Notes under the pieces: model-generated | The model's input: the letters and a program-made list of their open reading frames with translations, nothing else | The model's database searches: none | Told to the model about the DNA's origin: nothing | Source: an uncultured archaeon | GTDB taxonomy: Archaea > Iainarchaeota > Iainarchaeia > Iainarchaeales > VGJJ01 | Direction of reading: 5' to 3' | DNA: 64,000 nucleotides | NCBI GenBank assembly: GCA_964480705.1 | Contig: CAYZPC010000001.1 | Coordinates: 31,297 to 95,296, forward strand | Translations under genes and position numbers: made by a program | In this document: piece after piece, positions 1 to 64,000 of the stretch | How positions within the stretch are numbered: the stretch's first letter is position 1 | Layout: the number at the start of each line of letters is the position of its first letter

Positions 1-70
1 AAAGAAACTCTGGCCGAGGGATTGTGAAACAATTCCTCCACACCTGCCCGCCAGATGTCAATGGCGCGAG

Positions 71-154
71 TGCACGAGGGAGGATTCGAACCTCCGAAGG
101 TACTAAACCACCAGAGTCTGAATCTGGCCCCTTAGACCGCTTGGGTACCCGTGC
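71..154 (-). tRNA. tRNA-Leu (anticodon CAG), class II with long variable arm, no encoded CCA
   Basis: Reverse complement folds as GCACGGG acceptor / D-arm / anticodon stem CCAGA-TCTGG with loop TTCAGAC / long variable arm / T-arm GGAGG-TTCGAAT-CCTCC / CTCGTGC+A. Confidence 0.8.
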
Positions 155-241
155 GTGATATATTTTCGTGGAATTTACCATTTAAACAAACCCGCTTCGT
201 TTGGAGGTTTGCTTTATATTGGAGGGGTGTTTTTTCTTGGA

Positions 242-700
242 ATGGAAAACCCTCGCGATACACTTTTTTCGATGCCCGTGCAGTTTGTTCTAGTGTTGGG
301 CGGTGTCATTGCCCTTATTGCGTTTGTTTCGGCGTATGGAACGAACAATCCGACTATTTTTGGCCATTCTTCCGATGAAATTGAGTTTCCCATGATTCCC
401 AATGAGCGGGATTGTTCGAATGGTCTTGGTCAGTGTCGCGTGAGTTGTGCAGATCCTTCGACTCAGCGCATAATCACGGGAAGTTGTGTCACTTCAAACG
501 GGTGGGCGATGACGGTAATGGGTTTAGATGATGCAGACACTCCTGTTGCCATTGATGATGTCTGGGATTGTACAGATTTATTGTCGTGCAACAATAATGG
601 TTCGTGCGACCCGAATGAAACGAATGCGAATTGTCCTTCGGATTGTACAACGGCTCCCGGCGTATTAATCGCGCGCGTGGTGTGTGTGACGGAGAACTAA
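242..700 (+). CDS. Cysteine-rich secreted/membrane-anchored protein, paralog 1 (N-terminal TM helix then AYGxNxP..FGHSxDEI motif)
   Basis: Internal ATG at 242 (MENPRDTLFS..) inside ORF 155..700; hydrophobic N-terminus; 12+ Cys; N-terminal region conserved with the next two genes. Confidence 0.6.
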   Translation: MENPRDTLFSMPVQFVLVLGGVIALIAFVSAYGTNNPTIFGHSSDEIEFPMIPNERDCSNGLGQCRVSCADPSTQRIITGSCVTSNGWAMTVMGLDDADTPVAIDDVWDCTDLLSCNNNGSCDPNETNANCPSDCTTAPGVLIARVVCVTEN

Positions 701-702
701 TC

Positions 703-1074
703 ATGAATCGTTTTATTTCCTGGGAGATGGTGGGGGGATTTTTTCTCTTGCTCATTGCGTTGGGGGTAGCGTATGGTGGAAACACTCCCAGTCAATTGGG
801 TCATTCTCCGGATGAAATAAAGTGGGTCGTTGCCACGTATGTGGAAAATTGTGATAGTGGAACAGCGGATGGTTCATGCATCGCATCTTGCGCGCAGCCT
901 TTTGAGCGTGCGATTGGGGGAAGTTGTGTGGCACAATTAGGATATGCCTTTAGTGGATGGGCTGTCACGGATGCATTGGACAACCAGGTCGCGTGGGAGT
1001 GCACCGATCGCACGCACGATTTTGGTGCCGTGTTGCGTGCGCAAGTGAATTGTTTGAAAACCGGGGGACCATAA
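703..1074 (+). CDS. Cysteine-rich secreted/membrane-anchored protein, paralog 2
   Basis: ATG at 703 (MNRFISWEMVGGFFLLLIALGVAYGGNTPSQLGHSPDEI) immediately after paralog 1 stop; same N-terminal architecture. Confidence 0.6.
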   Translation: MNRFISWEMVGGFFLLLIALGVAYGGNTPSQLGHSPDEIKWVVATYVENCDSGTADGSCIASCAQPFERAIGGSCVAQLGYAFSGWAVTDALDNQVAWECTDRTHDFGAVLRAQVNCLKTGGP

Positions 1075-2169
1075 ATGAAGTCGCACCGCCCTATTCCTTT
1101 TGTGTTGGGAATTATTCTCCTAGTTGTTTCGGCTGGCGTGGTTGCCTACTTGAGTGGCGGTCCCGCCAATTTTTTTGGTCATTCTCCCGGAGAAATTGAA
1201 AATGATTTCATTACGGTTACACAAGCGTGTAATGATATGACCACGTCGGGCGGACAATACAAGTTTTGTGAAGCGTTGTGCCCGACAGGGGTTATTGATT
1301 ATTACGCGCTGAGCGGTTCGTGCAAAACCATCGTGAATGATTTTCCCACTAATGATAGTGGTTACCGCTACAATTTGTCTGGCGTAATGCCCGACTTGAA
1401 AGGATGGAGTTGTTTCAATGGGGATTTAGCAAATGATTCGAGTGAGTACATTGAAGCCTCGGTGATTTGCGCTCGCACGGGGGGATACTCTCCCATTCCC
1501 TATCAATTTTGCGGAAATTATCGCATTGAACCCTCTACCGGTCAACCCGGCAGTGTGAATGAAGTGTGCGACACCACCAATTTTGGAGATTGGTTGGATT
1601 GTACTGATTTTCTCACGGGCGGCGGAGTGTCATTGTGCAATGGTTCCCTCTCCTGCGGGGCAACGTGTGGCGGGTTTGACATTTCTCATTGTACGTATTG
1701 TAATGGTGGTTGTTCCCCTGGGCGGCAATTATGCGCGAATGGCACGTGCCAAGCCGATTGCTCGGGCAGCGGAGGAGTTGCTCCCGGAAGTAAACTCGTT
1801 GGTCCGGCTGGGAACAATTGCCAGCCCGGCGTTCCATGTGGGAGTGTGCCGGACACGTGGACGAATCCCGGCTTCTGCGGAGATGGCGGTTCAACGGGAG
1901 GCATTCCTGGTCCTGGCGAAGCATGTGATGGAGATGATAGTTTTTGCTCATCCTACGGCACGTTAGGCGTGGTCTGCCCGGATGGCACGAGTGTTTCTTC
2001 CGGATACACGTGCACCAACACTTGCGCATGTGAACCCAATCCCACTCCCTGTTGTACCGATGCCTTTGGCTCTCCGCAGTGTAGGGATAATTTAGATTGC
2101 GGCTTCGCCCAGACTGAAACGGGCATGGCGCATGGTATATGTGTGCTTGGGTGCTGCACCTATGGGTAG
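1075..2169 (+). CDS. Cysteine/glycine-rich secreted protein, paralog 3 (364 aa)
   Basis: ORF starts 1 nt after paralog 2 stop; N-terminus MKSHRPIPFVLGIILLVVSAGVVAYLSGGPANFFGHSPGEIEN matches paralogs; about 45 Cys in CxxC/CxC-rich repeats. Confidence 0.65.
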   Translation: MKSHRPIPFVLGIILLVVSAGVVAYLSGGPANFFGHSPGEIENDFITVTQACNDMTTSGGQYKFCEALCPTGVIDYYALSGSCKTIVNDFPTNDSGYRYNLSGVMPDLKGWSCFNGDLANDSSEYIEASVICARTGGYSPIPYQFCGNYRIEPSTGQPGSVNEVCDTTNFGDWLDCTDFLTGGGVSLCNGSLSCGATCGGFDISHCTYCNGGCSPGRQLCANGTCQADCSGSGGVAPGSKLVGPAGNNCQPGVPCGSVPDTWTNPGFCGDGGSTGGIPGPGEACDGDDSFCSSYGTLGVVCPDGTSVSSGYTCTNTCACEPNPTPCCTDAFGSPQCRDNLDCGFAQTETGMAHGICVLGCCTYG

Positions 2170-2174
2170 TGTAT

Positions 2175-2780
2175 TCACTTACCTATTTTCGCTATTTTGA
2201 GAATGAGTAATTCTTCAAACGCCACTTTTTGCCGCGCGACGATTCTGCATTTCAATCCTTTTTCGGCACATTTTTTTCGTGTTAAATAGATGCTATTGAG
2301 GCTCGTTTGCAGGAGGAAACACCCTCCTTGGGGCGTCAAATGCACGTTCAACCTATCCAAAAAAGCATCAATGATTTCCCTTCCCTTTTTTCCCCCATCT
2401 ACTTCCACCCATTTGATGGTTTCACTCGGAACATACGGGGGGTTGAATACAATGTAATCGAATGGAGTGGTTGGAGAAATTTTTTCAAATAAAAAGGAGC
2501 GTACATAATTTACGGTTGATTTTTTTTCCGGAAAATATTTTTCCACTATTTTTTGTGTTTGAGTCAGCGCGTCCTCATTCACATCTACACTCGTCACGTG
2601 TTTGGCGCCGCTCAACAATAGTGCGGCGGTTTGAATTCCATTTCCGCATCCCATGTCCAAGCATTTTTTTCCACGCAATTGGTTGGAGTTTTTTTCGATG
2701 GCGTGTGCGAGCAACCACGAGTCTTCCGCGGGTGCGTATCCATTGCGCGGTGCGGGGAATGACATTTTTTCCAGTGTCAT
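2175..2780 (-). CDS. Class I SAM-dependent methyltransferase, HemK/Mtq2-like (N5-glutamine MTase family, NPPY motif)
   Basis: LDMGCGNGI SAM-binding motif and FNPPYVP catalytic motif; start uncertain (2825/2780/2765). Confidence 0.75.
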   Translation of the reverse strand: MTLEKMSFPAPRNGYAPAEDSWLLAHAIEKNSNQLRGKKCLDMGCGNGIQTAALLLSGAKHVTSVDVNEDALTQTQKIVEKYFPEKKSTVNYVRSFLFEKISPTTPFDYIVFNPPYVPSETIKWVEVDGGKKGREIIDAFLDRLNVHLTPQGGCFLLQTSLNSIYLTRKKCAEKGLKCRIVARQKVAFEELLILKIAKIGK

Positions 2781-2907
2781 TTTTTTCATTTCATTTTTTG
2801 CAGTCATTATGTTATAGTCACACAAATCAAGCGTTTTAAATGAAACCCCTCACCTTTCTCGAATAGAAAAATTAGTTCAAAATTGTCTCCCAAGACGGTG
2901 AAAAAAT

Positions 2908-3207
2908 ATGTCGATGATTAGTGCATCTCGCTCAGCCTTGGCTAGCGTCGAAGAAAAAGTGTATGGTTTTCAAACCTCATTAAGCGTCTACATTGGATTA
3001 GTCCGCGCGTCCATTCAAGACAAATATCCCCTCTTGCAGAAACACGCGCTCCTCGCGCTCTTCGCCGCATTTGGAGTGGTGGTGTTTGTTCAAGCCCTCA
3101 TTTTGGTGATTACTTTTTTCACGAAGACATTTGCCATTTTTGCAATGGTTTTTGCGGTGTTTGGCAGCCTTCTCGCGTATGTTCCCATTCTCAATAAGTG
3201 GGTTTGA
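2908..3207 (+). CDS. Small membrane protein (2 TM), unknown function
   Basis: 99-aa ORF with two strongly hydrophobic helices. Confidence 0.45.
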   Translation: MSMISASRSALASVEEKVYGFQTSLSVYIGLVRASIQDKYPLLQKHALLALFAAFGVVVFVQALILVITFFTKTFAIFAMVFAVFGSLLAYVPILNKWV

Positions 3208-3252
3208 ATAATTTTGATGCATCGTTCCAACACGGAAAATTGTTAGAAAAAG

Positions 3253-3336
3253 TGCAGGGAGCAGGATTCGAACCTGCGAAGGCACTAAGCCAGTGCGGCC
3301 TAAACGCACTCCGGTTGACCGCTACGGTATCCCTGC
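3253..3336 (-). tRNA. tRNA-Leu (anticodon TAG), class II, no encoded CCA
   Basis: RC: GCAGGGA acceptor, anticodon stem GTGCG-CGCAC with loop TTTAGGC, long variable arm, T-arm GCAGG-TTCGAAT-CCTGC. Confidence 0.8.
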
Positions 3337-3337
3337 A

Positions 3338-3358
3338 AACTTTTTGTCAAAAAGTTTG
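3338..3358. repeat. Palindrome AAACTTTTTGTCAAAAAGTTT (member of recurring A5/T5 palindrome family; terminator-like)
   Basis: Near-perfect inverted repeat read directly; sits between the 3' end of the gene at 3416..4399 and the tRNA-Leu 5' end. Confidence 0.6.
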
Positions 3359-3415
3359 ATCAAAAAGCTCTTTGTATCTAAGGATGGGAAACAGATATAA
3401 ACGCCCGCACGCGTT

Positions 3416-4399
3416 TTACCGCGTCAAATCCGAATAATGTATTTTCGTATCTCTTTCAGGAGGGTTGTCTTCGATATCCTCGCGCAAATCATCCTCTACA
3501 TCCGAGGACCATTTTTTGGGTTGCGCTTCCGCCACTCCGTCGTTTGATTTTCCGCCCGGAACGCCTTTGAATAGCGTGTCGAGTGTTCCTTCAAAGAAGG
3601 GTGTTCCTTTGGTGGGAGCATTAAATCCTTCTTTCTTGCGGCCGTTAAACACGAAGAATGCTAATGCAATTGCCGCGACGATTCCCACCCCAATAATGGG
3701 AGCATTGCTGCTCGTTGCGAGTCCTGTCGCGGGAGAGGATGGTCGGAAAAAGTCTGAGATGAATGGAATTTGCAACCCCGTTTCAACCGGTTCTTCTTTG
3801 GGTGCAATGAGTGGCGCAAGCTGAGCGTTGAGTGTAATAATTTCTGCTTTTGCATCCTCCAATGCTTTCGTGAGCGTGGCATTATTCGTGTAAATATTTT
3901 CTTTCGCAGTAATGGTTTCAGTTTCAAGCGCGCCCACGCGCGTATCCACCGTGTCTACTTTCGTGCTTAGTTCCATTTGCGATGCCGCGTCAACGGCATC
4001 AAACACATTCACGGTAAACAAACTTGTTTCCGCTGCGCTTCCTTGCGTGGATACAAAAATAGTGTGAGGTCCAGGGAAAAATCCCGTGTGGGTGATAACC
4101 GCCGTCAATCCTTCATTTGTTTTGGTGTCCGCATCAAATGTGGCACAATGAATGATGAAGGGAATCCAGTCTGGTTGCACCGCGCACGTTCCGGAGGGAT
4201 AAATGGTTGCCACGAGAATGTTGTCAAAGTGCACCGCGCTCTGAGAAAATGTATCGGTGGCGGGCATGACGACTCTAAATGTGAAGGGTGCATACGATAC
4301 TACTTTTTCAGGGGCTTGAATTTCGGCTGCAAATGCCATGTTGGCGGTAAGTAAAATTAGTAGTAAAATTCCCCACGTTTTCATATTCATTCCTCGCAC
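3416..4399 (-). CDS. Secreted surface protein with signal peptide, coiled-coil segment and C-terminal TM anchor
   Basis: N-terminus MKTWGILLLILLTANMAFAAEIQAP; C-terminal helix IIGVGIVAAIALAFFVF followed by a basic tail. Confidence 0.6.
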   Translation of the reverse strand: MRGMNMKTWGILLLILLTANMAFAAEIQAPEKVVSYAPFTFRVVMPATDTFSQSAVHFDNILVATIYPSGTCAVQPDWIPFIIHCATFDADTKTNEGLTAVITHTGFFPGPHTIFVSTQGSAAETSLFTVNVFDAVDAASQMELSTKVDTVDTRVGALETETITAKENIYTNNATLTKALEDAKAEIITLNAQLAPLIAPKEEPVETGLQIPFISDFFRPSSPATGLATSSNAPIIGVGIVAAIALAFFVFNGRKKEGFNAPTKGTPFFEGTLDTLFKGVPGGKSNDGVAEAQPKKWSSDVEDDLREDIEDNPPERDTKIHYSDLTR

Positions 4400-4464
4400 G
4401 CTTTACCTGTCACGTCAACCCCTTTTATAAGCGTTTTTGGACGACCTTTTGTATATCGTATAAC

Positions 4465-4535
4465 AGTCCCGTAGTGTAACGGTATCACACGACCTTCACA
4501 CGGTCGAGACGGCGGTCCGACTCCGCCCGGGACTA
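4465..4535 (+). tRNA. tRNA-Val (anticodon CAC); atypical T-loop TCCGACT
   Basis: AGTCCCG/CGGGACT acceptor; anticodon stem CGACC-GGTCG with loop TTCACAC; T-stem GGCGG/CCGCC; discriminator A. Confidence 0.65.
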
Positions 4536-4570
4536 TTGTCGCGCCATTATCCATCTGGCGGATCGGTATA

Positions 4571-4606
4571 GGGTTATTGTTTCACAATAACCCGTTTATT
4601 TTTCGC
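4571..4606 (+). terminator. Hairpin GGGTTATTG-TTTCA-CAATAACCC followed by GTTTATTTTTCG, intrinsic-terminator-like, downstream of tRNA-Val
   Basis: 9-bp perfect stem followed by a T-rich tract. Confidence 0.5.
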
Positions 4607-4804
4607 CAGCCTTTTTACTAAAAAGGCTGATTCGACATCCGGCGGGTCGTCCCCAAGGTGTCGAATCGTCGACACCTTTCTGCTTTTGATTAAACTTTTT
4701 TTCCAGTGGGTGTTGCTTGCAACTCCCATTTCTCGCCACCGTTCATCGAAAGGGGCGTTTACTTCAAGCCCTTGTTTTTTATACCTGTAAACATTCACGT
4801 ATGC

Positions 4805-5107
4805 ATGCCTTCTGATTCTCCTCACCAACGTCGTAGAAACGTGGTGCGCCCCCGTCGAACGAGTGAGATGCGTAAAGACCGCTTGCGGCGTATTTCACAG
4901 TTGGAGCAGCGTTCCAATAACCAGCTTGGCGAATTGGCCCGGCAATTGGCCCTTGCGCGTAAAACGCTATCCGAACTTCAGCGAATGACGGATCGCGCGA
5001 GTTCGACTAATATTACTGATTTGCGCGTGCGTATTCGCACTTTGGAAAATAGGATTGCGAATCAAACCGAATTTCTTGAAAAATTAGACAAGCGCAAAAA
5101 ACAATAA
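4805..5107 (+). CDS. Small basic coiled-coil protein
   Basis: Internal ATG (MPSDSPHQRRRNVVRPRR..) then heptad-like LxxLxxL sequence; upstream part of ORF 4706 overlaps hairpins. Confidence 0.45.
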   Translation: MPSDSPHQRRRNVVRPRRTSEMRKDRLRRISQLEQRSNNQLGELARQLALARKTLSELQRMTDRASSTNITDLRVRIRTLENRIANQTEFLEKLDKRKKQ

Positions 5108-5120
5108 TTTTTGTTCTAAT

Positions 5121-5768
5121 TCACACACATTGTAAAATTGTGGTGAGTGTACTCTTGTTCTGCACTCCTTCCAATACTTTCTCATCAATCACTAAAGATG
5201 GGGTTTTTTGGATGGAGTAATCTTTTACTAAGAGCGCGGAAATTTCCGATGTGCCTTCGATGGGGAATGCAAAAATTTGAATCGTTTGCGCGCAAGTGTC
5301 TCTAATTTCATTCAATATTTGTGCTTGAATCAAACAATCCGTGCACGGCCCATCGGGGTAAAAGTACAAAATGGGTTGTCGCATGTCCTGTGCGTCTGGG
5401 CAATTCGCTTGATATGTTTTCAGTGAGAAAAATAGTTGCGCATTCGCTGAAATAAATCGTTGTCGAACCAAATCGTATTGGTTTTGTAAACTATTCTCGC
5501 GCGCCTCATCTAACAATGCAACCAGTGGAAAGAGTTTTTCATTCTGCACCTGAATGTGTTCGCTCAGCACCGCGCAATATCTTTCCGTGTTTTGCGTGGA
5601 TTGTAAATAATTCAAATACGCATTCACTGCATTCTCCTGCGTCATCACCGTGTCAATTTGGGAAATGAGTCGTGTGTTTCGGTCTCCTTCCAGTGCGGAG
5701 GAGAGCAAGAACCACGCGGTTAGAATAATAACCGTTAACACGGCTGCGCGTGCAAATACATTTACCAT
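5121..5768 (-). CDS. Membrane-anchored thioredoxin-fold protein (CxxC, DsbA-like)
   Basis: N-terminal TM; YFYPDGPCTDC CxxC motif; C-terminal PSLVIDEKVLEG typical of the Trx fold. Confidence 0.5.
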   Translation of the reverse strand: MVNVFARAAVLTVIILTAWFLLSSALEGDRNTRLISQIDTVMTQENAVNAYLNYLQSTQNTERYCAVLSEHIQVQNEKLFPLVALLDEARENSLQNQYDLVRQRFISANAQLFFSLKTYQANCPDAQDMRQPILYFYPDGPCTDCLIQAQILNEIRDTCAQTIQIFAFPIEGTSEISALLVKDYSIQKTPSLVIDEKVLEGVQNKSTLTTILQCV

Positions 5769-7093
5769 TTTCCTCGCCCCCCAGATGACATGGCCAAAAA
5801 CAATCCCCACACTTGCGTGGAGAGGATGAATATCCAGTACACGGACAAAAATAAAATGACTCCTACCATGGAGAGATTTTTTGTTTTGACTCCCGCGGCG
5901 CGTGTTCCCATCGCTGCCATCAGGATGGTTAATCCTACTATTAACATGTACAAGAACAAGTCACTGTTCAAGTAAAGGGGAGGCAATACAATCGTCTCAA
6001 ATGCAATCGTAGAATAGGACGTGAACGAGCGATACACATCCGCGAGGCTTTCCGAAAACATTCTTGCGGCGAGTAGTAGAAAGAAAATCGCCCCCGTATC
6101 TAATATCACGCGCAGGGGGAAAAATACGCGGAAGAAAAACTTTTGCGGTGAAAACATTTCGTTGCGATACTTGAAAATAGTCTGCCACCCTCCGCGTGCC
6201 CATCGTTGGCGTTGGCGAAAAAGTTTGCGCAGCGTATCAGGCACATCGGTAAACACTTGCGCGTCCGCTTCTAACACGACGTGATATCCTGCTTTGTGCA
6301 GGGCGAAGGTGATTTCCATATCCTCCGTGATGTTGTGCACGTCATACCCGCCTATTTTTTCAAAGGCGCTGCGGCGATACACGGAAAAGGGTCCCGGCGT
6401 CACGTATAGCGAGTCGAGTGTATTCAACACGGAGTTTTTCAATCCAAATTCTAAAAAGTATTCCACTTCTTGAATGCGTGCGAGTAAGTTGTTTCGGTTG
6501 TGCACGCGCACAATCGTGGTGACTGCTCCTACGTTTTCATTGCGATAAAAATGGGGGATTAGTTTTTCGAGCGTGTCCACATTGGGAAAACTATCTCCAT
6601 CAATCGCGGCGATGAATTCTCCTTTCGTTGAGCGTGCGGCCTTGTTGAGCGAGGCGGCTTTTCCAATATTTTTTTCATTATGAATGACTTTAATTTTTCC
6701 CTTGAATTCATTCAAAATTTCTCGTGTTTGATCCGTGCTTCCATCGTTTATCACAGTAATATCCCACTTTCCGTTGTAATGCATCGCCGTCACGTGTTGT
6801 AAACACGTGCGCAGGCTCTCTCCTCTATTCCATGCGGGGATGATTACACTCACGCTCGGCCACTTGGTGAGAAGTGGCACGTGAACGGTTTGTTTTTCCA
6901 AAAAGGCTAGGAGGAAGAAGCATCCCATGTACAAAAAAAACACCGAGAAGGAGACCATGATGATAAATAAAGGTAAATTGAAAACCGCCCATCCGGCCGC
7001 GCCGATGAAGAGTAAATATGCAAGTGCCCCTGCTACTCGTGCCCGGTCGGATGGCATGTTCTTGTTGAGCGTGGGTCCTTCAGAGCTGTCCAT
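5762..7093 (-). CDS. Family 2 glycosyltransferase, integral membrane, processive type (QxxRW)
   Basis: VSVIIPAWN, DGSTD, AIDGDS and QRQRWARG motifs; N- and C-terminal TM helices. Confidence 0.85.
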   Translation of the reverse strand: MDSSEGPTLNKNMPSDRARVAGALAYLLFIGAAGWAVFNLPLFIIMVSFSVFFLYMGCFFLLAFLEKQTVHVPLLTKWPSVSVIIPAWNRGESLRTCLQHVTAMHYNGKWDITVINDGSTDQTREILNEFKGKIKVIHNEKNIGKAASLNKAARSTKGEFIAAIDGDSFPNVDTLEKLIPHFYRNENVGAVTTIVRVHNRNNLLARIQEVEYFLEFGLKNSVLNTLDSLYVTPGPFSVYRRSAFEKIGGYDVHNITEDMEITFALHKAGYHVVLEADAQVFTDVPDTLRKLFRQRQRWARGGWQTIFKYRNEMFSPQKFFFRVFFPLRVILDTGAIFFLLLAARMFSESLADVYRSFTSYSTIAFETIVLPPLYLNSDLFLYMLIVGLTILMAAMGTRAAGVKTKNLSMVGVILFLSVYWIFILSTQVWGLFLAMSSGGRGKW

Positions 7094-7212
7094 ACTAGGA
7101 ATAACCCCGGAAGCCTCTTTTTAAGGGGTTTTGGGACAACGAGCGAAATGGCCCACTGAGGCATTGCAAATGCCTCGATGTAGTCCGCCGAACGACCATA
7201 TGGTTAATTTGG

Positions 7213-8544
7213 TCACTTTTGAAAGGCATTCGCGGTGGTTCCGCCATCCCAGCTCGTGCGGGGGCGCATTTTCACGGTGTAAATAGACTCGGCGTTGTCA
7301 TCGAGTAAGAGAGCAAACCCTCTTCCGCGAGGCATTTCTGCGTATAATTTGTCAAAGTCTCCGTGCATGTAGGATGGTCGCAGTTGAGACACGGCCATAA
7401 TATCATCTTGCGCCGTCATGCGGTGAGAGATGAATAAATCACACTGCGAAATAGCATCCGGGTGCAATTTATTCGGCCGCTGCGTCGCGAGCACTAAACT
7501 CAATCCCGGTTGGCGCCCCACACGAATCCATTCGAGTAAAACATTCAGCGCAATGTTGGGTTCATCTTTGGGCATGAACATGTGTGCTTCATCAATCATC
7601 ATCCAGACAATGGGCATTTGACTCTCGCGTCCAAGGCCTTTCATTAAGCGAATTTCTTCTTCTTTTCTAAACAACATTCGTTCTTCAAATAATTTTTTTC
7701 CCAACAATGCGACAATAATATCTTTCGTGCCTTCCATTCCAATGGCTTGGCGGTATGCGGACACATCAATAATGGTGATTTTCCCCGCTTCGGCGATGTC
7801 GCGAATTTTTGTTCCTTCTTTTTCTAACAACCCCCATTCTCTCGCCATCTCCACGCGATTTTTGAGGGCTTGTTTGGTGAGCGCATCCGCTTCCGCGTCT
7901 TGAGTAATTCCTAAAATGATCTCATCCAATCCAAAACGCATACCGAGTTTTTCTTTCATGTCATTGATGACGCGTCCTAACAAAATGGCTTCTGGGTCAT
8001 GCCACGTGTATCGAAATAATGCCATCCATTCCGTGATGTCCATTTCTCCCGCGCGAATGGTTAGAGGGCCATCCACCGGGATGTCTTTTTCTTTGTAAAA
8101 GTCCAGTTTTCCTTTGGGAACAAGCACGCGCACTGGAATGCTTTCGGGTGTGAGCCCCCATTCGGATAATTCTTTTTCATTTCCGCGCGTGGGAATTTTG
8201 AGTGTCCAGAATATTCCCACCATGTCAATCACAATCACCGAGACGCGGCGTTTCATTTCGGGTGCGAGTTTGGAAAACTCTTCAATCATCGTGGCCATGG
8301 AGTATGATTTTCCTCCGCCGCGTTTTCCACAAATCAAAATAACATGCGGTTTGGAAACATCCATCAAGACTTTTCGTCCCAACACCGGATTCTCTCCGCT
8401 CGACATAACGACTTTTCCAATGTATGCCGTTCCTTCCTCGCCGTATTTTTGTACATCTGCTGGCGTTCGCCCCACAACGGTGTTGCGTGCCGCAAAATCC
8501 ACTCCCATTTGTTTATCGGCCATTCTTCGAAGGAAAAACCCCAA
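7213..8544 (-). CDS. HerA/FtsK-superfamily P-loop ATPase (DUF87-like), orphan, no NurA partner
   Basis: Walker A ICGKRGGGKSY; Walker B MMIDEAHMF; LVLATQRP motif typical of HerA/FtsK-like ATPases. Confidence 0.7.
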   Translation of the reverse strand: MGFFLRRMADKQMGVDFAARNTVVGRTPADVQKYGEEGTAYIGKVVMSSGENPVLGRKVLMDVSKPHVILICGKRGGGKSYSMATMIEEFSKLAPEMKRRVSVIVIDMVGIFWTLKIPTRGNEKELSEWGLTPESIPVRVLVPKGKLDFYKEKDIPVDGPLTIRAGEMDITEWMALFRYTWHDPEAILLGRVINDMKEKLGMRFGLDEIILGITQDAEADALTKQALKNRVEMAREWGLLEKEGTKIRDIAEAGKITIIDVSAYRQAIGMEGTKDIIVALLGKKLFEERMLFRKEEEIRLMKGLGRESQMPIVWMMIDEAHMFMPKDEPNIALNVLLEWIRVGRQPGLSLVLATQRPNKLHPDAISQCDLFISHRMTAQDDIMAVSQLRPSYMHGDFDKLYAEMPRGRGFALLLDDNAESIYTVKMRPRTSWDGGTTANAFQK

Positions 8545-8632
8545 CTATATAAATCGGCCTTTTTGGAAAAAACATGCGATAACAGAAAATGGAAAAGCGG
8601 GTGTTTTTATATGACAATTTAGTGGTAGGAGA

Positions 8633-9103
8633 ATGCCCTCCAAAGAGTTGAAAGAACGCGAAGAAACCCTGCAAGCGTTACTAAAGAAAATTGACGCGGA
8701 CATTGATGTTTTCACCAAGCGTTTGGAAAAACTCCACGTGAAACACGATGAGCTCACGGGCGTAGTATTAGATGCGGGTCTGGAACCCGTTCCCATTTCC
8801 TTTCAAGCGGGGAAGAATGCGGATGTGATTAGTGAGTTAGAATCCCATGTTCTTGAACTCAACAAGCTCAAAAATTTGCTGAGTATGAAACTCCGCCGCA
8901 TTCTTCAAGAGGAAGATTTGTTGGAACATTTGCAAACCGAGTATGGAAAAAATGTCACATTCAAGCGCAACACCAAAGGTGGAGTGGAGTTGCAAGTGCA
9001 GGATAAGGATGCGGAAGAAGCATTTGCCCAATTGCAAGTGAGCAAGAAAAAATTAGATGAGTTGAGAGAGCAAATTCACGAGTTGGGCGATCCCGAAGAA
9101 TAA
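8633..9103 (+). CDS. Coiled-coil protein (possibly prefoldin-like)
   Basis: AGGAG RBS 5 nt upstream; two long heptad regions separated by a short beta-hairpin-like segment. Confidence 0.45.
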   Translation: MPSKELKEREETLQALLKKIDADIDVFTKRLEKLHVKHDELTGVVLDAGLEPVPISFQAGKNADVISELESHVLELNKLKNLLSMKLRRILQEEDLLEHLQTEYGKNVTFKRNTKGGVELQVQDKDAEEAFAQLQVSKKKLDELREQIHELGDPEE

Positions 9104-9185
9104 GTTGCTATTTTCTCCCCGTAAGCCTTTTTCCTTTGTATTCATACGTGTCTTTTAAAGGAAATTCGCACGTTTATCTTAGTAT

Positions 9186-9848
9186 ATGGCCGATGAAATA
9201 ACGCTCGATAAGGAAGTTTTCAAAGCGCTTGCGGGAGACACACGTGTTTCCGTGTTGAAATCATTAATGCAGCGCCGAAAAACACAAAGTGAATTGGCGA
9301 AAGAATTGAACCTCGCCGCGCCCACGATTAAAGATCATTTGGATATTTTGCAGAAAGCCCAACTCGTGAGAGAAGTGGATGATGGTCACAAATGGAAATA
9401 CATTGAATTAACCGTCAAAGGAAAATCACTCTTACAGCCAACTGACAAGCGTATCATGGTCTTGTTAGGAACCAGTTTGTTTGGTGTTGCAGCGGCCGGT
9501 TTTTTGGCGTATTCAAAATTCTCCTCTCTTGCATTCCAGAATTTTTCCACTTTTGCCGCCGATAACACGGCGGTGATGAAAGCCGGTTCTCTTCCCGCGG
9601 ATGCGATGATTGCGAGTGGGAGCGAATTAACCCAAGCGGCTCCCCTTGTTTCAGGAGAAGGTGCCAATGCTTCTATTGAAGTTGGTCGCACCGCGTTGGA
9701 AGCGGCCGCGCCGAGTGTTTCTCCTCTTGCCACGGATGTGGCGGCGCAAACATTCGCCTGGATTCCCACTCCTGAATTGGCAGTATTAGTAATTTGTTTA
9801 GTCGTTTTTGGTTTAGCGTGTGGAATGTGGATCAAACAGACATACTAA
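9186..9848 (+). CDS. ArsR-family HTH transcriptional regulator with C-terminal membrane anchor
   Basis: N-terminal ALAGDTRVSVLKSL..QSELAKELNLAAPTIKDHLDIL wHTH; C-terminal hydrophobic helix. Confidence 0.75.
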   Translation: MADEITLDKEVFKALAGDTRVSVLKSLMQRRKTQSELAKELNLAAPTIKDHLDILQKAQLVREVDDGHKWKYIELTVKGKSLLQPTDKRIMVLLGTSLFGVAAAGFLAYSKFSSLAFQNFSTFAADNTAVMKAGSLPADAMIASGSELTQAAPLVSGEGANASIEVGRTALEAAAPSVSPLATDVAAQTFAWIPTPELAVLVICLVVFGLACGMWIKQTY

Positions 9849-9849
9849 T

Positions 9850-9872
9850 TGAAACTTTTTGAAAAAGTTTCA
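9850..9872. repeat. Palindrome TGAAACTTTTTGAAAAAGTTTCA (A5/T5 palindrome family)
   Basis: 23-bp inverted repeat 2 nt after the ArsR stop codon. Confidence 0.6.
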
Positions 9873-9954
9873 TCAAAAGCCTACTTGGGGATTCTACGAA
9901 TCCCCAATAGTAGTCCGTCCGCGCGGCCGGAGGTTACCGGCCTTAGAAAGAGTA

Positions 9955-10080
9955 AGGCGGGGACGGGTTGGGTTGTCCCCGGCCTTTGGGTTGGTTGGGT
10001 TGTTAGGCAAATTGGGTTGGTTAAGAAGCATCAACGCAGCAACGGCGGGCCATCTTGGTTGGGTTGGGAGTTAAGGAGGC
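9955..10080 (+). repeat. G-rich GGGTTGG/GGTTGG repeat tract (potential G-quadruplex) in a structured intergenic region
   Basis: Nine or more GGGTTGG/GGTTGG units; no ORF on either strand; the 27-mer TCTTGGTTGGGTTGGGAGTTAAGGAGG is duplicated at 10366. Confidence 0.6.
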
Positions 10081-10138
10081 AGCCCACCGCGCTGAGTTGA
10101 TACAATCTTTCTTGGGAAGCATCATTGTGTTTTTTGAT

Positions 10139-10161
10139 AAAACTTTTTTTCAAAAAGTTTT
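10139..10161. repeat. Palindrome AAAACTTTTTTTCAAAAAGTTTT (A5/T5 family) at the stop of the wHTH gene
   Basis: Inverted repeat read directly. Confidence 0.55.
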
Positions 10162-10635
10162 TCGGACGAACACCACCTTTTTTCCGGATTGGATTTTTCC
10201 AAGGTAGCCGGTTTTGACGAGTGCATTGAGTCGTTGCGAGGCCGCGTTGGGATTTTTGTATCCTGCGTGCGTGCGCACCTCTTCGGCGTTGGCTTTTCCA
10301 TTTTTTTCAATGTATGCGAGTATTTTTTGGTCCGCTTCGGGTAAGAGTGAAATCGAATGCAGGTTCTCTTGGGTTGGGTTGGGAGTCAGGGAGGTTCCTG
10401 CATTCGATTTTAGTGCGAGGGATAATTCATCGTATTTTTCTTCCATCTTGGCGAGCAAATCATTCGTTTGCTTGCGTTCTTGAGCAAGTTTGAATAGGAG
10501 CGCGGCGATAATCATGGGGTTATCTTTCCCCGCTTGCATGACATCATTCAAGTCTGCCGTGAGGGTGGAGAATTCGGGGCTAATCTGCTCCATCAAGGCT
10601 TGCGGAGTCAGTTTTCGATAATCACGATTGGTCAT
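10150..10635 (-). CDS. Winged-helix (MarR/PadR-like) DNA-binding protein with N-terminal coiled-coil domain
   Basis: C-terminus ILAYIEKNGKANAEEVRTHAGYKNPNAASQRLNALVKTGYLGKI wHTH pattern. Confidence 0.6.
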   Translation of the reverse strand: MTNRDYRKLTPQALMEQISPEFSTLTADLNDVMQAGKDNPMIIAALLFKLAQERKQTNDLLAKMEEKYDELSLALKSNAGTSLTPNPTQENLHSISLLPEADQKILAYIEKNGKANAEEVRTHAGYKNPNAASQRLNALVKTGYLGKIQSGKKVVFVRKTF

Positions 10636-10640
10636 GCATC

Positions 10641-10659
10641 GTCATGATGGCATCATGAC
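10641..10659. promoter_or_regulatory. Operator-like palindrome GTCATGATGGCATCATGAC abutting TATA box CTATATAAAG in a divergent promoter
   Basis: Perfect 9-bp inverted repeat 6 nt upstream of the wHTH gene start and immediately 5' of a TATA-like box for the + strand gene. Confidence 0.5.
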
Positions 10660-10749
10660 TATATAAAGCTTGCGGGTGGGAAATGCGAAATGCTGCCTCT
10701 CTTTTTCTATGTCTTTATAGTTTTTATAGGTGGTTCCCGTCTGGTTTGA

Positions 10750-11460
10750 ATGGGCAAATCTTTTCGCTCCAAGCGTCCTTCCCGCGTGCGAGTGTTGCGG
10801 GTTCGCCGAGTGATTCCTCACGATGTCCAGAAACCATCTTCTACACAACCGTTGTTTTTGCAACGCGCTGCCCCCCATTCTTTTTCTTTCCGTGAAACTA
10901 CTTTGTGGCATTATGGTGACCCTGTGGGTTATGGTCGCGTGACGAATCCCATTGTGGGTCACACACGTGATAGTCGGCATTTGGTTTTGGCGGATAGAAA
11001 AAAACCTCGTGCGGCGTTGGCCTACTGGCATAAAGGGGAAGATTGGGTCATTACTTCTATTCAGCGCCTGCGCACCGAATATGTCTTGTCTTCGAAGTTG
11101 GGGGTTCACTCGTTTACGTGGAATGCGCGCAAAGAAACGGAACGTGGGAAGGATTTTGCTCGTGCATTAGGCATGCATCCTTCGGAATTTTTGTTGAGTC
11201 AATTTTTGTTTGCACATCGTGATGAAATCATTTCGGGAAAGAAAATATTTTTGGAACTTGTTGATTATGGTTTTCGGGGCAAAGATAACTCGAATTATTC
11301 CAATCAGGAAATATACGGCCCCATCCTCGAGCGTTTTTTCAAGCGCACTCCTTCGAAAACAGTTTTACTCGGGGAAAATTGTTCGGTGAAAAATTATGAG
11401 TTGAGTTTAGAAAAGCGCCGCGTGCGTGATGCATTGGGTTTGCCTCCGCTAAAAAAATAA
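10750..11460 (+). CDS. Hypothetical basic protein (236 aa)
   Basis: Longest ORF in the region with protein-like composition; start uncertain. Confidence 0.4.
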   Translation: MGKSFRSKRPSRVRVLRVRRVIPHDVQKPSSTQPLFLQRAAPHSFSFRETTLWHYGDPVGYGRVTNPIVGHTRDSRHLVLADRKKPRAALAYWHKGEDWVITSIQRLRTEYVLSSKLGVHSFTWNARKETERGKDFARALGMHPSEFLLSQFLFAHRDEIISGKKIFLELVDYGFRGKDNSNYSNQEIYGPILERFFKRTPSKTVLLGENCSVKNYELSLEKRRVRDALGLPPLKK

Positions 11461-11573
11461 TTTTTATAAAAAAGAAAAATAGAAATTTCCCGTCCTCGTT
11501 GGAGGAGCGGGTAAAAAAATGTCTGGGGAACATTTACGTTCCCCTAACTTCCGCGCGGCCGCAGGTTAGCGGC

Positions 11574-12437
11574 CTACTTCAGATATTTGATGGTGTTCTG
11601 GAATATTCCGCTGGTGACGCCCGGGTTGTAGTTGAAGTAAATGACTTTTCCTCCGCCTAATTGGGCTTGTTCCACAATCGCGGGGAAGTTCTTTCCCGTT
11701 CGTGCGTCTTCAATGTAGGCGATTTCATTTCCCGTGACACCTACATCAAATACTTCCAATGCTAAATATCCTGCTTCGGCTTGTGCGGGCACGCGTTCAA
11801 TTCCCTGCATGATGGGGTGTCGGTAGTCTTGTTGCCAAATAACTCCAATCACTCCAATCGGTCGTTTGCACGTGGGTTGTCCGTCTAAAATAATGTCACA
11901 ATTCACCGGAACAATATTTCCGAAGTTGGCTTTCCAACCTAAAATATCCAATGCGCCCGGTTGTTCAATTCCTGAATCCTTAATGATGACGAGTTTTCCT
12001 CCCGTCTTCACGTAGTTTTGCAACGCGTCTCCCAACTGTCGGGGAATGGCTTTGCTGATTTGTCCGGTTTGATCTAAAACAACTATATCAAATTGGGCGA
12101 GCTGATTTTCAGGATTGTTGGAAAACCCTTCCGCTGCCCGTATGAGTGGACTTCCCACTAAATCCTTGTTGGCGTTCAGCACGGCAATCATTTCGGGCGA
12201 AGGTGCGCCGATGATGAGCATTCGTGCGGTTGCGCTGGGGGATATTGCTCCCACAATGGGTCCGATAACGGGTGTAGATGTGTCAATCACTCCCAACCTT
12301 GCGAGGAGTAAGAATCCAATCACCACAATCAAAATAATGGGTATAATGGCTTCCAAGTTGAAATGCAATCGGCTGCCGATTCCATCATCAATGGGTGGTA
12401 AATCCGCGCCACCGCCATATGCATCTTCATTCGCCAT
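11574..12437 (-). CDS. Membrane-anchored extracytoplasmic protein (paralogous to 13076..14044)
   Basis: N-terminal TM IIPIILIVVIGFLLLA; shared blocks FDIVVLDQTG/FDLVIVTRAK and GGKLVIIKDSG/GGRLVWTGDAG with the second paralog. Confidence 0.55.
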   Translation of the reverse strand: MANEDAYGGGADLPPIDDGIGSRLHFNLEAIIPIILIVVIGFLLLARLGVIDTSTPVIGPIVGAISPSATARMLIIGAPSPEMIAVLNANKDLVGSPLIRAAEGFSNNPENQLAQFDIVVLDQTGQISKAIPRQLGDALQNYVKTGGKLVIIKDSGIEQPGALDILGWKANFGNIVPVNCDIILDGQPTCKRPIGVIGVIWQQDYRHPIMQGIERVPAQAEAGYLALEVFDVGVTGNEIAYIEDARTGKNFPAIVEQAQLGGGKVIYFNYNPGVTSGIFQNTIKYLK

Positions 12438-12503
12438 AGTCTTTTCCTCCCCAATACTTCACTAACCCAATTTGGGCATCTACAGGTTGTGGTTTTCCGG
12501 TCT

Positions 12504-13079
12504 TTATAAACTATGTGGGGGTTGTCGCCCAATTGATTGGCTTCTCCTCTTATCCCCAATCATTCTCGCAATGCCCTGGAAAATAGTGACGAGCCGCAGC
12601 ATGCGTTGGTATTCGGAAAATGCTCCCTCATAATCGCTTCCGCGCTTACCACGCATCCACACGTATAATTGCTTGGCATATTTTTGGTATTCTCTCGCTT
12701 GGTGGCGGAAATATTGTGAAGGTGTTTGCACTCGGGGCGGGTGGTTTTGGAGCAATTGTTTTTGGTTGGCGAGAAATATTTCCTCGAACTCTTTCGCGAG
12801 CATTTCTTTTCGTCCCGGTGAGAGTTGTTCCCACGCGTGCGTGGCGCCATTGCGCACATACCATTGCCACCGTGCTAATCCTGTGAGTTTAATTCCTTCT
12901 GGCGAGTTTGTTACCAATTTTTTTTCGAGTAAATATCCTAATTTGGTTCGCTGTGTTTTTGTCGCGTCATCAAAACTAATTACGCTTCCCTGCAAGAGTT
13001 TATCGAATAATCTTTTTCCGCGCCGGACAGCATTAGCCGGCGAGTTTTTCGCGCGAGGATTTTTTTTGGGTCCGCTCAT
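12504..13079 (-). CDS. Hypothetical basic cytoplasmic protein
   Basis: 191-aa ORF overlapping the upstream paralog stop by 4 nt, operon-like. Confidence 0.5.
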   Translation of the reverse strand: MSGPKKNPRAKNSPANAVRRGKRLFDKLLQGSVISFDDATKTQRTKLGYLLEKKLVTNSPEGIKLTGLARWQWYVRNGATHAWEQLSPGRKEMLAKEFEEIFLANQKQLLQNHPPRVQTPSQYFRHQAREYQKYAKQLYVWMRGKRGSDYEGAFSEYQRMLRLVTIFQGIARMIGDKRRSQSIGRQPPHSL

Positions 13080-14044
13080 CGCAGCATCCCATTGTATAGG
13101 TTCACGAGAAATTGTTGATACTCCATGGGTGGTTGTGCGAGCAATTCGGGTGGAACAGCATAATACACAATTTTTTCTCCCACTCCCGAAGAAACAATGA
13201 TGGGAAACACGCGCCCTAGTTCGTTATTCTCTTTGTCGCGCAGCGTGGTGCTCGTGTCCACGCTCAACACGCGTGTGCTTCCGATTCCAATGTCTCCCAC
13301 AATAGCAAAGTCTCCATACAGTTTCAAGTTGCTCGCAATTCCATACACTAATCGATGGTCGGCTCCTGATTCGGGAACTAACTCTCCAATTTGTTGCGCG
13401 GACGTGAAAATAGTGCAATCTCTAAAATCACAATAATTTCCTTTGTATTCTGTTGACAAGTATTGGTCGAATCGCACTGCAATCCCATCTTCTACATCTT
13501 TTCTCGCCCAGGGTGAAATGAGCGTGTGTCCGGCATTTTCATCCACGTCATCTGCGTACAAAAAATCATCATCCGTTGTGAGTTCGGTTCCCGCGTCGCC
13601 TGTCCACACTAATCGTCCGCCCGAGTCAGCGTATTCCATGAATGCGCGGATTTTGTCGGTGCTCATTTGCTTCGCACGTGTAACAATGACTAAATCAAAT
13701 TGTTTCAAATTTCCGGCGGAAACAAAATCTACTTCTTGTCTGGAAATATTGGTGGCGGCAGTAAAGCGCGGGTCTCGGAGGAGGCGCGCTAATTCATCCG
13801 GGTTTCCCAATCCAGCGTCTCCAAACACAATGAGTGTTTTGGGCGGTCCTTTGATGGTGTAGTACACATCGCACCACCCCGGAATGTCCCTACATGTTAC
13901 AATTCCCGACCACGTGAACAATCCTAAAATGAGCAAAACCATTCCAATGGCTAAACCCACGTGGTAGGCATCTTTCAACACGGGTCGCATTTCGGCCATG
14001 AAACGAAAACAAAGGTTGAGGTTTAAAAGAACACACTTATACAT
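13076..14044 (-). CDS. Membrane-anchored extracytoplasmic protein (paralog of 11574..12437)
   Basis: N-terminal TM; conserved blocks shared with 11574..12437. Confidence 0.55.
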   Translation of the reverse strand: MYKCVLLNLNLCFRFMAEMRPVLKDAYHVGLAIGMVLLILGLFTWSGIVTCRDIPGWCDVYYTIKGPPKTLIVFGDAGLGNPDELARLLRDPRFTAATNISRQEVDFVSAGNLKQFDLVIVTRAKQMSTDKIRAFMEYADSGGRLVWTGDAGTELTTDDDFLYADDVDENAGHTLISPWARKDVEDGIAVRFDQYLSTEYKGNYCDFRDCTIFTSAQQIGELVPESGADHRLVYGIASNLKLYGDFAIVGDIGIGSTRVLSVDTSTTLRDKENNELGRVFPIIVSSGVGEKIVYYAVPPELLAQPPMEYQQFLVNLYNGMLR

Positions 14045-14052
14045 TGGATAAT

Positions 14053-14232
14053 ATGGTTAAGTTCACACAATCCGCCCCTCAAGCGCAAGGCCCGAGCTCC
14101 GGAATTGGCGTTCAGCGATTTTTTGACACCGATGAGGGTGGTCCGCAGTTAACTCCGCAAATGATTTTCGGTTTTACCATTGCGGTGATTATTCTTTTTG
14201 TGGCCGCGCGATTGTTCGGATTTGTGCAGTAA
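14053..14232 (+). CDS. secG: Preprotein translocase subunit Sec61-beta (SecG, archaeal)
   Basis: 59 aa; SSGIGVQRFFDTDEGGPQLTPQMIFGFTIAVIILFVAARLFG matches the archaeal Sec61beta pattern, with a single C-terminal TM. Confidence 0.75.
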   Translation: MVKFTQSAPQAQGPSSGIGVQRFFDTDEGGPQLTPQMIFGFTIAVIILFVAARLFGFVQ

Positions 14233-14266
14233 AGTCGTATTTCCTTTTTTTTAAATTAATTACTAT

Positions 14267-17170
14267 TCACGCGACACTCATTCCAATTTCTATTTTTTCT
14301 TCGCGGATGGTTTCCGTGCTGAGGTGGGCGTGTTTTGTCGTGAAATTGGATACAAATACTAGTTTTTGCGCGCGCACTTTCGCTGCGATTTCCGCGTGGT
14401 GTGCTTTGAGCATGTGGGTGAGTTTTTCGCTCGCGCGAATTTCAACTACCACGTGTTGTTCCGGGTTCAGCACGGCTTTTTTTCTCAAATCTTGAATTTT
14501 TCTTGAAATTTCGCGTGCAAATCCTTCTCCTTCGAGTGCAGCATCCATCGCTGTGTCCAATGATACAATCGTTTCCGGGTCCTCTTCCAATGTGTGTGCG
14601 GCGGCGAATACTTTTTCATTCACGTGAATATTTTTCACATTCAACTGTGTCTTAATCATGTTTTCCAATGTTTGAATCGCGTGTTTTCGCTCTTCACTTT
14701 TCGTGTGCACATTCAGCGCGCGCAGGGGCCATCGCACGTTTATTTTTTCTTTCTCGCGCAAAAACAATCCGGCTGTGATGACTCCTTGTGCGTGGGTCAT
14801 GGCGTTTTCCAGTGTCACATTTCGCGGCGCGGGTTCCGGCCAAGGGGTCGTGTGAATGGAACCTGCTTCGCCGTTTACGACTTCGTGCATGATTTCACTC
14901 ACGTAGGGTGCAATGGGCGCCAATAATTTGGCGAGCGTGCTAAATGTTTGATAAAACACATACGCCACGGCTTCATCTCCTTGTTTGGCGCGTTCACGCA
15001 CGAGCTTGATGTACGTGCGCGAAAAATCCTCATTTACAAACGTTAGCAGGGCTTGCGTGCACGCGTTGAACGCGTACGCGTCATATCCTTCCGTCACGGT
15101 ATCGCGGCACGTGGCTAATCGAGACAAAATCCATTCGTCTTCGGTTTCAAGTTGGGGTGTGCTCACGAGCATTCCTTTTTCTAAATACGGTTGCGCAAAC
15201 AGGAGGCTGTTCCACAGCACATTCAACAAGGGTCGCACGCTCTCATTCATGGATGCTATTCCAATTCTCTTTTCGCTCCCCGGGGGAGTGAGGCACATTT
15301 GCAGTCGCACCGCGTCTACTCCATGAGCGTCAAACGCGGCCGCGGGAACAATGACGTTTCCTTTGGACTTGGACATTTTTTCTCCCTTTTCATCAACCAG
15401 GAGTCCGCCGCAAATGACTGTTTTGTAGGGTGATTTTCCAAACAGGAGTGCGCTGATGACGAGGAGCGTGTAGAACCATCCTCTCGTTTGGTCTTGTGCT
15501 TCGGCAATAAAATCATACGGGAAAAATTTCTCAAACAATTCTTTGTTTTCAAACGGGTAATGTAATTGGGCAAAGGGTGCGCTTCCCGAGTCGTACCAGC
15601 AATCTATTACATCGCTCTCGCGCTTCATTTCGCTATTGCATTTTTCACACGTAAACGTAATTTTGTCGAGGGTGGGTTTGTGTAAATCAAATTCTCCTTT
15701 TGGTGTGTTTTTTCCGCGTGCGCGTATTTCTTCTACGCTTCCCGCGGCGTGCAGGTGTCCGCACTCGTTGCGCGTGCAGCGCCATATGTTGAGCGGTGTT
15801 CCCCAATATCGTTTGCGGGACAATCCCCAGTCTTTGGCGTTGGCAATCCATTCTCCAAATCGCCCTTCTTTCACATGGTCGGGTGTCCACTTTATGTTTT
15901 GGTTAAGCTTTTCCAAAAGCTTACGATGCTGTGACACGTTGATGAACCAGGATTTCATGGCATAATACATCAGGGGGGTGTTGCATCTCCAGCAGTGCGG
16001 GTATTCGTGTTCAAATTTATCTGTTTTGAACAGGAGATTTTTTTCCTGCAGGAATGCAATCAATTCTTTCTCGGCATGTCTGTGGTTTTTTCCCGCCCAT
16101 TCTCCCATTTCGGCTTTGAACAATCCGTCTTCTCCCACGTGTTGTACAAACGCGAGGCCATTTTCTTTGCCGGCTTGGTAATCATCTTCTCCAAACCCGG
16201 GGGCGATGTGCACAATGCCCGTTCCGTCTTGCACGGTGACAAATTCTCCTGAAATAACATGGAATGATTTTCCATTAAGTTTAGCGGTTGAGCGCGTGTA
16301 CGTATCAAATGGCGGCACGTATTCTATTCCCACGAGTTTTTCTCCGCGCAGGGTTTCCTTAATGTGTGTTCCTTCCGGGAAGTGTTTGCTCACGAGCACG
16401 TGTGCGAGAACGTATTCCATTCCCTCACTCTCAACGATGGCGTAATCCACTTCCTTGTTTACCGCGAGTGAAATGTTTCCCGGAAGTGTCCACGGAGTGG
16501 TCGTCCATGCCAAGAAGGCGCGTTTGGGATTTTTTTTCCAAATGAATTTTACCGTTGCCGTGGTGTCTTTCACGGTCTTGTATCCCAATGCCACTTCGTG
16601 CGAGGAAAGAGATGTTTGGCAGCGCGGGCAAAAGGGGGTGGTGCGGTGTCCTTCGTACAAGTATCCGCGTTCAAATAATTGTTTGAGTGACCACCACACG
16701 GATTCAATGTAGTCATTTGACATGGTCACGTAGGGTTTTTCTAAATCCACCCAGTATGCCATTCGCTCCGTCATGACATCCCATTCCTGGATGAATGTGT
16801 TCACATCTTTTCGGCATTCTTCGACAAATTTTTCGGTTCCAAAATGTTCAATTTCGCGCTTGTTTTTCAAACCAAGTTTTTTTTCCACTTGCACTTCCAC
16901 CGGCAGCCCGTGCGTGTCCCATCCTGCTTTTCGTGGCACGGTTTTTCCGCGCATGAATTGGTATCTGTTTACAACGTCTTTGAATACGCGCATTTCCACG
17001 TGATGCAACGCTGGAGGAGCATTCGCAGTGGGCGGTCCTTCTAAGAATGAAAAAATGGGTTTGTGGGGGTTGTATCCCACCGTCTTTTCGATGATTTTAT
17101 TTTTTTTCCATTTCTCGAGCGCGCGCTGTTCGAGTAGTTTGAAATCGTACGAGCGGGGGAGAGATTGCAT
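14267..17170 (-). CDS. ileS: Isoleucyl-tRNA synthetase (archaeal/eukaryotic type)
   Basis: GWDTHGLPVE, KMSKSKGN, class I editing-domain layout, 967 aa. Confidence 0.9.
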   Translation of the reverse strand: MQSLPRSYDFKLLEQRALEKWKKNKIIEKTVGYNPHKPIFSFLEGPPTANAPPALHHVEMRVFKDVVNRYQFMRGKTVPRKAGWDTHGLPVEVQVEKKLGLKNKREIEHFGTEKFVEECRKDVNTFIQEWDVMTERMAYWVDLEKPYVTMSNDYIESVWWSLKQLFERGYLYEGHRTTPFCPRCQTSLSSHEVALGYKTVKDTTATVKFIWKKNPKRAFLAWTTTPWTLPGNISLAVNKEVDYAIVESEGMEYVLAHVLVSKHFPEGTHIKETLRGEKLVGIEYVPPFDTYTRSTAKLNGKSFHVISGEFVTVQDGTGIVHIAPGFGEDDYQAGKENGLAFVQHVGEDGLFKAEMGEWAGKNHRHAEKELIAFLQEKNLLFKTDKFEHEYPHCWRCNTPLMYYAMKSWFINVSQHRKLLEKLNQNIKWTPDHVKEGRFGEWIANAKDWGLSRKRYWGTPLNIWRCTRNECGHLHAAGSVEEIRARGKNTPKGEFDLHKPTLDKITFTCEKCNSEMKRESDVIDCWYDSGSAPFAQLHYPFENKELFEKFFPYDFIAEAQDQTRGWFYTLLVISALLFGKSPYKTVICGGLLVDEKGEKMSKSKGNVIVPAAAFDAHGVDAVRLQMCLTPPGSEKRIGIASMNESVRPLLNVLWNSLLFAQPYLEKGMLVSTPQLETEDEWILSRLATCRDTVTEGYDAYAFNACTQALLTFVNEDFSRTYIKLVRERAKQGDEAVAYVFYQTFSTLAKLLAPIAPYVSEIMHEVVNGEAGSIHTTPWPEPAPRNVTLENAMTHAQGVITAGLFLREKEKINVRWPLRALNVHTKSEERKHAIQTLENMIKTQLNVKNIHVNEKVFAAAHTLEEDPETIVSLDTAMDAALEGEGFAREISRKIQDLRKKAVLNPEQHVVVEIRASEKLTHMLKAHHAEIAAKVRAQKLVFVSNFTTKHAHLSTETIREEKIEIGMSVA

Positions 17171-17312
17171 ACTAGGATGTTGGCACGGGACTGTTTTTAA
17201 GGGTTGAACTGCGCGATTGGCTTTCCATCGTGGTTAAATACGCCAAACCGGTGCATTCATCACTATTCCTGCGTCGCAGGTAATATTTCAACCAAAACGA
17301 GGTGACTTAATA

Positions 17313-17399
17313 ATGGCTAAGAAAGTTCCCAGTAAAGCAAAACATCGCGGTCGAACAATCCATCGCACGAAGCGCCGACCCAAAAAAAGTAAGAAGTAA
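17313..17399 (+). CDS. Very small highly basic protein (28 aa); possible ribosomal-type small protein
   Basis: ATG preceded by GAGGTGA SD-like motif; MAKKVPSKAKHRGRTIHRTKRRPKKSKK; followed by hairpin GGGGC-ACAG-CCCC plus T7. Confidence 0.4.
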   Translation: MAKKVPSKAKHRGRTIHRTKRRPKKSKK

Positions 17400-17405
17400 T
17401 TTCAC

Positions 17406-17425
17406 GGGGGCACAGCCCCTCTTTT
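17406..17425 (+). terminator. GC hairpin plus T7 tract
   Basis: ggggcacagcccctcttttttt. Confidence 0.5.
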
Positions 17426-17474
17426 TTTATTCAATTTCTTTTTTTTGCAATTAGAGACTATTTTTAAGGGTTCT

Positions 17475-18335
17475 ATGGAGATGGTGTTTATGCCTGATTC
17501 AATTATTTTTTCCGACCCTTCTTCGTTTGATTTGAAAAAAGAAGCGTTGATTAGGGGTGGCGCGTCTCGTCTTCATTTAGTGGCGGATTTTGATAAAACT
17601 CTCACAAAGGGAATTTGGAAAGGAGAAAAGCGTTTTTCACTAATTGAATTGATTCGAAAATACCACTATCTGCCCGAAGGATATGTTACGGAAGCCTATG
17701 GTCTTTCCGACACGTATCGACCGTGGGAGAATGATCCTTCTCTTTCGTTGGATGAGCGAAAAAATAGAATGGTGGAGTGGTGGTCCACGCATGTGAAAGT
17801 CATGAGCAAATATGGTTTGTCCCGCGAAATCGTGGAGAAAATAATTCACGAACAGGAGATGGGGCCCCGCGAAGGATTGGGTACATTCTTGGACATTCTT
17901 TCTGCCAAAAACATCCCCTTACTCATTTTATCTGCCGCCGTCACCGATTTGATAGAAGGTTTTTTGCGCAAGGAGAAAATGCTTCACTCTAATATGCATG
18001 TTATTTCAAACGCGTTTTCGTATGATTCGTTTGGAAAAGTCACCGGCTACCGTGGAAATATTATTCACAGCTTAAACAAGAGTGAAGTTACAGTGAAAGA
18101 CACTCCTTATTATTCTCAAATTGTTTCGCGTCCAAATGTTATTTTGTTAGGCGATGGTTTGGGTGACGCGGAAATGGTAGATGGACTTACCCATGAGTGT
18201 GTGCTCAAAATTGGTTTTTTGAACGAAAATGTGGAAAAGAATTTGGACGCGTTCAAGCAGGCGTTTGATGTGATTATTTTGAATGATGGTAAAATGGATT
18301 TTGTGAACGATTTTCTGAAAGAAATTTTGGGGTGA
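17475..18335 (+). CDS. HAD-superfamily phosphatase, pyrimidine 5'-nucleotidase (UMPH-1)-like
   Basis: LVADFDKTLTKG motif I; ILLGDGLGDAEM motif IV. Confidence 0.7.
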   Translation: MEMVFMPDSIIFSDPSSFDLKKEALIRGGASRLHLVADFDKTLTKGIWKGEKRFSLIELIRKYHYLPEGYVTEAYGLSDTYRPWENDPSLSLDERKNRMVEWWSTHVKVMSKYGLSREIVEKIIHEQEMGPREGLGTFLDILSAKNIPLLILSAAVTDLIEGFLRKEKMLHSNMHVISNAFSYDSFGKVTGYRGNIIHSLNKSEVTVKDTPYYSQIVSRPNVILLGDGLGDAEMVDGLTHECVLKIGFLNENVEKNLDAFKQAFDVIILNDGKMDFVNDFLKEILG

Positions 18336-18397
18336 AAAGAGTGGTGCCATTTATTGGCACCACGACACCGATCCGCCAGATGGATAATGGCGAGGCA

Positions 18398-18469
18398 TGG
18401 ACCCGGGAGGGGTTGAACCTCCGACCTTCGCTGTATAAGAACGCTGCTCTACCACTGAGCTACGGGTCC
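18398..18469 (-). tRNA. tRNA, probable tRNA-Ile (anticodon TAT) with G27.A43 mismatch
   Basis: RC: GGACCCG-TA-GCTC-AGTGGTA-GAGC-A-GCGTT-CTTATAC-AGCGA-AGGTC-GGAGG-TTCAACC-CCTCC-CGGGTCC-A. Confidence 0.6.
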
Positions 18470-18525
18470 GTTCTAAAGTAACTAATTTCTCTCCCAAAAG
18501 GGCTTTAATAGTCGCCGGCCATGGT

Positions 18526-18831
18526 GTGCATATGATAATGCACCAGCCCAATTTTCGCGGCAAGCGTTTTCGAATCAAGGGCGGGAAATTAACGCCTGTT
18601 CCAAAATCCAAAAAAACCACTCCTCGTCAGCGGGCGGCGAAGGATTATATTGCTCGTGCGGCTCAAAAGCGGTGGAATTTTTTTCTGCGCACTGCGCGCG
18701 AATACACTTCCAAACACCGTCACGTGAATGCGGCTGAATTGATTGTGCATTTTTACATGAAAAAAATTTCCTTGCCGGAAGCGTTGGCCAAAAAGTTGTT
18801 GGCTGAAATTGCGCGAGAAAAAGAGAAGTGA
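18526..18831 (+). CDS. Hypothetical small basic protein
   Basis: 101-aa ORF; start uncertain. Confidence 0.35.
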   Translation: MHMIMHQPNFRGKRFRIKGGKLTPVPKSKKTTPRQRAAKDYIARAAQKRWNFFLRTAREYTSKHRHVNAAELIVHFYMKKISLPEALAKKLLAEIAREKEK

Positions 18832-18883
18832 AAATAAATGGGGGGTGAGTGGTTTTTTTTCCACTCACGTGCTAATGGTTTCG

Positions 18884-20521
18884 TTAGTCCATTCCCATTC
18901 CGCCCATGTCCGGCATTCCGCCTTTGGGGCCTCGTCCGGACGATGTGGCTGCGATGATGTCGTCAATGCGCAACAGCATTTGAGCGACTTCGGATGCGGA
19001 TGATAATGCTTGCGTCTTGATGCGCAAGGGTTCAACCACATTTAATTTTCGCATGTCGTCAATTTTGCTGTCGTGCACGTTCACACCTAAGTATTTTCCT
19101 TCTTTTCCTTTGTGTCGCGCGCGGAGTCCAACGAGTGTGTCGATGGGGTCCATTCCGGCTGTTTCCGCAAGCGTTTTGGGTATGATTTCCAACGCTTCTG
19201 CGAATGCGTTAATGGCGAGTTGTTCGCGTCCGCCCACATTTTTGGCGTATTCTTGCAACTGCATTGCGATTTCAATTTCGGTGCTTCCTCCACCCGTGAC
19301 GGTTTTTCCGTCTTTGATGGATGATGTCACGGCGCCCAACGCATCGGTGAGTGCGCGTTCGGCTTCGTCAATCACGTGTTGTGTTCCGCCGCGGACTAAG
19401 ATGGTAACGGCCTTAGGATTCTTGCATCCTTCGATGAACACCATGCTGTCTCCCGCAATTTTCTTTTCGGAAACCATTTTGGCGTGTCCCAAATCGTCTT
19501 TCGTCATGTCTTGCAGGCGTGAAATAATTTTTCCGCCGGTGCTTTTGGCCATTTTTTGTAAATCGCTCTGCTTGACTCTTCGCACGGCAAGAATTCCTGC
19601 TTTGGCGAGGAAGTGTTGGGCTAAATCGTCAATTCCTTTTTGGCAGATGACGACATTGGCTCCGCTCTTCTGAATGTTTTCCACCATTTTTTTGAGCATT
19701 CCTTCTTCTTGGTCTAAGAATGCTTGCAGCTGGTCTGGTGATGTGATTTCAATTTTGGCATCCGTTTCGGTTTCTTTGATTTCCAACGCGGCGTCAACCA
19801 ATGCAATTTTTGCATTCTCAACATGACGTGGCATTCCGGTGTGAACAATTTCTTTGTCTAAGACAATTCCCTTGATCAATTCAGAATCGTGCAAGCTGGC
19901 GCCTGTTTTCTTTTCAATTTTGACGTGGTCTAAGTCGATGGAATATTTTCCGTCTTCTTTTTCGGCAACCGTTTGAACGGCTTCCACAACCAAGTCAGAC
20001 AATCGTGCTTCGGCTTCGGCTGATTTTCCTGTCATGGATGTCATGGCGATTTTGCGCAGTGTTTTAGTGTCGTCAAATGTTAAGTTGTCGGCAATGTCTG
20101 CCGCAATGTCTTTGGCTTTCTTTTCAGCCATGCGGTATCCGTTGATAATAATGCTCGGATGAATTTCATCGTCGAGTAAAGATTCGGCTTTCTGCAAGAG
20201 TCCGCCGGCGAGGATAACAGCTGATGTGGTTCCGTCTCCGACTTCGCGGTCTTGTGTTTTGGCAACTTCCACCATCATTTTTCCGGCAGGGTGGTCGATT
20301 TGCATTTCTCCTAAGATGGTTGCACCGTCGTTTGAAATGGTGACATCGCCCATGTCGTCCACGAGCATTTTGTCCATTCCTTTGGGTCCGAGCGTGGATT
20401 TCACGGCATTGGCGACTGCTTTGGCAATCAGGATGTTAATTCGTTGAGCGTCTCGTCCGAGTACTCTTCGAGAACCTTCGGGCAGGAACATCATTTGTTG
20501 GTTCATTTTATTTTCGGTCAT
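18884..20521 (-). CDS. thsA: Thermosome subunit (group II chaperonin)
   Basis: [15 protein letters not shown], full-length CCT/thermosome architecture ending in [11 protein letters not shown]. Confidence 0.92.
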
Positions 20522-20716
20522 TTTTTGATTCCTCCTAAAAATAGAATCTTTTATCGTTAAACGTCGTTTTTCGGGTTGTTTTTGGCCTGTTTTTGGGGTT
20601 TTAGTCCATTTTTAGCCAAGTAATTCATTATTTAGATGGATGTAACTGTTTAAAAATCGAACTTTTTCGATGGATATGGCTGTTGAAACATAACTTTTGG
20701 CGGGGTTGTTTTGATA

Positions 20717-21577
20717 CTAGAAGGGGGCTGCGCGCGGGTCTGCCCATCCTTGCGGGCGGGGGTAGAAATCGTACACGTTCACCCGCGCGTCATTGGTTTT
20801 GCGTTTGCGCACGAAAAACTCGAGCAGCGTGCCTCGTTCGGCAGGCACGTGTCGCTGGCGCGCGTGCCACTCTGTTAGCATCTGCAGGGTCGCCGCGTAT
20901 TTTTTTCCTCCCAATCGGTTGCGATACCGTGTGAGTATGTCCTTCGCAGCCGTGATGCTGGGGATTTGCGCTAAAATAAATGAAAAAAATTCCGGATCAT
21001 TTGTGATGAATGGTTTGTTGATATAATCCAACACATCTCGCGTGAATCGATTGAATCGACCGCTTTTATTGTATTGAAAAAATAAGTTACCAACCATTCG
21101 CGCCACATTTTTTCCGAGTGCAGATACTCGTTTCCATTGCCGCAGTCTCTCCACGCGGGATGATTCGCGCGCGATAGAATCAAAGTGTTGCACTACTAGC
21201 GTTGCTTCGCTCGGCACACTTATTCGCAGGGGTTTTTGTACCATGTATGTTTTGCGCCATTGTTTCTGACGCACGCGGCCCCCTGGCGTGAGCATGGAAT
21301 AACGCTGAGCGGCAGTTTTCTTTCCCTGGCGTTTTCCCATTTCATCCAACACTTCCATGATGGCTTGTTTGACGCGCGCAAACTCCTGCGCTGTTATTTT
21401 GCGTGTGATGCGTGCTGTCGCCGAATTTTTTCCCAAACCAATCGTAAGTACGTGTTCGCTTCTGCGTCCTGTTTTTTTCTGAATGGTGACGCCAGGCTCG
21501 CCGTGTCTGCGCGAATGTGCAATCGCATTTGTGTGGATATTAATCATCACGCGCTTAGCGCGTGCGCGGGGTTTCAT
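20717..21577 (-). CDS. Hypothetical highly basic protein (286 aa) with GC-rich 3' end
   Basis: R/K-rich ORF; local GC clearly above the surrounding sequence (20700..20900). Confidence 0.5.
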   Translation of the reverse strand: MKPRARAKRVMINIHTNAIAHSRRHGEPGVTIQKKTGRRSEHVLTIGLGKNSATARITRKITAQEFARVKQAIMEVLDEMGKRQGKKTAAQRYSMLTPGGRVRQKQWRKTYMVQKPLRISVPSEATLVVQHFDSIARESSRVERLRQWKRVSALGKNVARMVGNLFFQYNKSGRFNRFTRDVLDYINKPFITNDPEFFSFILAQIPSITAAKDILTRYRNRLGGKKYAATLQMLTEWHARQRHVPAERGTLLEFFVRKRKTNDARVNVYDFYPRPQGWADPRAAPF

Positions 21578-21614
21578 CCTAGCTATTATTATCTGTTTGT
21601 TATTAATTTATTCT

Positions 21615-22220
21615 ATGGACTTTCGCCCCGAGCTTTCAACTAGACAAACGGATTGGTTGCACAATCATTCGTATGAGCTTATTTCCTTCATCGCTCGCGG
21701 AATGAACGCGGGGGTGTGGCTCGTTTCTAAGAATGGAAAAAAGTTTGCCGCCAAAATCGCTCATGCTAAATCGCGCCGCGTGCGAATGAGTGCAAAAGAA
21801 GTGCTGCATTTGCACGTGGCGAACGTGTTGAGCGTGGGTCCAAAAATAGTGGAAAGCGATGCGTCTGAAAATATTTTGATTATGGAATATGTCAATGGCA
21901 TTCCCCTCGCGGATTGGTTGAATAAAAATAATTCAAAAAAATTATTGAAAAAACTCCTCACTAAATTATTTGCACAGGCACGCACGCTCGACAACGGAAA
22001 ACTCGACCACGGCCAGTTGGGGGGAAAGCTGCACAACATTTTAGTGGATGCGAAAAGCAATCCTCATATTATTGATTTTGAAAAAGCTTCGTATGTGCGC
22101 GCGGCCAAGAATGTGAATGCGCTCACGCACACTTTGTTGAGCGGTCACACGGGTTTCTCCGTGCGCGTGCGTGAAATGCTCTCGGAAGAGGATGTGCGCG
22201 CGTTGCGTTTCCCACGATGA
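21615..22220 (+). CDS. Bud32/RIO-like small kinase-fold protein with substituted catalytic motifs (HGQ, DFE); possible pseudokinase
   Basis: ILIMEYVNGIPL hinge; LDHGQLGGKLHNILVD catalytic loop; IIDFEKAS in place of DFG. Confidence 0.6.
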   Translation: MDFRPELSTRQTDWLHNHSYELISFIARGMNAGVWLVSKNGKKFAAKIAHAKSRRVRMSAKEVLHLHVANVLSVGPKIVESDASENILIMEYVNGIPLADWLNKNNSKKLLKKLLTKLFAQARTLDNGKLDHGQLGGKLHNILVDAKSNPHIIDFEKASYVRAAKNVNALTHTLLSGHTGFSVRVREMLSEEDVRALRFPR

Positions 22221-22783
22221 GTGGTGTCATGTTTATATTGTCCATTTTTTTTTGTTCCCGAATGAATGGCAATTTTGGATACAAAACACACAATTTATTT
22301 TTGCGCGATTGGATGTTTTATGTCACCGTGCAGGCGGTTATTTTCATTAAAGTCGTGGCGTTTTACACGATGTTTGGTCACGGCATTTCCTATTTTGGCC
22401 AGCCGCTCATGTTGAATGTTCCTTTCATGGCCGTTCCTGTGTTTGGAAACTTGTATCATGTCTGGGAGTATTTTTTCCACCAGATCATGCACATTTTCAT
22501 TTTATTCTGGACACTCTTGCTGGCGAAGCATATTGTGAAAGTCGATTGGTTGGCGTTAGGAAAACTTTTTTTCATCGCAGTCGTGTTGCATAACATTGGA
22601 TACTGGTTTACGTTTTCGCATCCTTCGCTGATATTTTCTCTCCGCGATTTTGCCACTGATTTTGTTGCATTATTTTTGTTTTTTGCATTGTTTAGATTAG
22701 GATTCAAACTCGTTCCGCAATCCAAGAAGTGGACGATTCCTCTGTTTGATGAAGTGAAAAGCAGCGGTGCAAAAAATAAATGA
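22217..22783 (+). CDS. Polytopic membrane protein, His-rich TM helices
   Basis: 188 aa, 5-6 TM helices; overlaps the kinase-like gene stop by 4 nt. Confidence 0.5.
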   Translation: MSGVMFILSIFFCSRMNGNFGYKTHNLFLRDWMFYVTVQAVIFIKVVAFYTMFGHGISYFGQPLMLNVPFMAVPVFGNLYHVWEYFFHQIMHIFILFWTLLLAKHIVKVDWLALGKLFFIAVVLHNIGYWFTFSHPSLIFSLRDFATDFVALFLFFALFRLGFKLVPQSKKWTIPLFDEVKSSGAKNK

Positions 22784-22825
22784 AAAAGAGTGTGCCACTG
22801 CCTGGCACGGGCATAAGTTGTTTAT

Positions 22826-23218
22826 TCAAAGAGTGAATTTTCGGTCAACTTCTCGAATCAGCACATCACATTGTGATTTGACGGCTTCGAGTTGTTTGAT
22901 GATGTGTTCTTTTTCTTGTTCCACATCTTGAATTTTTTCGTAGGGTTCAATGGCTTCTTTCAACATTCCATAATCCACATACGTGTAGGGGTGTGCGTTC
23001 ATTTTTTTGGCAATGCGTTCGACCATTTTTCCTAACCAGATGTTCATTTCATCTTTCACTTGTCCCTTGATTTGTTTTCCATCATCAAGGTATTGTCGCA
23101 TCATGTTAGTAACCGTAGCGCGGGGAAAGGGGAGTTTGCTTTCTTCCATGGTTCCTTCTTCATCCGTTTCAGCGACAGGTGTTTCCTGTTGAACGTCCAT
23201 TTTTTCTTCGTCAGCCAT
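22826..23218 (-). CDS. Histone-fold protein (archaeal histone/NF-Y-like) with acidic N-terminal extension
   Basis: LPFPRATVTNMMRQYL..QIKGQVKDEMNIWLGKMVERIAKKM resembles a histone-fold helix-strand-helix. Confidence 0.5.
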   Translation of the reverse strand: MADEEKMDVQQETPVAETDEEGTMEESKLPFPRATVTNMMRQYLDDGKQIKGQVKDEMNIWLGKMVERIAKKMNAHPYTYVDYGMLKEAIEPYEKIQDVEQEKEHIIKQLEAVKSQCDVLIREVDRKFTL

Positions 23219-23333
23219 TGAATGTTCCTCCCATTCTATGTACGTAATACACGCCAAAAGCGGTTTTAAACCCTTCCCGAATGAGGCGCAAAGCAAGGTT
23301 TTTTATGCGCAAAAAAGGTCGTTTGAGTTGATT

Positions 23334-26300
23334 ATGCGCTGGTTTATTTTTGGTTTGATTTTGGTGAGTTTTTCCTCGCTTGCCTGGGCGCAAGTACTGG
23401 GTGGTGAACCCGATTTTGGTTCGGCTCCTGCCAACACGACCATTAATTCTAGTCCGGCTCCCATTGGGGGTTTTCTCTCTTTTTACTCCTCATGTCAAGA
23501 TGGCGTGTTCATGCGCAGCGTCGTGTGCGATTCTCCTTCGTGTGATGTGTCTTCTCCTTCCCTCTGTTCTTCCACTTTTTCTTCTACCGCAAGTAAATCG
23601 TGCGCCGCTCCCACAACTGTTTCAGATTGGGGGTATCATTTTCTCGTGAATTCAGCGTGCTGCAATGCGCAAAATAATTGTACGCTTCAGCAAACCACCG
23701 ATCCCTGGTTGGTGGGAGTGGAACCTTTTCCGGTGAGTACACAGATGGTGGATGTTTCCGGAATGGATCCCCGCGGGAATAAGTTGGCTCGTCGTTCGTA
23801 TTCGAGTTGGGTTTCGGTCTTCAACACATCTTCGGATGCAAAAATTTCCACCACCACTGACGCTGGTCTCACGTGGTCGAGTCCTCTTTCCATCAAATCA
23901 CTTTTTTCTCAAGCTCAATTGCCATTGGGTGTGAGTTATTCGTCTGTGCGCGTCGTTAATCCTGCGCTTGCGGTTGGAAATAATTCCGTTGAACTTGTTT
24001 TTGAAGTGGTGGACACTTCTGGAAAAAGCAACGTGTATTATTCTCACTGCGTCTCTTCTGCTTGTTCGAATGCAGCTGCGTGGTCGCTGGCTGTTCCCGT
24101 TCTCGATCCCATTGTCACGGAAACAAATCCCGGTGCGGCCGATTCAACATGGATGTATTCACTTGGTTCCCCTAAAATTGGAATCACTTCCTCTTCCATC
24201 GTGCATGTTATTTTTGATGACTCTCAAACGAATCCTTCGCTTCGCATTCAGGGAATTTTTCACCGGTATTGTTCTCTCGTTGACGGGTGTGACAAAGTAT
24301 CTGCGTGGAATGCTTCCACGAATGGGACGGATATTTTAGGGGGAGTCAATAACGGATACCCCCGCTCGCCTCACCTTTCCATTAGTTCAAAGGGCGTGTT
24401 TGCCATATGGATGGATTATTCTTCTTCCGGAAACCCGTCTTCAAATAGCATCTTTGTCTCCCTCTACGCAATTCCAACCAACACGTGGCTTTCTCCCGTT
24501 TCGGTTGGGAGCGCGAGTAGTTTTTCATTCCCCTGGATTTCGGCCGCTGGTAATCGCGCCGGAATTTCCGCGCTTTCTGGAAGCACCGTGCGCGTGTGGA
24601 ATTGTGATTCTTCCTGCATGAGTTCTCCTTCAACTCCAACGGCGTGGTCGGATGTTTCCTCCACTTTTTCTCCATTCAACACACTCACTTCCCTCTCCGA
24701 AGTTGCCATCGCAATTTCTCCTCTTGACTCGAGTGAATCCGTGCTGTTGGCTGCTGGAAACTTGGCGGGAAACAGACAATTATTTGGAATGTACTCTCGC
24801 GCGGGGGGCATCACGACAACTCTTCGCCGCATTTCCAACACTCCCACTTCATTCACTTTTACAGGATTGTCTGATGTGAGTGGAAATTTTTTGTGGAGCA
24901 GTCAACCTTTTTTGCAGTGGGCCGGCGCCACTCCAACAAGTGGTTCGGTTTATTCATCTAATGTTTTTTCATCAAACAATGCATTTCCATCCATCACTAT
25001 TACCGCGCCCACCACTCCCGTCACGTGGCAGTCAGCAAGTTCTTCCGCGTACTCTCAAACAATCACCTTCACCGCGCAGGATAATGATATTGAAGATGAA
25101 TTGTATGCGTCCATTTACTTTGGCACATCGCCCAACACCACCACTTATTTGCTTCGTGACCGCGTGGATTTGAAAACACTTCAAGGGACACAGAGCACTG
25201 ACACGTGTGCATCCGGTTCTTTTACGTCTCCCCGCACGTGCGTGTTGAACTTGCCCCTTTTCGATCCCGCCACGGGCTTGTTAGCTCCGAATGGAAATTA
25301 TTATTTGGTTGCTGTTCTCGCGGATTCAAAATCAGGGAGTGATGTTTTTTCCACTCCCAATCAAGTGACTTTTTCTCTCCCTTCCGGGACGATTTCCATT
25401 GCCGCACCCACTGCTGGCTCGTCGTGGTCGGGTCCGGGAACGAAACAGTTGGCGGTGGATGTGAATAATCCCCTCTTCTCTCAATTGTTTTCACTCACCC
25501 TTTCTGGCAATTCTCCGAGTGGTTCATTCATGTTTCCCTCGTATCCTGTTTCCTCGTACGGGAGCACTATTCCTCCGTGCGTTAAAGTGGGAAATAATTA
25601 TTCATGCGCGTATCCTATTCTGCCCTCTTCTTCTATTTCAGAAGGAGTGTACGCGTTGTCTCTCGACTCTAGCGTTGATGGCTTGCCCGGCCCCACGGCG
25701 AGCGTGAGTAATATTACGATTGATTTCATTGCCCCGCGCGTGGTCTCGGCGCAGCCGCAAGGCACGCTCACGAGTCCCCCTTCGTCTGTTTCATTTGCCC
25801 TGCAGGATTTTTCTCCCATTGCAACTGTGCCATCCATTCTCATCAATGGTCAGACAGCCACTCCTACTTGTTCATTTGGAGCACAGCCCGTCACGTGTTC
25901 CGCGCCCTTCCCTTCATCCATAACCACGGGCCCGGTCGTGGTTCAAGTAACCGCCTCGGATGCGTTTGGAAATAGTTCTCCGAGTAATTTTTCATTTACC
26001 ATCGATGGTGGAACCACTGTTCCTCCAGGGCCTGGCGGAGAAGGCGGAGGCGGTGGCGGAGGTGGCGGTGGCGGTGGGGGCGGCGGTCCAGGTAAAGTAA
26101 TTCCGCGAGTAGAAGATGTAATCACGCGCGACAGTGAGGGAAATGTTCTCGTGAATGGTACTCCAGTCGTGATTCCCAAAACAATTGTGGAAACTGTGGG
26201 AACATTTTCCAATAATGTGGTCACAGCCACGAGTAATTTGGTTGATGTGGTAGGTCCGAGTGCGCATGCCATATTTTTGGGGTTGTGCGTGATTGCCGGA

Positions 26301-26597
26301 CTGGCATCCGATGTGGTGTTTCGCCGTGTCTTTTCAAAAATTCGCGCGGACACCTATAAGCAGCGCGAGCGTTTGGTCCGAGCCCTCCTCGCGGGAATAT
26401 TTTTCATTATCCCTCTTGCCATTGGCTGGTCTTTTTCACTCGTGGCGGGATTTATTTTCACCGTAATGGAGATTGTGGGGTTTGTCGCTGCCGCATATGC
26501 GATCAAAATTCTCCAATACTATGACACGTTCGGCTACAAGGCCATTCAAGGGGTGGCGTCTGCGATTACTCCCCCGCCCCGACCTCCCTCCATGTGA
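23334..26597 (+). CDS. Giant S/T-rich surface protein with signal peptide, poly-Gly linker and C-terminal TM helices
   Basis: MRWFIFGLILVSFSSLAWA signal; over 1000 aa Ser/Thr/Cys-rich; G18 tract; three C-terminal hydrophobic helices. Confidence 0.7.
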   Translation: MRWFIFGLILVSFSSLAWAQVLGGEPDFGSAPANTTINSSPAPIGGFLSFYSSCQDGVFMRSVVCDSPSCDVSSPSLCSSTFSSTASKSCAAPTTVSDWGYHFLVNSACCNAQNNCTLQQTTDPWLVGVEPFPVSTQMVDVSGMDPRGNKLARRSYSSWVSVFNTSSDAKISTTTDAGLTWSSPLSIKSLFSQAQLPLGVSYSSVRVVNPALAVGNNSVELVFEVVDTSGKSNVYYSHCVSSACSNAAAWSLAVPVLDPIVTETNPGAADSTWMYSLGSPKIGITSSSIVHVIFDDSQTNPSLRIQGIFHRYCSLVDGCDKVSAWNASTNGTDILGGVNNGYPRSPHLSISSKGVFAIWMDYSSSGNPSSNSIFVSLYAIPTNTWLSPVSVGSASSFSFPWISAAGNRAGISALSGSTVRVWNCDSSCMSSPSTPTAWSDVSSTFSPFNTLTSLSEVAIAISPLDSSESVLLAAGNLAGNRQLFGMYSRAGGITTTLRRISNTPTSFTFTGLSDVSGNFLWSSQPFLQWAGATPTSGSVYSSNVFSSNNAFPSITITAPTTPVTWQSASSSAYSQTITFTAQDNDIEDELYASIYFGTSPNTTTYLLRDRVDLKTLQGTQSTDTCASGSFTSPRTCVLNLPLFDPATGLLAPNGNYYLVAVLADSKSGSDVFSTPNQVTFSLPSGTISIAAPTAGSSWSGPGTKQLAVDVNNPLFSQLFSLTLSGNSPSGSFMFPSYPVSSYGSTIPPCVKVGNNYSCAYPILPSSSISEGVYALSLDSSVDGLPGPTASVSNITIDFIAPRVVSAQPQGTLTSPPSSVSFALQDFSPIATVPSILINGQTATPTCSFGAQPVTCSAPFPSSITTGPVVVQVTASDAFGNSSPSNFSFTIDGGTTVPPGPGGEGGGGGGGGGGGGGGGPGKVIPRVEDVITRDSEGNVLVNGTPVVIPKTIVETVGTFSNNVVTATSNLVDVVGPSAHAIFLGLCVIAGLASDVVFRRVFSKIRADTYKQRERLVRALLAGIFFIIPLAIGWSFSLVAGFIFTVMEIVGFVAAAYAIKILQYYDTFGYKAIQGVASAITPPPRPPSM
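26031..26090 (+). repeat. (GGN)n simple repeat encoding an 18-20 residue poly-glycine tract
   Basis: ggcggagaaggcggaggcggtggcggaggtggcggtggcggtgggggcggcggt. Confidence 0.8.
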
Positions 26598-26885
26598 GAG
26601 GTTTTTTTACTCACATGACCTATGTTTGCGTGCCGAATGACGACATGCATTGCTCTGATTCATGATGATTGATGGGCACTCGGACGGCGTACTATTCTTT
26701 TTTTCCCCGGATTTTGTCCGCAGGCAAAAGGCCGATGCGACACTCGCTTGTAATGTCAAATGCCCCTAAATCGCCTTTTTGAGGGGTTTTATGGGTTAAT
26801 CCTTATATAGTCGGGCAGGGCCACTCCTATAGATGCCTGTATTTGGGGGTTATTCCCTGATTGGGCGGATTGGGAGGAATACACT

Positions 26886-27065
26886 ATGGCCAGCGAAACA
26901 TTCATTGTCAAAAGTAAAGTTGCGGATTTCATTCGCGGAAAGGACATGATGATGAGTTCAGATGCGTACGACGCATTGAACGACGAAGTCGAAAAAGTCA
27001 TTAAGCGCGCCGTTGAGCGATGCTCGCAAGGCGGACGAAAGACTGTCAAGCCCTTTGACTTCTAA
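26886..27065 (+). CDS. Small histone-fold-like protein (59 aa)
   Basis: MASETFIVKSKVADFIRGKDMMMSSDAYDALNDEVEKVIKRAVERCSQGGRKTVKPFDF; the C-terminal AGRKTVK-like motif matches archaeal histone helix 3; TATA-like cttatatag about 80 nt upstream. Confidence 0.5.
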   Translation: MASETFIVKSKVADFIRGKDMMMSSDAYDALNDEVEKVIKRAVERCSQGGRKTVKPFDF

Positions 27066-27218
27066 TTCATTCGCGGAGGCGGTTCTCGCCTCTTCTTTTT
27101 CTTTTTTTTGAATTTCATTTTTTCTATTTTTTAAAATAGTTTATTTTTCTCTCATTGTCGTTGTTTTGGTTTTCTCAAAGTGTCCGAATTTTATACTTAT
27201 ACACTACATAATGAGTGT

Positions 27219-27626
27219 ATGAACACACTCCAACTTTTCACCATTGGATTTATTTTCACGTTATTTGCTTCACCTGCGTTTGCGTGGCCGGCTTTTGTAG
27301 CCGACACGTGGAACACCAATCAAGTGTACGCGGGCTCGTATTACGCCCCTTCATCCCCTTATTCGGGCTGGACATACAACGCCTACTACCCTAACTCCGG
27401 CTACCCTGTCATGGGCGGCGGACGCATGTATCCGTATGGGTACAATTCGGGTTCGTACGCGGTTCCCAATTACTATTATGGAACTGGCTACACTGCGTAT
27501 GCTCCTCCTTCCTATCCTGGGCATTATGTGTCAGGAAATTATTACGGAATGCCCGTTCATTCCTCGCTTGAAGTAGGTTTCGGGAATGATAATTTTTACG
27601 TGCGCTGCACCTACTATTCGTGCTGA
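27219..27626 (+). CDS. Secreted Tyr/Gly-rich low-complexity protein
   Basis: Signal MNTLQLFTIGFIFTLFASPAFA; mature part about 30% Tyr with GY/YY/SY repeats. Confidence 0.55.
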   Translation: MNTLQLFTIGFIFTLFASPAFAWPAFVADTWNTNQVYAGSYYAPSSPYSGWTYNAYYPNSGYPVMGGGRMYPYGYNSGSYAVPNYYYGTGYTAYAPPSYPGHYVSGNYYGMPVHSSLEVGFGNDNFYVRCTYYSC

Positions 27627-27643
27627 GCACTTTTTTTTAGTTT

Positions 27644-28087
27644 TTAGTGCGCAATCTTCACCACACGCGCCTCAAATGCGTGTTCCAAAATATCTTTGGT
27701 TTGAATTTTGAGTAAAGAGAATTTGTCTCCCCCGCCGGCAATCACCCACGCATGTTTCGTAATGGCTTCATCCACTAGTGTTGGAGTCCCATAGATGGAA
27801 ATGGGTGGCACGCCCCCAACTTCATACCCCGTCACGGCCTCTACTTCGGCAGGGGTGGCTAAGCGAATATTTTTCGTTTCAAGCAAGGCAGCAATGGCTT
27901 GCGTATTCACTTTCTTCTCCCATTCTACTATTGCAAGTACGAACCCTTTTTCATGTGCGAAAAGGATGGTTTTGACTCCCGGGAAGGAGGATTCAATGGC
28001 CGCCGCTTGCTTGCTATTAGCCACTTCCGCGTCAAAGTGCATAATCTCGGCGTTTGGCCCATTTACGGCAATATACTCGTCAAGCAT
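27644..28087 (-). CDS. YbaK/ProX-type aminoacyl-tRNA deacylase
   Basis: GYEVGGVPPISIYG and overall YbaK domain pattern. Confidence 0.75.
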   Translation of the reverse strand: MLDEYIAVNGPNAEIMHFDAEVANSKQAAAIESSFPGVKTILFAHEKGFVLAIVEWEKKVNTQAIAALLETKNIRLATPAEVEAVTGYEVGGVPPISIYGTPTLVDEAITKHAWVIAGGGDKFSLLKIQTKDILEHAFEARVVKIAH

Positions 28088-28166
28088 CGTAACTCGTATA
28101 TATTGGTTTCCGCACGGTTTAAATAAAAGATAGGCCCATATTCTTATTATTCACATGAATTAGTGA

Positions 28167-28766
28167 ATGAGCCTTCCCATGTCTACCAAAGCACGTATTC
28201 CCAATGGCGCCAAGCTCATTATTATCGTCTTGAGCTTCTTTCTCGCCCTCACGTTTGTGCGTGCGGTCACTCTACAAGCCGACTCTCAAGAGGTTGTTTT
28301 TTCAGGTTCGCAATCTATTGTGTTTCCCGTTTCGGTGACGAACCCCACTAATTCACCCGTCATTCCTAACTTTTTAGCGGACGGACCATTCACTATTATT
28401 CTTCCTTCCGATAACGCCCCCATTCCTGCGAACGATTCCAAATCGTATGCGTTACAATTTTTCCCCGCCTCCACATTCAAAGTGGGAGATGTGTATGCTG
28501 GACAGTTGCGCGTAATTACGGGCGATGGTGAAACAGCCCTTCCTCTCACTTTTCGCATGAACCCCGCTCCCTTGTTCAACAACCCTTCCAATCTTTCGGC
28601 GCCAGTTTCCCCTACGGGATTCTTTTCGTTTGCCTCATTGTTCAATTTGTCCTTTTTTTCATCCCTTTCAATTGTGGATGTTTTCTTGGTGGTTATTGTC
28701 ATTGTTCTTACCGTTGCACTTGTTGCGCGTATCAAGAATAGATTGATTGGGGAGGAAAAATCATGA
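28167..28766 (+). CDS. Surface protein 1 of a three-gene operon (signal peptide plus C-terminal TM)
   Basis: Signal LIIIVLSFFLALTFVRAVT; C-terminal helix VFLVVIVIVLTVALVA. Confidence 0.6.
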   Translation: MSLPMSTKARIPNGAKLIIIVLSFFLALTFVRAVTLQADSQEVVFSGSQSIVFPVSVTNPTNSPVIPNFLADGPFTIILPSDNAPIPANDSKSYALQFFPASTFKVGDVYAGQLRVITGDGETALPLTFRMNPAPLFNNPSNLSAPVSPTGFFSFASLFNLSFFSSLSIVDVFLVVIVIVLTVALVARIKNRLIGEEKS

Positions 28767-30559
28767 ACACACTCTTGAAAGTTCTTGCATTCATTGCCGC
28801 GGTGTTATTTGTCGCGCCTGCGGTGCACGCCATTCCCTACACTGCTTCCTTTACTTCTCCCTCAGCCGTCTCGCTTCTCGAGAATATGTCGGTTTCTATT
28901 CCCCTTGAAATTCAAAACAATGATTTTCAGTCTCATACGGTTACATTGTCCGGTTTCTCCGATGAAGCAACCGTGAAAATTATCCCCAATTTGAAAACAT
29001 TCACCATTGCGCCCTATGAAAAAGTCACGGTTGGAATTACTGTGCGCGCCACCGATGATGCCGACCATGAAACGGTTCCCGCCCGAGTGCGAGTCAGTTT
29101 AGATGGTGACACGCGCGATGTTCCCCTCACAGTTTATGTGGGTTCCAATCCCTTCCTCACGCTCACGACATTCAATTCTACCGTGTGCGCCAATGAGTAT
29201 GTGGAAAGTATTTCTGTTTTAGTGGAAAATCGCACGAGCGCTGACACTCAAGTAACATTGCGCGCCGAGCAATCCATTTTGCTTCCCTTCACGGAAGAAG
29301 AAACCCTCACGTTAGAGAATGGAATTGAACAATTTGTCACCTTCCGCGTGAACGTTTCCCCTGCGAATGCGGGTAAATACACGGGAACCATTTTCGCGGA
29401 CACGAATCAAATCGTGGTGGTGCGTCCATTCGTTGTGAGTGTAAATGATTGCCCCGAAACGGTGGAGAAAACCATTTCTCTCAAATTGCCCACGAAAGTG
29501 TATGATTTAACCAAATTGAAAACCACGAATGTTCCTCTTTCGGTGAAAAACCTCACCGATGAAGCACAGTTTGTGGAATTCTTTGTGGACACGGACATGG
29601 GGTACACGCTCAATAGCATCACCATTGCCCCCCGCGACACGGCTAACATTAATCTCTCCCTCACTCCCGACACGAGTATTCCCGCGGGAAAGAAAGCCAT
29701 CACCATTACAGCCATTGCCGGCGGGTATCGCATTGCGCAATCGTTGAATGTGAATGTGCTTCCTTTGGATTTGTTAGAGTTGGAAAACGTTTCCTCCATT
29801 TACACGCTCTTTGAGGGAGATTCATCCTCAATGGATTTCATCGTGCACAATCGCGGAGATTCATCTCAAAGCATTTCATTGGGAATGCAGTCCAGCGTCT
29901 CCGATATCACATCCACTTTTACCCCTGCGAATGTGACCGTGTCACCCGGAAAGTCCGTGCGTGTCCAACTCACACTCACTGCGAATGAACACGTTTCGGT
30001 GACGCGCGTGAATACTTCTATTGTTGCGAATGGAAACAAGTCCAGTGCCACTCTTCCCTTGTCCTATGTAGTGGAACCCAACCCCACTGCCTTAGAAGGG
30101 GCATTGAAGTTTGTGAGCATTCCAAAAGAAATCTCCCTGAACGCAGACGAACAGAAAGAAATCACCATTACGTTGCGCAACGAGTCCGACACTGCCATTA
30201 CGGGCGTTCGCTTCCGCTTGTTGGGAGTGAGCGGCGCTAACATTAGTGTTGTGGGCCCTGCCTCCGCCACGTTGGCACCGTATGAGACGCAATCCTTCAC
30301 GTTACGTGTTGTCACACAAGAAGACACTCCTTCCGGAGTCTATTCTCCTATTCTCATCGCGCAGGGCGACAACGGCTCCGGCCGCGCTCCCATGAGTATT
30401 CGCGTGAATGATGGTTTCGTGAATGGACTCTTGACGGGTTTAGTCACGTTTGCCAATGAGCGTGCGGGAATTTTGGGTTTCATTGTTCTCGTGATTCTCG
30501 CGGGATATTATATTTTTTCCCGCTCCGAGAAACGCTCTCCTGTTTGGACGGCGAAATAG
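28763..30559 (+). CDS. Surface protein 2 (598 aa, signal peptide, repeated beta-rich domains, C-terminal TM)
   Basis: Start overlaps the upstream stop by 4 nt; MNTLLKVLAFIAAVLFVAPAVHA; C-terminal GILGFIVLVILAGYYIF. Confidence 0.65.
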   Translation: MNTLLKVLAFIAAVLFVAPAVHAIPYTASFTSPSAVSLLENMSVSIPLEIQNNDFQSHTVTLSGFSDEATVKIIPNLKTFTIAPYEKVTVGITVRATDDADHETVPARVRVSLDGDTRDVPLTVYVGSNPFLTLTTFNSTVCANEYVESISVLVENRTSADTQVTLRAEQSILLPFTEEETLTLENGIEQFVTFRVNVSPANAGKYTGTIFADTNQIVVVRPFVVSVNDCPETVEKTISLKLPTKVYDLTKLKTTNVPLSVKNLTDEAQFVEFFVDTDMGYTLNSITIAPRDTANINLSLTPDTSIPAGKKAITITAIAGGYRIAQSLNVNVLPLDLLELENVSSIYTLFEGDSSSMDFIVHNRGDSSQSISLGMQSSVSDITSTFTPANVTVSPGKSVRVQLTLTANEHVSVTRVNTSIVANGNKSSATLPLSYVVEPNPTALEGALKFVSIPKEISLNADEQKEITITLRNESDTAITGVRFRLLGVSGANISVVGPASATLAPYETQSFTLRVVTQEDTPSGVYSPILIAQGDNGSGRAPMSIRVNDGFVNGLLTGLVTFANERAGILGFIVLVILAGYYIFSRSEKRSPVWTAK

Positions 30560-30568
30560 TGCGAAAGG

Positions 30569-32062
30569 GTGATGGATTACATGAGTAAGCGTTGGGCGCA
30601 GCCTTCAACACGCTCCACTCCGGAGTTATTCATTAAGCGCAGCCTCATTCGACCGGTGCACGTCATGCTGATCCTCGCGGGAATGGCGTTGCTTCTTTCC
30701 GCGGCGCAGATGCACGCGTACACACCTTCTTCCACTGCCATTTTCTCATCTGTTTCAACGCAGGAATTATTTCTCCAGCCCGATTCGGAGTTGCCCGTGG
30801 ATATTTTCGTCAACACCCCGTATGGGAAACCCGTGAATGTTTCTTTTTCCACTGATTACCCTTCGCACGTATTGCGTGTCGATGGAGAATTGCATTCCAT
30901 TTCCACGTCTTTTCCGTTGCAACGCGAGATGCGCGTGTATGCGAATTGGAACGCTCCGCAGGGAGATTATTTAGTTACCTTGCGCGTGCACGTGCAAGAT
31001 GGTGGACAATCTTTCACTGAAACCCACCCCATTCGTGTTCACGTTGGAGAAAAGGGTTTGCTCACGTACTACACCACATCCAACACTACCCTTCCCGCGC
31101 GTGTTTCCGCGCCCATTTTTTCCACGAATGCCATTAATCTCTCCCGCACCGAGCGCACCACCGTTTCGGTTTCATTTCTCAATACGGGTTCCTCGACTGA
31201 TTATTTGGTTCGTCTCGCCGAACCCTCGTTGAATTTGCTTGTTCACGTGGTGAATGAAACCCATCGCCTCGTGGAAGACGGTTCGCGTGTCACATCTTGG
31301 TTGGATATTACGGCGCGCACGAATACTCCCTTTGGTGAAACTCCCTTGTATGTGGAAGCATACAATATGGTTTCCGGAGAAAAAACTCTTTTGGGCGTTG
31401 TCCGTGTGAATGTGTATGAGACATTCAACCTTGACGCGCGATTGCCTTTTCACTCATTTGTCGTTGAAGAGAATGATTTGATTGAAACCACTCTCTCGCT
31501 TGAAAATACGGAATACTCGGATGTGGATGTCATCATCGAGTCGAGTTCCTCACTCGCTCAGCCTGCCAATTCAACCATTCGTGTTCCGGCAAAAACTTCT
31601 ATTACCGTTCCTCTGTCCATTCACGCTTCCCCCTCACTGGGTGTGCGCGGCGACACATTGTATGTGATGAACCCCAATCTCACCGAGCAGGTTTCTTTTA
31701 CGGTTGAAACGGTTCCCCGCGGCACGTTGAAACCCATTGTTTCGGATGAGAATGCGAGAGGAAATGGTTCTCCTTTCACTCCAATTTCTGGCTTTGTTTC
31801 AGGAGTTTTTTCATCCGTGTGGGGATTGGTAATTATTGCGCTCGCCGGGTTGATTATTTTCTCTCAAAAATTTAGAGAGGGTGTCGTGGCTCGTTTGCCC
31901 AAGCCGGTTCCTCCTGCTAAAGCGCCTCCGGTTCCTAAACCGTCTTCACTTCCCGCACCATCTGCTCCTGCGCCCGTCCCATCCGCGCCTGCTCCAGGAA
32001 TTGTTTCAAATGTTCCTGTTCCCACTTCCAAAACGGATGCGACGCCGGCACAAAATAATTAA
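30569..32062 (+). CDS. Surface protein 3 (signal/anchor, C-terminal TM plus Pro-rich tail)
   Basis: VHVMLILAGMALLLSAA N-terminal helix; C-terminal VWGLVIIALAGLIIF then PKPVPPAKAPPVPKPSS. Confidence 0.6.
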   Translation: MMDYMSKRWAQPSTRSTPELFIKRSLIRPVHVMLILAGMALLLSAAQMHAYTPSSTAIFSSVSTQELFLQPDSELPVDIFVNTPYGKPVNVSFSTDYPSHVLRVDGELHSISTSFPLQREMRVYANWNAPQGDYLVTLRVHVQDGGQSFTETHPIRVHVGEKGLLTYYTTSNTTLPARVSAPIFSTNAINLSRTERTTVSVSFLNTGSSTDYLVRLAEPSLNLLVHVVNETHRLVEDGSRVTSWLDITARTNTPFGETPLYVEAYNMVSGEKTLLGVVRVNVYETFNLDARLPFHSFVVEENDLIETTLSLENTEYSDVDVIIESSSSLAQPANSTIRVPAKTSITVPLSIHASPSLGVRGDTLYVMNPNLTEQVSFTVETVPRGTLKPIVSDENARGNGSPFTPISGFVSGVFSSVWGLVIIALAGLIIFSQKFREGVVARLPKPVPPAKAPPVPKPSSLPAPSAPAPVPSAPAPGIVSNVPVPTSKTDATPAQNN

Positions 32063-32086
32063 TGAGAATTATTATTTCTGATTGAA

Positions 32087-34018
32087 TTATTTTCGATAAC
32101 TAGTCGCAATGCCCTCATCTAAGCATGAGAGGCACGACACTAAGTTGCTGCACACAGTGGTACAGTCTTTTTCGAGTTTGAAGTTTGGAATGGCCATTTG
32201 GTAAATGTGGCTTGCATTAATGTTGCTTGTTTTATCGGTGGTTAATTTTTCTGTGCTCAAAGAAAAATTGAATTTGTATTCTTTGTATCCGCGGATTTTG
32301 AGAACGGCTTGATACTCTCCTGGGTAAATAGGATTGTATTCCTGCAATTCCGTTGGTTTTCCATTCGGGTCGCGTTTACTTACGGCTGCAGCTGTTGTCA
32401 AATATTTTCCAGGGTTGGCTTGGTTGAACAACAATCCCTCATATGCTTTGTCGCGTGTCGTCGCTGGTTCATTTGCTTCAGGCTGTTGGAGTGGTTCGGC
32501 CAACCAGGATGTTCGGTCATTCACATGAATGAGTTCAAGTGTCATCATGTCATGAATGGCATCATTCGAGAGGCGATCATCCGTGTTGGGGTCGTTGTCC
32601 GGGTCGTTTAATTCAGGATTATTTTTGCGTAATACGTTGAGCGTGTCATTCGTGAGTTTAAATCGGAAAATGTCTTTGGAAGGGTCTTCGCTTGCTTTGA
32701 TGCGCACGGTTTGAATAGTGTCTTCGGTTCCCGGCACGTTGGTTTGTTTGATGCGGTACAACACCGTGATTTTTCCGCGCTGGGATGAGAGGAACGTGGC
32801 TTTGTAATCAAGCACGCTGGCTAATGGAGTAATGTCTCCGAAATCGGCTAAAATTTCTTTGCTGTGAGTGACTGTTTTCCAATAGGGAACAAATGTTCCA
32901 TTTTCCGCGGCACATAATCGCATTCCAAGAGTGAGTTTTCCCATTCCGGGTAAATTTACAATTTTATTGGACGCGTATTCTTTCGTAGTGTTGGGGTGCG
33001 CGGTGTTGTATGCATCTACTGCTCCCGTAATCGTACTAACCGGTTGTCCAATGTCGGTTCCAAACAATCCGACCGTTTGAATGGTTGTATAAATATCAAT
33101 TCCTTGTCCTATTAAATTGCGAAAAATATCCCATCCAATACTTTGTACGGTGTCAATGCGCGACGCGACACTTGCGGCAATGGTTTCATTATTGTTGAAG
33201 TGCCAAATTTGCAGCAAATAAACAGCGTTTCCTTTTGAATCTTGGAAAATAATATTTCTCGGGCTTAGTGCATATTCGGATGTCGTTGTAGTGGAGATTT
33301 TCTCATCCAAGTCTGCTCCCCCTTCGCGAAATTCAGGAGAGGAATCTCCTAATGTAATGAATTGGGGCGCGTCATTTCCAATTTCACAATATTCATTCAA
33401 CACCGGCGTTGCTTCCGCCACTTGCTGAGCAGTGGGTGTTGCGGTTGGAGCGGTGGGTGTGGTCGTTCCGGGCGTGGATGGATTTACTGCTTGTAACACG
33501 GGCAAGCTTGCTTCGAGTTTAGGCAAAAAATCCGTTGCCATGTAGGCTCCTTCCGTGTCATCGAGCTGGCAATCGCTGTTTGATAATAATCCTGAGAAGC
33601 TCATGTTGCTTGATTCTAATTCCGATTCATAATCTAATGCATACTGCGCCGAGAACGCGTCCCACACGCTGGTTTCACAATCAATCGCAGAATAGGTGTC
33701 TCCAATTTTAACGTAAACAATTCCTTCCGTGTTATCCGTTTCTTCTTCCACAAAGAGATACGTGTTGTTAATGGTTGGATCTGCTCCTTCGGTGAAAATG
33801 AATGCTTGTTGTCCGGCTAAATCGCGCATTTTTCTCAATAGGGGAACAACATTGTCTCCTGATGAGAGCGCGGGAATATTTTTTCCCCCAATGCTTTCTT
33901 GTCGAATAACCGTGTATCCTCCGCTGCCCTGTGCTTCGGAGTCGGTGGCATAAAAGAGGAATAACCCCCCTACTACGAGTGTTAGAATGATTCCGGCGGC
34001 GAGATAATGGGGTTGCAT
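32087..34018 (-). CDS. Large N-terminally anchored extracellular protein (643 aa)
   Basis: MQPHYLAAGIILTLVVGGLFLFYATDSEA; T/P-rich linker; no recognisable catalytic motif. Confidence 0.6.
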   Translation of the reverse strand: MQPHYLAAGIILTLVVGGLFLFYATDSEAQGSGGYTVIRQESIGGKNIPALSSGDNVVPLLRKMRDLAGQQAFIFTEGADPTINNTYLFVEEETDNTEGIVYVKIGDTYSAIDCETSVWDAFSAQYALDYESELESSNMSFSGLLSNSDCQLDDTEGAYMATDFLPKLEASLPVLQAVNPSTPGTTTPTAPTATPTAQQVAEATPVLNEYCEIGNDAPQFITLGDSSPEFREGGADLDEKISTTTTSEYALSPRNIIFQDSKGNAVYLLQIWHFNNNETIAASVASRIDTVQSIGWDIFRNLIGQGIDIYTTIQTVGLFGTDIGQPVSTITGAVDAYNTAHPNTTKEYASNKIVNLPGMGKLTLGMRLCAAENGTFVPYWKTVTHSKEILADFGDITPLASVLDYKATFLSSQRGKITVLYRIKQTNVPGTEDTIQTVRIKASEDPSKDIFRFKLTNDTLNVLRKNNPELNDPDNDPNTDDRLSNDAIHDMMTLELIHVNDRTSWLAEPLQQPEANEPATTRDKAYEGLLFNQANPGKYLTTAAAVSKRDPNGKPTELQEYNPIYPGEYQAVLKIRGYKEYKFNFSLSTEKLTTDKTSNINASHIYQMAIPNFKLEKDCTTVCSNLVSCLSCLDEGIATSYRK

Positions 34019-34086
34019 GCACGTTTACGGTTTTGGGCCTTTAAATAGGTTTTCACGTTCCCATTCCATTTGGCAAATCCCTTGAG

Positions 34087-36039
34087 TTAAATCCGCTTAT
34101 TTTCCTTTTCTTTCCAAAATCCCTTTATTTTTTCAGCGGGGCTCGTGGAGAGTTCATACTCGTGGGCGGGAGGAAAACAGTCCTTGTAGTTGGTTTGCGT
34201 GTAGCGCTTGTCCAGAAACACCACCACTCCCTCGTCTGTGGGGGTGCGAATAACCCTTCCAGCGGCTTGCAATGCTTTATTCATCGCGGGATAAATGTAT
34301 CCGTATTGCCATCCTTTCTGGAAGCGTTTTTCATAATAATTAACCAGTGCTTGCGTTTCCAAATTCATTTCCGCGAGGGGAATCCCCACGACAATTACTC
34401 CTAACAATTCGTTTCCAGGAAAATCCAATCCTTCTCCAAAACTCCCGCTCGTGCACGCCAGCAACACGGCTCCAAATCCGCGCGAGTGTTGTTTGAACTC
34501 ATTCAACAATTTTTCGGTTTCGTGCATTTTCATTCCTTCGCGCTGAAATAATAATTGTCGCGGCGTGTAGTCCTGCATTTTTCTCCCAATGTTATCCAAT
34601 AATTGAAACGATGGAAAAAATACTACGGTGTTTCCCGGAATTTGGTTGACCATTTTTCCGGTCTCGGATGCAAATGTGGTGAATGTTTCCTCGCTGCGTT
34701 CCGTAAATTTAGTCGATGCAAGGGGAGCAATCATTTGCAACCTATTTTGTTTGGGAAACGGAGAGGGGTAATACCCGTGTTCTGTTTTTTCTTTATTTAC
34801 TCCAATAATATCCGCAAACATTTTCGTGGGATGCAGGGTGCCTGACATGAGTAAGCATCCGTGCATTTTCTCCAACACTTTTTTGGTAAGCGGAGCCGGG
34901 TCGAGTGCTTTTACACCAACCGAATAATCATCTGCGTATCCCCATTTTTTGACTACTCGTGCGAGTCCTTCGCTTTCATTCGCCCATTTTTCTAAAAATT
35001 CTCCCACTTGAATAAGGAAAGAGGAATCTTTTCCGCTTTTTTCTAAATAATCCACTCCGCGCATTTCGCATTGCAGCGCAAATTCTTCCACATCCAGTTT
35101 TTCGGCTAAAAAAGTGCTCCATTTTTTTTCATCTAATAATTCTTCATTTCCACTCATTTTTTTTCCGTGCGCGCGCAAATGATGCTCCATGCGCGAGAGA
35201 ATTTTTTCCATTTCTTCATCTTTCAAATAGTGTGCTTCCTCTGCCGCTCGTGTGAGTTGTTTCGTGTTGAGCGTCGTTGAAAGTAATCCGCGCACACGCT
35301 CGGGAAGGTTGTGCGCTTCATCCACAATCAATAGACAATTTTCAGGTTTCTTTCCTAATTTTGGCAGCACGAGTTCACTGACACTCGGAGAAAAAATGTG
35401 ATAGTAATCCGCAATAATCACATTTGCTTTTTTGGCTAATTCCATGCTGGTTTCAAATGGACACATGGCCCAGGGCTGCATGCCCATTTGAAATGTGCTT
35501 GATTCATCTTTGATTTCTGCAGAGGAATGAACACCTTTCATTCTCGTGGAAAACTCTTGCCGGGCAATTTTGGCTTTTTCGCGTTGCAGCGTATCATATC
35601 CTTTCGCGTGTCCGTATGGAACGCACGTTTGGCTTTCTCTCTTCTTTCGGCACATCTCATAAAATCCTCTCCCTTCTTTCTGCTGGGTTTGCTCATCAAT
35701 GCATAAGTGTTTCTTCCCCACCAAATCCACCACGCGGAGTTTCAAATCATATTTAGCATTTATTCCACGTAACACGTCTACTGCAATAGCGTGCTGAGCG
35801 TTTTTGGGGGTGAGAAAAATAATCGTGAGAGTAGGGTCCTTTTGCAGTGCCACTCCAAGTGCGGCGCTCAAACTCGCGTCCGTTTTTCCTAATCCTGTTT
35901 CCGCATGTGCGAGGAAAATTTTTCCATTTTCAAATGCTTCATGTGCATCTATGATGAGTTTTTCCTGTCCTTCGCGCGGAGCATCAAACCGGAATGGAAT
36001 GGTTTTGGGCAGCATGCTAGAGTTACGGCCGGCACGCAT
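34087..36039 (-). CDS. xpd: XPD/Rad3-family (DinG-like) Fe-S DNA helicase
   Basis: AETGLGKT Walker A; LIVDEAHNLP DEAH box; 4-Cys Fe-S insert; QAAGRVIRTPTDEGVVVFLDKRY motif VI. Confidence 0.88.
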   Translation of the reverse strand: MRAGRNSSMLPKTIPFRFDAPREGQEKLIIDAHEAFENGKIFLAHAETGLGKTDASLSAALGVALQKDPTLTIIFLTPKNAQHAIAVDVLRGINAKYDLKLRVVDLVGKKHLCIDEQTQQKEGRGFYEMCRKKRESQTCVPYGHAKGYDTLQREKAKIARQEFSTRMKGVHSSAEIKDESSTFQMGMQPWAMCPFETSMELAKKANVIIADYYHIFSPSVSELVLPKLGKKPENCLLIVDEAHNLPERVRGLLSTTLNTKQLTRAAEEAHYLKDEEMEKILSRMEHHLRAHGKKMSGNEELLDEKKWSTFLAEKLDVEEFALQCEMRGVDYLEKSGKDSSFLIQVGEFLEKWANESEGLARVVKKWGYADDYSVGVKALDPAPLTKKVLEKMHGCLLMSGTLHPTKMFADIIGVNKEKTEHGYYPSPFPKQNRLQMIAPLASTKFTERSEETFTTFASETGKMVNQIPGNTVVFFPSFQLLDNIGRKMQDYTPRQLLFQREGMKMHETEKLLNEFKQHSRGFGAVLLACTSGSFGEGLDFPGNELLGVIVVGIPLAEMNLETQALVNYYEKRFQKGWQYGYIYPAMNKALQAAGRVIRTPTDEGVVVFLDKRYTQTNYKDCFPPAHEYELSTSPAEKIKGFWKEKENKRI

Positions 36040-36100
36040 TTAAGCACGTTTCAACGAAAATTCCGACGCGTTTTTTAATGATGAATGGTTTGTTCAGCGT

Positions 36101-36877
36101 ATGCCCGAACTCTTAGACTTGTCTCTCCCCACCTCCAGCGGGTTGTCTGCCGAAAAATCGAAGCATGCCGTGCGGCGTGTTCCCACGGGCATACCTGGTT
36201 TTGATGATTTGATTCAGGGTGGTTTTGAAGAGAAAACAAATACTCTTGTAGCGGGCTACGCGGGCACGGGCAAGACTACTTTTTCGATGCAGTTTTTGTA
36301 TAATGGTGCGACGCAGTGGAACGAACCTGGCGTCTATTTGAGTTTTGCTGAGAGTAAAGAAAGTATTTACAATCACTGCATGAATTTTGGGTGGGATTTT
36401 TATGCGTTGGAAAAGCAAGGTCTTGCGCGCCACTTATTTTACAAAGCCCACCAAGTCAACAAGCTCTTAGAAGAGGGCGGCGGCACCGTGCGCGATACAA
36501 TTGCAGAGATTGGTGCCAAGCGCCTGGTGATTGATTCCATTACCGCGTATGGATTGTTGTTTCGTGATGATTACAAGCAGCGCGAAGCATTATTGTTGTT
36601 TTTTGATATGCTGGTGAAGTGGGGTTGCACGAGTTTGATTATTGCCGAACAACTTACTGGTATTCAGGATGCGCGCGCCGGGGAAATTGGCTTTTTGACG
36701 GATGGAATCATCTCTTTTTCGTATGCGCAAGTAGAAGATGACGTGGGCCGGCGTACGCGACAGCACCAGATGGAAGTCTTGAAGATGCGCGGCACGAACC
36801 ATTATAATGGAATTATTGAAATCCAGTTCACTAAGCAGGGATTAGTCTGCCATAAAGCCGTTCGCGACGGAGAATAG
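36101..36877 (+). CDS. KaiC/RadA-like RecA-superfamily ATPase (single-domain KaiC homolog)
   Basis: LVAGYAGTGKTTFSMQFLYNGA Walker A and KaiC-like layout. Confidence 0.75.
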   Translation: MPELLDLSLPTSSGLSAEKSKHAVRRVPTGIPGFDDLIQGGFEEKTNTLVAGYAGTGKTTFSMQFLYNGATQWNEPGVYLSFAESKESIYNHCMNFGWDFYALEKQGLARHLFYKAHQVNKLLEEGGGTVRDTIAEIGAKRLVIDSITAYGLLFRDDYKQREALLLFFDMLVKWGCTSLIIAEQLTGIQDARAGEIGFLTDGIISFSYAQVEDDVGRRTRQHQMEVLKMRGTNHYNGIIEIQFTKQGLVCHKAVRDGE

Positions 36878-36956
36878 GTTTTTTCGGGTTTTAATCAAAT
36901 TTTTCTCAAAAATTTGGCGCACTAGCCTTAAATCATTCTCTCGTGTATGAGAGTAT

Positions 36957-37775
36957 ATGTCCCCCATCCGTGTTTCCATTGAATCCCTGGGTAAAGTCCT
37001 CTCGCCCGAACAGCTAAAGCAGGCGGGTCTTCCGGCAAAAGGGGATTTGGAGCTTTCATCTTTAGAATCGAACACGTGGCTTCTCACTCTTTCTCCCGCG
37101 CAAACCGATTTACTGTCCTCGCAAAGCGCACCCCTTTCTCCCATGCAGCAGAAAGTGCTCCGCTTGCTCAAAACCCATCGCTTGCCTGATTTGATTGAGG
37201 GTCGTTTTGAGCGTTTTCTCGCCGATGAAGAGTTGAAAGCCTTCCGCGAACTCATTGAGCGTGGAAAAATTATTGTGATTAAATCCAATCCCAAATTTGA
37301 CAAGGGAATTTACCGCGAAGCCATGTCAGAAGAACTTCGCGCGGCCGTGCAAACACATGCTTCGCGCGGCGCTTCGTTTTCTCCGTCACCTGTGGAGAAA
37401 AAAATAGTCACTCACACGGTTGTTGAAGAGAAGCCCGTGGAGGAATACTCGCTCGTGAATGATGGTTTCATGGTTTTGCGCAGCGATGGTGCGGCAAAAG
37501 CGGCGAGTTTTGATTTGCAGGAAAGAATTCGCGCGGGTGAAGTGAAAGGAATCAAAACCTTTGATGGTTTTTACTATATTATTGAAAATTCTCTCTTGGA
37601 AAAGTTTACGCTGCCAGTCGTGAATGCGTTGAAGGCGAAAAAGCGCGAAGAGCTTGCACCCTTATCCCTCTCGCTGGCCATTCCTCCCTTGCTCACGCGC
37701 ATTGTTTTAGAGTTTGCTAAAGAAGATGGTCTCGTGATTGAGAAACAGAAGAATATGTTTGCGTACGTCGGATGA
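36957..37775 (+). CDS. Hypothetical protein with central winged-helix-like segment
   Basis: 272-aa ORF; QQKVLRLLKTHRLPDLIEGRFERFLADEELKAFRELIERGKIIV. Confidence 0.45.
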   Translation: MSPIRVSIESLGKVLSPEQLKQAGLPAKGDLELSSLESNTWLLTLSPAQTDLLSSQSAPLSPMQQKVLRLLKTHRLPDLIEGRFERFLADEELKAFRELIERGKIIVIKSNPKFDKGIYREAMSEELRAAVQTHASRGASFSPSPVEKKIVTHTVVEEKPVEEYSLVNDGFMVLRSDGAAKAASFDLQERIRAGEVKGIKTFDGFYYIIENSLLEKFTLPVVNALKAKKREELAPLSLSLAIPPLLTRIVLEFAKEDGLVIEKQKNMFAYVG

Positions 37776-37809
37776 ATTGGAAAATGCCCGCTGGATTTGG
37801 AGTGGATGA

Positions 37810-38199
37810 TTGATGCGTGTCCTCGTTCCTATTCTCTCTCATTCGGATGTGGATGATGTGTTTGTGCAGCATATTTCCGAACAAGCCTCGGTGGTGTATT
37901 TGCTCCTAGTTCTTGACCCCAAATCTGCCTCTGCATCGTTTGGTTTCAAAACCAGTGAAATAATGTCCGGCCGAGAGACCATGGATAAAATGAAGCTCAA
38001 AATTAAAGAAAACAAGCGCTTGTGCACGGACATTTTAGAATGGGGAAACACCCTTGAAAAGATTGCGCAGATTGCGGAGATGAAGCAAGTGGAAAAAATC
38101 CTCGTGTATAATGGAAAAAAGAATCCGTATTTTCAGCACGTGGTGAATGACATTCAGAAGTCAACGACCATTCCCATTGTCGCATTCCCTTTATCTTAA
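37810..38199 (+). CDS. Universal stress protein (UspA)-like
   Basis: MRVLVPILSHSD N-terminus and TTIPIVAFPL C-terminus fit the Usp alpha/beta pattern. Confidence 0.45.
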   Translation: MMRVLVPILSHSDVDDVFVQHISEQASVVYLLLVLDPKSASASFGFKTSEIMSGRETMDKMKLKIKENKRLCTDILEWGNTLEKIAQIAEMKQVEKILVYNGKKNPYFQHVVNDIQKSTTIPIVAFPLS

Positions 38200-38223
38200 A
38201 TACCTGAATTTTATTCTCTTGCA

Positions 38224-39246
38224 TTGATGACTCGCGCCAAACCTCGTTCTGCAGGTGGTTATTTGAGTAAGCGTAAACGAAATTTGCTCTTACAATCGCG
38301 CATTGCGTGGCTGCGCGAAGTGCATGAAAAACATCCGGATCTGATTCGACTGACGACTCGTGAAAAAATAGAAAAACGGTATGGCATTCCTAAAAACTAT
38401 TTGGAACAATTCTTTGAAGGAAATAATTCCACTCGACAGCTGCGCACAAAAATCGAATTGGCGCAGAGGGTGCTAAATGATCCTGACCGCAAGTGGTTGG
38501 CGGAGGATTATCGCATCTGGCCATATGCTCGAATTGTTGCTCTCGCCCCCACTAACTCTGCAAAAGAAATTTATCAAACAATTCTCGCTGAACGTGCTTC
38601 ATTTCCGGATGCTTCCCGGCGAAAAGTTTTCTCTATTCATGCTATCAGTAATTTGATTAAGACATTTCTTCTTCGCCCAGATGGAATGGGGGTGATTTGG
38701 GAGAAGCGTGCAAAGAAAATGAAAAATGCTCGTCCAGATAACCGTTTATCGGAAGAGGTGCGAAGAGAATTGGTTCAAGAAGCGATTCCCTTGTCCAATG
38801 CTTCAAAACGTGCTTTGGAGGTTAGTGATTTACTCTTGGACCGTTTAATCTATGAGTCGAGAAAAGTGAAAGGTTTAGAGAATTTGTCTCAAAGTGAGCG
38901 CATAACGCGTTGGAGAAAATTTGTCAGGGTATGTATGCATCGGTGGGTGATCGATGCTTTGCGGAAAAGAGATTTTCAAAGTCGACGCACTAGCCCGCTT
39001 AAACAAAAATTTGTTGAAGTGAGTGAGTTGCCATCCTCCAAGATTTCGGTTTCGCTTGATTCTCATTTGCCAACCGGTTTTAAGTTAACGCCAAAAGATA
39101 GGGAAGTCCTTGATTTGTTGCGGAGGGGTTTTACTAAAATTCAAATTGCTCGCGAATTAGGGCTTACTGCGCACGCGATTACGCTCAGACTATTTTCGCT
39201 GCGCAAGCGGATTAGCAAGGCTTCTCAAAAAAATTCAAAATTGTAA
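38224..39246 (+). CDS. Putative transcriptional regulator with C-terminal LuxR/GerE-type HTH
   Basis: LTPKDREVLDLLRRGFTKIQIARELGLTAHAITLRLFSLRKRI. Confidence 0.55.
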   Translation: MMTRAKPRSAGGYLSKRKRNLLLQSRIAWLREVHEKHPDLIRLTTREKIEKRYGIPKNYLEQFFEGNNSTRQLRTKIELAQRVLNDPDRKWLAEDYRIWPYARIVALAPTNSAKEIYQTILAERASFPDASRRKVFSIHAISNLIKTFLLRPDGMGVIWEKRAKKMKNARPDNRLSEEVRRELVQEAIPLSNASKRALEVSDLLLDRLIYESRKVKGLENLSQSERITRWRKFVRVCMHRWVIDALRKRDFQSRRTSPLKQKFVEVSELPSSKISVSLDSHLPTGFKLTPKDREVLDLLRRGFTKIQIARELGLTAHAITLRLFSLRKRISKASQKNSKL

Positions 39247-40374
39247 AAAGTGCACTTCGTCCATTTTTTCGCGGTACATTTCTACATCGTCATTAAATTT
39301 TTTCATGAATGTAGTCATTTTTTCCACCGTGATTTGTTTCAATTCTCCGGAGAGCATTTTTCCGCTTTTGTAATCATCATGAATTTTTTTCAATTCATTA
39401 TCATTCTCAACTAAATGTTGTTTCAGCAATTCATACACCATGTCTTTCTCAATTTCCGCACCCAGTTTTCGTTGTTCTTCCGCTGTTTTTCGTCCACCGG
39501 TGACAGCGCCCTTGATTACTTTTTCAACCGCTTTCAAATCATCCGGCAGGGTAATGTTTCCTTTGGGATTTGATTTGCTCATCTTCGCATTTCCATCCAT
39601 GGATGGGAGAAATTTGTGATACATCGAAGAAATGGGCATGAAGCGCTGCGTGCTTTCCATCTTATGCAAGTAATCTCGACACAAGCGCACGTGGGGTTCC
39701 TGGTCTAATCCCACGGGAATAATTCCTGGTGTTGGGCGTCCCGCTCTTTCTTGGGGGAAAATCATATCGCCTATTTGCGTGACCGCACTCATGATGCGTC
39801 CCGGGTCGGCGTTTCCATACACTCCTTTGAACTCGTTGAGCGTAATGCGTTGCGCGGCCTCAAATGCAAGTTTGGTTACCGTGCGGTTTTCGCTTTGAAA
39901 ATAAAAATGGGTTTTTTTGATGTCTAATCCCAACGCCAAATACGCTGGAATGTGAAATCGCATCGCGCGTTTTTTTCCTTCTTCAATGCTCACGCCGCGC
40001 GCCGCAGCGCTTTCCAAGTCTGCCACGAGAACAAATGTTTCTCCTCCCTGCTCTTGGAAATATTTTACATTTTCTACCACACTCTTGGTTCCAAAGTGGA
40101 GTTTTTCGGCGGAAGGCATGACTCCGGTTAGCACATAGAATGGTTTGTGATTTTTGATGCACTCGGAAATGCGTTTCATGTCGCGCCCCGCGAACACTAC
40201 CTCGCGGCGCATGAGTCGGTTGGGGTTGGGGAACATTTCCACGTTAAACGGTTCTAACCCAAAGTGCTGCGCCACTTGCTTGTAGTCCGAAATCAGGTTG
40301 TCTCCCCATGGGTCGAGTTGTTCGCTGGCCATACGTGTACAAGCGCACACGGCCTTTAAAATCGGGGGGTGCAA
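39235..40374 (-). CDS. trpS: Tryptophanyl-tRNA synthetase (archaeal/eukaryotic type)
   Basis: Class I fold; VGLDQEPHVRLCRDY (GxDQDPx); KMSKS; C-terminal SGKMLSGELKQ resembles TrpRS anticodon-binding helix. Confidence 0.75.
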   Translation of the reverse strand: MHPPILKAVCACTRMASEQLDPWGDNLISDYKQVAQHFGLEPFNVEMFPNPNRLMRREVVFAGRDMKRISECIKNHKPFYVLTGVMPSAEKLHFGTKSVVENVKYFQEQGGETFVLVADLESAAARGVSIEEGKKRAMRFHIPAYLALGLDIKKTHFYFQSENRTVTKLAFEAAQRITLNEFKGVYGNADPGRIMSAVTQIGDMIFPQERAGRPTPGIIPVGLDQEPHVRLCRDYLHKMESTQRFMPISSMYHKFLPSMDGNAKMSKSNPKGNITLPDDLKAVEKVIKGAVTGGRKTAEEQRKLGAEIEKDMVYELLKQHLVENDNELKKIHDDYKSGKMLSGELKQITVEKMTTFMKKFNDDVEMYREKMDEVHFLQF

Positions 40375-40380
40375 CCATCC

Positions 40381-40830
40381 TCATTCGATGAACTGTTTAA
40401 TGTGTTCAAGAATTATATCCAATTTTTCTTTGGGTAAAATGTCGCTAGTCTTTGGCAAATAGTGCCGACCAAATTCCGTATCCATCCACGTTTTTCCGTC
40501 AAAAGTAATTGGTTCGTCATGTCGCGGTTTCATGTGCCAGTGAACGTGAGGGTTGTATGGTTTTTCTTTGAACGCGTGATTCATGAGGCATGTCCAATTA
40601 AACAGCGTAAATGGAAATGCCTTTTTGAGACCCGTTTCAAGTTTTTCAGTCACGCGGTGAAAGTCAACCATCTCTTCATCCGTAAGTTTAGACAAACTTT
40701 CAACATGACGTTTGGAAGAAATGAGGCATCTTCCCAAATAATTTTGGTCCCAGCTCAGGAAAACGTTCCAGTGTTTCGTTTCAAAAATAGGGTATTCCTT
40801 GATTGGGCAGATGTGGCATTCTTTTTCCAT
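40381..40830 (-). CDS. HIT-family (histidine triad) hydrolase
   Basis: NPHVHWHMKPR HxHxHxx motif. Confidence 0.8.
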   Translation of the reverse strand: MEKECHICPIKEYPIFETKHWNVFLSWDQNYLGRCLISSKRHVESLSKLTDEEMVDFHRVTEKLETGLKKAFPFTLFNWTCLMNHAFKEKPYNPHVHWHMKPRHDEPITFDGKTWMDTEFGRHYLPKTSDILPKEKLDIILEHIKQFIE

Positions 40831-40952
40831 AATTTACTTGTGAAACGTAGAGATAAAATCCTATGTTTTATTTTTTTCGGCGGTTTACCTTCCGCCCGTT
40901 TTTATTCAGTTTATTCGTGTTCGTTTCGCACTCACTTTTGGAGGTCGTTTCT

Positions 40953-41801
40953 ATGGATCAAAAAGATGCGTTGGTTGTTTTTCAAGATACAAAAATTAGG
41001 AGAATATTACATAATAATGAATGGTTTTTTTCAGTCGTAGACGTGGTTGGTGCTTTGACAGATAGTCCAACGCCCCGACAATACTGGGGCAAAGTAAAGG
41101 ATAGGGAGTTCAACGAGATTCAGTTGTCCCCAATTTGGGTACAACTGAAATTACCTTCTTCGGACGGCAAACTATACGAAACCGACTGCGCCAACACCCA
41201 AAACATGTTCCGCATCATCCAATCCATCCCTTCTCCCAAAGCCGAGCCCTTCAAACAATGGTTAGCCAAAGTAGGCTATGAGCGCGTGAAAGAAATTGAA
41301 AACCCTGAATTAGCCCAAGCGCGCATGGTCGAAACCTACCGCGCGAAAGGATATTCCAATGAGTGGATTGAAAGACGTCTGCGTGGCATTGCCGTGCGGG
41401 ACGATTTGACGAATGAGTGGAAAAAACGCGATGTGAAAGAGGGAGTGGAGTTTGCCATCCTCACGGCGGAAATTTCTTCCGCCACATTCGGAATGACTCC
41501 AACCGAATACAAGGATTTCAAGGGGTTGAAAAAAGAAAACTTGCGCGACCACATGAATGATTTGGAGTTAATTTTTACCATGCTCGGAGAAGCATCCACT
41601 GCACACGTTGCGCGTGGAAAAGACGCGCAGGGTTTTGTTGAGAACCAGCAGGCCGCCGTGGTGGGTGGAACGATTGCAGGGAATGCGCGAAAGGAATTGG
41701 AAAATAAAAGTGGAGAAAAGATTTCCACATCTGAAAATTATCTTTCTGTTCCTGAGAGTCAGAAGCGTTTGGAGCGCTCGGCTAAAAAACACATTGAGTG
41801 A
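40953..41801 (+). CDS. Bro-N / DinD-like (DNA-damage-inducible protein D family) protein
   Basis: N-terminus IRRILHNNEWFFSVVDVVGAL fits Bro-N; C-terminal NEWKKRDVKEGVEFAILTAEISSATFGMTPTEYKDFKGL block. Confidence 0.55.
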   Translation: MDQKDALVVFQDTKIRRILHNNEWFFSVVDVVGALTDSPTPRQYWGKVKDREFNEIQLSPIWVQLKLPSSDGKLYETDCANTQNMFRIIQSIPSPKAEPFKQWLAKVGYERVKEIENPELAQARMVETYRAKGYSNEWIERRLRGIAVRDDLTNEWKKRDVKEGVEFAILTAEISSATFGMTPTEYKDFKGLKKENLRDHMNDLELIFTMLGEASTAHVARGKDAQGFVENQQAAVVGGTIAGNARKELENKSGEKISTSENYLSVPESQKRLERSAKKHIE

Positions 41802-41825
41802 ATAGTTTATTGGAGATGCTTCACG

Positions 41826-42296
41826 ATGGTCAAAAAGCGCTGGGATAAACCCAAATCGGACAATGCCTTCCTGAATGATGTTTCATTCATTGTTTTCGTC
41901 GTGCGTTTTAATTATCGGGTGGTTGAGAAGAAGTGGCCGGAAATAACGAAAGCGTTTCATCATTTTGATATTGCAAAGCTCTCCAAATTAGACGAAACGG
42001 ATGAAAAAACCATGGAAAAATTCTTGCGTGCGCCGGGAATGATAAAAAACAAGTGGAAAATGCAAAGCGTTATCATCAACGCCAAAAAGTGTGCGGAGAT
42101 TCAACGCGAACATGGAAGTGTGTTGAAGTGGATTGCTAAAGCCAAAAAAGAATACAAAAAATCCCCCTTGCTCGCTCCCGAATTGAGAGATATTTTCCGC
42201 GTGTTTAGGGGAATTGGCCCGATGACAAGCACGTGGCTGGAAAGTTTGTTCATGTCTGATAAATCGTATGTCGAGTATGAAATGCCCGACAAGTGA
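41826..42296 (+). CDS. tag: DNA-3-methyladenine glycosylase I (Tag)-like, divergent (lacks canonical N-terminal Zn-binding residues)
   Basis: Colinear with E. coli Tag core (FHHFDIAKLSKLDETD..IKNKWKMQSVIINAKK). Confidence 0.6.
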   Translation: MVKKRWDKPKSDNAFLNDVSFIVFVVRFNYRVVEKKWPEITKAFHHFDIAKLSKLDETDEKTMEKFLRAPGMIKNKWKMQSVIINAKKCAEIQREHGSVLKWIAKAKKEYKKSPLLAPELRDIFRVFRGIGPMTSTWLESLFMSDKSYVEYEMPDK

Positions 42297-42306
42297 GTTG
42301 TTGATC

Positions 42307-42329
42307 AAACTTTTTGGTAAAAAGTTTGG
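42307..42329. repeat. Palindrome CAAACTTTTTGGTAAAAAGTTTG preceded by TTGAT (A5/T5 family)
   Basis: 11 nt after the tag stop; near-identical copy at 53261. Confidence 0.6.
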
Positions 42330-42562
42330 TAGGGTATGAAATGCCGGACTAATATCAACTGCTTTGTGCAGGAATGCTTCGCCATCGTTCAAATCCGCAC
42401 GCGTAACAGTGCAGCGCCACACTTCCTTGTGCGGGGTGCACTATTTTTTTCGAGTGGCACGTGGGACATTTGCTCGCGCGCGTGGGGATCATAAAAGATA
42501 ACGACTTTTAGGTGTTGATAAATGCTTGCCAGCCAAATCGCCAGCAAAAATTATTCAAATGA

Positions 42563-42922
42563 CTATCGTTGCGTTTCCAAATAGGCTTGTCGCGCGAGTG
42601 TTAGCGCGTCTTGGAGTGTTTCATCCGACTCAATAGTGACTTCTACCCATCCATTGTTCGCCATATTTTTGTCTCGGGGCACGCGTGCCATGTTTGAGTT
42701 GATGGCGCGCTGCTGGTGCGTGCGTGGTAGTTTAATGCGCATGGAAATCTGTCGCATGGTGGTGTACATTTCGCAGAATAGTTCTCCATTCGCTGAAACC
42801 GAGTCTCCTAATCCGGAGCGCTGCGGCTGAATGCCTTTCCAGCGTTTGATTCCATTCATGAATCCTTCATTCCATCTTTCCACGTCGAGTGGTCCTTTCG
42901 TGAGTGTTACATTGTCGTTCAT
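42563..42922 (-). CDS. Hypothetical protein (119 aa)
   Basis: ORF only. Confidence 0.4.
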   Translation of the reverse strand: MNDNVTLTKGPLDVERWNEGFMNGIKRWKGIQPQRSGLGDSVSANGELFCEMYTTMRQISMRIKLPRTHQQRAINSNMARVPRDKNMANNGWVEVTIESDETLQDALTLARQAYLETQR

Positions 42923-43053
42923 CGGCTAATTCCCCCTTCGCCGTACTGGGACTGAACGGAGGAAGTATGCTTCATTGGAATAAAAGGCTTGACACTCTAG
43001 CGGGAAAAAAGGGCACCCCACCCCCATTTCCTCAACATAATTTGGTGGGTTTG

Positions 43054-44079
43054 TTACAGCAACACGGCCACAATCACGAAATACAATATGATAGATGTCA
43101 CATCCGAGATAATCGTTGCGAGGGGCCCGCTTCCTAATGCGGGGTCGTGTCCTGTTTTTTGGAATGCGTATGCGGTGACAAAGGAGGTGATGCTTGATAT
43201 CATGAGTGTGGCGAATATGGCGGCTGAAATTACAAGTGTTTCTCCATTTCCTTTCCATAAGAGGAAAATAATTCCATACACGATGGATGCAATCATGAGG
43301 CTGATGATGATGGAGATGGTGAGTGTGCGCACAAAATAGGGAATCGTTTTCAATTCCTTTCCCATAATGGATATGTCTCGAATGTAGAGTGTTTGATTTT
43401 GCGTTCCAAGCGCATTACTCATGTACAATATCGCTGGGATGAAAAACGCCACGATGAGATGTTCATCCAGCACGCGTGCAAACTGGTCCATGATTCCCGC
43501 GGCAATAATCACTCCCACTAATCCAATGAGCAGCCATGGGGCGCGGTGCACAATGCTTTCGCGAATGGGAATGTGCATCGTGTCTTCATAATCTAAGTGC
43601 GCGTGGTGCACACCCGAAAAGGACAGGATGTGTTCGCGCAGGGTTCGGTTGATGATGTGGAGAATTTTATTCGTGACAATGACTCCTACGAGTTTTCCTT
43701 GTTTCACAATGGGGATGGCTCGCAGGTTGTGCTGCAATGCGAGGTGTGCGATTCGTTCGCGGTGCGTGTCGGGTCGAACGTAAATGATTTCTTTTTGCAT
43801 GACGCTTTTGATGGGCGTGGTGGGGGCGTAGCGAAATAAATCGCGGATTGAAATAACCCCCACTAGTTTTTCGGAGGAATTTTGAATGTAAATGTATTCC
43901 ACTTCATCAAAGTCTCCTCCATTTTTGGAGATGTGTTCGTCCACTTGCTTGATGGTCCATGTTTCGGGAACCACAGGAAAGTGTCCCGCTCCATAATATG
44001 CAGCCGTTCCATGCGCGGTGTGTTCGGCTGAAAAAGTGCTCCGCATTTCGGGGGTGGTTGGTTTGCGGGCAATCGTCAT
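43054..44079 (-). CDS. mgtE: Magnesium transporter MgtE (CBS pair plus TM domain, no N-domain)
   Basis: Two CBS motifs then 5 TM helices with a conserved MgtE-like pattern. Confidence 0.8.
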   Translation of the reverse strand: MTIARKPTTPEMRSTFSAEHTAHGTAAYYGAGHFPVVPETWTIKQVDEHISKNGGDFDEVEYIYIQNSSEKLVGVISIRDLFRYAPTTPIKSVMQKEIIYVRPDTHRERIAHLALQHNLRAIPIVKQGKLVGVIVTNKILHIINRTLREHILSFSGVHHAHLDYEDTMHIPIRESIVHRAPWLLIGLVGVIIAAGIMDQFARVLDEHLIVAFFIPAILYMSNALGTQNQTLYIRDISIMGKELKTIPYFVRTLTISIIISLMIASIVYGIIFLLWKGNGETLVISAAIFATLMISSITSFVTAYAFQKTGHDPALGSGPLATIISDVTSIILYFVIVAVLL

Positions 44080-44206
44080 GAGTGGGATGATTTTTTTTAG
44101 AGATTAAAAAGGAGCGTTCAGCGAAAAAGAAGAGGTGACGCAGCGGGTGAGTGCTGCGTACCAAAAAACAGACGAGTAATGTTTCGGCCGTTGAGAGTTA
44201 GTGGAT

Positions 44207-44674
44207 TTAGTTGGCCACGAATGTGAGTTCTTTCACATCGAGCACGTCTTCTTTATCCACGCCTTCGACGCTCAAACCGACGGTCATTCCTTGCTTGGCA
44301 ACCGCGCAGTTGGGGTATTTGCTCTCGATTTCTGTCACGCGGAATGTTTTTCCGGATGGAGAGATTCCCATCATGCGGGGGGCGATAACACCGGATTTGA
44401 CTTTGCCGATGATATAAACGCCGTTAAATCCTAAGAATGTGGAGATTTTTTGAACCTCTAATTTGGGCTCTTTGCCCGGTTCCACTCGAATGTGGTCCTC
44501 CGGACGCGAAATAATTTGGATACCGCTACTTGCTGTGGCGGCTACACTCATTTTGGATCGGCCATTGCCGAATGTTAGGCTTATCAGACTCATTTTATCC
44601 TCACCCCGAAGATACACTATTGGCGTTTTTTTCTGGGACTGGGTGTTGATTAAGGTTCTGGTGGGCAAAACCAA
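44207..44674 (-). CDS. Stand-alone EF-Tu domain-2-like beta-barrel protein
   Basis: GVYIIGKVKSGVI..GMTVGLSVEGV matches translation-factor domain II signature; start uncertain (MSLISL at 44594). Confidence 0.4.
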   Translation of the reverse strand: MVLPTRTLINTQSQKKTPIVYLRGEDKMSLISLTFGNGRSKMSVAATASSGIQIISRPEDHIRVEPGKEPKLEVQKISTFLGFNGVYIIGKVKSGVIAPRMMGISPSGKTFRVTEIESKYPNCAVAKQGMTVGLSVEGVDKEDVLDVKELTFVAN

Positions 44675-44935
44675 ACCTTACACCCATTGCAGACTTTGAG
44701 TTCTTTACTTTGGACTTTATAACCCTTTTCCTCTGTTGTGCGTTGTTTGTTTCAAAAAAGGGGGTAGGATAACCCTTTTTCCCCAAAATGGGGGGTAATT
44801 AAGGATTTTTAAAATTATAAAAAGGGTTAGTTTTCGTTTTTTGTCGTGCGAATATGGGCACAATCTTGGACGAATTTGCGGTTCATTTTGCTCCCAATAC
44901 ACAGACATAAATTCTCCTCCCTCCCTGCTTTCCTC

Positions 44936-45574
44936 ATGCTCGGCCAACTCCGTTCCGCGTTCAAGCCCATTTTCAACGTGCTCGCCCAACCCTTCATTGC
45001 CCTGCGAATCAACCCCTTGTGGGTGACCTTAATCGCTATTCCCTTTGCCCTCGCATGCGCCTATGCGTATGCCACGCAGCAATTCTGGCTCGCTCTCCTC
45101 CTTTTACCCCTTTCAAGTCTCTGGGATGCTATCGATGGCACGGTTGCCCGGGCGCAGAAGAAGGAGTCCCTCTGGGGCAATTATTTTGAGACGATGATTG
45201 ACAAGCTCATTGAAATCATTATTTTCATCGGACTCTCAACGGTTGCCCCTATTGCTGCCATTTCCGCGCTCGGTTTTGGCCTATTATCATCCTACGCCAA
45301 GCCCCGCGTGGCGCTCGTGATTATCACCGACAACCATGACTGGCCGGCCATTGGTGAACATGCGGATAAAATGGTCATTTTGTTTGCGGGAACCCTGTGG
45401 GCGGCACTCTCTCCGTTTGCCGCGGTGGAAATCCTGACATACACGCTTTGGATGGTTGCGCTCGTTTCGTTGGTGGGGAGTATCCAGCGCGTGGTTTATG
45501 CCAAGAAATTAATTCATCTTGCTGAAAAAAATGGCTCTATTCTTCCGTATCTCAAGAAAGGAAAGGAACGTTGA
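44936..45574 (+). CDS. CDP-alcohol phosphatidyltransferase family protein
   Basis: DAIDGTVAR..G..D..D motif; 5-6 TM helices. Confidence 0.75.
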   Translation: MLGQLRSAFKPIFNVLAQPFIALRINPLWVTLIAIPFALACAYAYATQQFWLALLLLPLSSLWDAIDGTVARAQKKESLWGNYFETMIDKLIEIIIFIGLSTVAPIAAISALGFGLLSSYAKPRVALVIITDNHDWPAIGEHADKMVILFAGTLWAALSPFAAVEILTYTLWMVALVSLVGSIQRVVYAKKLIHLAEKNGSILPYLKKGKER

Positions 45575-45614
45575 CCTCGCCGGTAAGGCTAAAAGAGATT
45601 CCCCGTCCTTTGAT

Positions 45615-46040
45615 ACTATGAATCCGCAATTGAATCTTTCCGAATCTCAACATGTGAGTCATACACTTACTCCTCCCGCTTCAACGCATACCGTTGCGCC
45701 AGCGAGTAACCAGATTACCATTGACCAATTCTTGAACCTGGTGCAACTCCGCACCGCCAAGATCGTTTCAGTTGAACGTATTCCCAACAAAGACAAACTA
45801 TTGAAACTCACACTTGAAGTGGGAAATGAAACCCGCACCATTGTTTCGGGCATTCGTACTTTTTTTCCGGATGAAACTATTTTAGTCGGAAAAATGATTG
45901 CCATCGTTGCCAACCTTGAACCCAAAAAACTCGGCGGCGTGGTGAGTGAAGGAATGCTCCTTGCCGCGTTGGATGATGAGGGAAAATTTTCCCTGCTCGT
46001 CGCCGAGAATGATGTGAAGAGTGGCGCAGAAGTTCGTTGA
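45615..46040 (+). CDS. tRNA-binding protein (Trbp111/CsaA/EMAP-II-like OB fold)
   Basis: AKIVSVERIPNKDKLLKLTLEVG..LVGKMIAIVANLEPKKLGGVVSEGMLLAA. Confidence 0.75.
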   Translation, partial: TMNPQLNLSESQHVSHTLTPPASTHTVAPASNQITIDQFLNLVQLRTAKIVSVERIPNKDKLLKLTLEVGNETRTIVSGIRTFFPDETILVGKMIAIVANLEPKKLGGVVSEGMLLAALDDEGKFSLLVAENDVKSGAEVR

Positions 46041-46533
46041 GCGGAGCGTGTTGAACGTGCGCGTGCTTGTTGATAACGAAAAATCGCGCGCGGAAGAATT
46101 TTTTCAAGAAGCATTGAAAGAATGCGAAAAATCATTTTGCCTCTCTTCTCAATCCGGCTGCGTAATTGCGAACAACAATCTCATCATTGGCCGCGGCACA
46201 AACTCTCCTCCGGGGAATGTTAAAATAGAAAAATGTCTCAAGGATGATTTGCCGGAGAATTTTCGTTCCGACAAAACGTGTTGCATTCACGCTGAGGAGC
46301 GTGCGATTTTAGACGCTCTTTCGTTGGGAAAAAAACGTCTGCACGGTTCCACGTTATATTATATTCGAAAAAAATTTGGAGAAAAAGTTTTTGCAGGAAA
46401 ACCATACTGCACTATTTGTTCAAAACTTGCATTGGATGTTGGGGTAAAAGAATTTGTTCTCTGGCATGAAAATGGTATTGTAGCGTACGATGCGTGTGAG
46501 TATAATGAACTCTCTTTCGCACATCGTCTGTAA
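46021..46533 (+). CDS. dCMP/CMP deaminase-family zinc enzyme
   Basis: CIHAEERAI and PYCTICSKLA Zn-ligand motifs. Confidence 0.7.
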   Translation: MAQKFVERSVLNVRVLVDNEKSRAEEFFQEALKECEKSFCLSSQSGCVIANNNLIIGRGTNSPPGNVKIEKCLKDDLPENFRSDKTCCIHAEERAILDALSLGKKRLHGSTLYYIRKKFGEKVFAGKPYCTICSKLALDVGVKEFVLWHENGIVAYDACEYNELSFAHRL

Positions 46534-46585
46534 TTTCTTTTCTTTACTTTTTTTTTGTTTTTGTTTTGAAAAAATCGTTTCGAAC

Positions 46586-46981
46586 TTAATCGCCGAGTGT
46601 GTAATCGAATGCAATCGCCCACGTGGGTTGCACTGCGATTCCATCAATCAATATTTGGTCTCCGCACGCATACTCGCGAATTCGTCCGCCCGCGAGAACT
46701 TTCTCTTGGAGGGTTCGGGCGATGGATTGTTGCATATTGACAATTTGAATTTCTCCGTGAAAAGTGGGGTTGAATCCATTATCTTCATCTTCGCACGTGA
46801 ACATGGCGCGTGCACTTACAGCGTTCGCCCAGTATGTTTGTCCTGTTCCAATGTCAGTGACGTGAACGTAATACCCTTGCGCCGCGTTGGTTGCGCCGGC
46901 ATTTGACAATGCTAAAATGGCGAGGATGCTGATGGTTAGGAAGAGTCGTAAAATCATATTTTTCAACATAACTTGGTGCAA
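46586..46981 (-). CDS. Small secreted protein, unknown function
   Basis: Signal MILRLFLTISILAILALSNAGA. Confidence 0.45.
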   Translation of the reverse strand: MHQVMLKNMILRLFLTISILAILALSNAGATNAAQGYYVHVTDIGTGQTYWANAVSARAMFTCEDEDNGFNPTFHGEIQIVNMQQSIARTLQEKVLAGGRIREYACGDQILIDGIAVQPTWAIAFDYTLGD

Positions 46982-47023
46982 AAGCGTTATAAACCCAATA
47001 AAATGCCTTTATTCGCCCTTTCT

Positions 47024-48199
47024 CTACCCTAAAGTAGTGAGCAAATATGGCACGACTGCAAGTGTCGCGAGCATGCTCCCCAGATTGGCGAGCACGGTGA
47101 TAAGGAGGATTTGTGTCACGCGGTTTTTTCGAAACGATTGAAGGGAGTTCAACTCGCTTAATCCTGTGAAGTCCTTCATATTGGGCGCATCGCGTTTCGC
47201 TTCCATCGCCGCAGCCACCCATCCTGCTGCAATTAAGGGGTGGAGCGCGGCCAGCCACGCCGTGAGAAAAACACCTATGGCAGTACTCCAGTGCGCTCCG
47301 CCTAACATTGCTCCAATGGATGCGAGCACGCCGTGTCCCACAAACCAAAATAATAGGAAATGCAGCGAGGATTCAATTCCGCCTTGTAAAAATAACCATC
47401 CAAACACTGCGACAAATACCACTGGGATTCCCCATTCTATCCATTTGTTTTTTTTCTCGGTGGGAACAATATTCAATTCGGCCAGAGGGATGAGTTTTTC
47501 CGCGTTTCCTTTGGTGTGTGCGTGCAAGTGTTCGATTATTCCTTTCACGTGTCCCGCCCCCACTATTCCAACAATTTTTTTTCCAGGAGTTTGAATGAGC
47601 GCATGCGCAATGTACGAATCGCGTTCATCCACCAGCGTTCGTTTGAGTTTGGGATATTCGCGCGATAAATCTTCCATGAGTTTTGTCACGAGGTCGCTTT
47701 GTTTCATTTCTTCAATTTTTTTTTCATCGAGTTTTTCTTCCACTCCGCCAAATAATCCCATCACGAGGCTTCCGCCAAGTTTTAATTTTTCCCAAATGCT
47801 AACGTTGGCGAGGGCGCGCTTCATGGTGATTTGTAAACTTCTATCCATGAGCAATAGCGGTGTTTTAGTCTGTTGCGCGTACTCCACCGCAACTTTCATT
47901 TCATCCCCGGGTTTTACTCCCACATTTTCTCCTAATCTTTTTTGCATGTTGGAGAGGAACAAATTCAATAGCACTAATCCGCTTTGCCCCGACTCAATGA
48001 GCTTCAACACATTCGTGTTTTCCCACTGGTCACCATTCATGAGTTTTTGCAATCGTATTTCGTCTAATTCTACTCCCACAATAGTGGGTTTTTCTTCTTC
48101 AATCGTTTTTTGTACTAATTCCACACTCGCTCTGGAGATGTGTGCCGTTCCCACGAGGATGATTTCTTTTTCTCCTACTTTAATGCGGAAAATGCTCAT
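47024..48199 (-). CDS. TraB/PrgY/GumN-family protein with C-terminal TM domain
   Basis: VGTAHISRASVELV..VGVELDEIR N-terminal motif; 4 C-terminal TM helices. Confidence 0.7.
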   Translation of the reverse strand: MSIFRIKVGEKEIILVGTAHISRASVELVQKTIEEEKPTIVGVELDEIRLQKLMNGDQWENTNVLKLIESGQSGLVLLNLFLSNMQKRLGENVGVKPGDEMKVAVEYAQQTKTPLLLMDRSLQITMKRALANVSIWEKLKLGGSLVMGLFGGVEEKLDEKKIEEMKQSDLVTKLMEDLSREYPKLKRTLVDERDSYIAHALIQTPGKKIVGIVGAGHVKGIIEHLHAHTKGNAEKLIPLAELNIVPTEKKNKWIEWGIPVVFVAVFGWLFLQGGIESSLHFLLFWFVGHGVLASIGAMLGGAHWSTAIGVFLTAWLAALHPLIAAGWVAAAMEAKRDAPNMKDFTGLSELNSLQSFRKNRVTQILLITVLANLGSMLATLAVVPYLLTTLG

Positions 48200-48404
48200 T
48201 TACATGTGTGAGTCCGTGCTTATTAAAAAAGGGTTGATGGGGAAAATAACATATGACAACTGTATTATCTCAGGAAGTGTTATCCGTTCTCGTCTGTCCC
48301 AAGGATAGAGGGGAATTATCCTATTCTTCCTCAGCAAACACCCTCACGTGCAACACGTGCAAACACGTGTATTCGATTGTGAATGGCGTTCCCAACATGC
48401 TGAA

Positions 48405-48962
48405 CTAATTAGTTGGTTTGCGTCCCGCCCATTTTCTCCACATTTCCTCAGGATTTTCCAGCAAATATTTTCGAATGCGATCCCCAATCATTTTGGGCGT
48501 CATGTCGCGCGCGACAAGAACCATGACTGTTTTTTTTCCACCGTGTGAAATTTCTCCCACGTATCCCATTTGGGGATTGAGAAATTGAATAAGTATTCGT
48601 TTCATTTGTTTTATTTCTGTCCGTTTTCGTGCATCAAGTATTGGTGCGTTTCGCAGGGCATTATATTTTTTCCAAAACGAAAGTACGGGACTTTCTTTTG
48701 TTTGGTCGGCAAAAAATTTTTCGGGGGAAGAATACCATTTCCACGGGAGTAAAAGTTTTTCAGTCATGCGTTTTTGTTCGGCGGGTGTGGCGCGTGAAAA
48801 AAGATTTCCAACTACTCGTTCTCGAACGGCTTTCATTCGCGCAGAAAAGTGTTCTGCATTTTCCCGATGCGTCGCATACGTGGGTGTGGGTTTTTTCGCG
48901 GCGCGGCGTTGTATGCGCACTACTCTTCGCTGTCTGCGCTTAGATGCCGGTTGCCCATTCAT
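48405..48962 (-). CDS. Hypothetical basic protein, third gene of the Lhr-MPE operon
   Basis: 185 aa, R/K-rich N-terminus; 20-nt gap from the MPE stop. Confidence 0.5.
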   Translation of the reverse strand: MNGQPASKRRQRRVVRIQRRAAKKPTPTYATHRENAEHFSARMKAVRERVVGNLFSRATPAEQKRMTEKLLLPWKWYSSPEKFFADQTKESPVLSFWKKYNALRNAPILDARKRTEIKQMKRILIQFLNPQMGYVGEISHGGKKTVMVLVARDMTPKMIGDRIRKYLLENPEEMWRKWAGRKPTN

Positions 48963-48981
48963 GCGTGGAATGGGTTTTTGT

Positions 48982-49809
48982 CTAATTTAAACGTTCCAAC
49001 AACCCAAAATCGTACACGCTGTCTTCCACTAACCACGCGCGAAAATGGTCCAGTTTTCCTTGCAGAAAGGGCGATAGTGCTCCTTCTCGCGGATCGCTTC
49101 CCGGCGCAGCAAAATTGAATGAGGGCAGCACTAAAATGCGCTTGTTTTCATAATTTCCCACGAGAAAGCATTTGTATTTTTGTTTGGTGGCCCCATCTTG
49201 TAATTCAATCGCGGGGTGGTCGTGTCCAATAATCACCGTGTGAGCGTTTTCATACGCTTCATCGTTTGGAATTTCGTGTCCGTGGCACACGTATGCGCGC
49301 GAGTGTTCTAACAGCACGCCTTTTTTCTCTAATTTTACTTTAGCAAATCGTGCAATGGGTTCAATGGCAATGTCATGATTTCCTTTGATAATGGTTATTC
49401 TGTCCGAGTGTTCGCTCAATAATTCAAGTAGTTGAATGACCTCTCTCCATTCTTGGTTGGATGCATTTCCAAACCCATGTTTAATATCTCCATTCAAAAA
49501 AATGTGCGAAACATGTTTTTTTTCGGTAAAGAGCGCGCGCAAATGTTCCTTCACTTCTTTGAAATTGAATCGCGGAAGAAACACTCCTTGGTTGTTGTAG
49601 TGTTCTTCTAATCCTAATTGTAAATCCCCCAAAATGAGGCAATCATCCGCAGGCACGTAGAGTGCTAAATCCATTGCTTGAAAACCTGGGGCAATTTCCA
49701 CGGGAAGAAGTGTAGTGTGCGTGTGGGCAGGCGCCTCACTATGCGTCGCGTGAATTAGTTTTCCCAGGGGGTGTTTTTCTTTTTTCTCAGGCTTCTTGGG
49801 CGGTGACAT
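48982..49809 (-). CDS. mpe: Metallophosphoesterase (calcineurin-like), MPE nuclease partner of Lhr
   Basis: GDLQLG, NGDIKHGFG, GNHD, GHEIP, GHDHP motifs; overlaps the Lhr stop. Confidence 0.75.
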   Translation of the reverse strand: MSPPKKPEKKEKHPLGKLIHATHSEAPAHTHTTLLPVEIAPGFQAMDLALYVPADDCLILGDLQLGLEEHYNNQGVFLPRFNFKEVKEHLRALFTEKKHVSHIFLNGDIKHGFGNASNQEWREVIQLLELLSEHSDRITIIKGNHDIAIEPIARFAKVKLEKKGVLLEHSRAYVCHGHEIPNDEAYENAHTVIIGHDHPAIELQDGATKQKYKCFLVGNYENKRILVLPSFNFAAPGSDPREGALSPFLQGKLDHFRAWLVEDSVYDFGLLERLN

Positions 49810-52381
49810 TCTGCATCACCTTCTCGTGCATGCGCTTGATAAAACTGAGCCTGTCTTCGAGTTTGACCAGGTCATAGTGTCCTTGCGCAATGAGGTTGAA
49901 CGCGAAGGGAGAAAACGTGTCGAGGTGCACAATATTCACCTTAATCATTCCCTGCTCAATGGCGGTGATGATTTCTTTGGCGTGGGGCATGTCCATTAAG
50001 TCTTCTAATACTTCACGGCGTGCCTCGCGTAAAATGGGGAAGTTTTCATCCATTCGCATAACAGCTGAAAGTAAGAGGCGTGAGGACATTTGCTGTCGTC
50101 CAACAGACTTGGTGCGCCCCATGTAGGTGCGCAATATCATAAACGCTCGCGTCGCACAATGTCTGAATCTCCTTCGGAGAACTTCCGAGGTGCGCAATGC
50201 TATTTCTAGAATTTTTTCAAACTCCCATGAGTGTACGAGTGAGATGAGTTTTTCGGGCGAGGCTTTTCCTCCAAATCGGAGGGCAAAGCCATTGTCTCCG
50301 AGTAATATGTCCACATCCTGATGAATCATTCGTCCTAATGCATACGCGTAGGCGCGCGACATCGCATCATTTACTCTCCTTCCAAAGAGGGTGTGAAAAA
50401 CAAAATTGGTCATTCCTTCTTCTTTCACTACTTCTAACAACACGCTTCCGTGGTGGGGAATCTCGGCAAAATGGAATTGCTGGTAAAAATATTCATAGAT
50501 GGCATTCGCTGCGTATTTGTCCACATACAAGTAGGAGTCAATGAAAGTGAGAATTTCTTTTTTGCTTTTTTTGAGTCGGAATTTTTCTTGCATGAGTTTT
50601 CTAAATTTTTGAATTTCCAGCGCCAAATCGTATGATAGTGGGAGCATCTCTGACACCCAGCTTGGAATCGTGGGGATTCCTCCGGATGCTTTAGCTTGTA
50701 CGGTCATTCCGCGTGCGAATTGAAACTCCATTGTGTTTCCACCTAATGCAAATCGGTCTCCTTTTTTGAGGCGGTCCATGAATGCTTCATCAAATGTTCC
50801 AATGACGTGTTCGCCAATCTTCACTTTCACTTTTGCTTCATCGGGAATCGTTCCCAAGTTTGTCATGTATAGCATGCGCGCCATTTTTCCGCGTTTTCCC
50901 ATCATGCCAGTGGCTTCATCTATCCACACTTTCGCGTACACGTGTCTAACTTCCAATCCCGCGTAATGTCCGCTCAAATAATCAATGATCGCATTGAAAT
51001 CCGCTCGCGTGAGGGTCTCATACGGGTATGCGCGCGTGACTTCCTCATACACTTCTTCAATTTTTCGCGGATCATTTACGACCATTCCAATAATGTGCTG
51101 CGCCAACACATCAAGTGCATTTTTGGGTACGTGAACACGGTCAATGTTTTTTTCAATGGCATTTTTCAGCAGCACGCCGCACTCTACTAAATCATCTCGG
51201 TCTAACACGACAATTCGTCCCTTCACCACATCATGCAGTTTGTGTCCCGCGCGTCCAATTCGTTGCAATGCGCGCGCCACTCCCTTTGGGCTGCCTAACA
51301 AAATGACCAAATCGATGTATCCAATGTCAATTCCTAATTCAAGCGACGTAGACGAGACGCACACTTTGTATTTTCCCGTTTTCAAGTTGTCCTCTACTTG
51401 AAGTCGGTGTTCGCGTGACAAACTCGAGTGGTGGGCGCCAATAAATCCTTCATATTTGCTCGGATATTTTTCTTTCAAGTGATGCACCACTCTCTCGGTG
51501 GCCGCCCTCGTATTCGTGAAAATTAATGTTGAGCGGTGGTTTCCAATTAAATCATCTAGCAAGCGGTACACCGCTTCATCCATTTTTTTCTGAGTAGTAT
51601 TAATCAAATCCGGTAATGGAGAGAGTACTTTCATGTCCATTTCCTTGATGTGGGACACATCCACTACTTTGCACGGTCGCGTTTTTCCCTTGTTTTCGTT
51701 TCCAACTAAATAGTTAGCCACTTCATCCAACGGTGCCACGGTCGCGGATAACCCAATGCGTGTAATAGCTGGAGAGAGTCGCTGCAAGCTTTCCATGCTG
51801 AGTGCGAGCATCGTTCCTCGTTTTCCGCTGGCAATCGCGTGAATTTCATCCACAATAATCCAGCGCGCCTCTTTCATTGCGAGAGAAAATTTTGGTGCGG
51901 TGAGCATGATAGCAAGTGTTTCCGGTGTCGTGATGAGGATGTGAGGCGGTTTCTTCAGCATCGCTGCGCGTTCATTTTGAGGCGTGTCTCCGGTTCGCAC
52001 CCCAATGCGAATAGGATATTCTTTTCCCAATTTTGCGGCTGCCTTTTGAACTTCTTCTAAGGGTGCTTTCAAATTTTTTTCAATGTCGTTTGACAATGCT
52101 CGCAGCGGAGAAACATACACCGCGTACACTTTGTCCTCCAGTTGTTGTGCGTCCGAGAGGTGCATTAATTCCGATAACACGGCCGCAAACGCGGAGAGTG
52201 TTTTTCCCGTTCCGGTGGGGGCGGAGATGAGAATGTTGTCGCGGCGGTGAATGGATACAATGGAATAAAGCTGCGGCTCCGTAAATCCCTTGAAGTGGTG
52301 CTTGAAGTACCCCCCCAAGAGCGGGTGCAAGGATGCATACACTTCCGTCTCGGGAAACTTTTGGGTGAGGCGCGTAATCAT
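49787..52381 (-). CDS. lhr: Lhr-like large superfamily-2 DNA helicase (Lhr-Core: RecA1-RecA2-WH-domain 4)
   Basis: APTGTGKT, DEIH, SATV, and 864-aa length with Lhr-like C-terminal domains. Confidence 0.85.
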   Translation of the reverse strand: MITRLTQKFPETEVYASLHPLLGGYFKHHFKGFTEPQLYSIVSIHRRDNILISAPTGTGKTLSAFAAVLSELMHLSDAQQLEDKVYAVYVSPLRALSNDIEKNLKAPLEEVQKAAAKLGKEYPIRIGVRTGDTPQNERAAMLKKPPHILITTPETLAIMLTAPKFSLAMKEARWIIVDEIHAIASGKRGTMLALSMESLQRLSPAITRIGLSATVAPLDEVANYLVGNENKGKTRPCKVVDVSHIKEMDMKVLSPLPDLINTTQKKMDEAVYRLLDDLIGNHRSTLIFTNTRAATERVVHHLKEKYPSKYEGFIGAHHSSLSREHRLQVEDNLKTGKYKVCVSSTSLELGIDIGYIDLVILLGSPKGVARALQRIGRAGHKLHDVVKGRIVVLDRDDLVECGVLLKNAIEKNIDRVHVPKNALDVLAQHIIGMVVNDPRKIEEVYEEVTRAYPYETLTRADFNAIIDYLSGHYAGLEVRHVYAKVWIDEATGMMGKRGKMARMLYMTNLGTIPDEAKVKVKIGEHVIGTFDEAFMDRLKKGDRFALGGNTMEFQFARGMTVQAKASGGIPTIPSWVSEMLPLSYDLALEIQKFRKLMQEKFRLKKSKKEILTFIDSYLYVDKYAANAIYEYFYQQFHFAEIPHHGSVLLEVVKEEGMTNFVFHTLFGRRVNDAMSRAYAYALGRMIHQDVDILLGDNGFALRFGGKASPEKLISLVHSWEFEKILEIALRTSEVLRRRFRHCATRAFMILRTYMGRTKSVGRQQMSSRLLLSAVMRMDENFPILREARREVLEDLMDMPHAKEIITAIEQGMIKVNIVHLDTFSPFAFNLIAQGHYDLVKLEDRLSFIKRMHEKVMQNVTAQEA

Positions 52382-52505
52382 TGTTTTTCACTAAAATGGT
52401 TATCTATCGGTCATGCGATAGGCTAGTATACGAAAACGTGGAAATAGGATTAAAATGCCATGCGGGGTGGAGCGCCAATATATACTCTTTTTTCCTTGGC
52501 TCTTA

Positions 52506-53141
52506 ATGGAAATTCTCTCCTATCGCGAATCGCGTATTTTCTCAAAGCAGGCAACCGACCGTATTTTGCAGTCCATTGCTCGAGCGAATGGTCCGATTGT
52601 TCTTCCGGTGGATATTGAATCAATTGCCCATTGCCGCCGCGCCGCACGAGACCCCGCAGTGGTTGCTTCCATTGCAAAAAACCCGTATGGTTTGGACGTA
52701 ATCTCTCTAGCCATTTATTCGATGGCACAAGGAAAGCAAATCGTTCCCATGTTTAATTCAGCGTGGAAAAAACTAGGCAAGCAACATCATCAAGCCTATG
52801 CCGCTTTCGAATCATTGTCAAGTCGTTCGAATGATTTGGCTCGTGCACGCGTGCAGTACGCCCATCGCGAATATTCAATTGAAGCGGCTCGTCTCAAAAA
52901 TTTTTATGAGCGTTTTAGAAAAATTTCTCCTGCGTTGATTGTGGCGGAAGATAATTATGCGATTATTTTTGGCAAACTATTTCGCACCCGCGTACAGAGA
53001 CTCAGCCGACATTCCCGGAGCGGTTTGATGATCATTCGTAAAGTTTGGCCTCACGTAGTGGAAGCATTTAGGGATAATCCCGTTGCTATTCACTCGCGCA
53101 GGCATGGGAGAAAAATAAGGCGTTTGAGAAAAGGAAAGTGA
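52506..53141 (+). CDS. Hypothetical basic protein
   Basis: ORF only. Confidence 0.4.
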   Translation: MEILSYRESRIFSKQATDRILQSIARANGPIVLPVDIESIAHCRRAARDPAVVASIAKNPYGLDVISLAIYSMAQGKQIVPMFNSAWKKLGKQHHQAYAAFESLSSRSNDLARARVQYAHREYSIEAARLKNFYERFRKISPALIVAEDNYAIIFGKLFRTRVQRLSRHSRSGLMIIRKVWPHVVEAFRDNPVAIHSRRHGRKIRRLRKGK

Positions 53142-53260
53142 GTGCAAAAACGGGCGCGGGAAATTTCTTTCCCGCTACCCAATTTGCTGAGGAGATGTTT
53201 CTGGGAAGGGTGATAAAATGCGTCTGCCCCTTTGTGGGGCAATTTTTACTTGTTTTTGAT

Positions 53261-53283
53261 CAAACTTTTTAGGAAAAAGTTTG
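53261..53283. repeat. Palindrome CAAACTTTTTAGGAAAAAGTTTG preceded by TTGAT (A5/T5 family)
   Basis: Near-identical to the copy at 42307. Confidence 0.6.
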
Positions 53284-53581
53284 GTGGTTGGGAGCCTTCG
53301 GAATTATCCTGTTCGAGCCAGGTGAGCCTACTCCCAAACCAAGTTTGAGATTGTCATATTCCGATCTTGTTCAACCACCTCGCGCAATCTTTACTCGTTT
53401 TCTCATATATAATCCTGCCAAAACCATATTTCCGCTCTTTTGTATCATGTATTCATGTTTGCTATTTTTTTTGTTTCATCGATTGTTGTTCCACTCTCTA
53501 AATGAAACAATTCTCTCGAAGGAGCCATTCTTCGAGTATCGCACGAAACGCGTTTAAAGGAGGAAATTCCCTTGTACGTGT

Positions 53582-54244
53582 ATGCGAAATTCCCTTTCCC
53601 ATAAAGAAAAGCAGGTTTTGATTGAGCTCGCCAAAAATGCGCGCCTCTCCGATAGAGAATTGGCTTCGCGGTTGAAAACGTCACAACCCACCGTCACACG
53701 CATTCGTACTCGTCTCATTGAAGATGGCTTCGTGGACCGCTTCATGATTCTTCCCCGCTTGGAAAAATTGGGATTGAAGTTTCACGCATTCACGTTTGTG
53801 CGCACTAACGCGTTTGCTTCGAGCAAAAAAATGGCGGCGTGGGCAGCGGAGCAGCCGTGTGTTGTTTTTTCCTCGGAAGGAGATGGTATTCGCAATCATT
53901 CGGTGGTGTTTGAGTCTTTTCACGAGGACTATGCGGACTATTCTCAAGTCATGCGCTCGTTTAAGGAAAAATTTTCAGGACAATGGGTGGATGTCACTCC
54001 TTTTTTCTCGGATGTGCAGAATATTTCCAAATATTACCACTGGCACCCCCTCATCGAGGATCGTGTACATAAAATCAAAACAGAATTAGGGGAGAAGCGT
54101 GTCTCCAATCGCGAGCGTTTGCGCGCGGCGCTGGAAAAGTTTCCCAATCCCTTGGAACGAATTTCCAATCCCCTGCGTTCGCGTGATGGAAAAGAGTTGA
54201 AAGATGAAAAAAATGATGATGCTGAAAAAGTTCCTGAAAAATAA
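53582..54244 (+). CDS. lrp: Lrp/AsnC-family transcriptional regulator with acidic/basic C-terminal extension
   Basis: N-terminal HTH KQVLIELAKNARLSDRELASRLKTSQPTVTRIRTRLIEDGFV plus RAM-like domain; AAGGAGG RBS. Confidence 0.8.
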   Translation: MRNSLSHKEKQVLIELAKNARLSDRELASRLKTSQPTVTRIRTRLIEDGFVDRFMILPRLEKLGLKFHAFTFVRTNAFASSKKMAAWAAEQPCVVFSSEGDGIRNHSVVFESFHEDYADYSQVMRSFKEKFSGQWVDVTPFFSDVQNISKYYHWHPLIEDRVHKIKTELGEKRVSNRERLRAALEKFPNPLERISNPLRSRDGKELKDEKNDDAEKVPEK

Positions 54245-54255
54245 TCATTCAGCAC

Positions 54256-54522
54256 TTACAGCATGTCGGGCTCTTCCATGGGTGTGAAGAGGTTGCGCGT
54301 TCCAAAACAATTGGGATAGTCTGGGCAGCTCCAGAATGAGTGTTTTTTTCCTGTTTTGATGACCATTTTGGTATCGCAATTCGGGCAGGGCGGAATGGTG
54401 GTGGGAACATTCACGTGCATCTCGCACGAGGGTAAATGAAGTGTATTCGTGGTGGTGGATTTTTTTCCACAGACCGAGCAAAAAGTAAGAGTTGTTTCCA
54501 CTGTTTTACTCACCGCACGCAT
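54256..54522 (-). CDS. Zinc-ribbon protein (topoisomerase-type C4 zinc finger)
   Basis: CPNCDTKMVIKTGKKHSFWSCPDYPNC plus an upstream CSVCGKK pair. Confidence 0.6.
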   Translation of the reverse strand: MRAVSKTVETTLTFCSVCGKKSTTTNTLHLPSCEMHVNVPTTIPPCPNCDTKMVIKTGKKHSFWSCPDYPNCFGTRNLFTPMEEPDML

Positions 54523-54613
54523 ATCACTATTTCTCGTGAAAAGGTGTTTTAAACCGCTCGTTTCCGGGTGGTTTTCCCCACACTTTATATCTCTGTTTCA
54601 CGTTTTTTTCTGC

Positions 54614-55408
54614 ATGCCTCCTGCATCTTCCTCTAAGTCTCCGGCTGCTATTTCCAAAAAGGTTATTTTTGTGGCGCTGGAAAATATTCTCATTCCCGGC
54701 GAGGCGGTCAAGGATATTTCTCCTGCCAACGTAGAATCTTTTTTAGTAGAATTATCGGCGTTTGCCAAATCCGCCAATGTTCGCGTCTTCCTTCTTTCGG
54801 TTCACGATAAAACCTGGGCTGAAAATCTCGTGCGTGAGAAGAAATGGGAGAATTTTTTTCCCACTTCCACTATTTTTGGCATTACAGAGGCCTATTTGGA
54901 TAGCATGCAGCCCGTGGATCGTGCTCGGTTTGAAACCAAGCGGAAAGAAAACCCCGAATCGGTGGATGAGTATTACCGTCAAGTTGCCATGCAGGAAATT
55001 ATTTCCACCCACCATTTTTCTCCGGAAGAATGCGTGTTAATTGGTCAAGATTATTGGTTTGATGGGTTTTACACTCGAAGGTATGCCCTGGTGGACATTC
55101 TCTTCATTGAAAGCGCTCTCACCTCGCGGGGAAAACCCATTCCGGAGAAAATTAGTGGATTGTGGTATGCTCCCCTCGACTTCAAATCCGTTCAGTCTTT
55201 TTTCCGCAGCGATGCTTCCGCACCAAACTACAAACCCTTAGACACGTGGGCGAGTGTCACGCTCACGGAGGAATTGTTGGGTGCCCAAAAGTTCAACATG
55301 ATTAAGCGCCTCGTTTTGGAAAAAAAGAAAGACGGCACCATCCATCCGGTGTCATCCTCCTTTCACACGACTCCTTCCTCGGACAATGGCCCCCCTCCCG
55401 TGGTGTAA
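54614..55408 (+). CDS. Hypothetical protein
   Basis: ORF 54449..55408 with N-terminal hydrophobic stretch; start uncertain. Confidence 0.4.
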   Translation: MPPASSSKSPAAISKKVIFVALENILIPGEAVKDISPANVESFLVELSAFAKSANVRVFLLSVHDKTWAENLVREKKWENFFPTSTIFGITEAYLDSMQPVDRARFETKRKENPESVDEYYRQVAMQEIISTHHFSPEECVLIGQDYWFDGFYTRRYALVDILFIESALTSRGKPIPEKISGLWYAPLDFKSVQSFFRSDASAPNYKPLDTWASVTLTEELLGAQKFNMIKRLVLEKKKDGTIHPVSSSFHTTPSSDNGPPPVV

Positions 55409-55531
55409 CGCCAAAAATCCCTATTTTGCCTTTATTTTCCATTTTAATCTGTTTCTGGCCTCCTCCGAGACAGTCTTTTAACCCTTGACGCATATAGCAT
55501 TGCCATCTCTTGAAAGAGGGTGAAATTACCC

Positions 55532-56809
55532 ATGAAAAGTCCGTTTGCTGTCGAAAAAGTTCGTGCTCATTTAGTGTATGACTCGCGTGGCTTCCCCACG
55601 ATTGAGGTTATTGCCAATTCAGGTTCCATTTCTGCCTCCGCCACCGCTCCTGCGGGAGTGAGCAAGGGTCGTTTTGAAGCCCATGATTTGCGCGATGAGG
55701 AATCATTTATGGGAATGGGTGTCCAGAAGGCCATCCGGAATGTGAACGGCCCCATTAATAGTGAACTCAAAGACATGAATGCGGTTGCCCAAGCGGATAT
55801 TGATAAGGCCCTCATTGAGTTGGATGGAACCCCCAACAAGTCAAAATTGGGTGCCAATGCTCTCATTGCCACGTCCATTGCCATTACTCGTTTAGGTGCT
55901 TTGTTGCAAGACAAGCCCTTGTATGAGCACATTCACTCTCTCGCCACCGCGGGAAAGCCCGGAAAGTCTGCTCCCACGCTTCCATTGCCCATGATTAATG
56001 TGTTGAATGGTGGAAAGCACGCTGGAAACGATTTGCCTTTTCAAGAATTTTTGATTACTCCCACGAAAGCCAAGAGCGTCGCAGATGCGATTCAAATTTC
56101 GTCTGAAATTTATCACACCTTGCGCGAGCACGTGGGGAAAAATTTTGATATTCGTGCCACAAACGTTGGAGAGACGGGCGGTCTAGCCATTCCGACGGGT
56201 AGTGTCAACGTGGCGCTGGATGTTATTCTCGCAGCGGCCAAAGAGGCGGGTCATGAAAAACAAATCAAAATTGGTTTGTCAATTGCGGGTTCGCACATGC
56301 GCAAAAAAGGCGCGTATGTTATTGATGGTAAACCCCTCACGCATCGCCAGCTCGTTAATTATTATGTGAATCTCGTCGAGCAATACCCTATTTCAATGCT
56401 CGAGGACCCGTTTGCAGAAGATGATTTGCAGGGTTATCAAGGTTTGATGACGCGCGTGGGAGCGACTCACTCAATTGTGGGGGACGATTTGCTCGTTTCC
56501 TCTCCTACTCGAATTAAGCGCGTGTTGGATTTGAAAGCGTGCAATGGGTTGAACTTGAAACCCAACCAGGTGGGAACCGTTTCCGAAGTGTTGGAAGCAT
56601 TCCACCTCGCGCGCAATGCCAAGTGGACTACCATTGTGAGTGACCGTGCCGGAGAAACCGAGGATTCATTCATCGCTGATTTAGCCGTTGGAATTGGTGC
56701 CGAATATTTGAAAGCCGGCGGAATGGCCCGCTCGGAGCGCGTGGCGAAATACAACCGCTTGTTGCGAATCGAGGAAGAGTTAGGAAAGAAAGCCGTTTTG
56801 AAGAAATAA
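55532..56809 (+). CDS. eno: Enolase
   Basis: Full-length enolase layout with RBS GAGGGTGA upstream. Confidence 0.92.
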   Translation: MKSPFAVEKVRAHLVYDSRGFPTIEVIANSGSISASATAPAGVSKGRFEAHDLRDEESFMGMGVQKAIRNVNGPINSELKDMNAVAQADIDKALIELDGTPNKSKLGANALIATSIAITRLGALLQDKPLYEHIHSLATAGKPGKSAPTLPLPMINVLNGGKHAGNDLPFQEFLITPTKAKSVADAIQISSEIYHTLREHVGKNFDIRATNVGETGGLAIPTGSVNVALDVILAAAKEAGHEKQIKIGLSIAGSHMRKKGAYVIDGKPLTHRQLVNYYVNLVEQYPISMLEDPFAEDDLQGYQGLMTRVGATHSIVGDDLLVSSPTRIKRVLDLKACNGLNLKPNQVGTVSEVLEAFHLARNAKWTTIVSDRAGETEDSFIADLAVGIGAEYLKAGGMARSERVAKYNRLLRIEEELGKKAVLKK

Positions 56810-56864
56810 TTTTTGAAAAAAAGAGTTCGGGGAATTATTTTTCCCCATTTTTTGTTTTTTCTAA

Positions 56865-59432
56865 CTAATCGTCTTTCCAAATTTTTTTCTTAGTTGGAGC
56901 GTTTTCTTTTTTGGCAAAATTAATGGGCTTTTTCTCGCGGAGCTTTTGTTCAAGCTTGCTTCCAATGGGTGCTCCTCCCACAATTTTAGATGCAATTTTT
57001 TGGCTGGCGCTCATTTTTCCGCTTACGAGCATGCTCGATTCTTTTTTCTCAGACTTGGGTGCAGGCTTTGGAAGAGAAGGGAGTTTGAATGCTGGAAGTT
57101 TGAGTAATGGTTTTGACGCGGATGTTTCCACGCGCACGGGTGATTTATTTGAAATAGTTGGAAGTGCCAGTTTAACTTTTCCCGTTTTCACGAGGTAAAA
57201 CAAAACGCCCCCACCCACAATTAGTCCAACAATAATGAATCCGGCTAAAAAGTAGGGGTTGCTTGTGAAAGGGTTTGGTTTTCCACTCGCATTCACATCG
57301 CTGTTCAAGTCCACTGCCGAAGTGGCTTGCATGTAAATCTGCACATTGTTTCCCGGAGCATATGTTACGGCTTCCGATGCAATTCCGCGTTGGGGAATAT
57401 TTGCCAACGCTTGATATTTTCCCGCGTCCGCAATGTCAAACAAACAGTACCCATTCGCGTCCGTGGTGCACGTTCCTACGGTCGCGCACTGGTTTTTGAT
57501 TTGGGGAATGTTGTTGGCTAGTGATGCAAATGACCCTGCGCACACATTTCCATATTCAATGAAAACAATTTCCACGTTTCCTATTCCTGAGTTGTCCACA
57601 TTATTGAGCTGCACTTCAATTCCCGCATCATCTATTTTTCCATTGCAGTCATTGTCTAAATTATCTTCGTTTTCCGTTGCACCCGGGTATATTTTGTCGC
57701 TGTTATCATTGCAGTCTTTTGGTACTGCACACGTGGACACGCCATCGTCGTCTTCATCAAATCCATTGTCTACTTTTCCATTACAATCATTATCCACTGC
57801 GTCGCACACTTCACTTGCTCCAGGGTGAACAGCGGCATCGTTGTCATTGCAGTCAAATTTAACCGTGTCTTTGGCACAAACCCCGTCGATGTATCCATCT
57901 CCATCATTGTCCACACATTCTTCGCATCCCACGGTGATGATTTTCCACGCATCGGCCGCAGCGGATACTGCGAGAATGTTATTGTTAGGGTCAGACGCGA
58001 GCGCGTTGGCAATTTTTCCATCTAATTCGCTGGGGAAAAAGTTATCCGCTTTGTCAAACAATGCATATGCTTGCTGCTGGAGTCTTCGTTCCATTGTTTC
58101 TTCGCTTTCCACGCACGATGCGCGGAGGAAAACGTGTCCAAGCATGAGCTGCGCAAATGCTCTTCCTTCCGTGTCAATGGAGTAGCTCGCATACTTGAGT
58201 AAATCACCATTGCGCGAGAGCCCTGATCCCGCGTCATCTTCCTCTAAAACGAGCAATGATTGCACAGCCTTTTTGAAATTGGTATTTTCAGTGTAAATTT
58301 TTGGATTCGATTTTTGAAGTAAATGAAGAGTCACACTCATGTCGGTAATGAATCCTTTCGTCTCACCCACTGCCACATACGCAGGATAGGCTTCATACGC
58401 TGCACTTCCATCATCCGGGGTGCAATTGTTGGGATTGATCCCTGCTCCTTCCCAGCGCATGTAATCCTTGTATGTGCCATCGCATTCTTGCAGGGCGAGC
58501 ATTCCTTTTTCGGCAATTCGAGCAGCGCGGGAATATTTAGTGTCTCCCGTTTCCTTTGCTAGCGCGTCCCAAAATAGAATCGTTTGCGCCATGTGTGTTT
58601 TTCGGCTTTCGTGGAGTTTGATATTTCCCCCATCCGTGCACAATTCGGTGTCTGCTGAATCCGTTTGAATGATGAATTGATACGGCATCAATCCCACTGG
58701 AATAGTGTGCCCATACGTATCGGCTGTTTTGGAGGAAGGTATTCCAAATGTTTCTCCTTCTTCCACTACAATCGCGTCGAGGAGCATGTTTCCAATTCCC
58801 GTGGCAATTTTCATGTAATCATTTTTTCGCGTAGAGTCAAAATCGGCTGCGCGCAAAAACAAATATCCCGCTCCTGCGAGCGTGGAGAGTTGTGCCTGTG
58901 TTTGTTTGTTGATGGTGTCCTTGGGCACGCCCCACGTGTTGAATGCAATGCTTTCGTCTTTCATGCACGCATTACTCGTTGCGTTTATTCCCAAAATGGA
59001 TGGGAGAACATTTGCAATTCCATTGTTGGGAAGTTTTTCTTTGTGTCCCGTTCCAAATGTTTCCGTGTTGGGAGTCCACACCCAGGGAAGGGTTTGCGTG
59101 GCAACGTGTGTGATTTTGCTGGACAATCCATCATTCAAATCCAATCCCGCGAGCTGCGGGTTGAGGAGTGTGTCCATTCCAATAATATACAAGCCAATTT
59201 TTCCAAATTCGTTTGAGTTGTCAAAAAAATCGACATCATCAATGGAGAATTGCGATTGGGGCAAATCATACACGCTTCCCCATCCCCGCGTGTTGTGGGA
59301 GGTGACAAATCCTCTCTCCACCATGTTTTCGAGCGTATCATCCAGCCCATCAGGCGGCGTTTCAGCCAGTGCAAAGGTAAGCGGAGATAGCCCAGCGAGA
59401 AGCAGAATTGACAATAGCACTCGCTTCCACAT
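56865..59432 (-). CDS. Large surface protein with MopE-like putative metal-binding repeats and C-terminal TM plus Lys-rich tail
   Basis: Signal peptide; CVDNDGDGYIDGVC..DCNDNDAAVHP..DNDCNGKVDNGFDEDDDG repeats; TM FLAGFIIVGLIVGGGVLFYLV. Confidence 0.7.
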   Translation of the reverse strand: MWKRVLLSILLLAGLSPLTFALAETPPDGLDDTLENMVERGFVTSHNTRGWGSVYDLPQSQFSIDDVDFFDNSNEFGKIGLYIIGMDTLLNPQLAGLDLNDGLSSKITHVATQTLPWVWTPNTETFGTGHKEKLPNNGIANVLPSILGINATSNACMKDESIAFNTWGVPKDTINKQTQAQLSTLAGAGYLFLRAADFDSTRKNDYMKIATGIGNMLLDAIVVEEGETFGIPSSKTADTYGHTIPVGLMPYQFIIQTDSADTELCTDGGNIKLHESRKTHMAQTILFWDALAKETGDTKYSRAARIAEKGMLALQECDGTYKDYMRWEGAGINPNNCTPDDGSAAYEAYPAYVAVGETKGFITDMSVTLHLLQKSNPKIYTENTNFKKAVQSLLVLEEDDAGSGLSRNGDLLKYASYSIDTEGRAFAQLMLGHVFLRASCVESEETMERRLQQQAYALFDKADNFFPSELDGKIANALASDPNNNILAVSAAADAWKIITVGCEECVDNDGDGYIDGVCAKDTVKFDCNDNDAAVHPGASEVCDAVDNDCNGKVDNGFDEDDDGVSTCAVPKDCNDNSDKIYPGATENEDNLDNDCNGKIDDAGIEVQLNNVDNSGIGNVEIVFIEYGNVCAGSFASLANNIPQIKNQCATVGTCTTDANGYCLFDIADAGKYQALANIPQRGIASEAVTYAPGNNVQIYMQATSAVDLNSDVNASGKPNPFTSNPYFLAGFIIVGLIVGGGVLFYLVKTGKVKLALPTISNKSPVRVETSASKPLLKLPAFKLPSLPKPAPKSEKKESSMLVSGKMSASQKIASKIVGGAPIGSKLEQKLREKKPINFAKKENAPTKKKIWKDD

Positions 59433-59576
59433 CTCCCTCGACCTCCCCTCGCGTGTATGATTTTCTTTTTGCTATTTAAAACCACGTTCACGAAGGGGAT
59501 TTTTTCAACAATTTTTTTTCTCCCGCGAGAGGTTATTAAACTCCCCGACTCCTTTTTTGGATAATTATTCACTTTT

Positions 59577-60080
59577 TTGGAGGAAAAAAACATGAATGGA
59601 ATACATAAGGCTATTTTCCTGTGGGGAGTCGTCTGCCTGCTGGGATATGGTGTCTATCATTTTGCATTAATGGATCCCAATTTTCCTAAACCGCTTCCGT
59701 TGTGGAGCGTGCTCACGATTATTGGTGTAGTTGCCATGATTAAGCTTGTTCCCAACTGGAAAAAAAATAATGTTGTTTGGGTTTGGGCCACAATTGGTGT
59801 GGTTGGAATGCTCTATCATTGGGCGTTTGCCAGCAATATTTTACCCGCCATCATTCCGTCTCCCTGGGCATATTGGGCATTGTTGCATGCCATTGGATTC
59901 ATTCTAACGGGCTACTACTGGACGAACAAAAACTTCTGGTATGGTGTGGGAGTTGTCAACGCGCTCGCGTTCGTGGCATTCTTTGCTTTTCCCACGTCCA
60001 TTGGAATGTATTCATCTGCGCTCCTTGCCGCGGTGAGCGGATTACCCTTGATGTATAATGGGTATTTCAGCAAGCTGTAA
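59577..60080 (+). CDS. Small polytopic membrane protein (4-5 TM)
   Basis: Hydrophobicity pattern. Confidence 0.5.
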   Translation: MEEKNMNGIHKAIFLWGVVCLLGYGVYHFALMDPNFPKPLPLWSVLTIIGVVAMIKLVPNWKKNNVVWVWATIGVVGMLYHWAFASNILPAIIPSPWAYWALLHAIGFILTGYYWTNKNFWYGVGVVNALAFVAFFAFPTSIGMYSSALLAAVSGLPLMYNGYFSKL

Positions 60081-60131
60081 AATAATGGGTGAAGTGCGCC
60101 GCGAGGCGCATTTCTTTTTTCTTTTTTTTAT

Positions 60132-60944
60132 TTATTTTTTACTCGCTTTTGGTGTTTTTGTTTTTGCCGTGTTATTCGTTTTAGCATTGTCTTCCAAAGC
60201 CTGAAATATGGTTCGTTGTTTAGAGTCAATTCCATCAATCGTTGCTTTAGGCTGTGTCACGTCAAAGGTGTAGGAGAAATATTCTAATCCATTATTTTTC
60301 AATAGTTCAAGCGCAGGCCTTCCAATAGTGGGCGCGACCAAGAGTCCGCGCGTTTTCCTATTCTTAATTTTCTTCACTTCATTCACATACCTCACGAGCT
60401 GCATGACTGAATTGTAATCCGCCTGCCTTCGCTTGAGTTCAATCACCACTAAATTTCCATCCTTATCCTCTGCCATAATGTCAATCAATCCCTTCCGCAG
60501 GGCGCTTTCTTGTTTCAGGGGTTTGAGTCCTTTTTCCAACACATCTAAATCCGTCATGAGTTGGTCATTCAATTCTTTTTCCGTCCCCACAAGTTTGAAA
60601 TCCTCGGCGTGGTCTTCCATCGCGTGAATGGTAATCATTTCCACATTTTTCAAAAAAACAGTTAATGTTTCACGTGGGGAACGTTTAATCGCCGACACCG
60701 TGAGGGTGTCATTTTCGAGTACAGTTGACCACGTGTTGCTCATCAAATAATTCGTCGGCCGCAAGAGTCGGTTTTGATGGATGGCAAACGACCCATCTCC
60801 CTTAATCAACAGCAGGCGCGAACCCAGCGGAAGATTGCTTGCTGCCCTCCCTTGATATTTGACTTCACAGTCTCCCACGAGCATAATCAAGTCTTTGCGC
60901 GCCAATGCGGCATCTAATCTTTCTTTGGCTTGGGAAAGTTGCAT
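60132..60944 (-). CDS. nucS: Endonuclease NucS/EndoMS (mismatch-specific)
   Basis: N-terminal KGDGSFAIHQ; C-terminal RecB-like DIMAEDKDGNLVVIELKRRQADYNSVMQLVRY. Confidence 0.8.
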   Translation of the reverse strand: MQLSQAKERLDAALARKDLIMLVGDCEVKYQGRAASNLPLGSRLLLIKGDGSFAIHQNRLLRPTNYLMSNTWSTVLENDTLTVSAIKRSPRETLTVFLKNVEMITIHAMEDHAEDFKLVGTEKELNDQLMTDLDVLEKGLKPLKQESALRKGLIDIMAEDKDGNLVVIELKRRQADYNSVMQLVRYVNEVKKIKNRKTRGLLVAPTIGRPALELLKNNGLEYFSYTFDVTQPKATIDGIDSKQRTIFQALEDNAKTNNTAKTKTPKASKK

Positions 60945-61008
60945 TTACTAAAAACGGATTGTACCATTAAAAGCCCATGCGCCTGCCGTGTTTGAAACTT
61001 TTTTTGAT

Positions 61009-62073
61009 TTATATTTCAATGAGTTTTTTGGGCGCAAAACTCAATCGTTCATTCGTTGAGCGTGTGACAATCGCATCATCCTCTATTCGGATTCCCCATT
61101 TTTTTCCATAGTAGCCGGGCTCCACCGCCACCGCCATATCAGGCTGATATTTCCACGTGGCGAGTGCGTGAATCGCTCCCGGCATGTCATGCGTTTCCAG
61201 CCCAATTCCATGTCCTAATGCATGGGGGATTTTGTGTCCGAGTGTTTTTTCGGCCGCAATAAACGTGTCTCGCGCGTGCGCGCCCGGTGCAATATGTTCG
61301 AATGCCGCGTTTTGTGCCGCGACACACTTCGCATACATTTCTTTCTGCTCCTCGTTTGCGCTTCCGAATACAAACGTTCGCGAGAGGTCAGCACAATACC
61401 CCTCATATTTTGCCCCGCAATCGATTAGAACATTTTCTCCTTTTTGGAGTTTTTTGTGTGAGTTAAAGTGATGAATATTCTGAGAGTTTTTTCCAAACGC
61501 CACAATCGTAGTAAACGCGGGCGGGCATCCTTCGCGTGCAAATGCGTGGTTAATTTCTGCTGCGAGGGAAATTTCACTCATATTGTTTTTCACCGTCGTT
61601 GGAATTTTTTTCACCACGTCTTGGGTGATGTTCACCGCTTCGCGAATTTTTTTCAATTCCTCGCGTGTTTTAATTATTCTACTCTCCGCAAGCGCGGTGC
61701 TTACATCCAAGAATTTGGCCGTTGGAAAATTTTTCTTTAGTGCAACAAGTTGTCCCGCGGTGATGTAATTTAAATTGACTCCCACGCGTTTTTTTCCAAA
61801 GTATTTTCGCAAGTTTTTGAGCACATCTTTTCGCGAACGCACAACATGTATTTTTCCTGCGTATGTTTGTTTTACCGTTCCCGCTTCGAGGGGGCTGGTT
61901 AGGAGCAATTGTTGCGCGTCGGTTTGCACGAAGCGGAATGAAAAGTCCGTGTGAGAAATACCCGTAAATTTGGTGAGGAGGGGGTCCTGCATCTGTTCAC
62001 TTGTAACGGTATAAAGCGTGTCAATTTTCTGCTTGGCGAACCATTCCGGCGTAAAATGAGGGGTTTTTTTCAT
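61009..62073 (-). CDS. M24-family Xaa-Pro aminopeptidase/prolidase
   Basis: HGIGLETHDMP and pita-bread metal-ligand pattern. Confidence 0.8.
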   Translation of the reverse strand: MKKTPHFTPEWFAKQKIDTLYTVTSEQMQDPLLTKFTGISHTDFSFRFVQTDAQQLLLTSPLEAGTVKQTYAGKIHVVRSRKDVLKNLRKYFGKKRVGVNLNYITAGQLVALKKNFPTAKFLDVSTALAESRIIKTREELKKIREAVNITQDVVKKIPTTVKNNMSEISLAAEINHAFAREGCPPAFTTIVAFGKNSQNIHHFNSHKKLQKGENVLIDCGAKYEGYCADLSRTFVFGSANEEQKEMYAKCVAAQNAAFEHIAPGAHARDTFIAAEKTLGHKIPHALGHGIGLETHDMPGAIHALATWKYQPDMAVAVEPGYYGKKWGIRIEDDAIVTRSTNERLSFAPKKLIEI

Positions 62074-62128
62074 GGCTAATTAAACGAAAAGAGTTGGGAC
62101 TTTTAAGGGTTCACCCGCGAGTAATAGT

Positions 62129-63307
62129 ATGGTCCAAAACCCCATTTCTGCCGATTATACCATTCCCCCCTGGGTCTCCCCATTAGTGTGGAAAGACAAG
62201 CCTCGCCTCGATGCGGCTATTGCTTTTTTGCGCGCCCTCACGGAAGAGGATAATGTGGCAGTGTTGTATGATGATGATGGGGATGGCATGTCCGCTGCCG
62301 CGAGTGTAGTGGTGGGTGTGGAGCGTCTCACGGGAAAAAAACCCTTTTTGATTCAGACATTTGAACATTCTCCTTCGTACGTGGATGAGTTGCTTCCCCA
62401 AAAATTGCAAGCGGAAGGAGTAACAAAAATTATTACCGTTGACAAACCCATTGACCAGAAGGGTGAAACATTTCTTCGCGCGCTTGAAAAAATAGCTCCT
62501 GTGTTGGTGATTGACCACCATAAAATCTACTGCGATTATTCCTCGGAAAGATTCATCATGGTGAAGCCCCATTTGGTTTGGGAAACCGAGCCGAGTTCAT
62601 TTCCCACGGCCATTTTAGCGTACACTCTTTTTTCTATGGTCACCGATCTTTCAGATAGAGATTGGATTCCCTGCATTGGAATTGTTTCCGACTCGGCATA
62701 CCCCCGCTGGAAAGAGATGGTGGATGCCTCTGCGCAAAAGTGGGGCTTAGATGCCGTGAAAGATGATCCCTTTGAAGCGCCTTTTGGTATCATGAGTGGG
62801 ATTGTGTATTGCACGCAGATTCTTTCCTCCTATCAAATGCCCGAATTGTTGGATTTACTCGTTTCCTCGACCCACCCAAATGAGGTGTTGAATTCTGGTT
62901 TTCGCACGCTTGTGAATGTGGTGGATGCCGAAGTGAAAGAGTGGTTGGAGCGCTTGAAAACGGAAATTAAATTATTTCCGGAGATTGAGCTCGCGCTCGC
63001 GCACGTGCAGCCGCGTCATGGGATTAAAAGTTTGTTAATCAACAAGCTCTCGCGTGATCGTTATTCCAATTGGAATTTGGTTATTTTGCAGGATGTGGCG
63101 AATGGCACGCGCGTTACTCTTTCTGCGCGCCGGCAGGATTTCAAAGTCCCCATGAATGATATGTTAGAATTTGCGGTGAAAGGTTTTTCTGAAGCCAACG
63201 CAGGAGGACATATTCCTGCTGCTGGGGGATTAATTCGGAAAGAGGATGAGGAAAAGTTTATTGAGAATGTGAAGACGTTTTTACAAAATTATTATTCTAA
63301 AAAATAA
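62129..63307 (+). CDS. DHH/DHHA1 phosphoesterase (RecJ-like/NrnA-like)
   Basis: DDDGDG, VIDHH, and NAGGHIPAAGG (GGGH) motifs. Confidence 0.75.
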   Translation: MVQNPISADYTIPPWVSPLVWKDKPRLDAAIAFLRALTEEDNVAVLYDDDGDGMSAAASVVVGVERLTGKKPFLIQTFEHSPSYVDELLPQKLQAEGVTKIITVDKPIDQKGETFLRALEKIAPVLVIDHHKIYCDYSSERFIMVKPHLVWETEPSSFPTAILAYTLFSMVTDLSDRDWIPCIGIVSDSAYPRWKEMVDASAQKWGLDAVKDDPFEAPFGIMSGIVYCTQILSSYQMPELLDLLVSSTHPNEVLNSGFRTLVNVVDAEVKEWLERLKTEIKLFPEIELALAHVQPRHGIKSLLINKLSRDRYSNWNLVILQDVANGTRVTLSARRQDFKVPMNDMLEFAVKGFSEANAGGHIPAAGGLIRKEDEEKFIENVKTFLQNYYSKK

Positions 63308-63330
63308 TTTTATAATAATGCGCTATTTTA

Positions 63331-63801
63331 TTATTTCTCTACGCGAACAAACACGCTAGTTTGATATGTTTTTTCTCCAATTTTCGCGCTCACATCCACG
63401 CGATAGGTTCCAGGAAAAAAAGGCGTTGATGCTGCATCAACTGGCGAAATCAAAAACTCGAGTTTGCGCGTTTCTTGCGGTCCAAGCGTTTGAATCGTCA
63501 ATTTTTCCGGGTACAAACTAAGTTGTTCCGACCCCGGCGCGGCGAGGGAAACCACCACATTGCTTACGGAAGCATTCGCGGGGTTCGTGACCAATACTTC
63601 TAGCATCGTGGAATCGTTTCCAGACAAGGAGAGGGGGTTTTGTTTCAACTCTGCGTGCAAGGCGTTAAACGTCTGCGTCGTGAAGACAAGGACAAGAATG
63701 GCCAATACTACTATTGCCAGCAGCGGCTTAGCCACTCCGGAGAGGGGTCCTAAATCAATGTCGAGAGGGTTGCTCTGATATACCTTCATACTCTCAACCA
63801 A
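63331..63801 (-). CDS. N-terminally anchored extracellular protein, beta-rich
   Basis: TM LLAIVVLAILVLVFT. Confidence 0.5.
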   Translation of the reverse strand: MVESMKVYQSNPLDIDLGPLSGVAKPLLAIVVLAILVLVFTTQTFNALHAELKQNPLSLSGNDSTMLEVLVTNPANASVSNVVVSLAAPGSEQLSLYPEKLTIQTLGPQETRKLEFLISPVDAASTPFFPGTYRVDVSAKIGEKTYQTSVFVRVEK

Positions 63802-63856
63802 TCATTCGTCCCTTTTTAGGCTTGCCTTTTTGCAACCGTTATTTTGGGCAATGTGC

Positions 63857-64000
63857 TAGTGGGGCAGCGTAAAGAGTCTATCATCTTCTTTTCCATCTAA
63901 TATTCCTGCGCGCACTCCCGCGTCCATCCATGCATGTGCGTACGAGTATGCGGCGAGCGCGAGCAATAATTCTCCATTTTTTTCAAAGTGCGCGGCATCG
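63857..64000 (-). CDS. Partial CDS, C-terminal 47 codons only, unknown function (5' end outside window)
   Basis: Open frame to window edge ending ..ILDGKEDDRLFTLPH-stop. Confidence 0.3.

What the first reader, a model, noticed from the sequence alone, without database searches (positions are those of the whole stretch)
242..2169. Tandem trio of cysteine-rich paralogs with conserved N-terminal anchor and GHSxDEI motif
Three back-to-back genes (242-700, 703-1074, 1075-2169; gaps of 2 and 0 nt) share a TM helix followed by A-Y-G-x-N-x-P-x-x-F-G-H-S-x-D-E-I. They then diverge into Cys-dense domains: about 14 Cys in each short paralog and about 45 in the 364-aa one. The invariant motif directly after the membrane helix looks like a processing or recognition site. 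It is neither a class III (pilin-type) signal nor a PGF-CTERM. A thioredoxin-fold CxxC membrane protein lies 3 kb downstream at 5121. This could be a new family of secreted disulfide-rich effectors, adhesins or bacteriocin-like peptides in a DPANN-type archaeon.
Basis: seen in the sequence. Interest (0 to 1): 0.62.

Follow-up and report, generated by a model that had tools for sequence, protein, structure and literature searches.

The report
Archaeal surface proteins sharing N-terminal module
Three adjacent genes of an uncultured archaeon encode small exported, disulfide-rich proteins with resistin-like heads, and their conserved N-terminal "AYG…P…GHSxxEI" stretch is an uncatalogued module found on many unrelated archaeal surface proteins in metagenomes.

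Summary
The trio is real: three back-to-back genes at the stated coordinates, each with a hydrophobic N-terminal helix followed by A-Y-x(4-5)-P-x(3-4)-G-H-S-x-x-E-I. The Cys counts were overstated: 10, 6 and 34, not about 14, 14 and 45. The window cuts a five-gene cluster. Two more paralogs lie upstream of tRNA-Leu in a near-identical strain and in relatives, and the five paralogs group by position, not by genome.

The N-terminal stretch is not private to these genes. It always sits at a protein start, after a helix, and precedes very diverse C-terminal domains (tail-fibre-like, tail-collar-like, RCC1, Cys-rich heads). No Pfam, NCBIfam or PHROGs model covers it. V-x-A before the Y fits signal peptidase I.

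The shared six-Cys domain models as a beta-sandwich closest to the PCSK9 C-terminal domain and resistin, at fold level only.

Best reading: Sec-exported, disulfide-stabilised binding heads on the cell surface, carrying a lineage-wide N-terminal export or tethering module. That module's own function is unknown. No dedicated peptidase or ATPase co-occurs. Moderately interesting; new variant of a known kind.

The parts
213..220 (+). TATA-like box TTTATATT about 25 nt upstream of ATG 242, with a GGAGGGG stretch at 221-227. Candidate promoter for the three-gene unit.
   Evidence: Read from the sequence. Function is inferred and was not tested.
242..700 (+). Paralogue 1: 152 aa, 10 Cys. Leader plus module plus six-Cys head carrying a 4-Cys insert.
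   Evidence: ORF and translation. Orthologues P0003, P0004 and P0006.
275..331 (+). Hydrophobic helix of paralogue 1 (aa 12-30).
   Evidence: Sequence.
332..382 (+). Module core of paralogue 1: AYGTNNPTIFGHSSDEI (aa 31-47). Preceded by V-S, so V-x-A comes before Y.
413..685 (+). Six-Cys head of paralogue 1 (aa 58-148). Conserved Cys at 58, 65, 69, 82, 110, 148; insert Cys at 116, 122, 131, 135.
703..1074 (+). Paralogue 2: 123 aa, 6 Cys. This is the minimal form: leader plus module plus head.
   Evidence: AF2 model.
769..819 (+). Module core of paralogue 2: AYGGNTPSQLGHSPDEI (aa 23-39).
   Evidence: Low-confidence coil in the model.
829..1059 (+). Head of paralogue 2 (aa 43-119): six-stranded beta-sandwich.
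1075..2169 (+). Paralogue 3: 364 aa, 34 Cys. Leader plus module plus head plus long tail.
1144..1197 (+). Module core of paralogue 3: AYLSGGPANFFGHSPGEI (aa 24-41, one residue longer). Its leader MKSHR / PIPFVLGIILLVV / SAGVVA has a textbook n-h-c layout.
1198..1485 (+). Head of paralogue 3 (aa 42-137), homologous to those of paralogues 1 and 2. It ends ...ASVICARTGGYSP.
1486..2166 (+). Cys/Gly/Pro-rich tail of paralogue 3 (aa 138-364, 28 Cys). It carries two CG[ND][GY]...E.CD motifs. Conserved in long-form relatives; fold unknown.
   Evidence: Alignment of nine long forms. The AF2 model is unusable, pLDDT 46. No Pfam or NCBIfam hit.

Best explanation
The three genes form a tightly packed, probably co-transcribed unit. 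They belong to a five-gene paralogue cluster with a fixed gene order in an uncultured, probably DPANN-type, archaeon. Each product is exported by the Sec route through an N-terminal signal peptide. Signal peptidase I most likely cuts this peptide after V-x-A, which would make Y-G-x3-P-x3-G-H-S-x-x-E-I the mature N-terminus. Behind this 17-residue stretch sits an ~80-residue beta-sandwich head. Three disulfides hold the head together, and its fold resembles resistin and the PCSK9 C-terminal modules. The long paralogue adds a Cys/Gly/Pro-rich extension.

The leader plus 17-residue stretch is a portable module. Many otherwise unrelated archaeal surface proteins carry it, including tail-fibre-like, tail-collar-like, RCC1 and other resistin-like heads. 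I infer that the module delivers these proteins to the cell surface and tethers or assembles them there through a common partner. I also infer that the heads are ligand- or host-binding units, possibly working as a hetero-oligomer of the paralogues.

Shown: the gene anatomy, the homology of the three heads, conservation of the cluster, the wide distribution and sharp boundary of the module, its absence from the curated libraries, and the fold resemblance.

Inferred: Sec export, the cleavage site, the disulfides, surface tethering, the binding function and oligomerisation.
For: Anatomy and non-randomness of the trio.

Cluster conservation:
- The same short-short-long order, followed by the same minus-strand methyltransferase, is found in L002, L005 and L007.
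- A further short-plus-long pair lies upstream of tRNA-Leu in L005, L006 and L001. L001 is 98.9% identical to the window.
- The paralogues fall into five groups by position, not by genome.

Module:
- All 126 translated matches lie 26-48 residues after a Met and directly after a hydrophobic stretch.
- Information content drops from above 2.5 bits to about 0.5 bits right after E-[ILV]-[ED].
- The C-terminal parts form 55 BLAST clusters among 107 proteins. Pfam hits among them include Peptidase_S74, Gp10_C/Collar, RCC1, PCSK9_C3 and Laminin_G_3.
- No Pfam, NCBIfam or PHROGs model is shared by the 63 representatives scanned.

Continuity between the trio and the generic module: the trio-family profile finds 87 cluster representatives. 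Some of these combine the generic leader MxINIEKRxxY with the same six-Cys head (P0032, P0048, P0049, P0056, P0061).

Signal-peptidase fit:
- V is present at 73% at -3, a position the search pattern did not force. Gly is enriched at -4 to -7.
- In the set found by profile, 84 of 90 have V, G, A, I or S at -3 before A or G.
- The alternative site V-x-G before H fails in about 30% of that set. It also fails in window genes 2 and 3.

Head fold:
- AF2 pLDDT is 80-89 over the head.
- Foldseek gives PCSK9 probability up to 0.96 and rmsd 2.5-3.4 A over about 80 columns.
- Weak sequence echoes occur in sister proteins: PCSK9_C3 at 25 bits and Resistin at E 0.068.

Archaeal cellular context: the window holds a thermosome, XPD, Lhr, IleRS and enolase. 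Neighbours of module genes include TBP, GatD/GatE, S13/S15, deoxyhypusine synthase and SRP54. The pattern gave no hit in viral contigs.
Against: - No signal-peptide predictor was available, so cleavage rests on the -3/-1 rule alone.
- In generic members the hydrophobic stretch is about 19 residues long. That length also suits an uncleaved membrane anchor.
- Paralogue 1 and its orthologues have a neutral-to-acidic n-region (MENPRD...), which is unusual for Sec signal peptides.
- The motif region has low confidence (pLDDT about 50) in the model, so nothing structural is known about it.
- The fold match is moderate. It rests on a 7-sequence alignment. Foldseek found no hit at E <= 0.001. hhalign against human resistin was negative, probability 0.4%. 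A profile search of PDB sequences found nothing significant.
- No partner, receptor or processing enzyme was found.
- Oligomerisation of the paralogues is untested speculation, based on resistin trimers and the three-module PCSK9 domain (known from the literature).
- DPANN membership of the window itself is not shown.
Confidence: 0.55

Rival explanations
1. Uncleaved type II signal anchor. The N-terminal helix stays in the membrane (N-in, C-out). The AYG...GHSxxEI stretch is then a juxtamembrane stalk or collar, for example an oligomerisation or metal-binding neck under trimeric heads.
Against: A conserved small residue at -1 and V/A/G at -3, with Gly just upstream, is not needed for a plain anchor, yet it is near-universal. 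Paralogue 3 has a short h-region of 13 residues with a classic SAGVVA c-region. Partner domains such as the RCC1 propeller are not trimeric.
Confidence: 0.3
2. A new dedicated N-terminal sorting or processing signal. The whole conserved stretch, including the conserved cytoplasmic K-I-x-[IV]-N-[IL]-x-[KN]-[KR] part, would be recognised by a lineage-specific peptidase or transferase. That enzyme would cut or modify within AYG...GHS and attach the protein to the envelope. This would be an N-terminal counterpart of LPXTG/sortase or PGF-CTERM/archaeosortase.
For: Conservation spans both sides of any plausible cut site and includes the cytoplasmic n-region. That is atypical for ordinary Sec signal peptides. 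The module boundary is sharp, and the module is attached to 55 unrelated C-terminal clusters. It is absent from the curated libraries. P at -5 and G at -1 before H give a second possible cut site in about 70% of members.
Against: No conserved neighbouring peptidase, transferase or ATPase was found in 120 loci. The window trio lacks the conserved n-region. The G|H site fails the -3 rule in window genes 2 and 3. No experimental hint exists.
Confidence: 0.12
3. Secreted bacteriocin-like or toxin peptides: small, soluble, disulfide-rich effectors released to act on competitors or hosts.
For: The mature size is small (about 80-120 aa) with many Cys. There is one marginal beta-defensin hit at E 0.092.
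Against: No immunity, transporter or maturation genes lie nearby. The same leader carries fibre-like and propeller domains of up to 540 aa. The modelled fold resembles binding heads and lectins, not known bacteriocins. Five stable orthogroups do not fit the rapid turnover expected of toxins.
Confidence: 0.06
4. Pilin-like filament subunits. The N-terminal helix would be retained as a filament core after removal of a short leader by a prepilin-type peptidase.
For: The general shape matches pilins: a conserved N-terminal hydrophobic helix with a variable C-terminal globular part. Several genes occur in tandem.
Against: No [KR]-[GAS] cut site precedes the hydrophobic stretch; the residue after K/R is Y, H, L or W. 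No N_methyl or archaeal pilin Pfam hit was found. No pilus ATPase, TadC or prepilin peptidase lies next to the genes.
Confidence: 0.04

Closest known systems
Resistin/RELM hormones and the three resistin-like modules of the PCSK9 C-terminal domain (Pfam Resistin PF06954, PCSK9_C1-3)
   Different: No significant sequence similarity. The window proteins have six Cys in a different pattern; resistin has 10-11. The host is archaeal, and the N-terminal helix is hydrophobic (membrane or signal), not a coiled coil. Oligomeric state is unknown.
Signal peptides with conserved sequence motifs: YSIRK-G/S (PF04650) and KxYKxGKxW (TIGR03715) of Gram-positive surface proteins
   Same: A recognisable, conserved sequence inside or next to an otherwise ordinary Sec signal peptide. 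It is shared by many unrelated surface proteins of one lineage.
   Different: Sequence, position and lineage all differ. Here the strongest conservation lies after the hydrophobic core and extends about 17 residues past the likely cut site. No accessory secretion system is linked. These families are recalled from my own knowledge. Neither appeared among the Pfam or NCBIfam hits reported.
Class III (prepilin/archaellin) signal peptides
   Same: A conserved N-terminal hydrophobic helix with variable C-terminal domains, and several paralogues in tandem.
   Different: There is no [KR]-[GAS] cut site before the helix. The conserved motif lies after the helix, not before it. No pilus machinery is nearby.
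PGF-CTERM/archaeosortase and LPXTG/sortase sorting signals
   Same: A short conserved tag next to a hydrophobic helix, carried by many unrelated surface proteins of one lineage. This is a functional analogy only.
   Different: Those signals are C-terminal and have known dedicated enzymes. This module is N-terminal, and no enzyme is known or found. The C-termini of the window proteins (…VVCVTEN, …CLKTGGP, …GCCTYG) have no hydrophobic tail.
Phage tail-fibre and tail-collar proteins (Peptidase_S74 chaperone, Collar PF07484, Gp10_C PF21939)
   Same: Some proteins carrying the same leader have these domains. Tail-fibre tips are also weak structural neighbours of the head.
   Different: The window proteins have none of these domains. 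The genes sit among housekeeping archaeal genes, and the pattern is absent from viral contigs.
Acyltransferase nucleophile elbow (FabD/PKS AT, G-H-S-x-G-E-[IY] after a hydrophobic helix)
   Same: The local string helix-G-x3-P-x3-G-H-S-x-G-E-I looks similar. It explains recurrent weak hits to Acyl_transf_1 and PKS models.
   Different: All hits are non-significant (E 0.01-0.9). Only about 35 residues match, and the 300-residue alpha/beta fold is absent. I treat this as coincidence.

Membership tests
Sec-type signal peptide cleaved by signal peptidase I | Tripartite n-h-c layout, with small residues at -1 and -3 and a helix breaker upstream of the cut | tested here: met
   V/G/A/T-x-A before Y in 14 of 14 cluster paralogues. 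V at 73% at -3, and Gly enriched at -4 to -7, in 115 generic proteins. 84 of 90 canonical at -3 in the set found by profile. Caveats: paralogue 1 has a neutral/acidic n-region, and generic members have a 19-residue hydrophobic stretch.
Sec-type signal peptide cleaved by signal peptidase I | Actual cleavage and export | not testable with these tools
   Needs SignalP/DeepTMHMM and N-terminal proteomics.
Class III (prepilin/archaellin) signal peptide | Short charged leader ending in [KR]-[GAS] immediately before the hydrophobic helix | tested here: not met
   Window leaders are MENPRDTLFSMP-, MNR-FISWE- and MKSHRPIP-. In generic members the K/R pair is followed by Y, H, L or W.
Class III (prepilin/archaellin) signal peptide | Association with a prepilin peptidase and pilus ATPase/TadC genes | tested here: not met
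   None among window neighbours, nor among recurrent neighbours in 120 loci.
PGF-CTERM / archaeosortase substrate | C-terminal PGF motif plus hydrophobic helix plus basic tail | tested here: not met
   The C-termini are ...ARVVCVTEN...NCLKTGGP and ...VLGCCTYG.
Lipoprotein (lipobox) | [LVI][ASTVI][GAS]C at the end of the signal peptide | tested here: not met
   The first Cys is at residue 58, 50 and 52 respectively, well after the leader.
Tat signal peptide | Twin-arginine motif in the n-region | tested here: not met
   No RR in any of the three leaders.
Resistin / PCSK9 C-terminal domain | Six-stranded disulfide-rich beta-sandwich fold | tested here: inconclusive
Resistin / PCSK9 C-terminal domain | Match to the Pfam models above the gathering score; family Cys pattern ending in CC | tested here: not met
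   No Pfam hit for the window proteins at E <= 1. Sister proteins reach only 25 bits (cut-off 26.7) and E 0.068. hhalign against resistin gives probability 0.4%. The window heads have 6 Cys and a single terminal Cys.
Myxococcus-type cysteine-rich repeat (TIGR02232 / DUF4215), considered for the tail of paralogue 3 | Match to the repeat HMM (CGNG..E.GE.CDDGN...C) | tested here: not met
   No Pfam or NCBIfam hit at E <= 1. Only two CG[ND][GY]...E.CD strings are visible in the sequence.
Any curated family covering the N-terminal module | A Pfam, NCBIfam or PHROGs model matching the first ~50 residues | tested here: not met
   No family is shared by the 63 representatives scanned, and none hits the window proteins.
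Acyltransferase (FabD/PKS AT) | Complete ~300-residue alpha/beta fold around the GHSxG nucleophile | tested here: not met
   Only about 35 residues align, at E 0.01-0.9 and below all cut-offs.

The most novel reading that the evidence does not exclude
The ~50-residue leader K-I-x-[IV]-N-[IL]-x-[KN]-[KR] / helix / V-x-A-Y-G-[TG]-x-x-P-x-x-[FMV]-G-H-[ST]-x-G-E-[ILV] could be a previously unrecognised, lineage-wide N-terminal sorting signal of Pacearchaeota-like (DPANN) archaea. A dedicated, still unknown machinery would read it and process or attach a large, fast-diversifying repertoire of host-contact proteins. It would be an N-terminal counterpart of LPXTG/sortase or PGF-CTERM/archaeosortase. 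The window's five-gene cluster would then be a specialised hetero-oligomeric resistin-like adhesin using that pathway.
Probability: 0.2. Interest if true: 0.8.

Novelty: new variant of a known kind. Interest (0 to 1): 0.55.

Why it matters
DPANN archaea live attached to other cells, yet their surface and host-contact proteins are mostly unannotated 'dark matter'. A short, sharply bounded N-terminal module that marks many otherwise unrelated surface proteins would help in three ways. First, it gives a simple sequence handle for listing the surface and adhesin repertoire of these organisms in metagenomes. Second, it points to a shared export, tethering or assembly step that could be tested directly. 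Third, it yields concrete proteomic targets: predicted neo-N-terminal peptides. The resistin/PCSK9-like head, if confirmed, would extend a fold known from animal hormones to archaea. If the module is only a conserved signal-peptide end, the finding reduces to a useful annotation rule.

Tried and rejected
- A profile of the N-terminal 41-51 residues alone, run against 5.8 billion proteins, gave no hit at E <= 10, not even to itself. It is too short and too hydrophobic.
I replaced them with a hand-made degenerate DNA pattern.
- The same pattern in viral contigs gave 0 hits, so I dropped a prophage or viral origin.
- The AFDB50 fold library was not available.
- The full-length model of paralogue 3 was too poor to use, pLDDT 46.
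- Four exact look-ups failed: paralogue 3, the methyltransferase, and the 115-aa form of paralogue 2 queried both as a window reference and as P0014. The 135-kb source contig could therefore not be retrieved. The upstream paralogues are documented from L001 (98.9% identical), L005 and L006 instead.
The profile search of PDB sequences was also negative.
- I judged the acyltransferase GHSxGE resemblance to be coincidental.
- The neighbour-enrichment search for a peptidase or ATPase found only housekeeping genes and large TNAH-repeat surface proteins.
- Five literature look-ups found no description of the module. The library is incomplete, so prior description cannot be excluded.
- I rejected the class III, PGF-CTERM, lipobox and Tat readings on sequence grounds.
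Full report
**1. Checking the observation**

The window holds three same-strand ORFs at 242-700 (152 aa), 703-1074 (123 aa) and 1075-2169 (364 aa). The gaps between them are 2 and 0 nt. All three begin with a hydrophobic helix followed by:
- AYGTNNPTIFGHSSDEI
- AYGGNTPSQLGHSPDEI
- AYLSGGPANFFGHSPGEI

A DNA pattern for G-H-S-x-x-E-I occurs three times in the 64 kb, only in these genes. The shuffle expectation is 0.18, and none of 100 shuffles reached 3. A six-frame peptide scan found one further, unrelated match that is not in an ORF of this kind.

ATG 242 is the real start of gene 1. Orthologues begin at MENP. The longer GTG-155 ORF used by some gene callers would abut the minus-strand tRNA-Leu(CAG) at 70-154.

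The true numbers are 10, 6 and 34. The motif is also less invariant than stated (L for F; AYL for AYG; one extra residue; G for D).

**2. What the three proteins share**

Realigning the first 140 residues of the long protein with the two short ones shows that all three share more than the leader and motif. They also share an ~80-residue domain with six conserved Cys: C..C...C...G-S-C...W-x-C-x-D...A-x-V-x-C-x-x-t-G-G. Paralogue 1 has a 4-Cys insert. Paralogue 3 continues into a 227-residue Cys/Gly/Pro-rich tail with two CG[ND][GY]...E.CD strings. None of the three hits Pfam or NCBIfam at E <= 1, apart from a meaningless 13.6-bit defensin match.

**3. The cluster is larger and conserved**

A word-indexed search of 5.8 billion proteins found only six close relatives. 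Their contigs show the same order: short, short, long, then a minus-strand MTS/NPPY methyltransferase. This holds in L002 and L005 and in L007, an 'uncultured archaeon' MAG.

L005 and L006 carry a further short-plus-long pair just upstream of the tRNA-Leu. L006 is another archaeal MAG. L001 is an assembly 98.9% identical to the window over 1,180 bases. Its 688 bases beyond the window start contain the 3' part of such a long paralogue. So the window cuts a five-gene cluster.

A distance tree groups the paralogues into five sets by position, not by genome. The duplications therefore predate the divergence of these organisms, and each copy has been kept.

An exhaustive HMMER scan of 1.84 billion cluster representatives with the family profile found:
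- 87 hits at E <= 0.001
- 29 hits at E <= 1e-10
- about 45 of these with leader plus head, in short forms (~125 aa) and long forms (330-440 aa)

**4. The N-terminal stretch is a widespread module**

One genome-collection hit, L008 from a Candidatus Pacearchaeota MAG, has two tandem genes with ...VYAYGTSDPAVFGHSSGEIEG fused to a different domain. That domain matches Gp10_C at 2.8e-10 and Collar weakly.

I then scanned the metagenome collection with a degenerate DNA pattern for A-Y-G-x3-P-x2-[hydrophobic]-G-H-[S/T]-x2-E-[hydrophobic]. All 126 translated matches lie 26-48 residues after a Met and directly after a hydrophobic stretch.

A position profile of 115 non-identical proteins gives this layout:

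| Segment | Consensus |
|---|---|
| Start | M |
| n-region | K-I-x-[IV]-N-[IL]-x-[KN]-[KR] |
| Hydrophobic stretch | ~19 residues, Gly-rich at its end |
| Before the likely cut | V-x-A |
| Conserved stretch | Y-G-[TG]-[SNT]-x-P-x-[VTI]-[FMV]-G-H-[ST]-x-G-E-[ILV]-[ED] |

Right after this stretch, information content falls from above 2.5 bits to about 0.5 bits per position.

What follows is extremely diverse. There are 55 BLAST clusters among 107 full-length proteins. They include:
- tail-fibre-like proteins with the Peptidase_S74 chaperone domain (the largest cluster)
- RCC1 propellers
- Laminin_G_3
- many small Cys-rich heads with the C-P-x-G-[YF]-x-x-x-G-G-C...G-W-x-C...C-[C] pattern

No Pfam, NCBIfam or PHROGs model is shared by the 63 representatives scanned. 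Some members combine the generic leader with the window-type head (P0032, P0048, P0049, P0056, P0061). This shows that the trio is a divergent branch of the same module family.

The genes are cellular and archaeal. Their neighbours include TBP, GatD/GatE, S13/S15, deoxyhypusine synthase, ATP-dependent ligase and SRP54. The pattern is absent from viral contigs. The window itself encodes a thermosome, XPD, Lhr, IleRS and enolase.

**5. How the module may work**

The residue before Y is A or G, and the residue two before that is V, G, A, I or S. This holds in 14 of 14 cluster paralogues and in 84 of 90 proteins found by profile. V at that position (73%) was not imposed by my search pattern. Gly accumulates 4-7 residues upstream. 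This is the classical -3/-1 signature of signal peptidase I.

Paralogue 3 has a textbook n-h-c leader: MKSHR / PIPFVLGIILLVV / SAGVVA. A second formally possible site, P-x-V-x-G before H, fails in about 30% of members and in window genes 2 and 3. I therefore favour Sec export with a cut after V-x-A, which would leave the conserved 17-mer as the mature N-terminus.

Three points argue the other way:
- The generic hydrophobic stretch is long enough for a permanent anchor.
- Paralogue 1 has a non-basic n-region.
- I had no signal-peptide predictor.

The conserved cytoplasmic n-region of generic members and the sharp module boundary also leave room for a dedicated recognition system. However, no peptidase, transferase or ATPase recurs next to these genes. 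The only recurrent non-housekeeping neighbours are large TNAH-repeat surface proteins. In the AF2 model the motif is a low-confidence linker between the helix and the first strand, so its own role remains unknown. It could be a tether, a collar, a metal site or a recognition tag.

**6. The head**

AF2 on paralogue 2, with a 7-sequence alignment, gave:
- a helix at residues 7-25
- a coil at 25-41
- a six-stranded beta-sandwich at 43-119, with pLDDT about 80-89

Sequence-level support is marginal. One sister protein scores 25 bits against PCSK9_C3 (cut-off 26.7), and another scores E 0.068 against Resistin. hhalign of the family against resistin is negative, and so is the PDB profile search. I therefore call the head resistin/PCSK9-like in fold only.

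From the literature, resistin forms trimers and the PCSK9 domain is a pseudo-trimer of three such modules. That makes a hetero-oligomer of the co-expressed paralogues an attractive idea, but it is untested.

The tail of paralogue 3 could not be modelled (pLDDT 46).

**7. Surroundings**

The downstream methyltransferase (2175-2825, minus strand) is syntenic in relatives, but it is a housekeeping-type enzyme.

The CxxC protein at 5121-5810 is only a sub-threshold thioredoxin match, and it is not syntenic in L007. A functional link to the trio is possible, since exported disulfides need an oxidant, but it is unsupported.

**8. Verdict**

But it misses two main points. The motif is a widespread, portable module of archaeal surface proteins, and the Cys-rich domain is a shared, resistin-like head.

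- Novelty: new variant of a known kind.
- Interest: 0.55.
- The most novel reading still open is a new N-terminal sorting signal with its own machinery. I put this at about 20%, and it would be of high interest if true.

Noticed in passing
window 18398-18469 (-): tRNA-Ile with anticodon UAU (tat). Most archaea decode AUA with a modified CAU tRNA, so a UAU tRNA-Ile may be a lineage marker.
   Followed up: no
window 3252-3336 (-): ARAGORN calls a tRNA-Leu(UAG) here, but the Rfam gathering-threshold scan reported only three of the four tRNAs and missed this one.
   Followed up: no
window 56865-59432 (-); also 23238-26597 (+), 30569-32062 (+), 32087-34018 (-): An 855-aa protein carries MopE-like Cys-rich metal-binding motifs (7.4e-17). 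Three large ORFs (1119, 497 and 643 aa) have no Pfam hit and are probably further surface proteins.
   Followed up: partly
L114 477-3782, L057 1414-4719, L014 7255-9522, L073 6170-8233 and about 10 other loci: Large secreted or membrane proteins with repeated '(L/I)S(A/S)xTNAH(A/G/V)E' units lie directly next to module genes in 10-15 metagenome loci. This appears to be a second uncharacterised surface-protein type of the same organisms.
   Followed up: partly
window 332-382, 769-819, 1144-1197; L008 5378-5908 and 5938-6456; L026 8118-8603: The helix-G-x3-P-x3-GHSxGE[IY] string mimics the nucleophile elbow of FabD/PKS acyltransferases. It draws recurrent sub-threshold hits (Acyl_transf_1, PKS models, EryA chains at E 0.44). 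I judged this coincidental, but it could mislead automatic annotation.
   Followed up: partly
L002 3146-3967 (+): In a related contig, the slot downstream of the methyltransferase holds a 273-aa secreted protein with CGNG..E.GE.CD-type Cys repeats. The window has an unrelated 327-aa Sec/TM protein there (3416-4399, minus strand). The locus seems to collect variable surface genes.
   Followed up: no
L008 9890-11254 (-); L091 3840-5207 (-); several other loci: Module genes recur near SRP54, GatD/GatE and ProRS genes in Pacearchaeota-like contigs (6-14 loci each). This is probably inherited synteny rather than a functional link.
   Followed up: partly
window 1-2000: This stretch has the highest GC (0.50 versus about 0.46) and a strong GC skew (+0.158) compared with the rest of the window. 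The Gly/Cys-rich coding of the cluster is the likely cause.
   Followed up: no
window 7213-8544 (-): A HerA/DUF87-type ATPase (5.8e-10) lies next to a GT2 glycosyltransferase (5762-7093, minus strand). Neither is syntenic with the cluster in relatives.
   Followed up: no

Follow-up and report, generated by a model that had tools for sequence, protein, structure and literature searches.

The 64,000-nt stretch of DNA analysed here (the window), from an archaeon of the Iainarchaeota (Diapherotrites, DPANN), contains a short region (9849–10150) on which two genes converge, an ArsR-like gene (9186–9848, plus strand; TAA stop codon at 9846–9848) and a gene for a 161-aa winged-helix (wHTH) protein (10150–10635, minus strand). 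The first-pass annotation of this DNA saw no credible open reading frame on either strand between them, and the ORF listing bears this out, with no plausible frame in 9849–10150; a tRNA/tmRNA scan found no gene in the region. The palindromes, 10-bp hairpin, GGCCGG hairpin and G-rich repeats that it described are all present in the sequence, although nine or more repeat units over about 125 nt is a slight overstatement, as eight GGTTG (six GGTTGG) units occupy ~100 nt at 9965–10067. The region folds more stably than its shuffled versions (MFE z-scores of –4.5 for the plus strand and –10.6 for the minus strand; none of 100 shuffles was as stable). A direct comparison of MFE between the strands is uninformative, as spurious pairs arise from the G-rich loops of the antisense strand. 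Allowing one mismatch, GGTTGGGTTGG occurs five times in the window against 1.6 expected, and four of these copies lie within 9966–10382. An extra copy of the repeat core, missed in the first pass, is situated inside the 161-aa gene (10372–10394, 91% identity over 23 nt), between the arms of a perfect 14-bp inverted repeat.

The 161-aa protein comprises an N-terminal helical/coiled-coil part, a disordered linker and a C-terminal winged helix, as judged from its AF2 model. Exact look-up of the protein returned no record and Pfam gave weak HTH matches only, while the best PDB fold matches were AspA and MecI/MarR-type winged helices. Its 51 homologues are assigned to Candidatus Diapherotrites where a taxon is named, some others being labelled just 'archaeon', and the gene has no relative in IMG/VR that would indicate a viral or mobile origin. 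The promoter/operator (10636–10667, minus strand) consists of a TATA element, TTTATATA, and TCATGA boxes (GTCATGATGcCATCATGAC) followed by the ATG, a layout shared by every homologous locus, even at 38% protein identity. TCATGAN5TCATGA occurs once in the window, which holds no other TCATGA-box operators. Since the TATA element lies only 24 nt before the ATG, a distance shared by all lineages, the mRNA of this gene is presumably leaderless.

The conserved core of the intergenic region extends over about 9954–10139 and is read on the minus strand, that is, downstream of the 161-aa gene. Its 5′ part (10107–10139; CACAAUGAUGCUUCCCAAGAAAGAUUGU) leads from the stop codon to stem B and includes a conserved RYGCUUCC motif; at homologous loci L005, L006, L008, L010 and L015 the stop codon itself falls within UGAUGCUUCC or UGAUACUUCC. 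Stem B (10025–10106) is a long interrupted hairpin of about 22–25 bp with an invariant apical loop, CCUCCUUAACUCCCAACCCAACCAAG (plus-strand coordinates 10053–10079), and hairpins homologous to it are present at all Iainarchaeota-type loci. The single-stranded, C/A-rich B–A linker (9987–10024; AACCAACCCAAUUUGCCUAACAACCCAACCAACCCA) holds a near-invariant CCCAAUUUGCCUA (plus strand TAGGCAAATTGGG, 10004–10016); GGCAAATTGGG stands at the same position in 12 related loci, and the sense-strand MFE structures of all homologues leave the segment single-stranded. Stem A (9954–9986; arms AAGGCCGGGGAC and GUCCCCGCCUU, loop AACCCAACCC) forms the 3′-terminal hairpin of the core, and its sequence varies among lineages while its pairing is kept. 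In 8 of 13 distinct lineages, stem A is followed, no more than about 12 nt away, by a sense-strand T5–T7 tract, and such a tract also follows the minimal hairpin of L009 and L012. Together, the GC-rich stems B and A present invariant, G-free, C/A-rich loops and linkers (CCUCCUUAACUCCCAACCCAACC, CCCAAUUUGCCUA and AACCCAACCC), and each mRNA carries five or more CCCAAC-type motifs when the UTR and CDS copies are counted.

The copy inside the coding sequence amounts to a second stem-B hairpin with the same loop. This CDS hairpin (10348–10412, minus strand) has a perfect 14-bp stem (10350–10363 paired with 10397–10410), and its loop, AACCUCCCUGACUCCCAACCCAACCCAAGAGAA, encodes KSNAGTSLTPNPTQENLHSIS, a TPNPT-containing linker between the two protein domains that is disordered in the AF2 model (pLDDT <50 at residues 80–84 and 88–96). 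A covariance model, R1, built on only the three alignable 3′-UTR hairpins finds the CDS hairpin with 30.1 bits (E = 1.2e-5), as well as the equivalent CDS hairpin at 11 other loci. The arms of these hairpins covary, with 13–17 G·U against 0–1 A·C oppositions on the mRNA sense strand. The remark in the first-pass annotation that CCAACC can code for PT/NP was thus a good lead, the identical motif encoding the neighbouring gene's TPNPT linker within a covarying hairpin. Such a twin copy in a disordered linker is an unusually clean example of RNA structure constraining coding sequence.

Comparison with related loci, which had been proposed as a check on the region, revealed that its core is conserved and that its stems covary. 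Plain MAFFT alignment with RNAalifold gave no consensus for the stem-B hairpins, as their arms fell out of register; R1 and alignment-free arm tests were therefore used instead. Across 20 hairpins outside the training set, 87.5% of cells are paired compared with 52.6% after shuffling and at most 44% after sliding, compensatory changes occur in 24/24 pairs, and the covariation score of 0.587 (0.153 for controls) was reached by 0 of 500 shuffles; these statistics overstate independence, since the pairs were counted in an alignment fitted to the structure of the model and the sequences share a phylogeny. In the arm tests, the best partner of a 5′ arm was the hairpin's own 3′ arm in 13 of 13 lineages for stem B and in 8 of 8 for stem A. 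Loops are conserved in sequence and stems in pairing across lineages whose proteins are 56–93% identical.

The element is also linked to one gene. It lies directly 3′ of the 161-aa gene in 14 of 14 genome loci, whatever the other neighbour, and in six of these other genes stand between it and the ArsR-like gene. In related DNA totalling 1.1 Mb, all 26 copies of CCCAACCCAACC are in or beside the 161-aa gene, and ACTCCCAAC has 46 copies there compared to seven elsewhere, where chance would give about eight. Distant homologues (38–48% protein identity) carry strand-specific ACCCCC and CCUCCUUUGCC motifs beyond the stop codon. In the 150 nt after the stop codon of 55 distinct loci (<50% protein identity), ACCCCC was found at 34, TTTGCC at 34 and CCTCCTT at 23, with 0–2 occurrences of each on the antisense strand or in the upstream region of the same loci; the deep homologues with such post-stop motifs are labelled Diapherotrites or ainarchaeum. 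The region thereby combines a structure backed by compensatory changes with a location and direction that do not vary with respect to a single gene family, as structured cis-regulatory mRNA elements generally do.

Several lines of evidence point to the minus strand as the functional one, namely wobble asymmetry, gene linkage, the oligo-U tract, sense-only model matches and the minus-strand fold z-score of –10.6. When G·U and A·C oppositions are scored alike, the UTR stems show 33 G·U versus 7 A·C on the minus strand, or 21 versus 3 when only positions flanked by Watson–Crick pairs are counted, and stem A contributes five G·U and no A·C on the sense strand. R1 scores 96.4 bits at stem B on the minus strand compared to 22 bits on the plus strand, and its matches in relatives are confined to the sense strand, with none on the plus strand of non-training loci. 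The proposal of a structured RNA consequently stands as regards conserved, covarying stems, but its emphasis on the G-rich strand was misplaced: the relevant RNA would be read from the minus strand, with CCAACC held unpaired in loops and linkers.

The earlier suggestion that the whole region forms one structured RNA holds for the core and not for the two A5/T5 palindromes, which lie outside the conserved element; they are separate terminator-like modules unrelated to it. P1 (9850–9872), a 23-nt palindrome TGAAACTTTTTGAAAAAGTTTCA (AAACTTTTT-G-AAAAAGTTT) immediately behind the stop codon of the ArsR-like gene, carries a terminator-like T5 whichever strand is read and is conserved in no relatives beyond the closest, L005 and L083; it is not kept in L006–L008. 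P2 (10140–10160), AAACTTTTTTTCAAAAAGTTT (AAACTTTTT-TTC-AAAAAGTTT), overlaps the end of the 161-aa gene and supplies its last codons and stop (..RKTF*), as it does in L004. The closer relative L005 and a 94%-identical protein, P0001, lack P2 and end in ..RTNQ* or ..RTNK*. The presence of P2 in L004 and its absence from L005 and P0001 indicate that it was inserted and is no part of the conserved RNA. There are five such palindromic modules in the window, at the 3′ ends of genes, and four of the five fit the 3-nt-spacer pattern exactly, where 0.25 matches would be expected even with up to three mismatches.

On balance, we favour, with somewhat better than even confidence, a cis-acting structured 3′-UTR element in the mRNA of the 161-aa regulator, whose multivalent C-rich loops would serve a trans-acting factor. 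In several lineages the stop codon is embedded in the conserved UGAUGCUUCC/UGAUACUUCC and leaves no space for a separate promoter, and this, with the oligo-U downstream, leads us to infer that the element is co-transcribed with the gene as its 3′ UTR. In most relatives the transcript would end at the oligo-U tract behind stem A. The variable stems may hold out the C-rich loops as a multivalent recognition platform, and the factor that recognizes them would more probably be a protein than an RNA, perhaps the gene's own dimeric product. Its binding could set the stability, 3′-end formation or translation of the leaderless mRNA, adding a post-transcriptional layer to control by the conserved TCATGA operator at the promoter. 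Three observations weigh against this explanation. The present window has only CUCUUUCU after stem A and no T5. In addition, the window and L004 carry a T5-containing palindromic module between the stop codon and the element, which could end the mRNA early, such that read-through or a separate promoter would then be needed. Finally, the invariant recognition helix of the regulator has an obvious DNA target in the TCATGA boxes, which makes binding of the protein to its own RNA less plausible. A further-reaching notion, that the mRNA doubles as a multivalent C-rich decoy that titrates an RNA-binding global regulator or a G-rich RNA, is in our judgement decidedly doubtful. The CDS hairpin and the 3′-UTR hairpins would then form a joint binding array, an archaeal functional analogue of CsrB/RsmZ and the first sponge-type post-transcriptional circuit to be described for DPANN archaea.

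The rival that we take most seriously, unlikely as we consider it, is a trans-acting RNA, in which the 3′-UTR segment, processed from the mRNA or transcribed independently, would act as an sRNA or sponge. Its C-rich loops might pair with G-rich, Shine–Dalgarno-like sites in mRNAs, as in RsaE/RoxS and RepG, or titrate a factor as CsrB/RsmZ do, and the AAUUUGCC single strand with the terminal hairpin and U-tract would constitute an Sm/Lsm-binding module. Loops and linkers do contain several C-rich motifs, CCUCC, the anti-Shine–Dalgarno core, is present in many of the loop variants, and an AU-rich single strand between the hairpins precedes the U-tract, as in Hfq/Sm-dependent sRNAs. Independent expression would fit both the terminator-like module that parts the coding sequence from the element in the window and L004, and the AAAGTTTTATCAAAAA found about 25 nt upstream of stem B. 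However, CCUCC is not conserved, being replaced by ACCCUAACUCCC in L083 (93% protein identity) and by CCUUCUUAACUCC in L012, and complementary G-rich sites do not exceed chance, whether in the 64-kb window or across the related loci (1.1 Mb). The motif also recurs in the coding sequence of the same gene, most lineages lack space for a promoter, and attachment to one gene over 38–100% protein identity is typical of cis elements. Were a trans-acting sRNA nevertheless at work, GGUUGGGAGUU-like sites should be enriched at start codons.

Action at the DNA level, with the GGGTTGG repeats as iteron- or centromere-like duplex sites or as G-quadruplex/i-motif DNA modulating transcription or replication, appears quite improbable. 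It would account for direct repeats beside a winged-helix gene whose fold matches include the centromere-binding AspA, and G4Hunter values reach 1.52 with several two-tetrad G2 patterns. Yet G·U pairs restricted to one strand of covarying stems are meaningless in duplex DNA, the conserved motifs are located precisely in loops, the repeats are irregularly spaced, with spacing altered by insertions, and the TCATGA boxes at its own promoter give the regulator a different operator, one that is deeply conserved. As for the G-quadruplex idea raised in the first-pass annotation, the canonical motif (four G3+ tracts with loops of 1–7 or 1–12 nt) is absent from 9849–10150, which contains only the G2 type, and the G4Hunter peak of 1.52 at about 9948–9972 overlaps the paired arm of stem A. 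More improbable still is a G-rich plus-strand ncRNA, or a 3′ UTR of the ArsR-like gene, acting through RNA quadruplexes or as a kissing antisense regulator. In its favour, the loop GGUUGGGUUGGGAGUUAAGGAGG is complementary at 21 of 23 positions to the hairpin loop inside the 161-aa mRNA, both of these loops sit on stems, and hairpins H1 and H2 (see below) adjoin the ArsR-like stop codon. Against it, at loci without an adjacent ArsR-like gene the core is still found beside the 161-aa gene, the wobble asymmetry (21–33 versus 3–7) and conserved oligo-T favour the minus strand, and the plus strand yields 22 rather than 96 model bits in the window and no match in non-training loci. That the tract has no function, representing simple repeats from slippage or a decayed duplicate of the neighbour's linker-coding part, is scarcely credible to us. 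The motif is indeed of low complexity and the same sequence encodes the adjacent TPNPT linker, but loop sequence and stem pairing are conserved at 56–93% protein identity, the motifs persist to 38%, and no protein-level similarity exists outside the gene. Slippage without covariation or conservation is contradicted by these data, and a decayed Pro/Thr/Asn linker remnant finds no support in a sequence under RNA-structure constraint. A pseudogene or duplicate of the neighbouring gene was likewise rejected, as tblastn returned only the gene itself.

Searches for known RNA families, suggested in the first pass with Rfam/Infernal, matched none at the region. Rfam 15 at gathering thresholds identified only three tRNAs in the whole window and only tRNAs in 20 related loci, and at E ≤ 10 the stretch 9700–10300 produced noise at 12–20 bits compared to thresholds of 48–60. 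The plus-strand GGTTGG and GGGTTG units recall the thrombin-binding aptamer and related quadruplex formers, but four G3 tracts with short loops are lacking, and RNA-structure selection acts on the strand opposite to the G-rich one. Many copies of a short motif in the loops and linkers of one RNA, suggestive of multivalent capture, are reminiscent of bacterial CsrB/RsmZ. In contrast to those free-standing sRNAs, the present RNA is archaeal and is an mRNA tail with part of a coding sequence, and its motif is CCCAAC or ACUCCCAACC rather than GGA. We know of no CsrA-like partner here and claim no membership: with a CCCAAC-type repeat and no Rfam CsrB/Rsm match, the resemblance is one of architecture. 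Unpaired C-rich loops, an origin at an mRNA 3′ end and a terminal hairpin with U-tract are shared with RsaE/RoxS, RepG, CpxQ and SroC, from which the element differs in that target sites were not found in the DNA searched, the motif occurs in the coding sequence too and conservation follows one gene phylum-wide.

Regulatory mRNA elements offer further parallels. The 3′ UTR of S. aureus icaR, whose UCCCCUG pairs with its own 5′ UTR, similarly combines a regulator mRNA with a C-rich, anti-Shine–Dalgarno-like sequence (here CCUCC). However, the mRNA here is presumably leaderless and would have no Shine–Dalgarno sequence to mask, CCUCC is not conserved, and pairing of the 3′ UTR with its own mRNA 5′ end did not exceed shuffled controls (z –2.2 to +1.7). 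Conserved loops on variable stems, occurring more than once in an mRNA that encodes a nucleic-acid-binding protein, are features of the autoregulatory or protein-bound hairpins of SelB–SECIS, Roquin ROQ–CDE and L7Ae; the same mRNA here encodes a winged-helix protein (cf. SelB), whose RNA binding is putative. The loop sequences are nevertheless unrelated to SECIS, CDE or K-turn, and the 161-aa protein has a separate conserved DNA operator. The T5–T7 tract behind stem A, and the T5 on both strands of the gene-end palindromes, resemble archaeal oligo-T terminators, although these do not need a structured conserved region of 170–300 nt and termination leaves the conserved loops unexplained. Most other candidates were rejected. 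DGR TR/VR pairs span about 100 nt or more and mismatch at template adenines, compared to a shared segment of about 23–33 nt here with differences T>C and A>G. Integron attC sites, with conserved R/L boxes at the stem base and a variable loop, would show the opposite pattern to the invariant loop and variable stems observed, and the wobble asymmetry indicates RNA. Iteron- or centromere-like sites for the winged-helix protein seem improbable, the repeats being irregularly spaced and lying in the loops of covarying, G·U-containing stems, with a separate TCATGA operator at the promoter. SECIS and BHB introns misfit in their features, as judged by sequence only. ACUCCCAACCCAAC presumably resembles the loop-C region of 5S rRNA, but a 5S rRNA or mimic has no match at E ≤ 10 and no closing helix.

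The element is a previously undescribed RNA motif of Iainarchaeota (DPANN), and our literature search found no paper on it or on a DPANN RNA element of such a kind. The conserved structured cis-regulatory RNAs known from archaea are, to our knowledge, few in number; those in 3′ UTRs are rarer, and none has been described for DPANN. The DPANN lineages in question are uncultivated and known from metagenomes only. Conservation with one regulator gene across the homologues examined, clear covariation, an invariant loop that could serve directly as bait and the twin copy in the protein linker together make the motif a new family for RNA databases and a testable entry into post-transcriptional control in these archaea.

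Two further hairpins lie outside the conserved core. H1 is a perfect 10-bp hairpin, TTGGGGATTC-TAC-GAATCCCCAA (9885–9907, extending to 9881–9913), and H2, GGCCGG-AGGTTA-CCGGCC (9925–9942), is situated between H1 and the core. Only short contigs encode ArsR-like and HerA-like proteins identical to those of the window, and one of these contigs ends within the hairpin region. H1 covaries among the window, L005, L003/L006, L007 and L008, and H2 has covarying equivalents in L006 (GGCCGC/GCGGCC), L007 (GCCCG/CGGGC) and L008 (CGCCG/CGGCG). H1 is restricted to loci with a convergent ArsR-like gene next door and there immediately follows the stop codon of that gene in every case, and H2 is missing from L004, L013, L014 and L015, loci that lack an adjacent ArsR-like gene. 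Both hairpins probably go with the ArsR-like gene, as part of its 3′ end. Where an ArsR-like gene has some other neighbour, the hairpin at its 3′ end is a different and unrelated one, and the single non-Watson–Crick pair in H1 of L007 is a G·U on the ArsR (plus) strand.

The region 9849–10150 lies between two convergent genes: a plus-strand gene (9186–9848) whose ArsR-like winged-helix product carries a membrane segment at its C-terminus, and a minus-strand gene (10150–10635) for a 161-aa protein. All elements named in the first-pass annotation were found; inspection of the sequence located a 23-nt palindrome (9850–9872), a perfect 10-bp hairpin (H1, 9885–9907), a GGCCGG/CCGGCC hairpin (H2, 9925–9942) and a second palindrome (10140–10160), and eight GGTTG units were counted between 9965 and 10067. 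An ORF search confirmed its view that the region holds no credible ORF, a tRNA scan of the same interval gave none, and the Rfam search it had proposed returned no match there. Folding is far more stable than in shuffled sequence (plus strand, z = –4.5; minus strand, z = –10.6). An additional copy of the repeat core, previously overlooked, occurs within the 161-aa gene (10372–10394, 91% identity over 23 nt) and is bracketed by a perfect 14-bp inverted repeat. A Logan contig (SRR12487045) encoding an identical ArsR-like protein stops 90 nt past its stop codon, within the hairpin region, which suggests that assemblies tend to break there.

Homologues of both flanking proteins were found in MAGs labelled Candidatus Diapherotrites, Iainarchaeum or ainarchaeum (DPANN archaea), and the comparison set comprised 14 genome loci (the window and L003–L015) and 80 metagenome loci (L083–L162); an IMG/VR search yielded no relative. 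Conserved sequence lies directly 3′ of the 161-aa gene in all 14 genome loci, and in six of these (L004, L009, L011–L014) other genes separate the element from the ArsR-like gene. In L009 and L012, the most divergent of these loci, the element is a single hairpin with CUUCUUAACUCCAAAAACCCAACCAACC in its loop, followed by a T-run. In 1.1 Mb of related DNA, all 26 copies of CCCAACCCAACC fall within the 161-aa gene or its 3′ flank, as do 46 copies of ACTCCCAAC; the 7 copies of ACTCCCAAC elsewhere are what chance would give. Both motifs are all but confined to this gene and the sequence just 3′ of it.

Read 5′ to 3′ on the minus strand, the element follows the stop codon of the 161-aa gene, which often falls within a conserved UGAUGCUUCC. 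Stem B (10025–10106; 22–25 bp with small interruptions) presents CCUCCUUAACUCCCAACCCAACCAAG, and the G-free linker AACCAACCCAAUUUGCCUAACAACCCAACCAACCCA (9987–10024) connects it to stem A (9954–9986), with loop AACCCAACCC. A T5–T7 run occurs within ~12 nt past stem A in 8 of 13 distinct lineages; in the window and its closest relatives it is replaced by CUCUUUCU, after which the sequence extends past H2 and H1 as far as the first palindrome, with its U4/U5 tracts. Some genomes carry large insertions of extra hairpins and palindromic modules in the stem-B apical loop and linker (L003, 6640–6760; L004, 7500–7670; L011, 7524–7710), and L003 also has part of the ArsR-like gene's 3′ end in duplicate; the ACUCCCAACC motif and the flanking stem persist in all three.

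Stem sequences vary widely among lineages, with 5′ arms averaging 57% identity, and the best partner of each 5′ arm is its own 3′ arm (13/13 for stem B, 8/8 for stem A). A covariance model trained on only three stem-B sequences (window, L005 and L006) detects the 3′-UTR hairpin, on the gene-sense strand only, in the majority of the other Iainarchaeota-type loci scanned; the hairpins of L003, L004, L011 and L014, in which the loop is longer or carries inserted hairpins, were recognised by eye. For the 20 non-training matches, in an alignment fitted to the model and from related sequences, standard pairs occupy 87.5% of cells versus 52.6% when shuffled; sliding the partners leaves no more than 44%. 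Each of the 24 pairs has changed on both sides, and the covariation score is 0.587 versus 0.153, with 0 of 500 shuffles reaching 0.587. Judged by these comparisons, the structure of the element is under selection, and the structured RNA proposed by the first-pass annotation is borne out by its conserved, covarying stems. Strand was assessed by aligning the arms with identical scores for G·U and A·C. The 3′-UTR stems contain 33 G·U versus 7 A·C on the minus strand, or 21 versus 3 at Watson–Crick-flanked positions only. Gene linkage, the sense-only model matches and the position of the oligo-T are all concordant with this asymmetry, and together they indicate that the functional RNA is the C/A-rich minus strand.

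The UTR-trained stem-B model also matches a second hairpin inside the coding sequence (10348–10412; 30.1 bits, E = 1e-5), and the equivalent position in 11 other loci. At the protein level its arms read K-S-N-A-G and L-H-S-I-S; other clades have T-N-G-V-G and A-H-S-I-S there. The pairing register differs by clade, with 13–17 G·U versus 0–1 A·C on the mRNA sense strand. The loop encodes a TPNPT linker, predicted to be disordered, between an N-terminal helical domain and the C-terminal winged helix, and its conservation is plausibly due to RNA structure rather than protein function. Fold matches of the 161-aa protein are generic winged helices (AspA, MecI, MarR).

To gauge depth of conservation, 150 nt past the stop codon were scanned in 55 distinct loci with proteins <50% identical, revealing ACCCCC in 34, TTTGCC in 34, CCTCCTT in 23 and CCTTTGCC in 26, versus 0–2 each on the antisense strand and in upstream regions. 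The typical tail in such loci is UAACUCCCAACCCCCACCUCCUUUGCC...CCCCCUCCUUUGCCUU followed by a T-run. In many of them a co-oriented gene for a HerA-like ATPase comes next (7213–8544 in the window); in the window's clade, ArsR-like and 156-aa genes are inserted between it and the element in inverse orientation. The element has kept company with the 161-aa gene and not with the ATPase promoter. The conserved neighbourhood (window 7213–12437 and metagenome loci L084–L161) comprises a 287-aa membrane protein, the 161-aa wHTH gene, the C-rich element and the HerA-like DUF87 ATPase, sometimes with a 236-aa protein gene between the first two; the inserted genes encode a membrane-anchored ArsR-like regulator and a 156-aa coiled-coil protein.

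Overall, sequence comparison shows a conserved, covarying sense-strand RNA structure linked to one gene, with at least five invariant C-rich loops per transcript. In Iainarchaeota the element constitutes an RNA motif not described before, and we infer that it forms the 3′ UTR of the 161-aa gene's mRNA. We propose that the C-rich loops serve as a multivalent recognition platform for a putative trans-factor, which would control mRNA stability, 3′-end formation or translation. A trans-acting sRNA or sponge might also display such loops and is doubtful: the element stays beside one gene, and complementary sites nearby were not supported in the 64-kb window or 1.1 Mb of related loci. The GGTTG units had suggested a G-quadruplex, but the canonical motif is absent from the plus strand, and a DNA-level role for the repeats or a G-quadruplex is quite improbable. 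The plus-strand G-tracts emphasised earlier are the complement of the functional strand, so the first-pass annotation was partly right, on the structured RNA, but took the wrong strand; a plus-strand RNA is very improbable beside the wobble asymmetry. Given the paired changes on both sides of the stems, junk sequence has a negligible probability. Among other candidates, 5′–3′ pairing within the mRNA was tested and not supported, an anti-SD-like CCUCC was not supported as a conserved feature on comparison of loci, and, tRNAs apart, neither the window nor related loci matched a known Rfam family.

The A5/T5 palindromes are not part of the element. Five dispersed copies occur in the window (3337–3357, 9852–9870, 10140–10160, 42307–42327 and 53262–53282), at gene 3′ ends, with the pattern AAACTTTTT-N1-3-AAAAAGTTT, frequently bordered by TTTTGATnAAA and placing T5 on both strands. 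The 3-nt-spacer pattern is exact in four of the five (0.25 matches expected at ≤3 mismatches); in the fifth, at 9852, the spacer is a single nucleotide. Modules are missing at this locus in L006–L008, are inserted at differing points in L004, L011 and L088, and also occur in L095 and L141. In the window and L004 a module provides the last codons and stop of the 161-aa gene (..RKTF*), whereas closer relatives are without it; the palindrome therefore appears to insert independently, as a MITE-like terminator module. H1 and H2, likewise outside the element, are present only where the ArsR-like gene abuts, and H1 probably belongs to the 3′ end of that gene.

The promoter of the 161-aa gene (10636–10667, minus strand) combines TTTATATA with 3–4 TCATGA boxes at 11-nt spacing, which overlap the start codon and extend into the first codons, where ATGACnAATCATGA specifies the conserved N-terminus MTNHD. 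This layout is kept in every lineage (L003–L162), to 38% protein identity, and the boxes so arranged occur once in the window, pointing to an mRNA that is probably leaderless and autoregulated, with TCATGA, not GGGTTGG, as the probable DNA operator.

Elsewhere in the window, an ORF-free, hairpin-rich stretch of ~100 nt (53283–53382, plus strand) adjoins a palindromic module in a 440-nt intergenic gap, is closed by GGUGGUUGGG/UUCAACCACC and contains CUACUCCCAAACCAAG. The surrounding 281 nt (53140–53420) have a fold z of –4.2 and no Rfam match; the stretch may represent a further ncRNA, and the motif resemblance may be due to chance. The tRNA-Leu(UAG) at 3252–3336, missed by Rfam at gathering threshold, was detected by ARAGORN, and the window also carries tRNA-Ile (anticodon UAU; 18398–18469, minus strand), tRNA-Leu(CAG) and tRNA-Val(CAC).

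Follow-up and report, generated by a model that had tools for sequence, protein, structure and literature searches.

The region described here lies within a 64-kb stretch of DNA that was analysed as a whole and is referred to throughout as the window. It comprises a coding sequence for a protein of 161 amino acids (10150..10635, minus strand) and, directly 3' of it, a putative structured non-coding RNA or 3'UTR (9945..10149, minus strand), blocks of which are conserved in all close loci. The protein, as delineated from its open reading frame, its homologs and an AlphaFold2 model, consists of N-terminal helices, a disordered linker and a C-terminal winged helix. In the model, helices occupy residues 11-79 (a single helix spanning 40-79), residues 80-96 are disordered (pLDDT <50) and the winged helix covers residues 100-158. 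All 51 database homologs are named 'hypothetical protein' and come from Diapherotrites/Iainarchaeum metagenome-assembled genomes, and the protein belongs to a coiled-coil plus winged-helix family conserved in Iainarchaeia (Diapherotrites, DPANN). Searches of Pfam, NCBIfam and PDB sequences returned only weak wHTH matches, and Foldseek retrieved generic winged helices of the ArsR/MarR/AspA type; no RNA-binding module could be recognised by Pfam, NCBIfam, PDB or fold searches, and the neighbouring genes give no clue to the function of the protein. The winged helix is nearly invariant among orthologs. The mRNA of the gene looks leaderless and devoid of a Shine-Dalgarno (SD) sequence, while GGAGG-type SD sequences, often GGAGGAA, precede 12 of the 56 ORFs in the window. 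A sigma-70 promoter and terminator scan gave no useful information, its model not being suited to an archaeon. For comparison, 160 homologous loci were collected from genome and metagenome collections, and six more were added by exact protein look-up.

The first-pass annotation of this DNA had pointed out a 13-bp inverted repeat (AATCGAATGCAGG, 10351-10363; CCTGCATTCGATT, 10397-10409) lying in frame within the linker, between the helical part and the winged helix. Its arms are indeed exact reverse complements, and one more base pair extends them to a perfect 14-bp repeat with 33 nt between the arms (AAATCGAATGCAGG, 10350-10363; CCTGCATTCGATTT, 10397-10410). In a scan of the whole window (exact seed of at least 10, distance of at most 80), this was the sole perfect spaced inverted repeat. 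On the mRNA, the 5' arm AAAUCGAAUGCAGG (10397..10410, minus strand) encodes K76, S77, N78, A79 and G80, and the 3' arm CCUGCAUUCGAUUU (10350..10363, minus strand) encodes (N91) L92, H93, S94, I95 (S96). The G-poor loop of 33 nt, AACCUCCCUGACUCCCAACCCAACCCAAGAGAA (10364..10396, minus strand), encodes T81-N91 and contains CCUCCC and the core ACUCCCAACC. The hairpin is placed in the codons of the disordered inter-domain linker (K76-S96) on the strength of the disorder predicted by AlphaFold2 at residues 80-96. When the mRNA was folded, as the first-pass annotation had proposed, the repeat region gave a z-score of -7.0 on the mRNA strand; the stem has a free energy of -20.9 kcal/mol in the window and reaches -34 in orthologs.

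The downstream non-coding region is common to all close loci, is about 170-210 nt long, lies on the strand of the coding sequence after the stop codon, and folds with a z-score of -6.2 on the minus strand versus -2.5 on the plus strand. It begins with a conserved single-stranded, C-rich segment, block A (GCUUCCCAAG, 10111..10120, minus strand; consensus (A/G)CUUCCCAA), which adjoins the stop codon in most orthologs, so that co-transcription with the gene is the default assumption. Block A is followed by a long hairpin, H1 (10028..10103, minus strand), which is recovered by nhmmer (E 7.7e-14) and by a covariance model (38.9 bits) and shows covariation. The stems of H1 differ widely among loci, while its apical loop UGCCUCCUUAACUCCCAACCCAACCAAGAUG (10051-10081, minus strand) is nearly invariant. 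Between this hairpin and the next, a single strand (9987..10020, minus strand) carries two further copies of the loop motif, CCAACCCAAUUUGCC, of which the AAUUUGCC part is invariant in the clade, and AACCCAACCAACCC, which has a CCAACC run. The second hairpin, H2 (9954..9986, minus strand), is rich in G+C (AAGGCCGGGGAC/GUCCCCGCCUU), has a 10-nt loop AACCCAACCC, and shows compensatory stem changes at alignment columns 221-224 and 236-239. A U-rich tail, ACUCUUUCU (9945..9953, minus strand), follows H2 and is likely to be a 3' end or termination signal, since oligo-T serves as a terminator in archaea. The motif is thus repeated in the 5' single strand, the inter-hairpin stretch and the loop of the terminal hairpin. 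Family-wide counts cover 127 distinct loci with flanks: CCUCC occurs within 200 nt downstream in 63 loci versus 6 upstream (its complement in 9), a (C-rich)UUUGCC motif occurs downstream in 65 and upstream in 1, and AC[UC]CC[CA]A[AC] is found downstream 85 times in sense versus twice in antisense and in the linker 26 times versus once.

Against Rfam 15, only tRNAs exceeded the gathering threshold in the window. At E<=10, positions 9600-10800 gave four weak matches (12-20 bits, where the gathering thresholds are 48-84) that were judged to be chance, and seven related loci at E<=1 gave one unrelated weak match. The downstream RNA thus appears, from these comparisons, to constitute an RNA family absent from Rfam; it was not found described in a search of the literature on Diapherotrites and non-coding RNA. 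Likeness to a bulge-helix-bulge intron, a K-turn, a C/D box RNA or 5S rRNA was also considered from the sequence and dismissed, since it lacks the bulges or boxes that these would need and Rfam reports none of them. Occurrence of the loop in viral contigs was likewise set aside, the two 17-mer matches being confined to the loop, without stems, in unrelated contigs and at chance level. Long-range pairing of the 3' end of the coding sequence, which is synonymously invariant, with the downstream RNA was discarded because the partners proposed by RNAduplex are inconsistent.

The main hairpin of the downstream RNA, H1, has a paralogue in the hairpin of the coding region. Both carry a long loop, poor in G and rich in C and A, in which the core (U/C)(A/G)ACUCCCAACC(C)AACC follows CCUCC or CCUCCC, and the segments 10057-10079 and 10372-10394 are identical at 21 of 23 positions (91%). 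The second copy of the core noticed in the first-pass annotation is therefore real, and it matters in that it forms the apical loop of H1, a conserved hairpin belonging to one structural family with that of the coding region; the 3 mismatches and 1-nt gap claimed for it are close to the 4 mismatches and 1 gap found over a match of about 30 nt. A profile of H1 that was built without the window recovers, in the window, H1 itself and then the coding-region hairpin (E 1.9e-5), with one further, marginal match below E 0.1 (56559-56591, E 0.019). The profile aligns the two arm to arm, the substitutions from CGgaCGCgGG/CCcGCGtcCG to CGAAUGCAGG/CCUGCAUUCG being compensatory transitions, and across all loci its matches fall only at the positions of H1 and of the coding-region hairpin, always on the sense strand.

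With MAFFT and RNAalifold, few pairs or none were recovered for H1 and for the complete RNA, whose stems are put out of register by indels, and a seeded covariance model was used instead. This model, R1, was built solely from H1 of five loci of other genomes with near-identical lengths (L005, L006, L007, L084 and L166). It matches the coding-region hairpin of the window from end to end (10345-10415, minus strand; model positions 1-74; 44.2 bits, E 4.4e-10), thereby defining a full H1-type module in the coding sequence, and scores it above the window's own H1. No third match was found in the window. Sites resembling ACUCCCAACC are more frequent in the window than expected (11 versus 2.8), yet outside the two hairpin copies none of them folds as a motif-displaying hairpin and none is recovered by the H1 profile or the covariance model. 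Coding-region hairpins are matched by R1 in 18 loci; among some 95 more distant loci (about 0.43 Mb) R1 has no match, and there the motif stands bare or only shorter hairpins are present. In the R1 alignment, which is fitted to the structure and whose pair counts lean towards the model, 88.3% of cells are paired, compared with 62.4% after shuffling (0/500); sliding the partner brings the share to 33-47%. Double-change cells number 173 versus 47.5 in shuffled alignments, with double changes in 19 of 19 pairs, although such shuffle controls overstate significance because the sequences are phylogenetically related. Among the sense rows G.U outnumbers A.C by 43 to 19, and stems mirrored onto the antisense strand are weaker.

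In the sense RNA of the winged-helix gene, the arms of the inverted repeat pair to form the stem of a conserved hairpin. This hairpin is kept, with different and compensating stems, in about 18 orthologs spanning 58-93% protein identity (the hairpin-bearing loci being listed as L001-L008, L010-L012, L081, L084, L085 and L161-L166). Stem variants include CAGG/CCUG, CAAG/CUUG, CAU/AUG, CAAAU/AUUUG, GAGCACC/GGUGCUC and GAGCACU/AGUGCUC. In the clade of the window, the inner stem end is formed by one of the first four of these or by CAAGC/GUUUG, while the 12 core stem pairs are invariant and hence uninformative there, as they never vary and also encode conserved residues. The second clade has stems of 16-24 bp, for example GAAUGGAGUGGGUCCC/GGGGCUCAUUCCAUUU, GGGAUGAGCACC/GGUGCUCAUUCC or ...GAGCACU/AGUGCUC..., with several G.U pairs and an additional outer helix, GAAGA/UCUUC. 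Its 5' arm is displaced by 5 nt and is read T-N-G-V rather than K-S-N-A, and the partner arm still encodes H-S-I. The stem in the coding sequence is absent from three close orthologs, L009, L013 and L014, although H1 is present; L013 and L014 keep the linker motif.

Selection at the level of nucleotides is indicated by the stability of the stems, the lack of synonymous change and the use of two reading phases. When each of 17 orthologs was compared with 1000 synonymous recodings of itself, the native sequence was the more stable in 13 (z -2.9 to -5.1, at most 9 recodings in 1000 being as stable); for the hairpin of the window, 5 of 1000 recodings were as stable. Synonymous codon difference is 0 over the arms and the loop core, compared with a gene mean of 0.36-0.46, and the 5' arm is without synonymous variation in clade A. 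The loop motif, [ACU][AG]AC[CU]CC[CA]A[AC], is found in the linker of 23 of the 144 distinct coding sequences of the family, with only 2 matches outside the linker and 2 in antisense, and is read in two phases, by 16 and 7 coding sequences respectively (LTPNP/PTPNP or SNPNT/SNSHT). The first-pass annotation had held that synonymous variation breaking the repeat would mean chance palindromy; the orthologs present the opposite, with variation suppressed and pairing kept. Of the two origins that it had proposed, a small mobile element and a programmed RNA structure, the former is rejected and the latter is supported in a more specific form, by a hairpin that is conserved with compensatory changes and is more stable than its synonymous recodings.

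The reading that is tentatively favoured, with a probability of roughly 0.4, is that this conserved, H1-paralogous mRNA hairpin displays its loop to the partner of H1, probably a G-rich RNA. The stem would present the G-poor, anti-SD-like loop to a partner that we infer to be, most likely, a G-rich RNA such as a ribosome-binding region of the GGAGG/GGGAG type, the alternative being the gene's own protein. The mRNA would thus carry one seed of a neighbouring, probably co-transcribed, regulatory RNA, and the winged-helix mRNA might act as a dual-function mRNA or contain an intragenic sRNA module. Translation through the linker would open the stem, and it is therefore proposed that display of the seed and translation of the winged helix are mutually exclusive. 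Pairing between RNAs is favoured because of a layout like that of LhrC, the CCUCC/CUCCC in the loops and the GGAGG-type SD sequences before 12 of 56 ORFs, among which no particular target stood out. In LhrC-type sRNAs, UCCC sites bind the G-rich SD region of lapB, and the motif described here is similarly complementary to SD regions of the GGAG/GGGAG type (PMC4132741). Like the UCCC-motif sRNAs of Firmicutes (LhrC1-5, RsaE/RoxS, RNAIII), the downstream RNA is G-poor; it shares with the LhrC type the placement of a C-rich motif in a hairpin loop, an inter-hairpin single strand and a terminal hairpin loop, and with LhrC and RsaE a terminal hairpin followed by a U tract. This is a resemblance and not homology: the host is archaeal, sequence homology to LhrC, RsaE and RNAIII is lacking, the candidate motif is longer (ACUCCCAACCCAACC), and the downstream RNA adjoins a protein gene like a 3'UTR and has its main hairpin copied again inside the coding sequence. 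The arrangement also recalls the 3'UTR-derived and intragenic sRNAs and dual-function mRNAs, among them CpxQ, SroC and ncRNAs generated by decay, in which one transcript holds both a protein gene and a regulatory RNA module, as it may here, and a conserved structured RNA element overlaps codons. We know of no described case in which an element of a coding region is clearly paralogous to a hairpin of the RNA downstream. Against the favoured reading, RNA-RNA pairing does not by itself require a copy within this particular coding sequence, and SD-type complementarity easily arises by chance in a short C-rich motif.

The presence of the copy in this gene and no other would be accounted for, together with the strict linkage of gene and RNA, if the winged-helix protein bound H1 and the other copies of the motif in the downstream RNA, as its ribonucleoprotein or sponge partner, and when in excess also bound the look-alike in its own mRNA, with the effect that ribosomes would be blocked at the linker or the stability of the mRNA would be altered. 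Gene and downstream RNA are adjacent and co-oriented in 26 of 26 close loci, and sequence bearing the motif occurs downstream or in the linker in 86 of 127 distinct loci. The coding-region hairpin fits the H1 model from end to end, stems included, as expected of the mimic of a protein-binding hairpin, and the long N-terminal helices suggest oligomers able to bridge several sites. Ribosomal proteins S8, L1 and S15, archaeal L7Ae and the MS2 coat protein are regulated through such mimics in their own mRNAs, and the present hairpin is likewise similar, by both its stem and its loop, to one in a putative partner RNA, encoded here next to the gene. Unlike these, the protein is a generic wHTH of the DNA-binding type (ArsR/MarR/AspA kind) with no recognisable RNA-binding module, and the putative mimic lies in the middle of the coding sequence, whereas the autoregulatory mimics known to us sit at the 5'UTR or the start site. 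The loops, moreover, are unstructured and long, ranging from about 21 to 45 nt, and repetition of a short motif in single strands is more typical of RNA-RNA seeds or of ssRNA binders. A lineage-specific ribonucleoprotein or sponge pair of winged-helix protein and downstream RNA in Iainarchaeia, in which the protein would control its own synthesis through an H1 mimic in its linker codons, is considered rather unlikely; if true, it would give a DPANN archaeon a molecular-mimicry feedback loop in the middle of a coding sequence, where a single nucleotide motif is maintained in two reading phases.

A purely structural role in cis, in which the stem of 14-24 bp slows ribosomes or shields the mRNA from exonucleases and the loop is incidental, agrees with the stability of the stem, with selection on that stability beyond the demands of the protein sequence, and with the exact position of the hairpin in the disordered inter-domain linker, where a pause could help the N-terminal helices to fold co-translationally or to dimerise. 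A simple translational pause, one of the structures suggested in the first-pass annotation, leaves unexplained the invariance of the loop core at the nucleotide level, its two reading phases and its homology to H1 and to the further motif copies of the downstream RNA, and L013 and L014 retain the linker motif without the stem; the structural role, pausing included, is judged improbable. For an RNA thermometer, also suggested there, no evidence was obtained, there being no SD sequence for it to sequester in an mRNA that looks leaderless. It is more improbable again that the element acts as DNA, either as an operator palindrome or cruciform for the wHTH protein or as a G-quadruplex on the plus (template) strand, together with an array of GGGTTGGG sites downstream. 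The gene does encode a wHTH protein, GGGTTGGGTTGGGAGTCAGGG is a canonical four-run G-quadruplex motif, and G-rich repeats cluster at 9960-10070, but the half-sites differ among clades despite the highly conserved winged helix, and the arm centres lie 47 bp apart, with a spacing of 24-45 nt among orthologs. In addition, the G.U pairs of the stems would, in a cruciform or on the opposite strand, be A.C mismatches, and the motif of four G3 runs is limited to 12 of 21 linkers of orthologs and 1 of 21 downstream regions, with almost none in H1. Least credible of all are chance palindromy and the idea that a small mobile inverted-repeat element of the MITE or REP kind inserted recently. The residues K-S-N-A and L-H-S-I do happen to permit complementary codons, but a rough calculation gives about 0.02 such repeats expected by chance per 64 kb, and chance is opposed by the uniqueness of the repeat in the window and by the recoding test. 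Like MITEs and REP-type elements, the unit is short, bounded by a perfect inverted repeat and accompanied by a related copy nearby; a 4-nt CACU stands on both of its flanks in the window, and AT-rich palindromic elements in the vicinity do look mobile. Orthologs do not keep the CACU of the flanks, however, and close orthologs offer neither empty sites nor a target-site duplication. The linker, which the first-pass annotation had suspected of being an insertion, is present in all orthologs: those at 58-93% identity share its kind and its length, with a PNPT-like core. The search for further copies that it had recommended found none of the arm in the window (10350-10363, at 0-1 mismatch) and, for the module, only the coding-region copy and H1. 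Unlike a dispersed element, the module occurs only twice in each locus, at orthologous positions that different genera share; the rest of the window and the distant loci of about 0.43 Mb are free of it. Its stems change by compensation, which keeps pairing across clades and also argues against chance, and it is in frame and translated.

The element would then be a regulatory RNA module embedded in a coding sequence, or a dual-function mRNA, joined to an RNA family that appears to be absent from Rfam. RNA-based regulation is almost unexplored in DPANN archaea, which have not been cultured or are difficult to grow. The locus yields an apparent RNA family of about 200 nt tied to one conserved gene across Iainarchaeia, and it offers a clear example of codons that also serve as a structured RNA module, since one nucleotide motif is retained under both readings, LTPNP and SNPNT/SNSHT. 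Disordered protein linkers can thus host RNA function, and conserved linker peptides are not necessarily features of the protein. The hairpin and its putative partner form a concrete, testable pair for metatranscriptomic and in-vitro work.

Within window positions 10636-10680 there is a TATA-like box, TTTATATA, whose end lies 24 nt upstream of the ATG of the wHTH gene, which encodes a coiled-coil and winged-helix protein, and no Shine-Dalgarno sequence is present; the wHTH mRNA is therefore probably leaderless. On the opposite strand, an ORF at 10314-10493 (+) likewise reads ...KSNAG...LHSI..., because it crosses the palindrome in the linker codons. This reading merely mirrors the repeat; it is an artefact and provides no evidence of an antisense gene.

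The final ~30 nt of the conserved part of the CDS (10165-10196, minus strand), GGAAAAAUCCAAUCCGGAAAAAAGGUGGUGUU, encode K-I-Q-S-G-K-K-V-V-F, and synonymous variation in this segment is near nil among 17 orthologs from two clades. The segment was considered either as an internal promoter of the downstream RNA, the conserved structured RNA or 3'UTR that follows the gene, or as a site of pairing with that RNA; RNAduplex returned no consistent pairing partner for it.

Across Iainarchaeia, the motif YCCUCCUUUGCC, part of which is the anti-Shine-Dalgarno core CCUCCU, is found downstream of the wHTH gene in 65 of 127 loci, with one occurrence upstream (1/127) and one of the complement (1/127). In distant loci, for example L031, L062, L076, L157, L028, L029, L024, L015, L016, L026 and L040, it is located 5-175 nt past the stop codon and is directly followed by a hairpin in most cases. 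L157 also possesses three tandem repeats of a ~70-nt unit (GCCAUGCCGAAAAGAUUCGGCAGAGAUCUGUCGCAUUUCACUGCGUUCAAUGCAACGUGCUUC), about 20-240 nt past the stop codon.

Between the U tract of the downstream RNA and the convergent ArsR-type gene there are two further hairpins, at 9885-9907 (UUGGGGAUUC..GAAUCCCCAA) and 9914-9940 (GGCCGG..CCGGCC). The former is kept beside the stop of the ArsR-type gene in L005, L006, L081, L084 and L166, and is therefore probably the terminator of that gene. Elsewhere in the window, ARAGORN predicted a tRNA-Ile with anticodon UAU, an uncommon way of reading AUA, at 18398-18469 (-).

The window contains six copies of a palindromic, AT-rich element, AAC(U/C)TTTTT..AAAAAG(T/G)TTNATCAAAA (3350-3365, 4684-4699, 9863-9878, 10132-10147, 42299-42314 and 53254-53269), against 0.03 expected; the element is also present at loci L004, L009, L011, L033 and L067. 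The copies are sited at gene ends and in the flanks of tRNA genes, and in other genomes the element is inserted within the downstream RNA region at differing positions. In the window, one copy appears to have entered the wHTH coding sequence at its 3' end and thereby changed the C-terminus of the protein to ...VRKTF*; the same is seen in L004. The element may serve as a bidirectional terminator or may be a small mobile palindrome.
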